A DNA stretch of 64,000 nucleotides from Macrostomum lignano (lineage: Eukaryota): NCBI GenBank assembly GCA_002269645.1, contig NIVC01001824.1:217621-281620 (forward strand). Direction: 5' to 3'. The translations under genes were made by a program, and so were the position numbers. Positions 1 through 64,000 of the stretch are shown here, one piece after another; within the stretch, counting starts at the first letter, position 1, and every line of letters starts with the position of its first letter. The notes under the pieces are model-generated. The model had not been told where the DNA came from and did no database searches. It saw only the letters and a list, made by a program, of their open reading frames with translations.

Positions 1-382
1 GACTGTTGAAAGAGCTGGGGGTTGAGAGAGCAGAATGATTCAAGTAAGAAAATTCAGCTGGATTAGCGGGTGTTTGGGAGAAGAGAGAACCGGGAGGGGG
101 ATTTGCATTGCACACACCAAATAGAGACTGCGTACATCGACAGTGCATTTCCCAGTATTTGAGGTGGTTTTCCGACAGTTTTCCGACAGTTTTCCGACAG
201 TTTTTGTTGAGCAAAAAAATCCGACAGTTTGTCGGATATTTGTCGCAAACAAAAACTCATTATCTACTAATAGTAGTCCTAGCATATAGTACTCCTATAT
301 AGTACTCCTTATAGTAGTGGGTGTTGATTTCAACGGTGAAGAGTTCGTATTGACGTTGATCATTGAGAGAATGTAGGAAAAA

Positions 383-727
383 TTACAATTGCCTAATGAT
401 TTCTGCAAAGTTATAGTAGCTGTCGTAATCTTTTACATAGGTTACTCCATACTTATAGAACCAGTGTCTTTGGAGAGCTTGATTAATATTAGGGACATTG
501 ATATCAACATCGGGCCAATATTTTCTCATGTACTCGCTGCATTCAAGTTTGCATTGGTACTTGGATTTGTACAATGCATTAGGCTGAGTATAATAAGAAC
601 CTGGAGAGACAACTGGAAACATTTTTATTGAGAATTTAATTTTTTTCAAAGGGTAAGGACCCTGGGTTAGGGGATTTAAAGTTTTAGGGATCTGGTTTCG
701 CCGCTTTGGATTGAATGTGGGCCCCAT
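383..727 (-). CDS. Possible short ORF of unknown function (114 aa)
   Basis: Non-repetitive, aromatic-rich C-terminal half (CSEYMRKYWPDVDINVPNINQALQRHWFYKYG). No family recognised. Confidence 0.2.
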   Translation of the reverse strand: MGPTFNPKRRNQIPKTLNPLTQGPYPLKKIKFSIKMFPVVSPGSYYTQPNALYKSKYQCKLECSEYMRKYWPDVDINVPNINQALQRHWFYKYGVTYVKDYDSYYNFAEIIRQL

Positions 728-841
728 GGGGAGAAGAATGCAGATTTTTTTTCTGATTGTTTCGAAGATGCTATGGGTGGATGTCAGTGGATTATGTCAG
801 TGTCAGCGAGCATAACAGGTGTCCACTGTCTGATTCTGTCG

Positions 842-1050
842 GGGATAATATGGATGGATTTAATGGGATTATGTTCGAAGTTTTCAGAGAAAGTGCGGCC
901 CCTCCCCTTTTTCATGATTTTGTCAGGGATAATATGGATGGATTTAATGGGATTATGGAGGACGTTTTGTGAGCGAGTGCGACCCCCCTTTTTTTCTGAT
1001 TCTTTCAGGGATAATATGGATGGATTTAATGGGATTATGGAGGACGTGAA
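842..1050. repeat. Three 82-84-bp direct repeats with core GGGATAATATGGATGGATTTAATGGGATTATG
   Basis: Cores start at 842, 926 and 1008. Confidence 0.9.
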
Positions 1051-1080
1051 AAATTTGTCCCAAAAGCCCCCTCATGCCTT

Positions 1081-2205
1081 CTACTGTTGTAGGAAAATCA
1101 TTTTGTCAAATTCAAAGTCATTCCTGTACAAACACAATTCCAGTAGCTTTATTATTTCAGCATCCGGTCTAATGGGATCCGGGTATCGGTTAAAGAATTC
1201 CTGGATCGCTGCAATGCCCTGATCTATTGGGATCATGGAGTACAGACTCTGGACATCACAGGTTGCCAGAGTCGAACCTTCCGTGCAGCTTTTATCCATA
1301 AGGTGTGCCTTGAAGTCATAGGAGTCCTTAATGAAAGTGGGTTGCGCTTGGGCAATCGGTTTAAGAAAGAAGTCTATGTACTTTTCTGCCCCAATTGCTT
1401 CAGAACTACATCCGCTCACAATAGGTCTGCCTGCTGGGACCCGAAAGGGGATCAGCCAGGTGGCTGGGTCCTTGTGAATTTTTGGGAGCAGGTAGAAATG
1501 CCGGGGACGGAAGTTCTCTCCAGGACAAAGAAATGCACACTGTTTCTGAGATATGAACTTTCTGTTACATAAATTGAGGAAGATCCCCCTGATAATTTCC
1601 GCAGTCTCGGGTTGCAGTGGCTGGTCCAGCTGTTGATAGGCATCAGTGTCAAACAGTTGGTTGTAGGCTGCAAATTCGTAGTCCTTAGGGTGCATGATGA
1701 CCACTGCGTTGCCTTTGTCCGCCTTTTTTATAAGGACGGAGCTGTTTCGCTTGAGCCTCTGAATCGCCCTGGTCTCTGGTGCCTCTAGGTTGCCTTTGAT
1801 CTGTACCGTTGTCAAATTCTCTACCAGATTTTGGTTCTCAAGTACCAACAAGTTGCACTCATCCCTTCTAAGTCTGAGGGGAACCTCCTTCCCTGATTTC
1901 CCGGTGAAGGGGGGCGGGCTGGTATTGGCGAGACCCCTCTTTTTGAAAAAGTCTTTCCAGAAAAGTTTACGATGAAATTCCGTCATGCAGTTCCTCAACT
2001 CATCGAAATCAAGGGCTTGGGTTGGGATAAAATTGAGTCCCTTATCTAGCAGCCTCGTCTCAGACTCGGAGAGTTTGAAGGTAGGGTGTAGATTTAAAAT
2101 GTTGCCTTCCAGTTTGGGAGGCCTACAGTAGTCAGCTAGTTTAAAGTTCTCAGCCAGGAAGCCAGCGCCAGTATAAAGTCCGGCGCTGAGAAGGATACAA
2201 TTGGT
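1081..2205 (-). CDS. PLE reverse transcriptase ORF2, N-terminal half only
   Basis: The frame is open from 2205 (upstream stop 2206-2208) to TAG at 1081-1083. It reads through RT motif A (CDVQSLY) to YRNDFEFDKMIFLQQ*. No GTAMG or YxDD motif follows in any frame I read. Confidence 0.85.
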   Translation of the reverse strand, partial: TNCILLSAGLYTGAGFLAENFKLADYCRPPKLEGNILNLHPTFKLSESETRLLDKGLNFIPTQALDFDELRNCMTEFHRKLFWKDFFKKRGLANTSPPPFTGKSGKEVPLRLRRDECNLLVLENQNLVENLTTVQIKGNLEAPETRAIQRLKRNSSVLIKKADKGNAVVIMHPKDYEFAAYNQLFDTDAYQQLDQPLQPETAEIIRGIFLNLCNRKFISQKQCAFLCPGENFRPRHFYLLPKIHKDPATWLIPFRVPAGRPIVSGCSSEAIGAEKYIDFFLKPIAQAQPTFIKDSYDFKAHLMDKSCTEGSTLATCDVQSLYSMIPIDQGIAAIQEFFNRYPDPIRPDAEIIKLLELCLYRNDFEFDKMIFLQQ

Positions 2206-3208
2206 TTAAGAGGAGGAGAGGCAATAAGAGTAACAGGTGAGAGTTTCTTACTCAGAGATTGAGTCAATTCTTCACCGCTGGCAAAGGACGGAACCAGAAG
2301 GATCTTACGTGTCAGACTGTCCGCTCTGAGTAGATCGATAGCCTCAGAGAGCAACTCTCGCCAGTGGTCTGTGCTGAGCAGCTCGTCCGGCAGGACCAGC
2401 ACCGTTGACTGAGCGCATTGCCGGTTCCGCAGGGCAGCCGACCTCAGTAGGGATGGTAAGGCTGACAGTGAGTACTCATGTACCTCTGTGATTGCCGGCA
2501 GTTTGAGGCCCTCGAAAGGCTTTGGGCAGAGTACCAGGTTCCGGCAGTCCCTGCTGATGATGAGCGAAACAGGTTGCTCAAAGGTGCTGGGTGAGTCATT
2601 CAGATGCGGCCTGTGGCGTTCCGGACCACCAGGGGAGTCTTCAGAGTCCGGCGATGGTAAGCGGCGTTTGGCAGGTGAAGCAGGCAGTCCCACCCGTGGA
2701 AGAGGCGGGGTCACAAAGAGGTCGTCAGCTGCCGACGTACAGCCGTTCTCAGGTGAGGCGACTTCGGTGGTCCCGCCTGCCGCCGGACTGCCGTCCGAAG
2801 CCGCAACCGCAGCCGCTGAGGGGTCGTTGCTGATCGTCGCATCGGCGCTCGCTGCCACGTCCCCGATGGTCGTCGCGCCGCCGTCCACTACCGAGTCGGC
2901 GTTGGTCTCCGTGCTCGTGCTTGCCGTGGGCTCATTGCTAGATGCTGCGATCGTGCTGGCTGTCGTGGTGTCGTTGTTGGAGCAGACGACCTCTGGGATC
3001 CTACGATGTTCGGCAGATTGGGCGCTCTCGTCGAGATCGACTGGTGCCATGCTTGCAGTCAGAGGGACTGCGGTGTTGGGAGTGGCTGTCTTGGTGGCAC
3101 TGGGTGCAGATGGGGCCAGGGAAGCCCCGGTGGCACCGGTGTTGGGATCTTCGTGAGTCCAGCGGAAGGTCAAGTTGAATCGGCGGCCACGTTTGTGGTG
3201 TTGCGGGG
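2136..3208 (-). CDS. PLE ORF1, 3' part, continuing after a one-base frameshift: AlkB terminal RFNLTFR motif, A/T/S-rich linker and C-terminal alpha/beta domain
   Basis: RFNLTFR (3182-3162) lies in the -1 frame just after HRIP. Adding one G to the run at 3205-3208 gives HRIPPQHHKRGRRFNLTFR, with the usual His-to-Arg spacing, and a 728-aa ORF1. Confidence 0.75.
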
Positions 3209-4321
3209 AATTCGATGAAAAAAGTTGGCCTGACAGTCGCCTGACATGGTCAGAAGACTGCCATGAAATAGATCGAGAGATAGACAAGGGGAGGTCGCTG
3301 ACTTAGCTTTTAGCTCGAAGGTTCTGGTGCACCCGATTGACACTGAAGCGATGAAGGGTCGTTCGCCAAGCACGGCTTCGTCATCGGCATGCCAGCCGAC
3401 GAATTGGGAGCCGTTCTGGTACACGTTGACGAGGACCGAGTTGAAGCGCTTTCCTGTCGCAGTTTCGACGGACTCGAGTAGAGGTTGGAGCCCTGAGGAG
3501 ATCGGCCCGTTTGATCGTAGTTGTCGACCCGAGTAGCTGTAGTCAGGGCCGAACCAAGCAATCAGTCGTGGTTCCGGTCGTCCTGACGCTGAAGAATGCC
3601 GATAGGCTAGGGGAGCGACTTCCTTGGCCAGGAATGACTCCAGTCGATCCGCTTGGTTCTTTTGCAGAAAGAAATTGTTCAGGCTGACAGTTGACTCGTC
3701 ATCTAGGTTCCAGAAGTCCGTGCCCTCCTGGCGCGGTTGAGATTCCTCCACCGAGGTCATGGTCGGTGCAGCAGCGGCAGGCGTAGCGAGTAGGTCAATA
3801 ACAGAGGGGTCATTAGACGGAGAATTCAACCGATCCAGAAATTTTGAGACGGTCGAGGCATCAAGTTTGCAGCGGAGGCCCACATGGTGGATGACTTGTC
3901 GCGCCACTGAGGCTAGATCTGGTGGTCCTTTGTCGTTACAGAGTTGTCGCAGTAGATTTTCAGACTCTTCGGTTGCCGCATCGTAGTGTGTCAGGATCTT
4001 CAGTAGTGAGCTCTCGATGTGGGCAACATTCGCTGCCTGTAGGTCTTGTAGGAGTTTGTCGGACGCGAATGCAGGGCGAAAGGCCTGGTCCAGTGATCGT
4101 GCGGCTTGTTGAAGAGAGCCATAGGCCCGTTGTGGCTCGACAATAATAGATTCGATGACTGCCCGATGGTGGTAGCATCTCAGGAGTTTGTCCAAAAGCA
4201 GTCTGGCTTGTTTGGAGGCGTCATCCAGGTGTTCGTTCTTTCTAGGTTGTCTCCTGTTCTGTTTTTGGTAGTTACTGTTGTAGAACGTGCGACCTCTCCA
4301 TCTCCTGGAGGGATTCTCCAT
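3170..4321 (-). CDS. PLE ORF1, 5' part: basic N-terminus, helical region and AlkB/2OG-Fe(II) dioxygenase domain
   Basis: ATG at 4321. AlkB motifs PRLIAWFG-YSYSG, FNSVLVNVYQNG, GWHADDE (His 3391-3389, Asp 3385-3383), IASVSIG, HGSLLTMSG and FFHRIP (His 3217-3215). Confidence 0.85.
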   Translation of the reverse strand: MENPSRRWRGRTFYNSNYQKQNRRQPRKNEHLDDASKQARLLLDKLLRCYHHRAVIESIIVEPQRAYGSLQQAARSLDQAFRPAFASDKLLQDLQAANVAHIESSLLKILTHYDAATEESENLLRQLCNDKGPPDLASVARQVIHHVGLRCKLDASTVSKFLDRLNSPSNDPSVIDLLATPAAAAPTMTSVEESQPRQEGTDFWNLDDESTVSLNNFFLQKNQADRLESFLAKEVAPLAYRHSSASGRPEPRLIAWFGPDYSYSGRQLRSNGPISSGLQPLLESVETATGKRFNSVLVNVYQNGSQFVGWHADDEAVLGERPFIASVSIGCTRTFELKAKSATSPCLSLDLFHGSLLTMSGDCQANFFHRIPRNTTNVAADST

Positions 4322-4364
4322 AGTATGATGCACGGGCACTAGAGCAAGCTAGGCATAGGCAGGA

Positions 4365-4860
4365 GAGAGGTAGAGAGGTAGAGAGTGAGAGGGAGACAGG
4401 TAGAGGGGAGAGGGAGACAGGTAAAAGGGAGAGGGAGACAGGTGAAAGGGAGAGGGAGACAGGTGAAAGGGAGAGGGAGACAGGTAGAGAGTGAGAGGGA
4501 GACAGGTAGAGGGGAGAGGGAGACAGGTAAAAGGGAGAGGGAGACAGGTGAAAGGGAGAGGGAGACAGGTAGAAAGGGAGAGGGAGACAGGTAGAGAGTG
4601 AGAGGGAGACAGGTAGAGAGTGAGAGGGAGACAGGTAGAGGGGAGAGGGAGACAGGTAAAAGGGAGAGGGAGACAGGTGAAAGGGAGAGGGAGACAGGTG
4701 AAAGGGAGAGGGAGACAGGTAGAGAGTGAGAGGGAGACAGGTAGAGGGGAGAAGGAGACGGGTAGAGGAAAGAGGGTGACAGGTAGAGGGAGAGGGAGGC
4801 AGGCAGAGGGAGAGGGAGGCAGGTAGAGAGAGAGAGGGAGAGAGAGAGAGCAAGAAGCGG
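4365..4860. repeat. About 21-bp polypurine minisatellite (GGGAGAGGGAGACAGGTRAAA-like) directly upstream of PLE ORF1
   Basis: Tandem units visible in the sequence. Confidence 0.9.
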
Positions 4861-5458
4861 GGAGTTGGAGTCCACGATTTTACGTTTCCTTTTTTATTCT
4901 GTTTGAGTAGGAAATTCTGAAAAGACTGTTAAAATTGGAAATGCAGGTATAAATTCGAGTCTGCAATACTATTTAATTTAGTTACACGCCTCCCGTCAAC
5001 TGAATGCCTGTCCGTGAACAGGGAAGCCTCCCATTGGCTCTATAGTGGTCAACAATGGCGCACTGGAAAATCTTTTTGCCCTGCTTGCGCTGGAGATTCG
5101 AGTGAAAAAGAGTAAGATAAAAATTTCAAGCCAAGGTGGTTGAATTTGCGATTGCCATGATTTGATGATAATTGGTTTTCGGAATTACCTGTAATTTACT
5201 ATAAAAACTGATTCTTAAAAGCAATATAAATCTTGTTACTATCAACCTGTTTATGGATTGTCTCTAATTGGAATATTTGCGTGTATGGCATCTCAATATT
5301 GCGAAGTAACTGTCTATCCGTAAGTACTGCTGTTGCACCGTCCTTTTAGCTGACTTCTAATGCGGCTGCCTTTTGCTATCCTTATGCTTATAAAGACTGT
5401 GAACCAATCATTTGTGAGCTGTCCCTATCCAGTAACTGTTCATTGTCCCGATTTTAAT

Positions 5459-5985
5459 AGTGTCCACTATCTCTATCCAGAGAGTGTCCACTATCTCTAT
5501 CCAGAGAGTGTCCACTGTCTCTATCCAGAGAGTGTCCACTGTCTCTATCCAGAGAGTGTCCACTGTCTCTATCCAGAGAGTGTCCACTGTCTCTATCCAG
5601 AGAGTGTCCAGTATCTCTATCCAAAGAGTGTCCGCTATATCTATCCAGAGAGTGTCCACTATCCCTCTCCGAAGAGGGTCCACTATCCCTATCCCAATAG
5701 TGTCCACTATCCCTATCCCAATAGTGTCCACTATCCCTATCCCAATAGTGTCCACTATCCCTATCCCAATAGTGTCCACTATCCCTATCCCAATAGTGTC
5801 CACTATCCCTATCCCAATAGTGTCCACTATCCCTATCCCAATAGTGTCCACTATCCCTATCCCAATAGTGTCCACTATCTCTATCCCAAGAGCGTCCACT
5901 ATATCTATCCAGAGTGTCCACTATCTACATCCCAAGAGTGTCCACTATCCTTATCCCAAGAGTGTCCACTATCCCTACTTCTTGT
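5459..5985. repeat. 24-bp minisatellite (AGTGTCCACTATCYCTATCCMRAK), two variant blocks
   Basis: Tandem units. They account for the VHYLYPES/VHYPYPNS pseudo-ORFs. Confidence 0.95.
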
Positions 5986-6108
5986 GTCTATTGCCACTAT
6001 ACAATTGATGCTCTAAAGAACCCGGCCTATTAAATAGCATGCATTTTAGCATCAAATCCCAACACATTGCTGCAGCCAAACTAATTACCAATTTTTTACC
6101 TGACGCAG

Positions 6109-6420
6109 GTTTGACCTTAACCGTAGGCAGCCAAGTTTGGTCGTCAGAGTCAGGAACTGATAGAAGAGAGAGTCAGCAGGATCAGAAGCTTGACCAAGTG
6201 CCCCTAGCACCCGGAGATTACACGTTGTTAATAAAACTGTCCCATAGCAACGGTGTCAGGAATTGCAATTATTCAACAGCAATTACGGAGAAATCGAACT
6301 CGATGCGGTTCAAGCTGATCAGCTTAGCTGGCGGAGTCAAGCAGGTGGCAATTCTGGGACGAGGGAAGCGTCTGCGACTTCCCGTGTGGCTGGGTGCTGA
6401 CCTGGATGTTGATGAGGGAG
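6109..6420 (+). CDS. Filamin-like gene, exon
   Basis: Acceptor GACGCAG| at 6108, donor GAG|GTGAGC at 6421, PLAPGDYTLLIK motif. The phase-1 end joins in frame to the next exon (DVDEG-GPSATVQDPAG). Confidence 0.5.
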
Positions 6421-6529
6421 GTGAGCGCACGGCCAGGGGTTGCTCTGCTAATTTAATTGTTGAGATTGACTTTAATCTCATGATTGATCCTAGAATTGAT
6501 ACTTAGTATCGATTTCCCATTTGATAAAA

Positions 6530-7290
6530 TGTCAGATCCCATACTTGATCCCATATCTGATCGCATATCTGATCCCATATCTGATCCCATATCTGATCTC
6601 ATATCTGATCTCATATCTGATCCCATACTTGATCCCATATCTGATCCCATACCTGATCCCATATCTGATCTCATATCTGATCCCATATCTGATCCCATAC
6701 TTGATCCCATATCTGATCCCATATCTGATCCCATATCTGATCCCATACCTGATATCATATCTGATCTCATACCTAATCCCGTAACTGATCCCATATCTGA
6801 TCCCATATCTGACCCCATACCTGATCCCATATCTGACCCCATATCTGATCCCATATCTGACCCCATACCTGATCCCATATCTGATACCATATCTGACCCC
6901 ATACCTGATCCCATATCTGACCCCATATCTGATCCCACATCTGATCCCATATCTCCTGACCTGAACTCTGTAGGATCAAATATGGGATCTCCATGGGATC
7001 TCTATGGGATCAAATATGGGATCTCCATGGGATCTCTATGGGATCAAATATGGGATCTCCATGGGATCTCTATGGGATCAAATATGGGATCTCCATGGGA
7101 TCTCTATGGGATCAAATATGGGATCTCCATGGGATCTCTATGGGATCAAATATGGGATCTCCATGGGATCTCTATGGGATCAAATATGGGATCTCCATGG
7201 GATCTCTATGGGATCAAATATGGGATCGAATATGGAATCAAATATGTGATCTTTATAAGATCAAATATAGGATCTCTATCGGATCGCTCC
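6530..7290. repeat. Intronic 12-bp (GATCCCATATCT) array followed by an opposite-polarity GGATC-based array
   Basis: Tandem units. Polarity switches near 6960. Confidence 0.9.
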
Positions 7291-7340
7291 CAAAAGTTTG
7301 ATCCCACAGAAATCCCCAAATCCCAAATCCAACCCCCCAG

Positions 7341-7893
7341 GCCCATCGGCAACAGTGCAAGACCCAGCCGGCCAGGTCCGTCCTTGTCAGCTACGTCGAC
7401 TCGCCGACGGTCGCCTCGCCATCGCCGTTTCGCCGCTTCGGCCCGGCCGGCATCGAGTCCAGCTGCTGCAGGGCGACAGTCAAACCCGACGTCTCAGCCG
7501 ATTTGTCGATGTCGACTTCTCGCCTAGAGACCTCGCCGACGCCAGTCGAGTTCGCGTCGAGATCGACGGCCAGGGCGACGAAAAGTTCATCTGCTACGCT
7601 GGCGAGCTCTTCCGGTTGGGCGTCGACGTGTCCGAGGCCGGCTTTGGCCGGCTGGTGGCGTCCGTGTCCGGGCCTGGCCGAACCCGCGTCGACATCGAGG
7701 CCACTGCCGATGGCGAACCGACGACGGTAAAGCCGAGAAACCCTTGTGTTGGATTTGTTGCTTGGCAACTGAGCCGGGCGACTATAGGCTGTCGGTGACT
7801 TACGGCGACGATCACGTGACCGGAAGTCCCTGGCAGCTGAAGGTGCTGCCGGCACCGCCGCCGCCGCCGCCTCCACCGCAGCAGCAGCCTCTG
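7341..7893 (+). CDS. Filamin-like gene, exon with Ig-like filamin repeats and a one-base frameshift at about 7718
   Basis: VQDPAG..DGRLAIAVSPLRPGRHRV and FRLGVDVSEAGFGRLVASVSGP, then in the shifted frame TEPGDYRLSVTYGDDHVTGSPWQLKV. The 3' donor (GTTATT) is weak and tentative. Confidence 0.7.
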
Positions 7894-7959
7894 GTTATTG
7901 AAATGCGATTTCTTTGAAATGTGTACTTTTAGATGGAATGCGCCTTGTTGCAGACTCTG

Positions 7960-8295
7960 TTCCCTGATTAGTCTCAGAGATCCCATCATTCGTCTCATAG
8001 AGATCCCAACATTAGTCTCATGGAGATCCCAATTATTAGTCTCACAGAGACCTAAATCATTTGTCTCATAGAAATCCCATCATTAGTCTCATATAGATAC
8101 TATCATTAGTCTCACAGAGATCCCAATTATTAGTCTCACAGAGATCCCAATTATTAGTCTCATAGAGATCACAATCATTAGTCTCACAGAGACCTCAATC
8201 ATTTGTCTCATAGAAATCCCATCATTAGTCTCATAGAGATCCCATCATTAGTCTCATATAGATACCATCATTAGTCTCACAGAGATCCCATCCTT
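7960..8295. repeat. Intronic minisatellite of about 25 bp (ATCATTAGTCTCAYAGAGATCCC-like)
   Basis: Degenerate tandem units. Confidence 0.85.
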
Positions 8296-8379
8296 GATCT
8301 CGCGGACAGATCCCAACAGTAATTTCCCGCCCTCTGAGCACAATCCCGGAAGTCGCTCATGCTTCAATCACCTTTGCAG

Positions 8380-8998
8380 CCCCTCTCGAAAGCGACCTCA
8401 GTCAGCTCCGGCCTGCTGCGCAATCGCATCAACCAGCCGAACAGGTTCACCGTTAGTCTGGTGGCCTCCGCCGACCGGACTGCGGACACCGCGTCGGATC
8501 TTGCCGTGACGATCGAAGGCCCTTCAAAAGCTCGCATCGACGCCGAGGATGGAGGCCGCGAAATCTGCTGGACGGCGAGTCGACCTGGCGTCTATCGGGT
8601 CGGCGTCGCTGTCGACTCCGTGCACGTGGACGGATCGCCTTGGCTGGTTGAACTCTGCGAAGATGTCGATGAAGACGGTGTCCTTGACAATGTCCAGCCA
8701 ATGCGTTCCTGTCGATGCCCGCGGGCCTGCGTTGTCGGCCTGGACGATGCACCTGTCGGTGTCGGTTCAACGTCGAGCTTTCGTTTGATGACTTGTCATC
8801 GACAAGTTGACGTCGTCTCCGTCTGTGTAGACGGTCCGGCCAAGTGTCCGAGCCTGATGGCCAAGTGGCTGGATAGCGGAGAGGACATTGGGGACTGCTT
8901 GGCCTGCTACGAGATCGTGTTCTCGCCTGAGGCTGCCGGGGTGTACAAGCTGAGTGTGCAGTGCGGCTGGGGTGCGAGCTGCCTGCGGGATGTTGAAG
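8380..8998 (+). CDS. Filamin-like gene, exon
   Basis: NRFTV..LAVTIEGPSKARI..PGVYRVGV..VHVDGSPW and VCVDGP..YEIVFSPEAAGVYKLSV. Donor GAAG|GTAGGA at 8999. The acceptor is approximate. Confidence 0.75.
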
Positions 8999-9029
8999 GT
9001 AGGACTGCCGCTCCGTGTCTGCTGGATTG

Positions 9030-9310
9030 CGGTGTCTGTAGCTGAGTGTCTGTAGCTGAGTGTCTGTAGCTGAGTGTCTGTAGCTGGTGTAGGATATGTC
9101 TGTAGCTGATGTAGGATGTGTCTGTAGCTGATGTAGGATGTGTCTGTAGCTGATGTAGGATGTGTCTGTAGCTGATGTAGGATGTGTCTGTAGCTGGTGC
9201 AGGATGTGTCTGTAGCTGGTGCAGGATGTGTCTGTAGCTGGTGCAGGATGTGTCTGTAGCTGGTGCAGGATGTGTCTGTAGCTGGTGCAGGATGTGTCTG
9301 TAGCTGATTT
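9030..9310. repeat. Intronic 24-bp repeat (TGTGTCTGTAGCTGRTGYAGGA-like)
   Basis: Tandem units. Confidence 0.9.
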
Positions 9311-9372
9311 AGGATGCGTGTCTGTCTGTCCGCCAGTCGCTGCAGTCCAACAATATCTTTATCATCTTTTAG

Positions 9373-9722
9373 GATCTCCATTTCAAATAAAAGCAGCCAC
9401 AGCCTCAGCTGCAGCTCACCGGGTGGTTTGCACCGGCTGTGCACTTCGCGACGCCTCAGTCGGTCGAGTTTCCGTCATCACCGTCGACGCCAGACAGGCT
9501 GACAGCGTCGCAGCGGCTGCAGAGCAGGGGCTCCGAGCGAAACTGCTGGGACCATCTGGATTGGCTTCGGGTCCGGTTGAAATCAGAAAGCTGTCTTCCG
9601 CCGGGGTGTACAGTCTGTCCTTCACCGCGGCCGAAGTTGGAAGTCACCGGTTAGTGGTCACGTGGGCCGGCTGTCACGTGACCGGGTCTCCGTTTCAAGT
9701 TCGGGTTAGATCGGATTTGTAG
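9373..9722 (+). CDS. Filamin-like gene, last coding exon
   Basis: Acceptor TTTTAG| joins in phase 1 to give DVEGSPFQI. A full repeat follows: VVCTGCALRDASVG..LLGPSG..GVYSLSFTAAEVGSHRLVVTWAGCHVTGSPFQVRV..*. Confidence 0.85.
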
Positions 9723-9894
9723 GTTTATAATGATCTGAATTGCTGGCTACATTATCTAAAAGACCAATTAGATATGTACGAGTATGGCATCTATAAGGTC
9801 GATATAAACCTATAGAATACCTTAAAGTACATATTTATATATACGGTAGCTACAACGTCATTTTATTGCCTGAAAATTACTGCTAACCTTAACC

Positions 9895-10116
9895 ATTTAA
9901 CCCTAACCAGAGACAACCCTAACTCTAACCTACTCCCCAACCCCAACCCTAACCTAAACCCCAACCCTAACCTAAGCCCCAACCCTGACCTAAACCCCAA
10001 CCCTAACCTAAACCCCAACCCTGACCTAAACCCCAACCCTAACCTAAACCCCAACCCTGACCTAAACCCCAACCCTGACCTAAACCCCAACCCTGACCTA
10101 AACCCCAACCCTGACC
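9895..10116. repeat. Telomere-like 18-bp repeat (CCCTRA-CCTAAA-CCCCAA)n
   Basis: The G-rich strand reads TTGGGG-TTTAGG-TYAGGG. Confidence 0.9.
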
Positions 10117-11449
10117 TAGTCATGCGTCGGAGCTCATGATCTAAGACCCAATGATAACTTTAGCAACCGAAAGTTTAAGAACCGAATTTTTTAAAGCTAA
10201 GAGCTTGCTAAAACTTTGCTTATACAGTTAAATATATTTTTTAAACTTTTTTCTGCCAGTTTTCAGGCTTCCATATGCCGCCGCCTTTTAATGATTCATC
10301 ATTTTCGTTTATTCCCGTTGCACTCGCAACTTTACGCAGTAAATGAATATGCGAGATTTAAGAAGTTTTCATCGATAAATAACTAGTTGCAAATAAATTC
10401 CCTATGTCTCTGCTTGCACTATAGCGTTTTCAATTTTATACTACTACACAAAGCTAAATAAGTAGTCCACATCGTTTATTTGTGGCGGAATTTAGATTTT
10501 TTTGCAGGAAATTTATTATTTAATTGGCAATTGACGCTCAGTTTATGATTATTAATAAATAAGTATAAATAAATATATTAGCTAATTCATTCTCTGTTTG
10601 CCTTGTCTAGTTCACACCCAACAACGAATTGCAATTATATATTATAAATAGATATAATTGTTTTATCAAATTTAATTTAAACAAAATAAAACACCAAATG
10701 AAATTATTACAAGACTTATGCATTGAACTGCATTGCAACAAGGATATAAATAAAGTGGCATTTTCAAAAGTAAATATGTTCAGTTGATCACATCAGAACA
10801 AAGAAATAGTTTTTTATTACAAGCAAAAAAGTCATTTCTACGAGCTACTCGTAATTTTTCGTTTGGCAAAAAATTTAACGATTTGTTCAAATTCACATTC
10901 ACAAACAATTTATCAAATGCTACAAGCCTACATGCATAGCATTGTTAATATGATAAAAGCAGAGCATTGATGCTATGGTCATTTTTACAACGAAGCTCAA
11001 CACTACTGACGGAAATTATAATTTTTGTTATAATTTTTGTAAACAAAAAACTACTGATAAATCAGGAACAAGCACAGTTTAGACAAAGTATTACTAATTA
11101 GTAGTAATTTGTTCAGACAGACAATACATAGTAATGGGACGATTCTGTTTCTATCTTGAATTAACGCCAAAATATTCGTTAATTTGTACGGCTTTTAACC
11201 TACTTGTGGTAAGTAGTATAAAGCGTAGTTATCAATCAAGAGTACTGTAAGAATTAACAATCTACAACCATTTCTTCTAAGAAAATTGTAGTTTTTATCT
11301 AATTTTTAGGAATAAGCGTTCTCTCACGCCATTTTGGATGGATTATTTTTGACAATGTGCTCGTATGTACAGTTTTTTAGCAGGATTTTGGCGCCAATTT
11401 TAAACTATCATCTTATATTATTTAGACGGTTGTCTACTTTGCACCTGCA

Positions 11450-12269
11450 CTAACGAAACTGAGCCAACTCCATGGAGCAACCGTTGCCAACCATGTAGCT
11501 GGCAGCATTGCGGATGTTGCTGACCGACCCGCTGACTGCAGGCTGCCCTTTCGACGAGCTGCCAGTCAGAAGCGACACCGGCAGCGGCTGCTGATGCTGC
11601 TGTCTTCGAGTTGGCAGCATCGGACTGGCACTGGCGTGTCGCTGGTGCAGCCGCTGAAGCTGCTGTCGCTGCCGCGGCTTCCAAGCGCAGCTTCCCGTCG
11701 ACTGCTGATGTCGCTGCCTGTCGATGGTCTCCGACTTCAGCCGGACAACGTCGCGAACAATCTGATCAATCTGCCACAGATCCTCGAGGCCAGAAGTCTT
11801 TTTATCGACATCGTTGCCGCTCGACGAAGAGAAAATCGTCGTCAAGTCGAGCGTCGACACGTCCAGATCGTCGGCGTCGCCTGGCAGCAGCGGCAGCGAC
11901 GGCGGCTGCCAGCGGCGAGCCTCCTGACTGTCGCGTGTGCCGCAGCAGCCGAGCAATCGGTCGATGTCTTCCTCACGGACCGCCCACTGCAGCTGGTGCA
12001 TGTCACTGCCGGTCTCAATGTCTGAGCCGTAGCCGCTTGAGACGGAAGGCTGCTGCGGCTGCTGCGGCTGCTTCTGGCTTTGCAGACCGTACAGCCCGAC
12101 TGGCTGGCTTGCTGGGCCGCCGCTGTTGCAGCACCTGTTGGACGCCAGTGGGTTTCCATTTGGTGAGTCTGCACTGTCTGCGAGTAACTGTCTGTTTGAA
12201 CCAGAATAACTGGGTCCTTTTGTGTACAACCGCTTGGGGTACTCGCTCAGGGAGTGCAACATGTATCTG
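11450..12269 (-). CDS. Unknown Q/A-rich protein, terminal exon
   Basis: Acceptor GTGCAG| is phase-compatible (phase 2) with the donor at 12730. Long open frame to the stop at 11450. Confidence 0.55.
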
Positions 12270-12294
12270 CTGCACGAACTCTCCATCCCTTCAG

Positions 12295-12700
12295 GATTTG
12301 CTTCCTATCCACTACCCCATCTCCCGATCCTTCAGAGTCCGCTACCCCATCTCTCGATTTTTCAGGGTCCGCTACCCCTTCTCCTGATTTTTCAGGGTCC
12401 GCTACCCCATCATCTGATCCTTAAGGGTCCGCTACCCCATCCCCCGATCCCTCAGAGTCTGCTACCCCATCATCTGATCCTTCAGGGTCCGCTACCCCAT
12501 CCCCCGATCCCTCAGAGTCTGCTACCCCATCTCCCGATTTTTCAGGGTCCGCCACCCCATCTTCCGATCCTTCAGGGTCTGCTACCCCATCTCCCGATTT
12601 TTCAGGGTCCGCTACCCCATCTCCCGATTTTTCAGGGTCCGCTACCTCGTCCCCCGATCCTTCAGGATCCGCTACTCCATCCCTGGATCTTTCAGGGAGG
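12295..12700. repeat. 30-bp intronic minisatellite (TTCAGGGTCCGCTACCCCATCTCCCGATTT)
   Basis: Tandem units. Confidence 0.95.
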
Positions 12701-12730
12701 ATCTGCTGCATGCCACGCGGCCGGTCTCAC

Positions 12731-13458
12731 CCAGTCCCAGCCGAACACCGCATCTCAGCCGCCTCCTGCGGACACTGGAATCTGACAGTCCTTGCGCTGG
12801 CGCTCTTCATCAGCCGCTGACACTGTTCCTGCTGCTGCCGCAATTGCCGCTTCGTCTGCTGCTGCTGCTGACGCGCTGGCTGCATCGGCGAGTCGAACTC
12901 CTCGGAGTTTGGACATCCGCCGAGCCTGTGACAGAACGCCCACCTTGTGTAGTCATAGTCTCCATTGGCGTAGACTCCTTCAATGTCGCCGGAGCCAGCG
13001 GCGGCTGCAGAGCACTGTCGGCGAAGAAGGTCGCTGCCGCTCTCCGCTTCCGGCCCGCTGCCAAGCTGTCGACGGTGAGTCGACGAGCAGGAAGCCGACC
13101 GACGAAACGATGTCGGCAGAAGAAGTCGAGCCAGACGTTTCCCGAGCGTCCCTGGCTGCTGCTGCTGCTGCTGTTTCTTTTGCTTCTTCTGCTCCTGCAG
13201 CATCGATTTGGTGTTGAGTTTCGGTGACGCCAACGGCGGTGGTGGCGGAATTTCGGCGTAGACGAAGCCGTCGTCCTCGCAGCCTGCCGCTGCCGTTGTC
13301 TCCACGGCTGCCGCAGCTTCCATGGCGGCGATTCGGCCGAGGAATGAAGACCGCAGCACCGCAGTGGTTGGCGGCTGCTGCTGCTGCTGCCGCTGCAACA
13401 GCGGATGCTGGAAACTGTCGCTCCAGCTGGATGAAGCCACACCGTAAGACTGTTGCAT
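12731..13458 (-). CDS. Unknown Q/A-rich protein, upstream exon
   Basis: 243-codon open frame, donor TGG|GTGAGA at 12730, poly-Q tracts. The true start may lie in a further exon. Confidence 0.55.
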
Positions 13459-13949
13459 TGCTCAGCCAATCAGCCCGTTTTGTTTAACTGTTTTTGTTTG
13501 GAATGAAAGTTGAACTGTGTGAGGCGCAAGAGTCACCTGATTCAATAGTTCCGAGACAGTTTAGCCCTATGATAAATGTCTTTGACTGACAAAATCAGAC
13601 TCATCCAGCTAACCCCAATTCAATCGTCAGGTCCTTGATAGTCAGTAGCCTGATCAAATCTCGAATAGTCACTTCAACAGCAATCCTCGCTTATACTGTA
13701 TACATATATGTGTGTACGTGTATGAATCTCCCTTGGGAATATGTTCTATTTTATGCTTTTAGCGCGAGTTCGATCACGTGATGCCTAAACGCCCCTCCCA
13801 GGACTCAAAGACGAGTCAGTCGACTTTCTGATGTCTAATCTCGTTGATTATTGTGTAGATTGAATTTAATCAGCTGCTGGTAAGCTGTGACTCAGCTTCT
13901 GTGCCGCATCGGCATCTGTTCGAGGGCGAAGGAGAAAATCAGTACCACA

Positions 13950-14565
13950 GGCTACTCAGTCATCCAGGCTACTCAATCACTCAAACTACTTAGCGACTCA
14001 AGCTACTCAGTCACTCAGGCTACTCAGTCACTCAAGCTACTCAGTCACTCAGGCTACTCAGTCACTCAAACTACTTAGCGACTCAAGCTACTCAGTCACT
14101 CAGGCTACTCAGTCACTCAAACTACTTAGCGACTCAAGCTACTCAGTCACTCAGGCTACTCAGTCACTCAAACTACTTAGCGACTCAAGCTACTCAGTCA
14201 CTCAAACTACTTAGCGACTCAAGCTACTCAGTCACTCAGGCTACTCAGTCACTCAAACTACTTAGCGACTCAAGCTACTCAGTCACTCAAACTACTTAGC
14301 GACTCAAGCTACTCAGTCACTCAGGCTACTCAGTCACTCAAACTACTTAGCGACTCAAGCTACTCAGTCACTCAGGCTACTCAGTCACTCAAACTACTTA
14401 GCGACTCAAGCTACTCAGTCACTCAAACTACTTAGCGACTCAAGCTACTCAGTCACTCAGGCTACTCAGTCACTCAAACTACTTAGCGACTCAAGCTACT
14501 CAGTCACTCAAACTACTTAGCGACTCAAGCTACTCAGTCACTCAGGCTACTTAGTCACTCAAGCT
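13950..14565. repeat. 17-bp minisatellite with three variants forming 51-bp and 34-bp higher-order units
   Basis: Variants CTACTCAGTCACTCAGG, CTACTCAGTCACTCAAA and CTACTTAGCGACTCAAG. Confidence 0.95.
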
Positions 14566-15337
14566 ATTTATATAGATCACCTTTTCTAGTAAAATTTAGA
14601 ACGGAACAGAATGATGGTAAGTGCAAAAATATTTTCTACAACTGTTTTACAGTAAACACTAAAATAATTTTATAGTGCAGCTAACAGTTAAAAACGTCAA
14701 GATACTAACTTGACAGCAGCAAACTGACTGACTGATTGACAGGTTTTTAGTTGTCAATCACTGCTAGGAAGCTTACTACATTATGCTATACTTATATTGA
14801 AAGCCCCGTGCACACCTGCGATCATACAATAGAAATCTATCATGCAACTGAAATGAACAAAGCAAGGGATTGACCTATTCAATATGAAATGTGCTGACTT
14901 AGTCACAGACAGGCTTTTTGCCAGTTTAACTACCCGCCTCAAGCTTCTGACGCAGGCATAAATAATGCAATACCGCTGACTGCATGATTTCTTGATTTGA
15001 GCTTACAAATATAATTTGTAAGCTCATTTCACAAAAAGCACTGATTATAAAACACGGTTGAATCAGTCACCAATGTTTTTTCTTTGCTGCTTTTATCCCC
15101 CTATAAATCAGTTGAGCACGACTAAGGAATAATGGCCCACACATGCATGTATGATTGCTCATATTGTTAGGCTGGAATTTTTTCTTTTCTTCAATCAAGC
15201 AATAAATCAAAAAGTCTTCAATGTCTGACAGCTTGTTGACATTTTCATATATGCACAGCTATATGCTTGCAGAATAGAGAGGAACCATGGACCTTTTGAG
15301 TATACTTGGACTGGGTCGTTTTTTCTGTACAACCAAG

Positions 15338-15946
15338 AAACAGGGGCGCCTACCAAGAGACAGGGGCGCCTACCTAGAGACAGGGGCGCCTACCAAGAGA
15401 CAGGGGCGCCTACCTAGAGACAGGGGCGCCTACCAAGAGACAGGGGCGCCTACCTAGAGACAGGGGCGCCTACCAAGAGACAGGGGCGCCTACCTAGAGA
15501 CAGGGGCGCCTACCAAGAGACAGGGGCGCCTACCTAGAGACAGGGGCGCCTACCAAGAGACAGGGGCGCCCACCAAGAGACAGGGGCGCCCACCAAGAGA
15601 CAGGGGCGCCTACCTAGAGACAGGGGCGCCTACCAAGAGACAGGGGCGCCTACCTAGAGACAGGGGCGCCTACCTAGAGACAGGGGCGCCTACCAAGAGA
15701 CAGGGGCGCCCACCAAGAGACAGGGGCGCCCACCAAGAGACAGGGGTGCCCACCAAGAGACAGGGGCGCCTTTTAAGAGACAGGGGCGCCCACCAAGAGA
15801 CAGGGGCGCCCATCTAAGAGACAGGGGCGCCTATCAAGCGACAGGGGTGCCCATCTAAGAGACAGGGGCGCCTACCAAGAGACAGGGGCGCTCATCTAAG
15901 AGACAGGGGCGCCCACCTATACACCAAGTATTGGCGCCCCTGTCTC
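15338..15946. repeat. 20-bp array (GAGACAGGGGCGCCTACCWA) capped by one inverted copy
   Basis: About 29 direct units. The inverted 14-mer GGCGCCCCTGTCTC is at 15933-15946. Confidence 0.9.
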
Positions 15947-16519
15947 AGCAATGATTTCAGTATATTAAATGATTATAGAAGCAGCACATGTCAATTGAAG
16001 CAACACTGGAGGCCTTGCTTTGTTCCCCGAACAGGAGCTGGGCCGCAGCCGTGAGTGAATCACGTGACACACAGCGTGACAAGAGATGACAGCGCGCAAT
16101 TTTTATGACTTATAGCCGCTCCACCCCGTGTGACTGATCACTTTTTGGTCCCCGTACTGTGTGGAATGGGTTGAATTTACGCAGGTAATAATGTATGTGC
16201 ACTGGATCATGCTAATGCCAGGGTTAGAGAGGATTCCTAGAGGAGAGTGCAGAGAAGTGATGACGTCAATAACACTGGGGTAGAGCTCTGAGCTCAGAAG
16301 GAGCTCGGGGGACAGGGGAGTGACAGAATGCTGCGATTTTTACTCTGTCTGATTTATTAATGATTTTTTATAGAGAAGTCTCCAACCCCCCCCCCCCTGA
16401 TCAGACTGTTAGACATGTTCGTTTTCGTGCAGAAATTAAATTAGACATTTCAAAACATTTTCTACATTTTTTCACTATTGATTTGGCCACTTCTCTCTAT
16501 AAAGTTGCTAGTAGTTCAC

Positions 16520-17280
16520 TCCCTCTCTACTTCTCTGCCTACCCTCTCTACTTCTCTGCCTACCCTCTCTACTTCTCTGCCTACCCTCTCTACTTCTCTG
16601 CCTACCCTCTCTACTTCTCTGCCTACCCTCTCTACTTCTCTGCCTACCCTCTCTACTTCTCTGCCTACCCTCTCTACTTCTCTGCCTACCCTCTCTACTT
16701 CTCTGCCTACCCTCTCTACTTCTCTGCCTACCCTCTCTACTTCTCTGCACTCTGCCCTCCCTTCTCTATTTCTCTACCTACCCTCTCTACTTCTCTGCCT
16801 ACCCTCTCTAATTCTCTGCCCTCCCTTCTCTATTTCTCTATCTCCCTTCTATACTTCTCTGCCTACCCTCTCTACTTCTCTGCCTACCCTCTCTACTTCT
16901 CTGCCTACCCTCTCTACTTCTCTGCCTACCCTCTCTACTTCTCTGCACTCTGCCCTCCCTTCTCTATTTCTCTACCTACCCTCTCTACTTCTCTGCCTAC
17001 CCTCTCTAATTCTCTGCCCTCCCTTCTCTATTTCTCTATCTCCCTTCTATACTTCTCTGCCTACCCTCTCTACTTCTCTGCCCTCCCTTCTCTACTTCGC
17101 TGCCCTCCCTTCTCTATTTCTCTACCTACCCTCTCTACTTCTCTGCCTACCCTCTCTTTTTCTCTGCCCTCCCTTCTCTATTTCTCTACCTACCCTCTCT
17201 ACTTCTCTTACTTCCCACTCTACTTCTCTGCTCTCTCCTCTCTACTTCTCACTTTTGGTTTAACCACTTCTATCTCTTCC
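16520..17280. repeat. 21-bp polypyrimidine minisatellite (CTCTCTACTTCTCTGCCTACC) with an internal block duplication
   Basis: Tandem units. Confidence 0.95.
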
Positions 17281-17589
17281 CCTTTCATTCTCTCTCAAAC
17301 TCTATCTTAAGCGGTACGTTAATTAATTTTTTAATAAAAATATTATCATTGTTGCCTCACAAGCCCTCTTCAACTCCGGATACAGTAGAATTATATGGCT
17401 TATTATTCAATTTTCAGCTAAATTCTTATTATAAAGCTTACAATTATTACTTTTACGTTCCTCTTCTCAATAAGAAGCTATCTGACAATAAAACTGCTTT
17501 TGAGTTTGTGAGTCAGTGGCTGCCGACACAATGAAACCGTCCCGGTGCCTTGGAGAGGGCGAAATTTGGAAAAAAAGACGCATCACAAA

Positions 17590-17870
17590 CTTGAATCTGC
17601 CTCCCTCAATCTGCCTCCCTGAATCTGCCTCCCTGAATCTGCCTCCCTGAATCTGCCTCCCTGAATCTGCCTCCCTGAATCTGCCTCCCTGAATCTGCCT
17701 CCCTGAATCTGCCTGCCTCAACATGCCTCCCTGAATCTGCCTCCCTGAATCTGCCTCCCTGAATCTGCCTCCCTGAATCTGCCTGCCTCAATCTGCCTCC
17801 CTGAATCTGCCTCCCTGAATCTGCCTCCCTGAATCTGCCTCCCTGAATCTGCCTCCCTCAATCTGCCTCG
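17590..17870. repeat. 14-bp minisatellite (CCCTGAATCTGCCT)
   Basis: Tandem units. Confidence 0.95.
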
Positions 17871-17965
17871 GTTCTGAATCGGTGCCTGAAAAAATGTCCT
17901 TATTACTTCTAGACATTCAACGCTCTGCAATCTGCACTTGCAACACAGTATATTATAAAGAATTA

Positions 17966-18097
17966 CTGTTGCTAAAAGTTTGGCATACAATGAAATATTG
18001 TGTAACAGATGGGTCGCGGCAGTACACACTGCAGCTTATCGACCTCCCTGAAGGATTGAACGACCTCCCTGATTGTATGCCAAACTTTTAGCAACAG
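17966..18097. mobile_element. MITE with perfect TIRs and TA flanks (Tc1/mariner-like)
   Basis: TTACTGTTGCTAAAAGTTTGGCATACAAT (17963-17991) has an exact reverse complement at 18072-18100. TA lies on both sides of the CTGTTG...CAACAG termini. Confidence 0.65.
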
Positions 18098-18100
18098 TAA

Positions 18101-19035
18101 CACATCCGGTTCCGAAACAGTTACATCCAGTTCCGAAACAGTCACATCCGGTTCCGAAACAGTCACATCCAGTTCCGAAACAGTCACATCCGGTTCCGAA
18201 ACAGTCACATCCGGTTCCGAAACAGTCACATCCGGTTCCGAAACAGTCACATCCAGTTCCGAAACAGTCACATCCGGTTCTGAGACAGGCAAATCCGGTT
18301 CCGAAAAAATCACATCCGGTTCCGAGACAGGCAAATCCGGTTCCGAAAAAATCACATCCGGTTTCGAGACAGGCAAATCCGGTTCCTAAACAGTCACATC
18401 CGGTTCTGAGACAGGCAAATCGGGTTCCGAAACAGTCACATCCGGTTCTGAAACAGGCAAATCCGGTTCCGAAACAGTCACATCCGGTTCCGAAACAGTC
18501 ACATCCGGTTCCGAAACAGTCACATCCAGTTCCGAAACAGTCACATCCTGTTCCAAAACAGTCACATCCGGTTCCGAAACAGTCACATCCGGTTCCGAGA
18601 CAGGTAAATCCGGTTTAGAAACAGTCACATCCAGTTCCGAAACAGTCCCATCCGGTTCCGAAACAGTCCCATCCAGTTCCGAAACAGTCACATCCGGTTC
18701 CGAAACAGTCACATCCAGTTCCGAAACAGTCCCATCCGGTTCCGAAACAGTCACATCCGGTTCCGAGACAGGTAAATCCGGTTCCGAAACAGTCACATCC
18801 GGTTCCGAAACAGTCACATCCAGTTCCGAAACAGTCCCATCCGGTTCCGAAACAGTCACATCCGGTTCCGAAACAGTCACATCCGGTTCCGAAACAGTCA
18901 CATCCGGTTCCGAAACAGTCACATCCAGTTCCGAAACAGTCCCATCCGGTTCCGAAACAGTCACATCCGGTTCCGAGACAGGTAAATCCGGTTCCGAAAC
19001 AGTCACATCCGGTTCCGAGACAGGCACATCCGGTT
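18101..19035. repeat. 21-bp minisatellite (CCGGTTCCGAAACAGTCACAT)
   Basis: Tandem units with variant GAGACAGGYAAAT. Confidence 0.95.
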
Positions 19036-19787
19036 CTGCAGTCTAATTAGCTTAAAAACCTTGGAACGTCAGCTTAGAAGCGGAGCGATTCCCAAGATTA
19101 ATTGGCTACTGAATGCAAGCTGCAGACTCTGCAAACTTCACCTGCAGCTTATCCTGACTAAATGGGCGCCTTCACTCCGAACAATTAGCAGAAGTTCACT
19201 TTTCAAACCACCCCCATCCCAATTTGCAGCCAAAAATATTTCCCTGCTTTTCTTAGACTCGACTTCGCTGTTTGGTGAAAACGCGTTCCAGAAATTAGCC
19301 AGCAGAAATTCTTCAACAAGCTGCACTTTGCGTGCCTCTGTTAAGGTGTTAAACTGCAGTCGTTCTGTTTCAATTCTTTTTGACACGCGCCTTTGAGGAA
19401 CAGACCACCCTTGGGGGGGAGAAGTTTTATGGGGCGCTGACTTTTTATTGTCGCCTCGCCAAGTTCTTTTGAAGTTTACCGTTCTGTGCAGTTTAATAAT
19501 AATAATAATAAATAATTTTAATAAAATAGTTAAGCGCGGCAGTCAACCCTGGCTCTTCAACCCAGCGGGTGGTTTAAAAGGCTGTTCTAATAGCTCTCTC
19601 CCTTGTTTTATATACCACAGTTCAATATAAACCATGGACTGCTAATTGGCTATATCGCCTTTGGAATGGTCGTCATTTTAGCGCCTGTATAATATAGGAG
19701 AGTCGCAATAAATTCTGACACCTTTATTATTCCCCCAGTCTGGCGTGTAAACTTCATTTGTACGAAAAACTCTGCCACATCTATCAA

Positions 19788-22700
19788 AAGCCGGACCAAC
19801 TCAAGAAGAATCCTGACCTATGCTCACAGAAAAGCCTGACCAACTCAAGAAGAATCCTGACCTATGCTCACAGAAAAGCCGGACCAACTCAAGAAGAATA
19901 TCCTGACCTATGCTCACAGAAAAGCCTGACCAACTCAAGAAGAATCCTGACCTATGCTCACAGAAAAGCCTGACCAACTCAAGAAGAATCCTGACCTATG
20001 CTCACAGAAAAGCCGGACCAACTCAAGAAGAATATCCTGACCTATGCTCACAGAAAAGCCTGACCAACTCAAGAAGAATCCTGACCTATGCTCACAGAAA
20101 AGCCTGACCAACTCAAGAAGAATCCTGACCTATGCTCACAGAAAAGCCTGACCAACTCAAGAAGAATCCTGACCTATGCTCACAGAAAAGCCTGACCAAC
20201 TCAAGAAGAATCCTGACCTATGCTCACAGAAAAGCCTGACCAACTCAAGAAGAATCCTGACCTATGCTCACAGAAAAGCCTGACCAACTCAAGAAGAATC
20301 CTGACCTATGCTCACAGAAAAGCCGGACCAACTCAAGAAGAATCCTGACCTATGCTCACAGAAAAGCCGGACCAACTCAAGAAGAATCCTGACCTATGCT
20401 CACAGAAAAGCCGGACCAACTCAAGAAGAATCCTGACCTATGCTCACAGAAAAGCCTGACCAACTCAAGAAGAATCCTGACCTATGCTCACAGAAAAGCC
20501 TGACCAACTCAAGAAGAATCCTGACCTATGCTCACAGAAAAGCCTGACCAACTCAAGAAGAATCCTGACCTATGCTCACAGAAAAGCCTGACCAACTCAA
20601 GAAGAATCCTGACCTATGCTCACAGAAAAGCCTGACCAACTCAAGAAGAATCCTGACCTATGCTCACAGAAAAGCCGGACCAACTCAAGAAGAATATCCT
20701 GACCTATGCTCACAGAAAAGCCGGACCAACTCAAGAAGAATCCTGACCTATGCTCACAGAAAAGCCTGACCAACTCAAGAAGAATCCTGACCTATGCTCA
20801 CAGAAAAGCCTGACCAACTCAAGAAGAATCCTGACCTATGCTCACAGAAAAGCCTGACCAACTCAAGAAGAATCCTGACCTATGCTCACAGAAAAGCCGG
20901 ACCAACTCAAGAAGAATCCTGACCTATGCTCACAGAAAAGCCTGACCAACTCAAGAAGAATCCTGACCTATGCTCACAGAAAAGCCTGACCAACTCAAGA
21001 AGAATATCCTGACCTATGCTCACAGAAAAGCCTGACCAACTCAAGAAGAATATCCTGACCTATGCTCACAGAAAAGCCTGACCAACTCAAGAAGAATCCT
21101 GACCTATGCTCACAGAAAAGCCGGACCAACTCAAGAAGAATCCTGACCTATGCTCACAGAAAAGCCTGACCAACTCAAGAAGAATCCTGACCTATGCTCA
21201 CAGAAAAGCCGGACCAACTCAAGAAGAATCCTGACCTATGCTCACAGAAAAGCCTGACCAACTCAAGAAGAATCCTGACCTATGCTCACAGAAAAGCCGG
21301 ACCAACTCAAGAAGAATCCTGACCTATGCTCACAGAAAAGCCGGACCAACTCAAGAAGAATCCTGACCTATGCTCACAGAAAAGCCGGACCAACTCAAGA
21401 AGAATATCCTGACCTATGCTCACAGAAAAGCCTGACCAACTCAAGAAGAATCCTGACCTATGCTCACAGAAAAGCCGGACCAACTCAAGAAGAATCCTGA
21501 CCTATGCTCACAGAAAAGCCTGACCAACTCAAGAAGAATCCTGACCTATGCTCACAGAAAAGCCGGACCAACTCAAGAAGAATCCTGACCTATGCTCACA
21601 GAAAAGCCGGACCAACTCAAGAAGAATCCTGACCTATGCTCACAGAAAAGCCGGACCAACTCAAGAAGAATATCCTGACCTATGCTCACAGAAAAGCCGG
21701 ACCAACTCAAGAAGAATCCTGACCTATGCTCACAGAAAAGCCTGACCAACTCAAGAAGAATCCTGACCTATGCTCACAGAAAAGCCTGACCAACTCAAGA
21801 AGAATATCCTGACCTATGCTCACAGAAAAGCCTGACCAACTCAAGAAGAATATCCTGACCTATGCTCACAGAAAAGCCTGACCAACTCAAGAAGAATCCT
21901 GACCTATGCTCACAGAAAAGCCGGACCAACTCAAGAAGAATATCCTGACCTATGCTCACAGAAAAGCCTGACCAACTCAAGAAGAATATCCTGACCTATG
22001 CTCACAGAAAAGCCTGACCAACTCAAGAAGAATATCCTGACCTATGCTCACAGAAAAGCCTGACCAACTCAAGAAGAATCCTGACCTATGCTCACAGAAA
22101 AGCCTGACCAACTCAAGAAGAATCCTGACCTATGCTCACAGAAAAGCCTGACCAACTCAAGAAGAATATCCTGACCTATGCTCACAGAAAAGCCGGACCA
22201 ACTCAAGAAGAATATCCTGACCTATGCTCACAGAAAAGCCGGACCAACTCAAGAAGAATCCTGACCTATGCTCACAGAAAAGCCGGACCAACTCAAGAAG
22301 AATATCCTGACCTATGCTCACAGAAAAGCCGGACCAACTCAAGAAGAATCCTGACCTATGCTCACAGAAAAGCCTGACCAACTCAAGAAGAATCCTGACC
22401 TATGCTCACAGAAAAGCCTGACCAACTCAAGAAGAATATCCTGACCTATGCTCACAGAAAAGCCTGACCAACTCAAGAAGAATATCCTGACCTATGCTCA
22501 CAGAAAAGCCTGACCAACTCAAGAAGAATCCTGACCTATGCTCACAGAAAAGCCTGACCAACTCAAGAAGAATATCCTGACCTATGCTCACAGAAAAGCC
22601 TGACCAACTCAAGAAGAATATCCTGACCTATGCTCACAGAAAAGCCGGACCAACTCAAGAAGAATATCCTGACCTATGCTCACAGAAAAGCCGGACCAAC

Positions 22701-25700
22701 TCAAGAAGAATCCTGACCTATGCTCACAGAAAAGCCTGACCAACTCAAGAAGAATCCTGACCTATGCTCACAGAAAAGCCGGACCAACTCAAGAAGAATC
22801 CTGACCTATGCTCACAGAAAAGCCTGACCAACTCAAGAAGAATATCCTGACCTATGCTCACAGAAAAGCCTGACCAACTCAAGAAGAATCCTGACCTATG
22901 CTCACAGAAAAGCCGGACCAACTCAAGAAGAATATCCTGACCTATGCTCACAGAAAAGCCGGACCAACTCAAGAAGAATCCTGACCTATGCTCACAGAAA
23001 AGCCTGACCAACTCAAGAAGAATATCCTGACCTATGCTCACAGAAAAGCCTGACCAACTCAAGAAGAATCCTGACCTATGCTCACAGAAAAGCCTGACCA
23101 ACTCAAGAAGAATCCTGACCTATGCTCACAGAAAAGCCTGACCAACTCAAGAAGAATCCTGACCTATGCTCACAGAAAAGCCGGACCAACTCAAGAAGAA
23201 TATCCTGACCTATGCTCACAGAAAAGCCTGACCAACTCAAGAAGAATATCCTGACCTATGCTCACAGAAAAGCCTGACCAACTCAAGAAGAATATCCTGA
23301 CCTATGCTCACAGAAAAGCCTGACCAACTCAAGAAGAATCCTGACCTATGCTCACAGAAAAGCCTGACCAACTCAAGAAGAATCCTGACCTATGCTCACA
23401 GAAAAGCCGGACCAACTCAAGAAGAATATCCTGACCTATGCTCACAGAAAAGCCTGACCAACTCAAGAAGAATATCCTGACTATGCTCACAGAAAAGCCT
23501 GACCAACTCAAGAAGAATCCTGACCTATGCTCACAGAAAAGCCGGACCAACTCAAGAAGAATATCCTGACCTATGCTCACAGAAAAGCCTGACCAACTCA
23601 AGAAGAATATCCTGACCTATGCTCACAGAAAAGCCTGACCAACTCAAGAAGAATCCTGACCTATGCTCACAGAAAAGCCTGACCAACTCAAGAAGAATCC
23701 TGACCTATGCTCACAGAAAAGCCGGACCAACTCAAGAAGAATATCCTGACCTATGCTCACAGAAAAGCCTGACCAACTCAAGAAGAATCCTGACCTATGC
23801 TCACAGAAAAGCCGGACCAACTCAAGAAGAATCCTGACCTATGCTCACAGAAAAGCCGGACCAACTCAAGAAGAATATCCTGACCTATGCTCACAGAAAA
23901 GCCTGACCAACTCAAGAAGAATCCTGACCTATGCTCACAGAAAAGCCTGACCAACTCAAGAAGAATCCTGACCTATGCTCACAGAAAAGCCGGACCAACT
24001 CAAGAAGAATATCCTGACCAATGCTCACAGAAAAGCCTGACCAACTCAAGAAGAATATCCTGACCTATGCTCACAGAAAAGCCGGACCAACTCAAGAAGA
24101 ATCCTGACCAATGCTCACAGAAAAGCCTGACCAACTCAAGAAGAATCCTGACCTATGCTCACAGAAAAGCCTGACCAACTCAAGAAGAATCCTGACCTAT
24201 GCTCACAGAAAAGCCTGACCAACTCAAGAAGAATCCTGACCTATGCTCACAGAAAAGCCGGACCAACTCAAGAAGAATCCTGACCTATGCTCACAGAAAA
24301 GCCTGACCAACTCAAGAAGAATCCTGACCTATGCTCACAGAAAAGCCGGACCAACTCAAGAAGAATATCCTGACCTATGCTCACAGAAAAGCCTGACCAA
24401 CTCAAGAAGAATCCTGACCTATGCTCACAGAAAAGCCGGACCAACTCAAGAAGAATCCTGACCTATGCTCACAGAAAAGCCTGACCAACTCAAGAAGAAT
24501 CCTGACCTATGCTCACAGAAAAGCCGGACCAACTCAAGAAGAATCCTGACCTATGCTCACAGAAAAGCCTGACCAACTCAAGAAGAATCCTGACCTATGC
24601 TCACAGAAAAGCCGGACCAACTCAAGAAGAATCCTGACCTATGCTCACAGAAAAGCCTGACCAACTCAAGAAGAATCCTGACCTATGCTCACAGAAAAGC
24701 CGGACCAACTCAAGAAGAATCCTGACCTATGCTCACAGAAAAGCCTGACCAACTCAAGAAGAATCCTGACCTATGCTCACAGAAAAGCCGGACCAACTCA
24801 AGAAGAATCCTGACCTATGCTCACAGAAAAGCCTGACCAACTCAAGAAGAATATCCTGACCTATGCTCACAGAAAAGCCGGACCAACTCAAGAAGAATAT
24901 CCTGACCTATGCTCACAGAAAAGCCGACCAACTCAAGAAGAATCCTGACCTATGCTCACAGAAAAGCCTGACCAACTCAAGAAGAATCCTGACCTATGCT
25001 CACAGAAAAGCTGACCAACTCAAGAAGAATATCCTGACCTATGCTCACAGAAAAGCCTGACCAACTCAAGAAGAATATCCTGACCTATGCTCACAGAAAA
25101 GCCTGACCAACTCAAGAAGAATCCTGACCTATGCTCACAGAAAAGCCGGACCAACTCAAGAAGAATATCCTGACCTATGCTCACAGAAAAGCCTGACCAA
25201 CTCAAGAAGAATATCCTGACCTATGCTCACAGAAAAGCCTGACCAACTCAAGAAGAATATCCTGACCTATGCTCACAGAAAAGCCGGACCAACTCAAGAA
25301 GAATATCCTGACCTATGCTCACAGAAAAGCCGGACCAACTCAAGAAGAATATCCTGACCTATGCTCACAGAAAAGCCGGACCAACTCAAGAAGAATATCC
25401 TGACCTATGCTCACAGAAAAGCCTGACCAACTCAAGAAGAATATCCTGACCTATGCTCACAGAAAAGCCTGACCAACTCAAGAAGAACATCCTGACCTAT
25501 GCTCACAGAAAAGCCGGACCAACTCAAGAAGAATATCCTGACCTATGCTCACAGAAAAGCCGGACCAACTCAAGAAGAATATCCTGACCTATGCTCACAG
25601 AAAAGCCGGACCAACTCAAGAAGAATATCCTGACCTATGCTCACAGAAAAGCCGGACCAACTCAAGAAGAATATCCTGACCTATGCTCACAGAAAAGCCG

Positions 25701-26116
25701 GACCAACTCAAGAAGAATATCCTGACCTATGCTCACAGAAAAGCCTGACCAACTCAAGAAGAATATCCTGACCTATGCTCACAGAAAAGCCGGACCAACT
25801 CAAGAAGAATATCCTGACCTATGCTCACAGAAAAGCCGGACCAACTCAAGAAGAATCCTGACCTATGCTCACAGAAAAGCCGGACCAACTCAAGAAGAAT
25901 ATCCTGACCTATGCTCACAGAAAAGCCTGACCAACTCAAGAAGAATATCCTGACCTATGCTCACAGAAAAGCCTGACCAACTCAAGAAGAATCCTGACCT
26001 ATGCTCACAGAAAAGCCGGACCAACTCAAGAAGAATATCCTGACCTATGCTCACAGAAAAGCCTGACCAACTCAAGAAGAATATCCTGACCTATGCTCAC
26101 AGAAAAGCCTGACCAA
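19788..26116. repeat. About 6.3-kb satellite of 44-bp and 46-bp units (CTGACCTATGCTCACAGAAAAGCCKGACCAACTCAAGAAGAAT[AT]C), roughly 140 copies
   Basis: Period 44 measured directly (AGCCTG at 20101 and 20145). There are no spacers. Confidence 0.98.
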
Positions 26117-26889
26117 ATTTACAAGAAGACCTGCTGAAAAAATCTATGAGACACCTGACAATGCTGGAAACCATAGCAACTACGAGGCCGTATATTACCG
26201 AACAAAGAGATGATCAAATCAGATCGCACATCAAATGTAACAGCCTGAACCTCATCTGTCCAATATTCAATAGACAGTCCCAAACAAGCAGGTGACAACT
26301 GCTTTTCCGCATCTCTCCCTCAGCCTCGGCTGCAACTTCCTTCAAGTCGTCTCATCTGAAGATGCTGGGAGCGTCGGCGGCAAAAAATGCGAAAGACAGA
26401 AAAAATGCGATGAGGAAAACAGGCAGAAAAAACTGTCTATCTGCTTAGCAGCCGGGCACAGCCAAGCAGCCCCCCGTCCAGGTAGAAAGCAACCTTTTTG
26501 CTAATTAATGCCCCAAGGGAAGATATTAGAAACCCTGTATAAAGCCTCCCTGTTAGTTTGCAGTTTGTGAAAAGAAATTCAAAAGACGAGAAAAAACTGC
26601 AAACTGCGCGGAGAGATGCGGCGGGGCAGTTGCTACCGGGATGTCAGCGGTATAGTGTCTATTGGTGCAGTAAATCCCAGGTAGGAATTCTCGATCGCTG
26701 CTTGCGTCCATGGGGCGTCCGTCTTTCTATGTTCGGCGCGAGTCTTGGAACAAGCAAGCAGTTTTGGGGTCATTGCGCGTCAGTTGTCACATCGAATGTC
26801 GCATTGAATTAACCTTTTTGGTAGATTCGTTTCCTAGTCTATATTTGGCCTATTTACATGTGTGCGCGTATCAGGATATTGGTAGACTG

Positions 26890-27628
26890 AAGTGAATGTG
26901 AACACAGTGAGGTGTATGTGAACACAGTGAGGTGTATGTGAACACAGTGAGGTGTATGTGAACACACTGAGGTGAATGTGAACACACTGAGGTGATAATG
27001 AACACACTGAGGTGAATGTGAACACACTAAGGTGAATGTGAACATACTGAGGTGAATGTCAACACACTAAGGTGAATGTGAACACACTGAGGTGAATGTG
27101 AACACACTAAGGTGAATGTGAACACAGTGAGGTAAATGTGAACAGATTGAGGTGAATTTGAACAGATTGAGGTGTTATTTGAACTGATTGAGGTGTATGT
27201 GAACAAACTGAGGTGAATGTGAACACACTGAGGTGAATGTGAACAGATTGAGGTGAATGTGAACAGATTGAGGTGCTATTTGAACTGATTGAGGTGAATG
27301 TGAACACACTGAGGTGAATGTGAACACACTGAGGTGAATGTAAACACACTAAGGTGAATGTAAACACACTGAGGTGAATGTGAACACACTGAGGTGAATG
27401 TAAACACACTAAGGTGAATGTGAACACACTGAGGTGAATGTGAACACACTGAGGTGAATGTGAACACACTGAGGTGAATGTGAACACACTGAGTGAATGT
27501 GAACACACTGAGGTGAGCGTGAACACACTGAAGTGAATGTGAACAGATTAAGGTGAATGTGAACAGATTAAGGTGAATGTGAACACACTGAGGTGAATGT
27601 GAACACACTGAGGTGAGCGTGAACAGAC
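26890..27628. repeat. 20-bp minisatellite (GAGGTGAATGTGAACACACT)
   Basis: Tandem units. Confidence 0.95.
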
Positions 27629-28448
27629 GTACTAATAGAAGTCAACTGCGTATCTCATAAGATGTTGATTCATGCATCGATACCTAAGATGTGTTTCAGG
27701 CAGACTCACATGCATAATATAATTTTAGTTTGCCCGCATATTAAGCTTGTAGTAATGAAGTGTTTCAGCTAAAAGCAGAAATTTTAGCCACAGATGAGGC
27801 AGTCCATACGAGCTAGAAGCAACAAACTGCTACTCATGCTTTCAAAGTTGTACCGACTGCGTGAAGTCTGCAGGGAGAGTGGCTTCACATCTCCCGGGAG
27901 CTGCAGTTAGAAGATCCCAGCTTCTATTCCTCTTCATCTCTCTGTCTCTCCTTTCCCTTTCTTGCTGCCCTAATTTGCCACTTAACTCAATTTTCAGCTA
28001 TAGAGGCCCAGATGAACCGGACCATTGGAATTTGGATGGCGGTGAAAGCGGAGCAGAGCATGAGGGCTGCATGGACACCAAGCCCTTGCGAGCTCGGAAT
28101 TAGGGAAGTCCGTCATTGGATTTCCATGAAAATAATTAAGCGCTCTATAGGCGACTCTGCAGAGATGAGCTAAACTTTTCGACTAAAGAGCTAACTCAGT
28201 TTTTTGGGTCTTGATGTATTCGGCTCTGCTCAGCTCAAGTCGTTTCATTGCACACACTCGGCTTTCCTCTTTGGTTCTCCTGTTTGAGTCTTTCTGACTG
28301 CTCTATCTGACGCTTCCTTTGATAGAAATGGCTTGGCCTATTGAAACAGTCTGCAGAAACTGTCTATACAGAACCAGTCTTACAGATATAGTCTACAGAG
28401 ACAGTCCACAGAAACAGTCTACAGACAGAAACAGACAGAAACAGTCTC

Positions 28449-29054
<606 letters not shown>

Positions 29055-29103
29055 GCTACAGATATAGTCTACTGAAACAGTCTACAGATAGTCTACAGAT
29101 ATA

Positions 29104-29219
29104 GGGGTCGTACTATAAAGCTGTCGTAGCGTAAGTTCGATCGTACGTCAGAACTTTTACACTGCGGAGATAGGAGCTAAGATCGATCTTATCTTACGAT
29201 GGCTTTATAGAACGGGCCC
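29104..29219. mobile_element. 116-bp MITE with long imperfect TIRs and a 3-bp TSD (ATA), Harbinger-like
   Basis: GGGGTCGTACTATAAAGC versus the reverse complement of GCTTTATAGAACGGGCCC matches 15/18, and the inverted repeat continues inward to about 40 bp. ATA lies at 29101-29103 and 29220-29222, interrupting the 13-bp array. Confidence 0.7.
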
Positions 29220-30009
29220 ATAGTCTACAGAAACAGTCTACAGAAACAGTCTACAGATAGTCTACAGATATAGTCTACAGAAACAGTCTACAGAAACAGT
29301 CTACAGAAACAGTCTACAGAAACAGTCTACAGACAGAAACAGTCTACAGAAACAGTCTACAGAAACAGTCTACAGATAGTCTACAGATATAGTCTACAGA
29401 AACAGTCTACAGAAGCAGTCTACAGAAACAGTCTACAGACAGAAACAATCGTTAGAGACACGGGGCTTACAAAGGCTTGAAAATTTGCAAAAATCCTTCA
29501 TTTACAGTCCTACAGTCTACATAACCGAAGGCAATGCTCGAGCAATGCTCAAAAAAAGTGCTCAGAAATTTACTACACAGTTAGGTTAGGATTGCAATAC
29601 GACCATTTTTTTCTAGCTTTGTCAATCATTTACCCCCAACCCCCCCCCCCTATAGGATTTTCAACAGTGGAATATGATTTTTGGCAGTCACCACCTGTTA
29701 GGGACAGGGGGACTTCAGCGCGTTTGTGACGGACCGCCTGAAACAGCTAATACGGCGCCATTTTGTGGCTGAACAGACGCATGGAGCCAAGGACCGCTAA
29801 ACACTATGCAGCTAGCAGTCCTTGCGCACGGGAGTTGGGCGTCCCCGACTTGGCATTGGAAAAAAACGAGACAGGCGTGATTTGGCTGCGGCTTGTCTGG
29901 GAATCCTATAGCCGACTGGCTTATTATTTGAAAATGCCTAATTAGGAGTCTAAAATCCTTATCCTGGCAGACAGACTGATAGGCAGACAGGGGCGCCGGC
30001 TGGAATGCA

Positions 30010-30710
<701 letters not shown>

Positions 30711-31729
30711 GTACGCACGAACAGGTAGACTGCTAGCGACACCAATCCGGAAAAATTAAAAAAATCCCAAACTTTGGCAAATCAAAATATTTCCCGTCCT
30801 GCAGGTTTTATCAGCAGGGAGATCAAAGAAATCAAAAGGGAAGGCTCACCACCTGCCGGAATCGGCTAAAATCAAAGCAAAGAAACTCCAACTCACCGCT
30901 AATTGAATCAAGTAGCAACATCAGCTCAGCAGGTGTGTCGGAGCTCAATTATTTGCTAGCAACTTTCCGCCGGGGTTTAAAGCGAATTTAATATTTCTGT
31001 TTGACTTCTTAAAATAAAGCGAGGAGGGTTATCACAGGATCAGGGGGAAGGGGGTTATTCTCGCTTTCAGTCTCTCCACTTCCGCGTTGCTTTTCCCCGC
31101 TTTTAAAAAAGAGTCGAATTTGAGCTTCGATAAGAGGCTTCCTGCGCTTTCGAAGAGACCTTCTAAGTAAAACACTGTAAGTACGCTGCCTGAGAAGGAA
31201 TTATAGGGTATGTTGTTGGGGAAGGATGGATGGCCGGCGGGTTGATAAAATAAATCCTAAAAAAGCCACTTGCACGGCTGCAGAGGGGAGGGGGGGCTCT
31301 GAGAGCCAATGGCATCGCACGGTCGCACCGACTGAACTACCCGCCAACCCCAGTTTTTTCTCCGGCCCAAAATTGACTTTCAGGAGGGACCGGCAAATGT
31401 GCGCAAGCCCCTATCATAAGCTGCTGAAGGAGGAGAAGGGCTTTAAGATCTTCTCATCTCCTCTATCCTCCCAAAATCAGTGGGAGCTCAAAAATTTCGT
31501 CTGCCGAATAATGATCAAAAGCGCCTAGGCTTTTCTGAAGGGGTTTTATTAGCTTCAAAATACTCTCTGGGATTATAGAAGAGAGTGTGTGTGCGTCAAG
31601 AGACTAAATACTATGTAAATATAGGTTTTCACATTGATCTAAATTTTTTGTATGATACAAATCGACATTTACAACAGATAAAGATTTACCAAGAGAATCC
31701 TGTCCACCAAATACACTGTGTACCAAAGA

Positions 31730-33012
31730 CACAGAGCAGACACCCTGAAGGCCCTCAGAGAGGAAGGGGCAGACACCCTTAAGGACCTCAGAGAGGGAAG
31801 GGGCAGAAACCCTGAAGGCCCTCACAGGGGAAGGGGCAGACACCCTGAAGGCCCTCACAGGGGGAAGGGGCAGACACGCTGAAGGCCCTCAGAGGGGAAG
31901 GGGCAGACACCCTGAAGGCCCTCAGAGGGGAGGGGCAGACACCCTGAAGGCCCTCAGAGGGAAGGGGCAGACACCCTCCTCAGAGGGGAAGGGGCAGAAC
32001 CCTGAAGGCCCTCACAGGGAAGGGGCAGACACCCTAAGGCCTCAGAGGGGAAGGGCAGACACCCTGAAGGCCCTCAGAGGGGAAGGGGCAGACACCCTGA
32101 AGGCCCTCACAGGGGAAGGGGCAGACACCCTGAAGGCCCTCAGAGGGGAAGGGGCAGACACCCTGAAGGCCCTCAGAGGGGAAGGGGCAGACACCCTGAA
32201 GGCCCTCAGAGGGGAAGGGGCAGACACCCTGAAGGCCCTCAGAGGGGAGGGGCAGACACCCTGAAGGCCCTCAGAGGGGAAGGGGCAGACACGCTGAAGG
32301 CCCTCAGAGGGAAGGGGCAGACACCCTGAAGGCCCTCAGAGGGGAGGGGCAGACACGCTGAAGGCCCTCAGAGGGGAAGGGGCAGACACCCTGAAGGCCC
32401 TCAGAGGGAGGGGCAGACACCCTGAAGGCCCTCAGAGGGGAGGGGCAGACACCTGAAGGCCCTCAGAGGGGAAGGGGCAGACACCTGAAGGCCCTCAGAG
32501 GGGAAGGGGCAGACACCCTGAAGGCCCTCAGAGGGGGAGGGGCAGACACCTGAAGGCCCTCAGAGGGGAAGGGGCAGACACCTGAAGGCCCTCAGAGGGG
32601 AAGGGGCAGACACCCTGAAGGCCTCAGAGGGGGAAGGGGCAGACACCCTGAAGGCCCTCAGAGGGGAAGGGGCAGACACGCCTGAAGGCCCTCAGAGGGG
32701 AAGGGGCAGACACCCTGAAGGCCCTCAGAGGGGGAGGGGCAGACACGCTGAAGGCCCTCAGAGGGGAAGGGGCAGACACCCTGAAGGCCCTCAGAGGGGA
32801 GGGGCAGACACCCTGAAGGCCCTCAGAGGGGGAGGGGCAGACACCTGAAGGCCCTCAGAGGGGAAGGGGCAGACACCTGAAGGCCCTCAGAGGGGAAGGG
32901 GCAGACACCCTGAAGGCCCTCAGAGGGGAGGGGCAGACACGCTGAAGGCCCTCAGAGGGGAAGGGGCAGACACCCTGAAGGCCCTCAGAGGGGGAGGGGC
33001 AGACACCTGAAG
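31730..33012. repeat. 33-bp G-rich minisatellite (GACACCCTGAAGGCCCTCAGAGGGGAAGGGGCA)
   Basis: Tandem units with frequent one-base indels in the G and C runs. Confidence 0.95.
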
Positions 33013-33757
33013 GACCAGCGGTTAACAGCGGAACAAGAAGCGAGTCCCTGTGCACCAATATGTATCATCAGTCCTAGCAATCACGCATCTTGCCTGACTA
33101 AGGCTGCCTCACTAGCGCGCACGCAATGCAATGCAAAAAAGCAAACGAATGAACCAACGAATACAAACGAAGCAGATTCGTAATCTAATAAACAGGAATT
33201 TTGTTGAAAGACGAAATCCTGACGAAGCCTGTCGGTCTCCCAGACTGTAGCAATATTATTCAGTAGCTGCGCATAGGATGTTATATATTTGAGTCTTAGC
33301 TTGACTCAAGAATTATGCAAATAACTTCAACCCCCTGCCCTCCCTCCCCGCCTCACGATCGTCTCGATTTATCGCTCCTGATAACACTGCAGCCATGTGC
33401 GTGAGTCCCTTTCGAGACCTCTTTGCCGCGTCACCTTGGCTGACCTCTGTCACAAGACTATATTCTCGTATTGAGATGGGAATGTGATTTCGAATTCAAT
33501 AGTGAAATTTTCATTTTTCGCAAAGGCTTAACTACATGTAGAAACAGCTTGAAAGGTAAGATAAAGGTAGGCTTGATTAGCAACTGCTTTTGTTCCTTCT
33601 TTGTGTAAGGCGCTTCGGTTCATCCCGAGGGAAATCTGAGATTGACTGATTGATCTATTATGAAATATAGAAATATGCTTCTGCCTGACGCTGCTGGGCC
33701 CTTTCTTTTAGAGAGGGGGGAGCGGCTGAGGGGGGACACGCGTCCTACTCTCACGCC

Positions 33758-33955
33758 AAGGACCTCGGGTTCTTCATCTAAGGCTCGAGTCAAGGACCTC
33801 GGGTTCTTCATCTAAGGCTCGAGTCAAGGACCTCGGGTTCTTCATCTAAGGCTCGAGTCAAGGACCTCGGGTTCTTCATCTAAGGCTCGAGTCAAGGACC
33901 TCGGGTTCTTCATCTAAGGCTCGAGCCAAGGACCTCGGGTTCTTCATCTAAGGCT
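33758..33955. repeat. 34-bp tandem repeat, about 5.8 near-identical copies (AAGGACCTCGGGTTCTTCATCTAAGGCTCGAGTC)
   Basis: Seen directly. Confidence 0.95.
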
Positions 33956-34828
33956 TTAATTTGTACAAAGTGGGTTTAATTTTGTATTAAATTTGCGCTC
34001 AAGCTACTTAAAATAGGTAGAGGCACGAAGCTTTTTAGACGGAAACTAATTAAAGAGGATGCGAACTTGAGAGTCCCGATTTCTCTACGCCAGTCCCTTC
34101 TCTACGGTGATTTGATACCGATGTTTTGATACACGATCGTGGATATTTCGGTTGTCTTACTCGTACCGTACTGTTCCTTTGTTACGAGTTGGTTACTACT
34201 CCGTATCAGCTGCCCCATCCACTGAAAAGACAACCAGTCCTAAAACGCCCAAAAGAAACAGCCATTAAACATCGGATTCTCCGGGATGAATTACGTGTAC
34301 CATCGCTTGTAGAGGCGATACACGTACACGTATTTCCAGCTCGAATTCGGACAGAAACTTTAACAGATCAGCGTGCCTAAATTACGTCAAGTCGACAAAA
34401 ATTTAAGCAATTGCCAAACATTCGTTGATGTCTTGCATTCGTTTGAAATAAACAAAAAGTGCACGAAATTGTTAGTACGATAAGTCAGTCAATAGCTTGA
34501 CATGGAAAACAAGTCGCTTGCAGACTCAATACGATCGAATGAAATTGAAAGCGTCTATGGCCATAGCGTGCCCTTCCGCTCGGCTCAGTATCTTAAAAGT
34601 GCATGCAGCAGACTAAAGAGTAGTCTAGGGCAGTAAATCTGGACCTGTATTAAAAAATGCAAGTTAAGAACAGATGCCCCCAAGAAGGAGAGAAGTAGAA
34701 TCAGTCAAGGACGAGCGAGCAGCAATACTCAGCCGAGCAACAAGAGCAGAGCAGCCGCAGCCCGCAGCAACAAGAGCGCTACTTCATTCGCAACCAAGTG
34801 TTCGAGTTCTAAGTTGCAACAACAGAAG

Positions 34829-35206
34829 ATGTGCGGTACTTGCGGCGGAAGCGGCGGCGGTGGCGGTGGCGGCTTCGGTGGTGGCTTCCCGCCGTGCGGC
34901 GACTCTTGTGCACCACCACCGCCTTGCTGCCCTCCACCGTGCTGTCCAGACCCGTGCTGCCCTCCGCCGTGCTGTCCAGACCCGTGCTGCCCTCCACCGT
35001 GCTATGCAGATCCGTGCTGTCCTCCACCGTGCTGCCCTCCGCCGTGCTGTCCGGACCCGTGCTGCCCCCCGCCGTGCTGCCCTCCGCCGTGCTGCCCACT
35101 AGGACCGCAGTCGTGCTGCCCCCAGCCGTGCTGTCCGGATCCGTGCGGTGCGCCGTGCAGCATGTGCTGCTACGATTGCTGCGACTGCAACGTGAACTGC
35201 TGCTAG
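34829..35206 (+). CDS. Intronless Cys/Pro-rich protein (125 aa, 40 Cys) with CCPPP/CCPDP pentapeptide repeats, similar in composition to keratin-associated proteins
   Basis: AAGATG start. Repeats vary at third codon positions while keeping the amino acids. Gly-rich head, Cys-rich tail ending CC*, and AATAAA at about 35501. Confidence 0.85.
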   Translation: MCGTCGGSGGGGGGGFGGGFPPCGDSCAPPPPCCPPPCCPDPCCPPPCCPDPCCPPPCYADPCCPPPCCPPPCCPDPCCPPPCCPPPCCPLGPQSCCPQPCCPDPCGAPCSMCCYDCCDCNVNCC

Positions 35207-36088
35207 CGCCTTGCTGCTGTACGGAGAGTCGTCAACCTGAACCTCTAAACTTGACAATGGGGATGGCGTTTTTTTAGAACTCTTGGCTGGCTCCGTGTGT
35301 ACATTAGAACCTTTTTATTGCAGCACGTGTCCCCTCTGCACATCTCGATCGCGATGCGAGGCGGAGCGCTCCGCAATTTTTTGTTCTGTGATCCCAACTC
35401 CCCGACTTGAGCTATCAATCAATGCCAAGCTTTGCCTAATAGCGAACGCGCTATGTTATAATAAAGTGGCAGTCTAAAATTGCTTTTTTTATTGTGCGGA
35501 AATAAATCTCGCGTCTGTTATTACTAATATCTAAGACTACAACCACTCCCTACTAACGCAAAACGCCAGTTTTTGCCCAACAAGACTTTTAGAAAGAAAA
35601 CTGATGCGAATAATTCCGGAAAAAAGCATTTTCACACAGATCAAACGATGGGATTTTGTGTTAGACTTTTCCAACTTGGAGAATTCCTAATAAACGGGGA
35701 CTAACATTTAGTTTCGAGTTCGAACATTCAACTTAATCAGTTTTGGCGGCTAAAATTCTTGTTGATTGCTATAGTTGCTCCCACAGAGATTCACTAAGCT
35801 GAGTGATGCTTACTAAGCTATAGGTAAGCCACCACCAAGCCAGGCATTAAATTCGTGTTTGCGTGATCGCGTATTGGACACTGGACAGCGTCCTTTGATG
35901 CACGATAAATATCATGATCTTAATGCAGCCCCGTAGTATAGCATTTTTTTATTGCATTTAGGAAGTCTAGCATGCAGTTTCAGACGCGGCCAACCATAGT
36001 TCAAGCTTTGACAATTGTTTAGGACCAAAACTGTGTATTGAGGAGAGCATCGAATTCAGACTTTAAACTCAGAAGGGTTACCATATAC

Positions 36089-36122
<34 letters not shown>

Positions 36123-36298
36123 AATACGTTGTCGGGCTAGTCAGTCACACAACGTCACACACAAAAACGCACAAAAATTGCTTACTGAGGTAAACAACGA
36201 ACCGATCAGCATAAGTGCACATTGTTCTTTTTGTACTCAACAAACGACCTCTTGTAGTCGCACAGCACCGGTGGAGCAACCTTGAGGCCTCGACTCAC

Positions 36299-36635
36299 CT
36301 AGCCGAAAGTCTCCTTGAACAAGTCGCCGATTTCCATGAAGCCGATGTCTTTGCTGCAGCCTCCGTGCACGAACTGGATGCAGAAATTGCGATTGAAGCC
36401 ATTCCAGGGGTTGCCAGCGATCCAGTAGGGATGTGACCCGATCAGCCGCTTTGGTGTGAACCAGTTCTCCGAGTCTAGCTCATTGGAATCTTTGCCGACA
36501 TCAAATGTGACGCTTGCAGACCACCGTGTCGTCTTGGCTCACCAGCCGATTATAGCTCGCGGCAAGTTGTCCAGATTCCATACCGAAAGACGTCTGGTAT
36601 CTACCGAGAGGCCTCTTTCCGCAATGGGCTTTGAT
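36299..36635 (-). pseudogene. Coding-like segment missing from the ORF track, with an in-frame TGA at 36539-36541
   Basis: Reads VWNLDNLPRAIIGW*AKTTRWSASVTFDVGKDSNELDSENWFTPKRLIGSHPYW..RNFCIQFVHGGCSKDIGFMEIGD. It resembles an unnamed invertebrate domain (NWF..RL..S / R.F.I...GGC..D.G) recalled from memory. Confidence 0.4.
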
Positions 36636-37433
36636 GGTGAAAGGCAAGGTTTTTACCCGCCTCTGTATTTTTATAACGTATGTATATATATATATATACA
36701 TAAAAAGTCTAAAGTATAAAGTATACTTTAAAAGTATAAAGGTATAAAAAGTCCGAATTCATACTTTAGCGACTGTATTTACCACTGTAGATGATATACC
36801 GCTTGAACTTTATTATTTATCACAGCTTATCACCATTACTTTGCTGCTGCCATGGTGAATGGTTGTGAATGCAAATGTAGATCTGGAGGTATTGTGACGC
36901 ACGATTAGCGAATCTATTTTAGATAAAAAATGGAAATAGAGAAAATGCACCATTTTTGTTAACTCTATTGTACATGGCGATTTTCCAAAAAATGTAACAA
37001 GTGAGAAATTCAATAGTTTACCTTTTTGTTAGTCTGGATTAATTGTTTATTTTTAAAAAAATTGAGCACTGGGAGTACAACAACAAGGCACACCGCGGGA
37101 GAAGACAGTACATTTCACGAAGGACGGTGTTGGATTACAGTAGTTTCCTCAGCGGCAACAGATGCGCCTGGCCGATCACCCCAGCGTCATCCAGAAGGCA
37201 ATCCACGTAGCGGCGTGTCCAGCCGTAGCTCTGGCGCCAGGGGCCCTGCATCGAGAGCGGCTGGATGTCCTGTACCGGTTGCACAGATAGTGTGGCCCGC
37301 CAGTTGAAGTCTTCGCCTGCGGAGGGTCTCGACTCTCGCTAAGATTGCCCCAGAGTCAATATACTAGTTTTGACTGCTAGTGGTCCTTGTTTGGATTCTT
37401 CTCCGCGAGTTATCGTGGAGTTGGCAGTAAAGT

Positions 37434-37505
37434 CAAGGACTACTTAAGTTATATATACGTTATACTTTATACGTTATACGATATACGTTACTTAAGTCGT
37501 CCTTG
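37434..37505. mobile_element. 72-bp mini-MITE with 16-bp TIRs and an 8-bp TSD (P- or hAT-type)
   Basis: CAAGGACTACTTAAGT ... ACTTAAGTCGTCCTTG (15/16). AGTAAAGT at 37426-37433 and 37506-37513. The interior is TATACGT-like repeats. Confidence 0.8.
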
Positions 37506-40135
37506 AGTAAAGTACGCGAGCGTACTACTAACACGTAATACCCCTCTTACTCGAAGATCTGATAGTAACGTATCTTCATGACGTGACCCGGGCTGCATGA
37601 AAACGTCTGTGCCTCCAGGCCTCGTGCCCTAGACTTCGTGGCAGCCTCTAGACGGTACAGTAGCTGCAGACGTTGCGACCAAGATCGCATTGTCTAGACA
37701 GCGGGCCCGGGTTTGTTTGAAGGTACACTGTACACGTCAGAGGCGCCGCCGCCACCAGTCACCTCACCTGTGCAGGAGAACCCGGTAAAAACTCTTGACC
37801 CCAACTGTACTAGAAATGGCCGATTAAGGGATTCTATGCGAGGCATACAAGGACAGTCTAGGATCAGTGCTGGAAACGAGGACTTTAGCATAGGTAGATA
37901 TTTTAGCTGGTGAGCGGTTTTAGACTAGGATTCCCTCCTAAGCCCCAGGATCCCAAGGTTGGATAGTAGCTCGCATTAGGTAACGTCATCTCAATGCCTT
38001 TCCTTAGCTCCTACATGGGTTCGATGCAGCAGCAGGGGATGTGGAAGTGCAGGTCCCAGAGCTCTCTCGTGGTGCACATGCATCCTACGATGACTTATTT
38101 AGAAATTACGAGAAATTACTCTTCTACTGTACGAGTAATTGTTACTGCTAGGATTATTTGGTTAAATTTGGTTCATTCTCGGTGATCCTCCTCTCTGATC
38201 CCCAGTTTCCATTCCATCATGCCCTGCGACAGGCGCACTCAAGCTATTCACGTTGCATACCACGACTCTTTGTAAATGAATCAACAGCTCGACAGAAGCA
38301 ATAAACGAGTTGAATCGCTACCGCCCTGAATTATTGGCCCTAAAACTTGGTCCTAACCGCTCGGTAAATTATTAAAACGGAATCAACAAGTTAGGATTGA
38401 CAGATTAGAAAATGATGAGCAATGGAGGGACCGGCTGACTATAGCTACATGTATACCCAAGTGCAGCGCAACAGAGAGAGAAATACCTTACAGAACACGG
38501 CCGATGGCCGGGCTGCTTGGCGCAGTAGCAGTAGTCGTTGGATAGTCCGGTGGCGGCTGCAGTCACAGACGGCCATGAAATCCAGACAAGATGCATCTGG
38601 AGGTTTGCCAAGCAAAGTTACAGCTCCAAAGGGTGGGAAAAGAAGTAGGGGAATGGGGGGGACGCAGAGCGGAACCGTACAAGTCCAGTATTAAACGCGG
38701 AAGGGGAAAGGCGGAGCGTGGAACGCTGGAAAGTTGCTGCTGGGGTCAAAACGAGCTCTTATATTTTACAGCCCTGACAGATCACGCGTCACGTGATAAC
38801 GTGAGCGTGATGCGTGACACTGAAGGTCGTGACTTGCTGATCTTGGCCTCCGTTATCAAGCAACCCTGAGATGATGACGTCACCCGTCAGCCGCGCTGCC
38901 ATTGGACGAGAAATTGGGGTGGGGCGCAGCGGAGAAAAAATATTTATGATGGGGGGATTACGTAACAGGCAGGGAAAAACTTGCGGGGAGATAGGGGGTC
39001 ATAATTAACTGTCATGCTTTCGAAGTTTGACTTCGAAACTTTGAAATTTTTGTCACTTGTGACAAAAAATTGTGCACGATCTTGACCATCACGCAGGACA
39101 AGACAGCAGCGCGGTCATCGTCACTCAAGAAAAAAACATTCAAACTCAGTGGGAGAGTTGCATTGGCGGTCTACCATGCAGATAACGTACTGCACCCTGC
39201 ACCGATCCCGCGAGGCTCGATCCCTTCAGGCGCGTAAGCTGCAGAAATCTTCGGATATTTGCTCGTAGGCCGCCCCTATAGGGAGGGAAAAAGAAATATA
39301 CCGGAAACAGACTTCAAATTTTTTTTAGGCTTTTTGAGGGGATACACCCGGCCCCATCCCTCTCCAGGGCGTCACCTGGATTTTCATGATGGGGGACAAA
39401 GCCAAGAATTCTACATTTAAATGTACATGACTAAATTCCTACACATTATTTTGAGAATTAGTGCACGTGCTCATTTTGGCACTACAGGCACTCGATCATG
39501 TTAGCGTCGCAGACACTCATTTTAGCGTAGCTATTTTGTTTGCCCTAAAAGCAGAATTATTGATTTCCACAACGGGTCAATTGACAAGCAATTGACAAGT
39601 CCGTCCCCGCTGTCCTCCCGGTGGCGACGCCCCTGGCCGCCTCCCTACGCCCCTGGCTCCCTCATTAAAGTCTTAGTTGTTCCGAACTATTTTGAACACT
39701 CTATATTTTAATTTTTATTATGATGATTTAGAATTCTGAGTAAGTGTGCCACCACCAATTTTTGGTTTTCCCTAAAATGTTAAGCTATTCTGCCCGCACT
39801 TTCGCGTTGAGCAATGTAAAAAGTAGTAAAATGTTAAAATGTTGAAAGTGCTTTACATCCAATTTAAGGCTCAAGCCTTAAAAGCTAATTAATTTTACTG
39901 AGTAGTAGTAGTAGTAGTAAGTAGTAGTAAATTTGGCTCAGGCAAGGAGCCTAGCTGTTTTGCCAGTATTATACGATGTCTTTAGCATTTGTTCGATCAC
40001 AAGGTTAAATAATTTTACACGATCGCTGAAAACGAGTTACGATATTTGTATAAGTAAGGTATTTGAAGAGCGTCTGGAAATTTTTTTACGGATTTTTTTC
40101 AGCCGACTAATGACTAACGACAGGACGACCTTTAC

Positions 40136-40277
40136 CTTAAAAACGAGGTAAATGTACCGGTGGGGTTTGGTGTCTGGGGGTGCAGGTGATAAATAATGAG
40201 TCATCATGGGGGTGCAGGAATCACAGGAAAAGAAGAAAGGGTGCGGAAGAATAAGTGGGCCCCGAGCCACGACGTGC
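40136..40277 (-). CDS. Isolated exon resembling the phosphatidylethanolamine-binding protein (PEBP) family
   Basis: HVVA..THYLSPAPPDTKPHRYIYLVFK matches the PEBP Y.GP.PP..G.HRY.FL pattern. It is bounded by TTTAAG| and AAG|GTAAAG. Other exons were not found. Confidence 0.45.
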
Positions 40278-40609
40278 CTTAAATCATTCAAATTACGGTA
40301 AATTTTGCATAGATTGATGAGTACGAGTACCCTATTTTCACGTCCTTCTGAAAGAAAACATCAGTCCCATGCAATCAACTATATTGCTTTTGTCGTGCTA
40401 TGTGTAACAGCGGGCATGCATAGAATTCTATAGCCATGCGTTTGAATTAACTCGGGCAAAGCAAGCCATAGACAACTCGATTTGTCATGCAATATGGAAC
40501 GATGAGCCGGAATAGAAGGAACGGTCTGAGTTTTCTTTACAGAAAGAATAAAAACAGGCATTAATGAAGCACATTTTAAGTCACAAATTGAAACCATCAA
40601 ATATAAAAA

Positions 40610-40990
40610 GGTCAACTCTTCGTTAGCGTATTCGCTTCTGGCGTCGAGGCTTTCGACTCGGTTGGTGTTTTGGCGCACATCCGTTCCCTTTGTAGCAAGT
40701 TTGATCGTAAAGAGCAAACCATCCATACTCGATCAATTGTTTTAAGGCTCATATGCGGCTTGTCAGGAAAGCTTCCAACCAGCTTCTCAGCCATTGACTT
40801 TAGCGTTAGAATGGGATTTTGCTGCACTTCTTGTTGCAAAAAATTGCATCTCTGCGTCCATTTTGCAGCTTTCTTCCTTGCGTCATCCACGAGGCAATTA
40901 GCTTTCAATCTGCCGGCTTGTTCGAATGTTGAAAACATGTTGTTAAAATCGTACTTTGAAATCCCGCCGTAATCTAATATAACAACTAAA
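40610..40990 (-). pseudogene. Degenerate IS630-Tc1-mariner transposase, N-terminal HTH fragment
   Basis: FLQQEVQQNPILTLKSMAEKL..MSLKTIDRV, then after a frameshift LDGLLFTIK..RQNT..DARSEYA. No DDE motif seen. Confidence 0.55.
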
Positions 40991-41974
40991 TTAAACTGCG
41001 ACAGAACAAAAACAAGTCACGATAAAATTTGTCTTAATAAAATTCGTCGCTTTTCTTTCTAACTTCTAAAACAACAATAACTCTTCAGCGAAACTTATAA
41101 CAAATCTTTCGCCGAAATGGTCAGCTTTAGACGAAATGGTCATTGCGAAATATATTTTTCACCGTTATTGACTTTCGCCGAAAATTCTTTCGCCGAAGTG
41201 GGTTGAAACCGTTCGTTTTAATCCAGATAGACTTCCCGGAAATTCCGGGACCGATTTAAAATCCCAGGACTTCGTAACAACTCGGCGCGCGGTCTGCTGC
41301 TGCTGCACCGTCGGCGTCGAGGAGTCATGCATTATAAAATCAAACTTATGATGCCATAGAGCTTGATTTGTCATTAAAAAAATTGACAAATCAAGTGCAC
41401 TTGCACTTAGGCGTGGGGCAATATAGTTTTACTATTTAAACACCACTTAGTCCGATGTAGTGTAGGGCCTAGGGGCACAGAAACAATGCAAAAATGGCAT
41501 ATAAAGCTACACACAGATTGTCTCCCAATTTTTTTTATGGTACATTTGCTATGCTATGACCCCTTCTTGACTATGGTTACTGATTGTTTTTAAAAATAAA
41601 TTCTATAGTAATATAGTGTAGGCCCTATTATAATTCTATACTATATCTAGTCTAATAATAGTCAACAACAACAACAACTAGTCCTACTCTAGCTCAACTT
41701 GACTACTCAAGTTCAAAATGGTTACTGGTCAGATTAGATTTGTGATGAGACATTTCGGTGGCAAGTTTAGACACTGGTGACAAGTTCACAGTGATTTGTT
41801 GTTACTATTTATGTCTATGTCTATAGCCTAGTAGGCCTAGTTCTACTTCTTCAAGTTTATGTTGATAAAATAGTTGCAATTTTGATAAGATCATAATTTT
41901 GTCTCTATAAGGGTTTTTGATGGTGCTGATTTCAAATTTGAGCTCCATTTTTTGGTAGCTTTAACCCAATTATA

Positions 41975-42470
41975 TGTAGCTTAAAACCAACCACCGGGGC
42001 ATAGGGAATAGGGGGTTTTAGCCTAGGGTGGGGAGATTCTTCATGGGGATTGATTTATCAACATAAACTTGAATAGAGGCATGGAGACCTATTCAAGATT
42101 GTGTTGATAAATTCCAATCCTAATAGGGGGGAGGAGAGGGGGTTGTAGCTTAAAACCAACGACTGGGGCATGGGGTCGGGGATTGGGGAAGGGGGGTTTA
42201 GGGTAGGGAGATTCTTCATGGGGATTGATTTTATCAACATAAACTTAAATAGAGGCATGGAGACCTATTCAAGATTGTGTTTATAAATTCTAATCCTAAT
42301 GGGGGGGTTGTAGCTTAAAACCAATGACTGGGGCATGGGGAATGGGGGAGGGTTTAGGGTGGGGAGATTTTTCATGGGGATTGATTTTATCAACATAAAC
42401 TTGAATAGAGGCATGGAGACCTATTCAAGATTCTGTTGATAAATTCCAATCCTAATAGGGGGGGGGGTTG
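41975..42470. repeat. Three units of about 167 bp, each a G-run tract plus a 60-nt hairpin
   Basis: Units start at about 41977, 42145 and 42310. Stem arms ATTTATCAACATAAACTTGAATAG and CTATTCAAGATTGTGTTGATAAAT pair at 22/24. Confidence 0.9.
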
Positions 42471-44207
42471 TCTGAATCAGACGACACAAGAAAAGAGTCA
42501 ACATATTTCAGATTCAGAAGTTGGTTAAATTCTATAACTTTATCTATATGAATTTGCTTACCGAAATCAGGTGCTGTTATAGCCATAATACAATATAATT
42601 AGTAGTATAGCCTTGTACAGTAATTGGTTGAGAGGTGCGAAGTGCTTTGAAGTTGCAAACGTAGCTTTGGCTGGGTGCAGTGAAAGTGCAAGTGCACAGA
42701 TCAAGCGGGTCGTGACGTGGCAATTTAAAAAAAAGCAAACAGTGTCTATGCATTATAACTAAATTGAAAAACTATTATCATCGAACGTAAAAGACAATTG
42801 CATATTAATTTTTAGATATTAATATTTATCTTTAATTGGCCTAATGAATTTCTAGCACATGTGCTATTATATTAAAAGTCTAGTGGATACACTTTCAAAA
42901 ATGTATTCGGAGAAACTTTTGCTTACCGAACCTCATTAAGAGAATAGGGAATCGAGTAAATCGTGATTGCATCAACCGTACAGGTAACTTTCTACAGTTT
43001 TTTTTGCATTTTTGAAATTTTTGGTGCCCCATAAGTGTCCACTGCAAGTTTCAGAAAAATCGGAAAATCAGAAGTATTTTATCAACATAAACTTGAAGAA
43101 GTCCGCCTAGTCATATAGGCCTATTATTATTCTTTAGTCATTTAGATGTTGCTATTGTTGCATAATAATTGGGCCCTATAACTGAGTTTACTAAGCTATC
43201 AGTTGCATATCTGCCTATTGTAGGTAGGTATAATCAATCATTATTATTATAATATAAAGTTATATAGCAATTACTTTCAATGTTTAATTAATCTTCTAGT
43301 TCCACCTTTGAGCCAATGAATAGGCCCCTATAAGTCTTATGCCATGAATGCCCTAAAAACCACATGCCTTTTTCTTCTCTTTTTCTCCTCGATATATAAG
43401 GTAGTTATAGGAGCCATTTATATGATTTTTAGGCCCTGATATTTATTATTTATGCAGCATAAAAGAAAGTAGTTTTCTTTAGGTTCTTTATCTTTTTCTG
43501 TAAGAAGCGGACAATTCTTGCCCTATCAAATTTTATCCATCTGTTTTAATCTATTCAAGCTCTAATGCTCTCTAATGTGTGTATTTAATATTTAGGTGTC
43601 TTGTATTTTCAGTCTAATTCAAACCAATTTAATCAATTTGATTTGAATATAAAAGTTATTCAAAAAGCTTTAGCAACTAGGCTTAGCTGTTGAAATGCAA
43701 AAAGAGAGTTAGATTGAAAAATATTGCTTTTAAAGTCTATATAACTAGAGTCCTAGACAATATGTTTTGTATATATTTGATGCCTTTTTTATTCAAGAAT
43801 AAAATACAGAATTTTACTCAATAACTGAATTGAAACTATCATCCTATGAGCATCTTGGTCAGTTTTGGAGCTACACAGAGCCAAATCTAGGTTGTAGGGT
43901 AGGTGACAAACAGTTTTTTAGTTGGTTCTATATCTAAAATGTAGTTTGTCATTGCTGCAATGTGACTTGAGGCTAATGCTTTTCCTTCTGATATTAAATA
44001 ATTCAGTTTATTGTGCAACTGCATGTAAATCTGAACTATTTAAAAAATACATCAAATTTTTATTTTATTTCTGAATAATTATGCTTGCAATTTTTTTTCA
44101 TGTTAATCAAAATGTCCTGTATATAAATGTTTTAAAGAGAATTTAAATTGTCAATAAAAATAAAATTTTCCAACTCTCTGATATCTGTGCAGCTCAAGGC
44201 AGTTTCA

Positions 44208-47200
44208 ATGCCAGACAATGGATATGAGAATGGGAGTCTGGAATCTTCATCTATTGTTATGCTAACACGCCAACGAAGATCAAATAGAATAGCCAGTCAG
44301 CCGCAGCAGCATCAACACCTGCAAGAAGAAGAGTTAACCCAAGCAGCTCAACCAGACGCCACTAAGAATGAACCACAGCACCAAAAGCAGAGACGCCGCA
44401 AGCAAGGCCGACCATCTTCTTCTGCTGCTCAGGCTCCAGCTGCAGAGAGCGACACAATTATTACCAATCAGCCAGACAGCCAATTGTCAGCATCGAATTT
44501 GTTAATCTGTTTCGACTGCCGTTTTGCCACCCTGCAATTGTCGGCTTATATGGATCACGTGATGCAGCGGCATGGATTGGCGCCCACAGAGGTGAAGCTG
44601 CATCGCTGTTTAGACTGCGGCTTTCTGTCTAGCGAAGCTGCAGTTCTGACTGAACACGTGACTGTCATGGGTCACGGGGCTGCTGCTACTGCTTCGGACA
44701 ACCCTGGTTTGTGAAAATTTATCTTTAACCCGTTCGTTGATTCACTTCTTTTTCAGCACTTCAGATCATTCACTCAATCATTGAGTCACTTGTTTCTCTT
44801 CATTCACTTAATCCTCGAGTCACTTGTTTCTCTACATTCACTTAATCTTTGAGTCACTTGTTTCTCTTCATTCACTCAATCCTCGAGTCACTTGTTTCTC
44901 TCCATTCACTTAATCTTTGAGTCACTTGTTTCTCTTCATTCACTCAATCCTCGAGTCACTTGTTTCTCTCCATTCACTTAATCTTTAAGTCACTTGTTTC
45001 TCTTCATTCACTTAATCCTCGAGTCACTTGTTTCTCTTCATTCACTCAATCCTCGAGTCACTTGTTTCTCTCCATTCACTTAATCTTTAAGTCACTTGTT
45101 TCTCTTCATTCACTCAATCCTCGAGTCACTTGTTTCTCTTCATTCACTTAATCCTCGAGTCACTTGTTTCTCTTCATTCACTCAATTCTCGAGTCACTTG
45201 TTTCTCTTCATTCACTCAATTCTCGAGTCACTTGTTTCTCCCCATTCACTCAATCCTCGAGTCACTTGTTTCTCTTCATTCACTCAATCCTCGAGTCACT
45301 TTTTTCTCTTCATTCACTTAATCCTTGGATCACTCAAATCACTTACCCTACCCCCCCCCCTTCCACCTCAGAGCCCGCCTGTCCAGACGATAACTTGGCC
45401 ATTTCAACAGGCACTGCAGTTGGTCATGTAACGCCAAAGAGCCGCGGCCCGCACTCTTGCACCAGCTGCGGCAAGCATTTCCGTCTCAGATACAGCCTGA
45501 TGCGACATCGTCTCGCTGTGCACCAATCAGAATCAGCAGCTGCAACACCTGCGGCTGACACGGAAGCAACCAGCTCCGCTTCGAAGTTGGCCTGTCGAAT
45601 CTGCTGTAAACTATTTAAATCCCAGCGCTCATACCAGGTGCACAAGTTAGCATTCCACGCCTCCAACACTGACGACGCGACTACAGCTGGTAAAGTTGCT
45701 ATCGCTGATCAGTCGCTGATTAATCTGGATTGCCCAACGAATCCCGGAGATGACTGCGTGATTGTGTCCGATCCGGAACCATTCAAGTGCCGTTATTGCG
45801 ACCTGAAGTGAGTTAATATCCTACACGTATATACTAAGTCTTAATGCACATCAAGCTCAGTCTGCAGAGTCCACAAACAATCATTCACAGTCGTCCATGA
45901 ACCAACCAAAAACATCCATAAACTATTCCCAATCATCCTTAAGCCATCAAGGAATCGTCCATAAACTATCCTGAATCATCCATAAAATATCCCCAATTGT
46001 CCATTAGACATTCCCAATCGTCCACGAGCCATCCCCAATCGTCCATGAGCCATCCCCAATTGTCCACGAGCCATCCCCAATCGTCCATGAGCCATCCCCA
46101 ATTGTCCATGAGCCATCCCCAATCGTCCATGAGCCATCCCCAATTGTCCACGAGCCATCCCCAATCGTCCATGAGCCATCCCCAATTGTCCATGAGCCAT
46201 CCCCAATCGTCCATGAGCCATCCCAATCGTCCATGAGCCATCCCCAATCGTCCATGAACCATCCAAAATCGTTCATAAACCATTCTCAATAATCCTTGAG
46301 CAATCAAGGAATCGTCCATGAACCATCCCTAATCGTCCATGAGCCATTCTCAAAGAATCGTCCATGAACCATCCAAAATCGTTCATAAACCATTCTCAAT
46401 CATCCTTGAGCAATCGAGGAATCGTCCATGAACTATCCCTATTTTTCCATGAGCCATTCTGAAAGAATCGTCCATAAACTATCCCGAATCGTCCATGAAC
46501 CATCCCCAATCGTCCATGAGCCATTCTCAAAGAATCGTCCGTGAACCATTCTCAAAGAATCGTCCATGAACTATTCCCAATAGTCCATGAACCATCCCCA
46601 ATCGTCCATGAGCCATTCTCAAAGAATCGTCCGAGAACCATTCTCAAAGAATCGTCCATGAGCCAAGCTTCATCACCCCTCTCTCCCGCCGCAGATTCGC
46701 TAAGAAGACGGCATTCGCCAGGCACGTGGCCGTCGACCATCCCGCCGAGCGGCCCTACCAGTGCGGCCAGTGCGGCCGCGGCTTCAAGTTTCCGCATTCG
46801 CTGGCTATGCACGCTCGCTTTCACAAGGGCGAGCTCACCTGTGAGCAGTGCGGCAGGCTGTTTCACAGCGATCGCGAGTTTCACGAGCACGTGGCTTCTG
46901 TGAGTACAAGATTTGTAACATTAATTTGAGATATTGTACTTGTGGAGGAATTTTTATTACTTGCCGGGAACATGTATAAATAAACAACAATCCCTGCATT
47001 AAAAAAATATATTGATCCAAAATTGGGATGCCTAACAATGACCCATCCCTAGATATAAGGATTAATCCCAGATTGGGATGCCTAACAATGACCCATCCCT
47101 AGATATAAGGATTAATCCCATATTGGGATACCTTAAATCTAACGAAATCCCAGACTGACTGGTCACTAATGTAGATATCCCTGTTCCTGATCTTGTGGAT

Positions 47201-47970
47201 ATTCAGCCCAGCTATTCACTTTCGAAAAGAAAAAATCCCAAAGATCCTTTCCCACCACAACCAAGGTGCACGAAGGCAGCCTGACATTCCTATGCGAGTC
47301 CTGCGGGCGCACGTTCCCAACCCAGTACCGGTTGAACCGGCACGCCAGGTCGCACAACCGGGATCGCCAGCTGGACTGTCCGCAGTGCGGCCGCCTGTTC
47401 CACCGGGCCGACAAGCTAAAACTGCATCTGGAGTGCGTGCACTCCGACCGGCGGCCTCACCTGTGCCACCTGTGCGGCCGGGCTTATAACAGGCGCGACA
47501 AACTGGCTCTGCATATTAAACAGCATCAAAGAAAGGAAGAACAGCAACAGCAGAAGCAGCAACAACAGCAAGAGCAGCAGCAAAAGCAATCGAAGCCATG
47601 TAAAGTCGGTCGGCGACCGCGTAAAAAAGCGACCGTTGCGACAGAAGGCCCTCGTACGGAAGAGCCTACGCCTACGCCTACGCCGCCCACACAGCCGCAT
47701 GTTCCGCCGCCGCCGTCGTCTCTTCCGACAACGCATTGCCCGAATTCTCCTCTAGGAGACGCTCTGATTAGCATAGCCAACGGCTGTCTGCACGATGACG
47801 TCATATCGGACGGATTTCTTCTGCAGCAGCAGCAGCAACAGCAACAACAACATCAGCAGCAGATCATTTTCTTAGAATCATTCGACCAGCCGGAGCAGCA
47901 ACACTTGGCACTCTATTCTCCCCTATCTGGCGCTTTCTTTGCCGCTAACGATGGCAATCTAATGCAGTGA
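44208..47970 (+). CDS. C2H2 zinc-finger protein, about 614 aa, 10 fingers; exons 44208-44706, 45372-45807, 46695-46899, 47266-47970
   Basis: All junctions are GT-AG and phase-consistent (1, 2, 0). Fingers spanning junctions are restored (CRYCDLK|FAKKTAFARHVAVDH; CEQC..HVAS|VH). Poly-Q C-terminal region. Confidence 0.9.
44770..45330. repeat. 34-bp intronic minisatellite (TCCTCGAGTCACTTGTTTCTCTTCATTCACTCAA)
   Basis: Tandem units. Confidence 0.95.
45880..46665. repeat. 21-bp intronic minisatellite (CCATCCCCAATCGTCCATGAG) with degenerate flanks
   Basis: Tandem units. Confidence 0.92.
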
Positions 47971-49505
47971 TGCTCTTTACTAGCTAGTTTCAAATTCCGC
48001 TAATTGATTGTTAAAGAACTATTCGATTTGGAACATCATTTATTAGCTTTTGTTCTGTGATAATATTGTTTTCAATCTCAACTATCTAGCACGCATATTT
48101 ATATAGTTAGCTATATTGTTAATTTGCTTAGCCTCTAACGGCTCTAATGTACGTGCGTACAATTTGAAATCCAATGACATGTAGAGATTTATTAAAAGCG
48201 TTTAAACATAATTTAAATACTTGAGCAAGTATTTGTGAATCTAGCTCGTACTAATATATAATTTATAGTATAATTTAATTTATAGTACAATAATTTTGAA
48301 TCAACGCGTGTTTGTATGCTAAATAGTTCTCTGTGTTTGTTTCAATAAACAAACAAAATTTCAAGGATCTTCAAAGGATTTGCAGTGTTCTGTTGCTCCA
48401 TGGTTTAACGAATTTAATTTTACGGATTTATGTCAGTTATGCATGAAAATTGTTTTTATCTCTTTATTCTGAATTTTTCAGAAAGCTCCACATTTGACTC
48501 GGAATTCAAAGCCCTAAAGATATTGTGCATTTAGATTGACATGTCAAATTAAAGTACAGACAGCTGTACGCTTGTATGTAGCTAGTAGTTCGAGTTGCAT
48601 GCTGTCGGTTAAGAAATGAATTTGAGAATGTAGTTCGTCTTTGCGTGAAAATACATGCAGCAAATCTTCTAAAGTCTGTCATACATACTGTAAATAAAAG
48701 TTCAACAACACACTAAATCTATTTAAATTTTTAGTCTGCAATAACTTATTACTTCTTATTTATAAAGCCATCACATGTGTGGTAGACCTTTGGTATCGCA
48801 AGCAGCTATCAGTAAATTACAAGTATGTTTTGTTTCAAAACTTGTTCTGTTCGTCGCTTCTAAGAACAAGATAATGTTGCATTTATGATGGATCATTTTG
48901 AAGTCGCAAGTCAAACTGTTACCAAACAAATCACGGCCGGGTGCTATCGATGTATTTTCATGTAGAACTTCAAAATAGGGTATTCTGAGATACTGCACTT
49001 AGTTTGCATGTATAATTGACAAAATAGTAAAAAATGAGAAGAGCACAATTACTTATAAATTCACGGATTGTTTTACATTACCATTCACTAAAATACAGTG
49101 GTCCTTGTTTCATTTACTATTACTCATATGAAGTCAACTGCAGTGTGTATAGATAAGTGCGTAATTATGTACAATAGATAAACAAATCATAAGTTTAAAT
49201 TACTTCTTAAAAGTGAACTGAAGCGTTAAAATTTTCATATCAAAAATATTTCTTAAAACTTCTTAGTTTTAGTTTTTAATTATTTTCTTTTTTCAACTTT
49301 AACAAGACCAATCATAGGATGCCAAGCTGTAACACGCTTCCCTTCTGAATTTAAAAGTAGGTTTTTCAGCGACATAGTAGCTCGTACCATAGTTATCAGG
49401 TTTTCGGGTTCGACAACTGTATTTACTAAACAGTTATTTTCACAGTTTTTATACAAGTATCTTAACTTCTACAGCAGTAATATTTTATAATACGCTAGTA
49501 ATATA

Positions 49506-52500
49506 ATGATCAAGTGGTTTTTTGTACTTGCGGCCCTCCTGCCATTTGCATTTTGCGAAGTTTACTTCAAAGAAGAGTTTCTGGATGGTGAGTTTCGTTT
49601 CGTGTCTATATATATTACAATCTGTCAAAATTTTAGGATGATGAATACCAATGACTAATTTTACAGTGCTGGGCGTTAACTAGTTAATTGTTTAACTAGT
49701 TAATTAACTAGTTAAATTTTTTTAAAAATCGTTAAATTTTCGTTAAATTTTTTATGTATTAACTAGTTAACAAAAATCGTTAATTTATTTCTGAAGTTAA
49801 AGTTAAATGACAAAAGTTAATAATTCCGGGAAATGGAGTTCCCCGGGTTCAAAATCCGCGGGTTTCAACAGCTTGTATGCCATTAAAAAGTAAAATTAAT
49901 ACATACATAAAATAACTTCGCCTTTCTAAGCATTATTTAACGCGTCACAAACTACTATTACATGTATATTATTTCAGTTACAAGTTATAATGTATAGAAT
50001 ATTCGGAAGATTCTGGAATCTTCAACTATTATCTATTGATATTCTACCCAAGGACTACTAGAAGTTATCGTTGTACATAGGGATGTCGATTCCCCGGGGA
50101 ATTTTCTTATCGGGGACCCGGGGAATTTACTGTCATTCCCCGGGGACCCCGGGGAAAAAAATAAGTAAAAAACGGCAGATAACTTAGATCTTTATAAGTC
50201 ACTAAGTGGCATTTTTTAAACTTTGATTAAAGCTTTGGATGGACTACATGTTCAAGGCGCAAGGGTAAAAACTTTAAGCAATGTTTGTTTAAAACTGTAT
50301 TTGACAATATGGCATCACCAAATCGTGCGCGCACCTTTATCAGAAAGGGTCCAGACTCCGGAGGCGGAAAATGCATACTCAGCAGCTGCACTCGTGGGAG
50401 GATAATTAATGAATGAGACTGTTTTTGTAATCGGAATTTTAATTTCTTGCAGATACATGTAAATCACCATTTTGTCCTGTCTAATACGGAGTATTTTGTT
50501 ATTGTATGACACCCCCCTATGTGTCAGTGACTGACGCAGGATATGGCGCTGTGCCTGCGTCAAATGCGTCAAGCCGTCAATGCAGACCAACACAATAGTC
50601 AGTAAGGCTTCTTTTTCCTGATGGGTTTCTACGCTTGTACGTTCAATTTGCTTGATTGAAAGACTCATAGTGAAAAAAAACATTCAAACGGGTCGCTAAT
50701 TTCATAAGACCGAAATTTCACAACGCCGAAAATTCTGCATGCAATACAATCCTTATTGTAAGGTTTTCTACGATGTGAAATTTCGGTCTTATGAAGTTTC
50801 GGTCTTGTGAAGTATGGTGTTTCGGCGTTGTGAAATTTCGGTCTTATGAACCCCCCCCCATTCAAACGTGTGTTGTGTTTGAAGTAATACATTGAAATAA
50901 GCAGTTTTGCGGTAAAAAAGCATAGACAGAGTTTCAATCAGCTTTCTGTGAATGATTTTCTTATTTGAATGGCAAAAATTTAGTTAAAAATGCTTTTTTT
51001 CTCCCCGGGGTCCCCGGTCTAATTCCCAGGGGAGTATTCCCCGACAAGCTCCCCAGGGCGCCGCGACCTGGCCACAGCCGCGCCGCGCCGACCTGAAATT
51101 TAAAAAACACGCCGAACACATGTCCGGGAAAATGTCACTTTTTCCGTTAGGGAATTATTAACTTTAACTTTTAACTTTTCAGAAGTTAAATTTTGGGCAA
51201 AAGTTAAATAATTAACTAGTTACAGTTAATTTTTTTGGAGCAATTAAATTAACTTTTTAACTTTTAACGAGTTAAAAAAATTGATTAACTTGCCCAGCAC
51301 TGTAATTTTAGGATACTGAATACCAACGGGAGTTAAAGAGACAAATTTAATGAATAGGCTTTTTAAGACTGAAGAAAATGAAAAAAAAATGATTCATCAT
51401 TGAAACAGCACAGCTAATAGCTAGAAGATACTTCAAAAGTTTTTATTGTCAGACTTTTAACATTAATTTTAATGGAGAAAACTCTTTGCTAAAACACACT
51501 TTTTCTTAGACAACTCATTTATCTCTGCATAAAAAATATAATGTGCAATATACAGCTGCAGCAAAAAATTCATTAATGTTAGCATAGTAGTTTCATTACA
51601 TATTTTATGTCTTGTCTTGAATGTAATTTAGGTTTGTTCTTTTATTTCATAAAATTTATCACTGCCTTTTTAGTAAAGTAAATTGAATTGTTTTTATTTC
51701 TTTTAATTTTATTTTCAAGTTTCAAATAAAAAAAACTAATTTTTTAATATTCATTAGATAAATGTGCCTTGGATAAATACATTAACCAGGTTAAAACTTT
51801 AGCTATTTGACTAAACTCAGTGGACTCCACTTTACCCGCAGAGTCATGGCGTGATCGCTGGGTTGAGTCCACCTACAAAGGCGCCGACCAAGGCAAGTGG
51901 GACTGGAGCGCTGGAAAGTTCTACAACGACGCCCAGAAGGACAGGGGCATCAAAACTACCCAGGACGCCAAGTTCTACGACATCAGCGCCAAATTTGACA
52001 AGCCCTTCTCAAACCAGGGCAAACCGCTGGTCATTCAATTTCAGGTTAGCTAGTCCCCATCTGCTAAAACGAGCTTAAATAAAAAGCATCAAACTCGTTA
52101 CTTGCTACTCGTTAGTAGGCGATAGCTTTTACTGTGATTAATATATTTTGAACATAAATTACCTCAGGTGAAACACGAGCAAAACATCGACTGCGGCGGC
52201 GGCTACGTGAAGCTTCTTGGCAGTGACATCGATCAGAAGAACTTCCACGGCGACTCGCCCTACAAAATCATGTTCGGCCCGGATATTTGCGGTCCTGGCA
52301 CTAAGAAGGTGCACGTCATCTTCAACTACAAGGGCAAGAATTTGCTCACCAAGAAGGAGATTCGCTGCAAAGATGACGAGCTGAGCCACCTGTACACCCT
52401 GATTGTGAAGCCTGACAACACGTACGAGGTGCTGATTGACAACGAGCGAGCTGAAGGCGGCGAACTCGAGGCCGACTGGGACTTCCTGCCACCCAAGAAG

Positions 52501-53100
52501 ATCAAGGATCCGGCCGCCAAGAAGCCAGACGACTGGGACGAGCGCGAGAAAATTGACGACCCGAACGACAAGAAGCCGGAGGACTGGGACAAGCCCAAGA
52601 CCATCCCGGATCCCAAGGCCAAGAAGCCCGACGATTGGGACGACGAGATGGACGGAGAATGGGAGCCGCCGATGATTGACAACCCGGACTACAAGGGCGA
52701 ATGGAAGCCCAAGCAGATTGACAACCCGGCCTACAAGGGCAAGTGGATCCACCCGGAGATTGACAACCCGGACTACTCGCCGGACCCCGAGCTGTACAAG
52801 TACACCGACATCGGCGCCATCGGCTTCGACCTGTGGCAGGTGAAGTCCGGCTCCATCTTCGACAACGTCTTCGTTGGCGACGACCCGGCCGAGGCCAGGG
52901 CCTTCGCCGATGAGACCTTCAAGAAGACCGTCGAAGGCGAGAAGAAGATGAAGGAGAAGCAGGACGAGGAGGACAGGAAGAAGGCTGAAGAAGAGGAGAA
53001 GAAGCGCAAAGAGGAGGAGGAAGCCAAAAAGAAGTCGGAAGGCGGCGAGGCCAAGAAGGAGGACGACAGCAAAGCTGGCGATACAAAAGACGAGCTCTAG
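49506..53100 (+). CDS. CALR: Calreticulin, 405 aa; exons 49506-49587, 51842-52044, 52168-53100
   Basis: Signal peptide MIKWFFVLAALLPFAFC-EVYFKEEF, KHEQNIDCGGGYVK, IMFGPDICG, P-domain repeats (KPEDWD, GEWKPKQIDNP), acidic tail and terminal KDEL. Junctions are phase-consistent. Confidence 0.97.
50078..51050. mobile_element. Inner element with CCCCGGGG-rich inverted subterminal repeats
   Basis: CCGGGGACCCCGGGGAAAAAA near 50140-50160 is mirrored at about 50995-51020. The left end is TAGGGATG. The right terminus and TSD were not resolved. Confidence 0.5.
50691..50859. mobile_element. 169-bp innermost MITE with a 31-bp perfect inverted repeat and a 9-bp TSD (MULE- or Merlin-like)
   Basis: TTCATAAGACCGAAATTTCACAACGCCGAAA and its exact reverse complement ending at 50850. 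ATTCAAACG at 50682-50690 and 50860-50868. Confidence 0.8.
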
Positions 53101-54204
53101 AAGCATAAGAACATTGCCGTTAGCGACAACCAAGCCATCGACAGTCATTGTGTAAGCTGTTATGTACTGCCAGTGCCAAGTGCTTTGTAAAATCGGTTAA
53201 GTTCAAAATTGATCTATATCAGTAATCATCATTCGAAATTCTAATTTTACTGTTAATACTAGTAATAAAATATTTAATAATAATAGCCAAGTTTTGAATT
53301 GCCTGCAGCTGTGAGAAGGCCCTAGTCGAAATATTATTACTAATTATTACTTGTTTTGCCTAGCAACTGATATAATTGCCTTATAAGTTATCGTCGTGTT
53401 TAAGGTTCGGCTTTGCGGTCTTCAATCATTGGTAACTTCGTTGTTAGCTAAATAATACTTTTGTTTATTTTCGTATTGGTTTTATATGTTTAATTTTTCT
53501 CCGGCTTTGCATCTCGTGTCGTGTTCTCTGCGCACTATAATTACTTTATAAAATACGTGTTTAGTCACAAGCTGTTAACTTGAAGTTTCTGAGTTCATTT
53601 ATCAAACGCAAAGATAAATTGTGCACACAGGTATTATTATTTTGCTTATCGCTTTTGCACATGAAACAACGTTTATTATAATACTGTTGTCAGTTTCTTG
53701 TGACTAACAACGGATTAAAATTATTGAGAATGAATACAGAAATAATAAATATTAATTCTCTCTGTATCACTATGATGCACAAGAATACGTGACTACGTGA
53801 TCACGTTTGACGTCTATTCTGTCAAAAAAGAATACTTTAAAAGCTAAAGATCAATTTTTTTTGTATTTTGTCTGTAACTTATTTACACGCATGTACTACT
53901 TGTGCATTTAAGTAGTACGAGGTAAAATTAAAATCTTATCAAACAAAGGGGGGATTATATAATATTGTTATAAATTTTCGTCACCACCAAGGAGTGCTTG
54001 AGTGCAGCAGTCGGAACCCCCATTATTGCTCTAGATTGGTTCCATCATTTGTATGCCCAAATATATATATTGGTGCGTTGAGTGCCTCGTTTGAGTTCAG
54101 TGTCTCGACTAATTCTCGGATTCTATAGTTCGTTTAGAGAGTGCATGGTCTAGTTTTGTTTCAGATCGAGCGTCTAGATAGTTTGTTTTCAGAGTGTCTA
54201 TTTT

Positions 54205-55495
54205 GGTTCCAGGGAGCTTGGATTGGTTCCAACGAATATAGATTGGTTCCAAAGAGTAGTCTAGATTGGTTGCAGAGTATCTAGATTGGTTGCAGAGTAT
54301 CTAGATTGGTTTGATGGAGTCTAGATTAGTTCCAAAGTCTCTATTTTGGTTTCAGGGAATCTCGAGATTGGTTCTAGAGTGTCTAGATTGGTTCCGAGGA
54401 GTCTATGTTGGTTCCAGGGAGTTTAGATTGGTTCCAAGGAGTCTATGTTGGTTCCAGGAAGTTTAGATTGGTTCCAGAGTGTCTAGATTGGTTCCGAGGA
54501 GTCTATGTTGGTTCCAGGAAGTTCAGATTGGTTCCAAGTAGTTATGTTGGTTCCAGGAAGTTTAGATTGGTTCCAGAGTGTCTAAATTGGTTCCAAGGAG
54601 TCTATGTTGGTTCCAGGAAGTTTAGATTGGTTCCTAGGAGTCTATGTTGGTTCCAGGAAGTTTAGATTGGTTCCAGAGTGTCTAGATTGGTTCCAGAGTG
54701 TCTAGATTGGTTCCAAGGAGTCTATGTTGGTTCCAGGAAGTTCAGATTGGTTCCAAGTAGTTATGTTGGTTCCAGGAAGTTTAGATTGGTTCCAGAGTGT
54801 CTAGATTGGTTCCAAGGAGTCTATGTTGGTTCCAGGAAGTTTAGATTGGTTCCAAGGAGTCTATGTTGGTTCCAGGAAGTTTAGATTGGTTCCAAGGAGT
54901 CTATGTTGGTTCCAGGAAGTTTAGATTGGTTCCAAGGAGTCTATGTTGGTTCCAGGAAGTTTAGATTGGTTCCAAGGAGTCTATGTTGGTTCCAGGAAGT
55001 TTAGATTGGTTCCAAGGAGTCTATGTTGGTTCCAGGAAGTTTAGATTGGTTCCAGAGTGTTTAGATTGGTTCCTAGGAGTCTATGTTGGTTCCAGGAAGT
55101 TTAGATTGGTTCCAGAGTGTTTAGATTGGTTCCAAGGAGTCTATGTTGGTTCCAGGAAGTTTAGATTGGTTCCAAGGAGTCTATGTTGGTTCCAGGAAGT
55201 TTAGATTGGTTCCAGAGTGTTTAGATTGGTTCCAAGGAGTCTATGTTGGTTCCAGGAAGTTTAGATTGGTTCCAGAGTGTTTAGATTGGTTCCAAGGAGT
55301 CTATGTTGGTTCCAGGAAGTTTAGGCTGGTTCCATGGAGTCTGGATTGGTTCCAAAGCATCTAGATTGGTTCCTAGAGAGTCTAAATTGGTTCCGGAGAG
55401 TTTAGATTGGTTCCCAGACAGTCTAGATTGGTTCCAAAGAATCTACGAGTACGAGCTATAGATTGGTTCCCAGCGAGTCTAGATTGGTTCCAGGG
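54205..55495. repeat. Minisatellite of about 20 bp with a TTGGTTCC core and 40/60-bp higher-order units
   Basis: Variants TAGATTGGTTCCAGAGTGTY, TAGATTGGTTCCAAGGAGTC and TATGTTGGTTCCAGGAAGTT. Confidence 0.95.
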
Positions 55496-55830
55496 TTGTC
55501 TAAATTAATTCCAGCTTCTCCGGATTGATGATATTATTTCTAAAAGCTTTCTCAAAAGGCTCTAACATTGCGGCCTCAAGGATTCAGGGATTCCAGATTC
55601 TTATTGGGTTCTTTGAAGGTTCCAGAGTGAGTTAAATCACGACGTTTAATTTTGTGGAGGATTCCAGTCAATCAAAACGGTTCCAGAGTTTGTCGATAGA
55701 AATTGATTTCAGAGATTTATAATCTTCAGCAACATAAGATCTGCATTCTGTAGGTATGTGTGAAGATTATTTCAAAGGCAGTGTTGTCTACATATTCGCC
55801 ACTGCTTACAACTGCAGCATCGGCCAGGCA

Positions 55831-57285
55831 TCAGAAGTTTTCAAATCGAATCGATCGACTATTTGCCTGCGGCAGAATGTGCAGCACAATGAGCACGCTC
55901 AGCACTGTGCTCAACAGGTAGAACTCGAACAAAAATCTGTCGATCACCTCGGATAAGTAGGTCCACTTCTGCTGCTCGCATTTGTTCCGCTGCTCTCGCC
56001 TGTTGCACACCGTTGCCGCCGACTCCGGCTCGTTGATCTCATCGGTCTCGGAGACTTCCAAGTCATCATCGTAGTCGCTGCTGCTGCTGCCGCTGCCATC
56101 CATCGGTGTCGTCAGGGGAGTCTTCTTGCTGGCGTCGTCAATATCGGACTGTCCTTCGTTCCTTCGTCGTCGTTGAAGTCTCAGCGCTGGTGGACTCGGC
56201 TGAGCAGCCACTTTCGGGCGGAAGCTGAAGGTGAGGGGACCGAGCAGGCGGCTGCCCAGCAGCCACAGCCAGGCTGGGACGCGCGGACAAGGGTCGTGGT
56301 GGCCTCTGCCGTGCACGTGGAGAACCAGAGTAGCCAGGATGAGCGACAGCGAGTTCAACGTCATCACCATGTTGAGGAAGATGCCAATCAACGGTGTGGA
56401 GTTCGATTCCGGCGTGTTTTCGGCGATCAACAGCTCGAGGAAGTAGAGAAACAAGAAAACGTTCAGGCCGATTTCAACTTTCTCGGCAATGTGACACGGC
56501 AGCCAGAAGCTGAACATGGTGAGGACGCACAGCATGATGCTGGGAGCGATGACCGTGTATGAATAATACAGAGCCTTGCGCTGGATGTGCAGCTTGAGCG
56601 ACAGCACTGGATAAGTCAAATTGTTGAGCATCTCTCGACGACTTCGGCTGATTTTTATGCCGGCGAGTTTCAGCTCCTGGTGCTCCTGCAGCTTGGAGAT
56701 GTCCACTCCGCTCTGGCCGTCTGGCAGGCTCAATTCCAACTGCGACGCGTCGTAAGTCCACGAGGCGAACAGCACCTCGCAGAACTGATGATCGAATGGA
56801 AAGTACAGCACGTCGACACTGCAGGAGCTGCGAACTGTGGTCGGGATGGTCCAGAGCACCCGGCCGGAGTGGTGCACGCTCACCCGACTGTTGTTGTCGT
56901 GCACAAAGCCCTCGTTGCCATCCGCGGCGTTGTTGTAAACGTAGATGTCGGGCAGCCAGATGCTGGTGGCTGGCAGCACGGTGTCCCGAATTTCTGCAAA
57001 GTCAGCCGGCCGCCAGACCAGACGCTCGTCAACCCAGGACTCCATGACAACGGCATTTAAATGCAGGATCTGATTCTTCTCGTCCAGATCCATCAGGCGG
57101 CTGATCTGTACACTGAAGGTGACGCCTAGGACGGCGCTGGCAGACAGAACTGGCCGGGTGTTGGCATCGTATTCAAGCATCAGACTACGGTGCAGCCGGT
57201 CCTGTGGTGGCTCCAAAGCAGCAACAACCAGCGTGAGCTCCACTAGCAGCAACAATAGTAGCAACGCCAAGCAGTTGAGCAGCAT
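55831..57285 (-). CDS. Intronless Cys-loop ligand-gated ion channel, nicotinic acetylcholine receptor-like non-alpha subunit (484 aa)
   Basis: Signal peptide, YDANTRPV, WLPDIYVYNN, Cys-loop CSVDVLYFPFDHQFC, SWTYD, and four TM segments with a long M3-M4 loop. No vicinal Cys in loop C. Confidence 0.93.
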   Translation of the reverse strand: MLLNCLALLLLLLLVELTLVVAALEPPQDRLHRSLMLEYDANTRPVLSASAVLGVTFSVQISRLMDLDEKNQILHLNAVVMESWVDERLVWRPADFAEIRDTVLPATSIWLPDIYVYNNAADGNEGFVHDNNSRVSVHHSGRVLWTIPTTVRSSCSVDVLYFPFDHQFCEVLFASWTYDASQLELSLPDGQSGVDISKLQEHQELKLAGIKISRSRREMLNNLTYPVLSLKLHIQRKALYYSYTVIAPSIMLCVLTMFSFWLPCHIAEKVEIGLNVFLFLYFLELLIAENTPESNSTPLIGIFLNMVMTLNSLSLILATLVLHVHGRGHHDPCPRVPAWLWLLGSRLLGPLTFSFRPKVAAQPSPPALRLQRRRRNEGQSDIDDASKKTPLTTPMDGSGSSSSDYDDDLEVSETDEINEPESAATVCNRREQRNKCEQQKWTYLSEVIDRFLFEFYLLSTVLSVLIVLHILPQANSRSIRFENF

Positions 57286-58155
57286 TTTTGTTTCAATGCG
57301 AGAGGCCTTGGCAATAAGCAGAGCTTCAGCTTTAGCTTTTATTTATCGTCTATTGAAGATCGAAACCAACGAAGCGAGAGCGGCCGCGGCAATCAAATTT
57401 ACAGCCTCGGGGAGGGAGCTGTGGACGGTCGAGACCGGACTGGTTTAGGGGAGAGCCGAATTTTATGAGGGGGGGGGGGAAGAGGGAAGAGAATTGAAGA
57501 CCACGAGTATAGCTACGCTAGAGCTAGGGAGAGAGAGAGCGCGAGGACTGGCTTGGGGGGGGGGGCAACACTGCGATGCCGGGCAAGAAAACGAGGTAAA
57601 GGGTTCTTCTGGGCTGAGGGAGAGAGGGTTGATTGACGTGTTTTGCTTTATCCTTACCGCTACTGCTGCTGCTGCTGAAGAACTGAAGAAGGGCTTCCTT
57701 CTTCCTCTTTTACTTCTTCAATTCTGGTTAAAAGGCGCAGTGGAGAAGACGTTGCTTCCCCCCCCCCCGATGGAGGTTAACGAACAGAAATCGAAAAGTG
57801 CAAAATCGTGTTTATTGCTCTGAATGCCAGATGCTGGCGGCTCCAATCGATCACTTCAGTTAAATTCGGGCGCGCTTGAGCCTTTGGTGGCTCAGTAAAA
57901 ATGCTTCAAGTGGCCATCAGTGCAGTGTAAAGTCCTCTGGTCTCTATCGTTTGAGAGGAGGCCTTAGAAAGCTTAAAGGCTTGCTAAAAGAGTTTAAGGG
58001 CTTGGCCTAGTCAGTTTATATACACCGAGGCGGGCAGGCTTACTAACATTACTTTGCTATACATGCTAGCTCGTAGGCTGTAGGCTAAGGCTTTAGGTAC
58101 ACTATCGGATTACCTGCTGAGCTGTCGTGCCATACGAGTATTGAACGACTACGAC

Positions 58156-58690
<535 letters not shown>

Positions 58691-59164
58691 AAGTACTCTT
58701 CTCATGGACAGAGGGTGAGAGAGATTATAGTAGAGAATTCATGAATAGATAAAAGCGAGTGGGTAAAAAAGATATTATGGAGTGAGAGAAACAGAATCAT
58801 AAAGAGAAAGAAAGACATAGAGAGAGAGAGACGTAGAGAGTCATAGAGACAAGGGGAGAGTCATAGAGAGGGAGTCATAAAGAGGGGAGAGTCATAGAGA
58901 GCGGTGTTGCGGAAAAGCGATCTCAGTGTACTTCTTTACTATACGTTCATCCATAACAATTGCTATTGATCAGCTCTCCCTCTCTCCCTCTCAAATGTAC
59001 GAATGTACTTTGCTGCGTTAGCCCGCCTCTATGTGTACATTTAACCTTCAACTTAGCTACTCATACAAATATCGCGGTCGGTGGCTTGGAGTGAAGTCAC
59101 GTTTTTGTTTTCTTCGCATATCTTAAAGTTTGCAAACCACGAGTGATTCAGCAAATTCTCTACA

Positions 59165-60280
59165 GGGGGAGAGTCATAGAGAGGGGGAGAGTCATAGAGA
59201 GGGGGAGAGTCATAGAGAGGCGGAGAGTCATAGAGAAGGGGAGAGTCATAGAGAGAGGAGAGTCATAGAGAGGCGGAGAGTCATAGAGAGGGGGAGAGTC
59301 ATGAGAGGGGGAGAGTCATAGAGAGGGGGAGAGTCATAGAGAGGGAGAGAGTCATGAGAGGGGGACAGTCATAGAAAGGGGGAGAGTCATGAGAGGGGGA
59401 GAGTCATAGAGAGGCGGAGAGTCATGAGAGGGGGAGAGTCATGAGAGGGGGAGAGTCATAGAGAGGCGGAGAGTCATAAAGAGGGGGAGAGTCATGAGAG
59501 GGGGAGAGTCATGAGAGGGAGAGAGTCATAGAGAGGGAGAGAGTCATAGAGAGGGGAGAGTCATAGAGAGGGGGAGAGTCATAGAGAGGGGAGAGTCATA
59601 GAGAGGGCGAGAGTCATAGAGAGGGGGAGAGTCATAGAGAGGGAGAGAGTCATAGAGAGGGGGAGAGTCATAGAGAGGGGGAGAGTCATAGAGAGGGGGA
59701 GAGTCATAGAGAGGGGAGAGTCATAGAGAGGGCGAGAGTCATAGAGAGGGGGAGAGTCATAGAGAGGGGGAGAGTCATAGAGAGGGGGAGAGTCATAGAG
59801 AGGGGGAGAGTCATAGAGAGGGAGAGAGTCATAGAGAGGGGGAGAGTCATAGAGAGGGGGAGAGTCATAGAGAGGGGGAGAGTCATAGAGAGGGGGAGAG
59901 TCATAGAGAGGGGAGAGTCATAGAGAGGGGGAGAGTCATAGAGAGGGGAGAGTCATAGAGAGGGAGAGAGTCATAGAGAGGGGGAGAGTCATAGAGAGGG
60001 GAGAGTCATAGAGAGGGGGAGAGTCATAGAGAGGGGAGAGTCATAGAGAGGGCGAGAGTCATAGAGAGGGGGAGAGTCATAGAGAGGGGAGAGTCATAGA
60101 GAGGGGAGAGTCATAGAGAGGGGGAGAGTCATAGAGAGGGAGAGAGTCATAGAGAGGGGGAGAGTCATAGAGAGGGGAGAGTCATAGAGAGGGGGAGAGT
60201 CATAGAGAGGGGGAGAGTCATAGAGAGGGGCGGGTCATAGAGAGGGGGAGAGTCATAGAGAGGAGGAGAGTCATAGAGGG
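59165..60280. repeat. 19-20-bp polypurine minisatellite (GAGAGTCATAGAGAGGGG[G])
   Basis: Tandem units. Earlier partial copies lie at about 58835-58900. Confidence 0.95.
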
Positions 60281-61379
60281 ATAAAAAGCTACTCAACTAA
60301 ACTCAACTCAATCCCTTCTCAAGGGATTTCAACCTGATTATTCATCTGAAACTTTGCTGATTAAATTAAATAGGAATAAAATGAAAAATACTGCCTGCAA
60401 ATTCACGCAGACCTTCAATCGTGAATCAAGAGCTTTCTATGAAATTCTCCCTGCATGTACTTCTCCTCCGGACGTATATAGTTTCTTAGTAGCTCTCGAA
60501 GTCAGAAATGATGAATTGAGCGGTTGATTCTGCACTCAACAGCCCTGCACAGTGACAGGTTATCTAAGCACTGACGAACGGGGTTGATAAAGATAACTTG
60601 CATAGCGTATCAGTTTATACTCAAAGCTATATGCTGATTTATTGAGTTTACTAAGCTCACAGAAAAGAGTCTATACATGTTTGCGGTGCCCTAAGGAAGG
60701 TAAAATATTATTGAATTCTATTTTATGATACATTTCTATAGAATATGTGGTAGTAGATGTGGGCAGTCTATATTTTATCTAGTGTATCAGAAGTGACTCA
60801 AATCTTCACAGTTAAAGTTGTTTAACAAAAGTCTTTTTAATTCGGGTCAGCTAAGGTCAGCTGGGTGTTACAGGAGTATCCAAATATGGGTGGAAATTTA
60901 CAGCAAAACATTTAACACACACAATAAAGCATGCAAGATCCGAACAGTAGTGAAATGAGGGTTGTAAAAAAATGAAATATCCACTGCAATACTGCTAGCC
61001 AAATAGTTAGCGGTACAGATGATTGCATTTATCATGCAAAGCTAGAATATCATTGGGCCATAGACTAAGTTTGCTAAGTTTTGCTCTCAGTCGAGTTTCT
61101 CAGTGAGAAATTTACGAGTTGCTATGGCCCACTTATCTTGGTTCAGCTTTAAATGTCCATTTTTTAGCTTAGCTAAAAAAGCCATTTTAGCTTGTATGGC
61201 TTAACTAAAGCCATACAAGAATAACTATACATTTCACTCACAGTAGCAAAATGAGCGTTTTTGGCCTTTATAATGATAAAATTTATTTAAGTTTTTTGAA
61301 GCTGCAACGATCGCTTCTGGCTCGTTTCTTTCTACAAGCAGACCAGGCCGATAAACAGTTTGGCTTTTCTCTTGCCCGC

Positions 61380-61625
61380 TTGTGGTCTGACTTTGACCTC
61401 TTCCTTTACTGCTCTCTCATTGGCTGGGCTGGATTGGGCCTGCCCCCTAGGCGGAGTTTCGTCCGTCTGACTTCGCCCTCTCTCCTTACTGGTCTCTCAT
61501 TGGCTGGGCTAGAGTGGGCCTTGCCCCTAGGCTGAGTCTCGTCCGTCTGACTTTGACTTCTCTCCTTAACTGCTCTTTCATTGGCTGGGCTAGATTGGGC
61601 CTTGCGTAGGCTGAGGTTCGTCCCT
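61380..61625. repeat. Three diverged repeats of about 80 bp containing CTCTCATTGGCTGGGCT (CCAAT on the minus strand)
   Basis: ATTGGCTGGGCT recurs at about 61418, 61499 and 61580. Confidence 0.8.
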
Positions 61626-62182
61626 CTTGCGTTCACTTGTGCACGTCGAGTCAAATACTTATTGTTCATTCTCAACCCCATATGTCCCCGAGGCCGCAAA
61701 AATCCAAAAGAAAGGAAATTTTAGCTGCCACATTAAATTTAGGTGACACTGCGCAGAAAAAACACTGAAAAAGAGTAGACCCTCTACTTTTTCATAACTA
61801 ACATAGCGTGTTGACATACCCAGTTATTCTAGTATCGGTGGTTAGTAGTGTGTTTTGATTTTTAGCGAGTTCACTGGCGAAATCGAAAAAAAAAGATTTT
61901 ATGGCGGGTAAGACGGGGCAGCCGGTGAGGAGATGGTGAGGGAGGGCTAGACACGAATCAGAGATCTACGAATTAAAGAAATTTATTGTTTTATATATGC
62001 TTTAATCATGTGTGGACAAAGCAAAGGGGAGAGACCAAACAAGTTTCGAAAGGCTATAATTGTTATTTTCTAAGGTTTTCATTGGGCTAAATTAATTAGG
62101 TCAGCATAGATTACGAGTTGAAAAAATTCACTCAGTCGCTGTTAGCTCCAGAATGTCTTCGATCAAGAATTCAGCTTGGGCT

Positions 62183-64000
62183 TCAAACGTCCAGGGCATC
62201 GGATTGGTCTTCGGTTGATTCCTGTTGCTTCTGTTCCGGTGCGTCTTCGAGATTCTGATTCGCTTCATTTTTTACAGCTTCCGCTTCCGGTTCAGCAGGT
62301 TTCACTTCCGGTTCAGCTGGTTTCACTTCCGGTTCAGCTGGTTTCGCTTCCGGTTCGGCTGGTTTCGCTTCCGGTTCGGCTGGTTTCGCTTCCGGTTCAG
62401 TAGGTTTCGCTTCCGGTTCAGTAGGTTTCGCTTCCGGTTCAGCAGTTTCACTTCCGGTTCGGCTGGTTTCGCTTCCGGTTCGGCTGGTTTCGCTTCCGGT
62501 TCAGTAGGTTTCGCTTCCGGTTCAGTAGGTTTCGCTTCCGGTTCAGCAGGTTTCACTTCCGGTTCGGCTGGTTTCGCTTCCGGTTCAGTAGGTTTCACTT
62601 CCGGTTCAGTAGGTTTCGCTTCCGGTTCAGTAGGTTTCGCTTCCGGTTCAGTAGGTTTCGCTTCCGGTTCGGCTGGTTTCGCTTCCGGTTCGGCTGGTTT
62701 CACTACCGGTTCGGCTGGTTTCACTACCGGTTCGGCTGGTTTCGCTTCCCGTTCGGCTGGTTTCGCTTCCGGTTCAGTAGGTTTCGTTTCGGGTTCAGCT
62801 GGTTTCGCTTCCGGTTCGGCTGGTTTCGCTTCCGGTTCGGCTGGTTTCGCTTCCGGTTCGGCTGGTTTCGCTTCCGGTTCAGCTGGTTTCGCTTCCGGTC
62901 CGACTGGTTTCGCTTCCGGTTCAGCTGGTTTCGCTTCCGGTTCCGATAGCTTGACTTCAGGTTCCGCCTTCTTGAATTCCTGTTCCGTCGCCACTGGCGG
63001 AGGTGGCGGCGCTTGTGGTTCGGGTGGCGGCACCTGTAGCTGAGGTGGCTGCACCTGCACCTGAGGTGGTTGCACCTGCGGCTGAGGTGGCTGCACCTGC
63101 ACCTGAGGTGGCTGCACCTGCACCTGAGGTGGCTGCACCTGCACCTGAGGTGGCTGCACCTGCACCTGAGGTAGCTGCACCTGCACCTGAGGTGGCTGCA
63201 CCTGCACCTGAGGTGTGCTGCACCTGCACCTGAGGTGGCTGCACCTGCACCTGAGTGGCTGCACCTGCACCTGAGGTGGCTGCCACCTGCACCTGAGGTG
63301 GCTGCACCTGCACCTGAGGTGGCTGCACCTGCACCTGAGGTGGCTGCACCTGCACCTGAGGTGGCTGCACCTGCGGCTGTGACGCCTGCACTTGTGGTGG
63401 CGGTTGAGACTGCGCCACGCGCATCTGGTTTCCAGCATCTTCAGACACTATTTGCTGGTGCATCGCTACCTGCATCTGCTGAGGCTGGGGTTGCGATTTC
63501 TGCTGCTGTTGCAGCTGCTTGATAGGGGATTCTAGCTTTGGGACAACTTGCTGATTCTGAGCAGGCAGCTGCTGTGACGGTTGCACATGCTGTTCCTGTA
63601 GACGAACCTGCTGTTGTTGAGGATGCATTTGTTGCTTCTGAGGACGAATCTGCTGTTGCTGCTGAGGCTGCATCTGCTGTTGCTGCTGAGGCTGCATCTG
63701 CTGTTGCTGAGGCTGCATCTGCTGTTGCTGCTGAGCTGCATCTGCTGTTGCTGAGGACGAATCTGCTGTTGCTGCTGAGGCTGCATCTGCTGTTGCTGAG
63801 GCTGCATCTGCTGTTGCTGCTGAGGCTGCATCTGCTGTTGCTGAGGACGAATCTGCTGTTGCTGCTGAGGCTGCATCTGCTGTTGCTGCTGAGGCTGCAT
63901 CTGCTGTTGCTGAGGACAAATCTGCTGTTGCTGCTGAGGACGAATCTGCTGTTGCTGCTGAGGACGAATCTGCTGTTGCTGCTGAGGCTGCATCTGCTGT
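62183..64000 (-). CDS. 3' end of a highly repetitive protein (poly-Q/QMQP, PPQVQVQ and EPEAKPA repeats, acidic tail), with several one-base frameshifts; continues beyond the window
   Basis: Unique in-frame linkers (QQVVPKLESPIKQLQ; PPPPVATEQEFKKAEPEVK) and a unique tail EAVKNEANQNLEDAPEQKQQESTEDQSDALDV* (stop 62183-62185). The frame breaks coincide with aberrant repeat units at about 62445, 63216, 63254, 63284 and 63735. Confidence 0.7.

Follow-up and report, generated by a model that had tools for sequence, protein, structure and literature searches.

An ALKBH3-like dioxygenase domain in ORF1 of a Neptune/Nematis-type Penelope-like element of Macrostomum lignano

The window copy and its full-length relatives

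The window analysed here was a 64-kb stretch of Macrostomum lignano DNA (64,000 nucleotides). Judged from its sequence, the region described below is a 3′-truncated, frameshifted copy of a recently active Neptune/Nematis-type EN+ Penelope-like element (PLE) of this flatworm, the type being assigned from element features. Its parts all lie on the reverse strand.

1086..4392 (-): PLE copy, 99.4-99.5% nucleotide identity to positions 9931-13244 of the paralog L001
4322..4392 (-): 5′ leader, upstream of the ORF1 ATG; full-length-copy homology begins at 4392
2136..4321 (-): ORF1, 728 aa when repaired, with ATG at 4321 and TAG at 2138-2136; intact 728-aa paralogs exist
3788..4222 (-): N-terminal all-helical domain of ORF1, aa 34-178, common to PLE ORF1s without AlkB
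3147..3724 (-): ALKBH3-like AlkB dioxygenase domain, aa 200-392, from Pfam, PDB phmmer, AF2 and Foldseek
3391-3389 (-): AlkB H311
3385-3383 (-): AlkB D313
3217-3215 (-): AlkB H369
3182-3180 (-): AlkB R381 of RFNLTFR
3164-3162 (-): AlkB R387 of RFNLTFR
2571..3146 (-): low-complexity linker, Ala/Ser/Thr/Pro-rich, aa 393-584, predicted disordered (pLDDT ~35)
2139..2570 (-): C-terminal alpha/beta region of ORF1, aa 585-728, in positional alignment with the GDSL/SGNH esterase of relatives
2139..2145 (-): U_UUA_AAC slippery heptamer, read in the zero frame of ORF1 and immediately followed by its stop codon
1084..2145 (-): ORF2 fragment, 354 aa, -1 frame, with PLE N-terminal and reverse transcriptase (RT) motifs as far as RNDFEF

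The window copy covers 3.3 kb of a 4.94-kb family unit, and its homology to L001 ended at both edges with nothing beyond on either side; a CT-rich tandem array (4361-4841) adjoins the 5′ leader. What is missing at the 3′ end is the remainder of the RT, the GIY-YIG nuclease and a 3′ UTR that bears a hammerhead-like motif. The ORF2 fragment holds KGLNFIP, ADKG, LPKIHK and GRPIVSG and ends at a stop codon (1083-1081), the point where family homology also ends, before the GTAMG and YIDD motifs that are present in full copies. No upstream pseudo-LTR was seen around this copy, and no GIY-YIG domain was found within the 64-kb window, the copy ending in the RT. Compared with an intact paralog, one C has been lost from a C-run at ~3209, and ORF1 is thus spread over two frames (3170-4339 and 2136-3287). 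The deletion falls between H369 and R381; it parts the Fe-binding residues from the two arginines, so that the copy as assembled cannot yield a working enzyme. With its ORF1 frameshifted and its RT truncated, the window copy is dead.

Three full-length paralogs (L001, L008 and L009; 98.7-99.4% identical) were found elsewhere in the assembly, each with the 4.94-kb unit of ORF1, RT and GIY-YIG. ORF2 of the full unit overlaps the end of ORF1 and encodes the RT, a CX2-5CxxC linker and the GIY-YIG nuclease, in agreement with the canonical PLE protein (RT plus GIY-YIG), which the sequence-only reading had given as background. A pseudo-LTR, that is a 5′-truncated tandem copy, precedes each of the three (in L001, 8464-9959 equals 13404-14900). 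The tandem copies are truncated at unit positions 3474, 4181 and 3921, and since these points differ, the three were taken as independent insertions. At least two of them sit in CT-type microsatellites, and the flanks shown for all three are CT-rich. At least one 1-bp deletion was present in every M. lignano ORF2 inspected, and no demonstrably intact autonomous copy was seen among them; these deletions may be long-read assembly errors. The GIY-YIG domain, IIYGISCNQCHPGKIFYVGMT...H with Cys residues between GIY and YIG (CCHH), was found in L001 and is conserved in 7 lineages, and the Cys linker reads C-GSSR-C-KC-C in M. lignano and CX2-4CxxC in L003-L007. The hammerhead-like motif (CUGANGA...GAAA, with palindromic helix III and co-varying helices I-III) was found in the M. 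lignano copies, L002 and L039; it carries an extra A after CUGANGA and gave no match to the Rfam hammerhead models even at E<=10.

The element resembles Neptune/Nematis-type EN+ PLEs (PMC5408684, PMC8557442) in its RT with N-terminal motifs and YIDD, its C-terminal GIY-YIG with Cys between GIY and YIG, its CX2-5CxxC linker, its pseudo-LTR partial tandems and microsatellite targets, a putative dimer-type hammerhead-like motif near the 3′ end (the M. lignano motif being without Rfam match) and the frameshift that separates ORF1 from the RT. It differs from them in the ALKBH3-like dioxygenase that follows the N-terminal domain and precedes the esterase position, and in the lack of esterase motifs in the M. 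lignano subclade.

In length the repaired ORF1 agrees exactly with P0001, P0391, P0393 and P0394, four annotated proteins of M. lignano (728 aa). In the public annotation ORF1 appears as a hypothetical protein or Fe2OG dioxygenase, and one old gene model (P0395) joins it to host exons.

The AlkB domain and the other parts of ORF1

The sequence-only reading had placed an ALKBH2/3-type AlkB in ORF1 of a PLE, upstream of the RT and on the same strand, and this was confirmed by motifs at verified coordinates and by a Pfam match. The 2OG-FeII_Oxy_2 family (PF13532) scored well above its curated cut-off of 31.2 bits both on the window fragment (E=1.3e-24, 87.9 bits) and on the intact 728-aa protein (E=1.6e-28, 100.7 bits). 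When PDB was searched with phmmer, the nearest solved relative by sequence was human ALKBH3 (E=1.7e-29), while ALKBH2 gave E=7.5e-16 and ALKBH5 E ~3e-3. AF2 modelled aa 200-392 with pLDDT 92-98, and the best Foldseek match of this model was again human ALKBH3 (E=1e-20, TM 0.83-0.89), ALKBH2 coming next; a double-stranded beta-helix fold superposable on ALKBH3/ALKBH2 is therefore predicted. H311, D313, H369, N299/Y301, R381 and R387 were invariant columns in an alignment of 61 AlkBs. The PLE domain shares with human ALKBH3 (PDB 2iuw, 8jnk, 8jnr) the HxD...H triad, NxY, the 2OG-binding RxxxxxR and PRLxAW(Y/F)G, but it is only 35-37% identical over the aligned fold and sits inside a 728-aa multi-domain retrotransposon protein.

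The N-terminal domain of ORF1 was 23-30% identical to that of L002, L003, L006, L007, L060 and L063, with R, HH, PA and K invariant across the compared lineages, and is predicted to form 7 helices (AF2 model, pLDDT 44-72). The ORF1 linker could not be aligned between lineages. For the C-terminal region the AF2 model gave a beta/alpha pattern at low confidence (pLDDT 45-69). GDSL/SGNH blocks I (GDS), III (GxND) and V (DxxH) were absent from this region in M. lignano, L002, L003 and L004; the same blocks were intact in L005, L006, L007, L010 and L060. No esterase Pfam match was obtained for the M. lignano C-terminal region, and hhalign of this type of region against GDSL domains was not significant (E=0.29). 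It is position, together with the low-confidence beta/alpha pattern, that suggests shared descent with the esterase.

AlkB in other lineages and its constraint

Searches with the RT or with AlkB led to six further PLE lineages with AlkB at the same ORF1 position and with all catalytic residues intact, their RTs being 39-51% identical. In L002, L003, L004 and L063 (RT 48-51% identical), and also in L006 and L060, AlkB preceded the RT on the same strand. The co-occurrence of AlkB and RT, which the sequence-only reading had left to be checked, was thus seen in all of the M. lignano copies examined as well as in the six further PLE lineages. Tandem copies were also present in L006, L007 and L060. 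In the sister lineages L005, L007 and L010-L012, ORF1 consists of the N-terminal domain and a GDSL esterase. As far as these sequences go, AlkB sits in ORF1 of a PLE group that otherwise carries a GDSL esterase, and the M. lignano subclade lacks the esterase motifs while keeping AlkB. None of 50 metagenomic PLE loci carried AlkB, from which it follows that AlkB is dispensable for PLEs in general. Apart from the M. lignano subclade, the RT tree (an internal NJ tree of the collected loci) did not clearly unite the AlkB-bearing lineages as a monophyletic group. An AlkB-bearing LINE ORF1 was found as well (L061). In an NJ tree of 273 AlkB domains, L006 and L060 grouped with 100% support and the other relevant groupings had <=48%; the PLE and LINE AlkBs formed one 12-member group with a bootstrap of only 3%.

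A host ALKBH2/3 gene lying by chance beside an unrelated PLE insertion could have produced such an arrangement, and the public labels of ORF1 and the P0395 model with its host exons would agree with it. Against this, the ORF1-ORF2 unit recurs at different loci with unrelated flanks, ORF1 is placed between the pseudo-LTR and the RT, the ORF1 and ORF2 frames overlap at a conserved slippery site, and the AlkB-RT architecture recurs in other samples. This explanation is extremely improbable, and the repeated unit, the pseudo-LTR placement and the slippery-site overlap led us to rule it out. A single-copy host gene, raised at the outset as a way in which the first reading could fail, is likewise excluded, the AlkB being multi-copy and inside the transposing unit.

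The domain also appeared to be under constraint and not to evolve neutrally. HxD, the distal His, NxY and RxxxxxR were retained in all PLE lineages compared, whose linkers are unalignable. Among the M. lignano copies dN/dS of ORF1 was ~0.34 (8 nonsynonymous and 8 synonymous changes, one-sided p=0.03, only 16 substitutions in all), and in the L060 family 6/6 variable residues fell in linkers (p=0.003). These data bear on the view that AlkB is a functionless passenger, either a decaying, recent capture of a host exon or a domain whose sole remaining use is as a scaffold that binds RNA. The frameshift inside the AlkB domain of the window copy is in its favour, as are the neighbouring PLE lineages that manage without AlkB and the adjacent esterase position without catalytic motifs in the M. 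lignano subclade. However, seven lineages with such divergent RTs have their metal and 2OG ligands intact, the variable sites of the L060 family avoid the AlkB domain, and the four annotated M. lignano ORF1s are intact, all of which makes a passenger very unlikely.

The frameshift site and the proposed function

The nearest homologs of the RT were GIY-YIG/DUF8422/HTH_animal proteins. At the ORF1/ORF2 junction, an alignment of nine sequences showed invariant heptamer columns with variable flanking bases, and the same site was found in L063. In every lineage checked, TTTAAAC stood in the X_XXY_YYZ register 0-13 codons ahead of the ORF1 stop, and the -1 frame after the heptamer was open for 744-766 aa in the lineages checked, its first Met lying downstream of the conserved KGLNFIP motif. 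The sequence downstream of the slippery site had no significant folding energy (z-scores of -0.9 to +0.7 against shuffles, pseudoknots being outside the model); small hairpins only were seen in the M. lignano subclade, 10-16 nt downstream of the heptamer, the usual spacing of a stimulator being 5-9 nt. The heptamer is a predicted -1 ribosomal frameshift site, and given its invariance and the RT-EN in the -1 frame, a free ORF1 protein plus an AlkB-RT-EN fusion are predicted.

ALKBH3 prefers single-stranded DNA and RNA bearing m1A or m3C. In tRNA sequencing, AlkB pre-treatment is used because m1A and m3C block RTs, and AlkB domains in the replicases of plant Flexiviridae repair RNA. The reading that we favour, and regard as probable, is that of a Neptune/Nematis-type PLE whose ORF1 AlkB is frameshift-coupled to the RT and clears m1A/m3C from template RNA or nascent cDNA. 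Most ribosomes would halt at the ORF1 stop codon and release free ORF1 protein, and a minority would slip by -1 to give an ORF1-RT-EN fusion, like Gag-Pol. Through the fusion, AlkB would stay attached to the polymerase on the RNA of the element itself, where it would oxidatively strip methyl lesions of the base-pairing face (1-methyladenine and 3-methylcytosine) from the single-stranded RNA template or nascent cDNA. Such lesions, coming from alkylation damage or host marking, would be hard stops for reverse transcriptases, and their removal would yield more full-length cDNA in target-primed reverse transcription. Both the substrate and the benefit are inferred; m1A/m3C are favoured over m6A because the AlkB is ALKBH3-like and not ALKBH5/FTO-like.

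AlkB could instead serve in epitranscriptomic counter-defence, clearing the element's transcripts of m6A, or of some other regulatory mark, that the host has deposited, and not repairing RT-blocking lesions; such a role has been proposed for the orchid Ty3/gypsy AlkB. The AlkB of the orchid Gypsy elements removes the methyl group of m6A in vitro (PMC9289625), the fate of retroelement RNA in mammals is under m6A control (PMC7873242), and the apparently intact catalytic residues of the PLE AlkB would fit this as well. The AlkB sequence does not reveal the substrate with certainty, but the domain is far nearer to ALKBH3/ALKBH2 (rounded E 1e-29 and 1e-16) than to ALKBH5 (~3e-3), its fold likewise, and for the orchid and plant enzymes a likeness to plant m6A RNA demethylases is reported. 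We therefore consider counter-defence unlikely. It also seems improbable that the targets of AlkB are host molecules or the integration site (tRNAs, other host RNAs or alkylated single-stranded DNA at the nicked target) and not the element's own template. ALKBH3 does act on single-stranded DNA and tRNA, and with inefficient frameshifting most of the product would be free ORF1 protein; the conserved frameshift layout, however, predicts that AlkB, RT and EN are covalently joined, in keeping with action in cis.

The favoured reading, removal of template lesions by a fused AlkB, has partial parallels elsewhere. In plant RNA viruses (Alpha-/Betaflexiviridae, Closteroviridae) the accepted role of the replicase AlkB is m1A/m3C damage removal from genomic RNA. 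There, too, an RNA-templated replicator has AlkB fused into its polyprotein, a likeness at the level of architecture; these are viruses with RNA-dependent RNA polymerases, whereas PLEs are reverse-transcribing nuclear elements. Ty3/gypsy elements of Phalaenopsis orchids encode an AlkB m6A RNA demethylase (PMC9289625) and likewise form a retrotransposon lineage with AlkB fixed in an accessory ORF and the element's own RNA as the proposed target. They are LTR elements of a plant and not PLEs of an animal, their AlkB resembles plant m6A RNA demethylases and not ALKBH3, and it occupies a separate ORF2 expressed independently of Gag-Pol, whereas the PLE AlkB is part of ORF1, ahead of the RT and coupled to it through the frameshift. 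Enzymatic accessory modules in retroelement ORFs, shared between retroelement classes, are known from the esterase ORF1s of CR1/L2-type LINEs and the GDSL and DEDDy accessory ORFs of Athena/Terminon PLEs (PMC3905857, PMC5408684; compare the AlkB-bearing LINE L061), but here the module is a nucleic-acid demethylase and not a lipid/ester hydrolase or exonuclease. Neptune-like PLEs with an esterase have already been reported (Arkhipova 2006, cited in PMC5408684). No mention of AlkB together with PLEs was found in the searchable literature, so that AlkB, and not the ORF1 GDSL esterase, would be the new module for PLEs.

ORF1 now bears the public label of a host Fe2OG dioxygenase, and its annotation should be changed to that of a TE protein. 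The PLE lineages supply a natural, clean series of UUUAAAC frameshift sites and a compact natural AlkB-RT pairing for testing, M. lignano being a tractable flatworm with transgenesis. The finding would widen TE-encoded AlkB beyond one orchid Ty3/gypsy lineage and plant RNA viruses to PLE and LINE elements in animals, and this would be an instance of module capture, whether convergent or shared. The steps that limit the life cycle of retroelements are revealed by the accessory enzymes that they have fixed; an ALKBH3-type AlkB kept across divergent PLEs, and predicted to be made in part as an RT fusion, suggests that reverse transcription in animals is limited by methyl lesions on single-stranded RNA or cDNA. 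More tentatively, it is possible that in an animal PLE clade, and in at least one APE-type LINE lineage, ORF1 has acquired and fixed an active demethylase of ALKBH3 type that strips template m1A/m3C, in PLEs as a frameshift fusion with the RT. If this is true, base methylation of retroelement RNA, as damage or as a host restriction mark, would be a real in vivo barrier to reverse transcription, against which retroelements evolve erasers.

A dead copy in the window and its full-length paralogs

The Penelope-like element (PLE) was located on the minus strand of the window, which is DNA from the flatworm Macrostomum lignano, and the following features were assigned to it and to the host DNA around it:

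2136-4321, minus strand: ORF1, from the ATG at 4321 to the TAG at 2138-2136, in two frames (3170-4339 and 2136-3287).
1084-2145, minus strand: ORF2 fragment, read 2145-1084 in a frame -1 to that of ORF1, with motifs KGLNFIP, ADKG, LPKIHK and GRPIVSG.
7298-9722, plus strand: host ORFs with filamin/ABP280 repeats, flanking the insertion.
55831-57285, minus strand: Cys-loop ligand-gated ion channel subunit, 484 aa, apparently intron-less, a flanking host gene.

Alignment with a paralog revealed that one C was absent from the C-run at about 3209, and it is because of this single missing base that ORF1 was split over two frames. The repaired ORF1 encoded 728 aa, the same length as four intact annotated paralogs (g1, g3, g4 and g5), and it matched the annotated M. 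lignano protein BOX15_Mlig007645g3 at 99%; the window's own 383-aa fragment fell in the same 90% protein cluster as the intact 728-aa paralogs. The ORF2 fragment contained the PLE N-terminal and RT motifs and was closed by a stop at 1083-1081. Family homology stopped at the end of this fragment, after unit position 3305 of 4970, and the copy thus has neither the catalytic RT motifs (GTAMG and YIDD) nor a GIY-YIG nuclease nor a 3′ UTR. A CT-rich tandem array (21/106-bp periods, 4361-4841) lay directly 5′ of the copy, and an 84-bp tandem repeat (2.6 copies, 829-1047) directly beyond the end of the RT homology. With ORF1 frameshifted and the RT truncated, the window copy is a dead fragment.

An older 1309-aa public gene model (P0395, minus strand, about 2136-12286) combined ORF1 of the element with host exons, among them an ORF at 11450-12286, and this fusion is an annotation artefact. 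More tandem-repeat arrays (periods 12, 24 and 34) were observed at 5459-7227 and at roughly 16000-26000 and 58000-60000, and long stretches of extreme strand skew were present in the same areas (GC skew reaching -0.43 or +0.63, AT skew reaching 0.45).

The full-length element was obtained from M. lignano paralogs. The first of these, L001 (NIVC01001946.1), was 99.4% identical to window 4392-1075 with unrelated flanks, and it also contained the parts further downstream, namely YIDD, the linker CX2-5CxxC and a GIY-YIG domain in which Cys lies between GIY and YIG. The element shows the RT motifs, the GIY-YIG nuclease and the pseudo-LTRs of PLEs together with a Neptune/Nematis linker motif, its provisional assignment to Neptune/Nematis being by motif. 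In L001, positions 8464-9959 were a 99.9% repeat of 13404-14900, with a 5′-truncated copy directly upstream of the full one; this tandem is the pseudo-LTR arrangement of PLEs, with a unit of 4940 bp. The same arrangement was observed in the paralogs L008 and L009 with differing truncation points, indicating independent insertions, and CT-type repeats were found in the printed flanks of L001 (5′ side), L008 (both sides) and L009 (3′ side). In all three loci ORF1 had the pseudo-LTR junction on one side and the RT on the other, so ORF1 is part of the transposing unit. The sequence-only reading had taken the AlkB ORF to belong to the element, and a chance neighbour is indeed not what was found, since ORF1 lies inside the repeated unit at independent loci, with unrelated flanks in L001.

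Every M. lignano ORF2 inspected carried at least one 1-bp deletion, the longest open stretch being 657 aa (L008b); in L001, L008 and L009 the deletions were at unit positions 2351, 2598, 2649, 2738, 2784, 3092, 3667 and 4192. As all the reading-frame lesions, in ORF2 and at window 3209, were single-base deletions, errors in the long-read assembly may account for them as much as real decay would. Comparison of ORF1 and ORF2 indel counts as a sign of selection was dropped, because the three copies had been found via intact ORF1 proteins and ascertainment bias follows.

A hand-made pattern identified a hammerhead-like motif close to the 3′ end of the unit in M. lignano (GGC-CUGACGA-A-GAGCC-CAGA-GGCUC-GAA-ACCGGU-A-GCC), which contains an extra A after CUGANGA. 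Its positions were as follows:

L001, M. lignano paralog: 9851 and 14792.
L008, M. lignano paralog: 6850 and 11793.
L009, M. lignano paralog: 6850 and 11791.
L002, related PLE locus: 1711.
L039, distant PLE locus: 729 and 5891.

The layout was the same in L002 and L039, with helices I, II and III different but compensating, and helix III was a palindromic hexamer in each (ACCGGU, ACGCGU or ACAUGU). This layout would fit the dimer-forming mini-hammerheads described for PLEs. The Rfam hammerhead models gave no match in any locus, either at gathering or at E<=10, and the motif was not present in the window.

The ORF1/ORF2 junction

In every lineage a TTTAAAC heptamer, which the ORF1 frame reads as U_UUA_AAC, was found 0-2 codons ahead of the ORF1 stop (13 codons in the related locus L006), and the -1 frame after it extended for 744-766 aa through the RT and the endonuclease (EN). 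When nine junction sequences were aligned as DNA, the columns of the heptamer were invariant and the bases on either side variable. Furthermore, the conserved residues NLHP and KGLNF precede the first Met of the -1 frame, indicating that this frame cannot start on its own. At the sequence level, the arrangement is the signature of a predicted programmed -1 frameshift. In the RNA that follows the slippery site, no pseudoknot-free fold was better than those of shuffled sequences; a figure legend in PMC8557442 indicates that PLE ORF1 can be frameshift-separated, with a pseudoknot.

The AlkB domain and its proposed function

As the search with whole ORF1 (727 aa) was dominated by low-complexity words and returned only the M. 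lignano paralog, the AlkB domain alone was then used. Pfam 2OG-FeII_Oxy_2 matched the window fragment at E=1.3e-24 and the intact protein at 1.6e-28. Among solved structures, human ALKBH3 was the best relative (1.7e-29), followed by ALKBH2 (7.5e-16), while E. coli AlkB and ALKBH5 reached only about 1e-3. In the AlphaFold model of ORF1, for which alignment depth was shallow outside AlkB, residues 200-392 had pLDDT of 92-98, and Foldseek ranked ALKBH3 first for the AlkB model (E=1e-20, TM 0.83-0.89). In a 61-sequence AlkB alignment H311, D313, H369, N299/Y301, R381 and R387 were invariant or near-invariant columns, with window coordinates checked; the window frameshift falls between H369 and R381, inside AlkB. 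The observation of a full ALKBH2/3-like AlkB in the ORF upstream of a PLE RT was thus confirmed by Pfam, the solved-structure ranking, the fold and the conserved catalytic residues, and a PLE with an ALKBH3-like AlkB in ORF1 is a supported structural reading.

Free ORF1 protein would be the main product of translation, with an ORF1-RT-EN fusion made less often. The ALKBH3-like domain may clear the element's single-stranded RNA or cDNA of m1A and m3C, modifications that stall reverse transcriptases. This proposal draws on the substrates that ALKBH3 is known to prefer, on AlkB treatment as a laboratory aid to reading through tRNA with an RT, and on the accepted role of AlkB in plant flexivirus replicases; by these analogies, a demethylating function for the element is plausible. 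Erasure of m6A, as in an orchid Gypsy element (PMC9289625), is a rival to this role, but the ORF1 AlkB is closer to ALKBH3 than to ALKBH5. Alternatively, the domain might act on host RNA or target DNA instead of on the element's own RNA or cDNA.

AlkB in other retroelements

Contigs of related loci, among them those of the closest RT homologs, came from Logan, ENA and NCBI records, including SRR19430222, ERR14788467, GCA_029980145.1 and SRR31628392. The closest RT homologs (L002, L003, L004 and L063; 48-51% identical) carried AlkB upstream of the RT on the same strand, as did two tandem arrangements with AlkB, L006 (RT 42%) and L060, the latter found through its AlkB protein P0242. The co-occurrence of AlkB and RT was therefore borne out in L002, L003, L004, L006, L060 and L063 besides M. 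lignano. A GDSL esterase without AlkB was found in ORF1 of L005 and L007. The metagenome scan with the RT alignment yielded 50 PLE loci, of which at least 8 had such an esterase in ORF1 and none had AlkB. Esterases have already been reported in Neptune-like PLEs (PMC5408684), and likewise occur in the related loci here.

The ORF1 alignment was divisible into four parts, namely a common N-terminal helical domain, AlkB, unalignable linkers and a C-terminal domain; AlkB was present in seven lineages and absent from the remaining ones. C-terminal GDS, GxND and DxxH blocks were intact in L005, L006, L007, L010 and L060, and these esterase motifs were absent from M. lignano, L002, L003 and L004. By ORF1 region, a GDSL/SGNH esterase without AlkB was seen in L005, L007, L010-L014, L016, L019 and L024, and both modules in L006 and L060. 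Esterase-only, AlkB-plus-esterase and AlkB-only ORF1s suggest stepwise gain and loss of modules. The M. lignano-type C-terminal region gave no significant hhalign match to GDSL domains (E=0.29); it is thus described only by its location, at the esterase position, and the term degenerate esterase is not applied to it.

The catalytic AlkB residues were all retained in each AlkB-bearing ORF1 of this alignment. Small but consistent signals of selection came from dN/dS of about 0.34 in ORF1 of M. lignano copies (8 nonsynonymous and 8 synonymous, 16 changes; p=0.03) and from the L060 family, where 6/6 variable positions lay within linkers (p=0.003). That AlkB is non-catalytic or a passenger is argued against by the conservation of the domain. 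A neighbour-joining tree of the RTs grouped M. lignano, L004, L002 and L003 in one clade (100% bootstrap) and did not resolve relations among L005, L006, L007, L010-12 and L060. Neither the origin nor the monophyly of the element AlkBs was resolved by an AlkB tree (273 domains, NJ, 100-200 bootstraps).

AlkB was also found in an APE-type LINE, L061 (1752-7556, Logan SRR31628392), with an 843-aa ORF1 (AlkB domain first, then CCHC zinc knuckles) and an ORF2 containing Exo_endo_phos_2 and RVT_1. The M. lignano UniRef protein P0265 has an AlkB like that of this LINE; P0272 resembles it, and P0281 is listed alongside. The LINE and the AlkB-bearing PLE L063 were found in one and the same sample, which hints at a module common to retroelement classes, and the AlkB tree gave no demonstration of sharing between LINE and PLE. 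One orchid Ty3/gypsy lineage carries AlkB (PMC9289625), the only TE-encoded case in the literature searched. No description of AlkB in a PLE or LINE was found in the full-text literature searched, which lies outside most subscription journals and Repbase, and AlkB is therefore counted as a new module: the element belongs to a known type, the PLEs, and carries a new, conserved enzymatic module.
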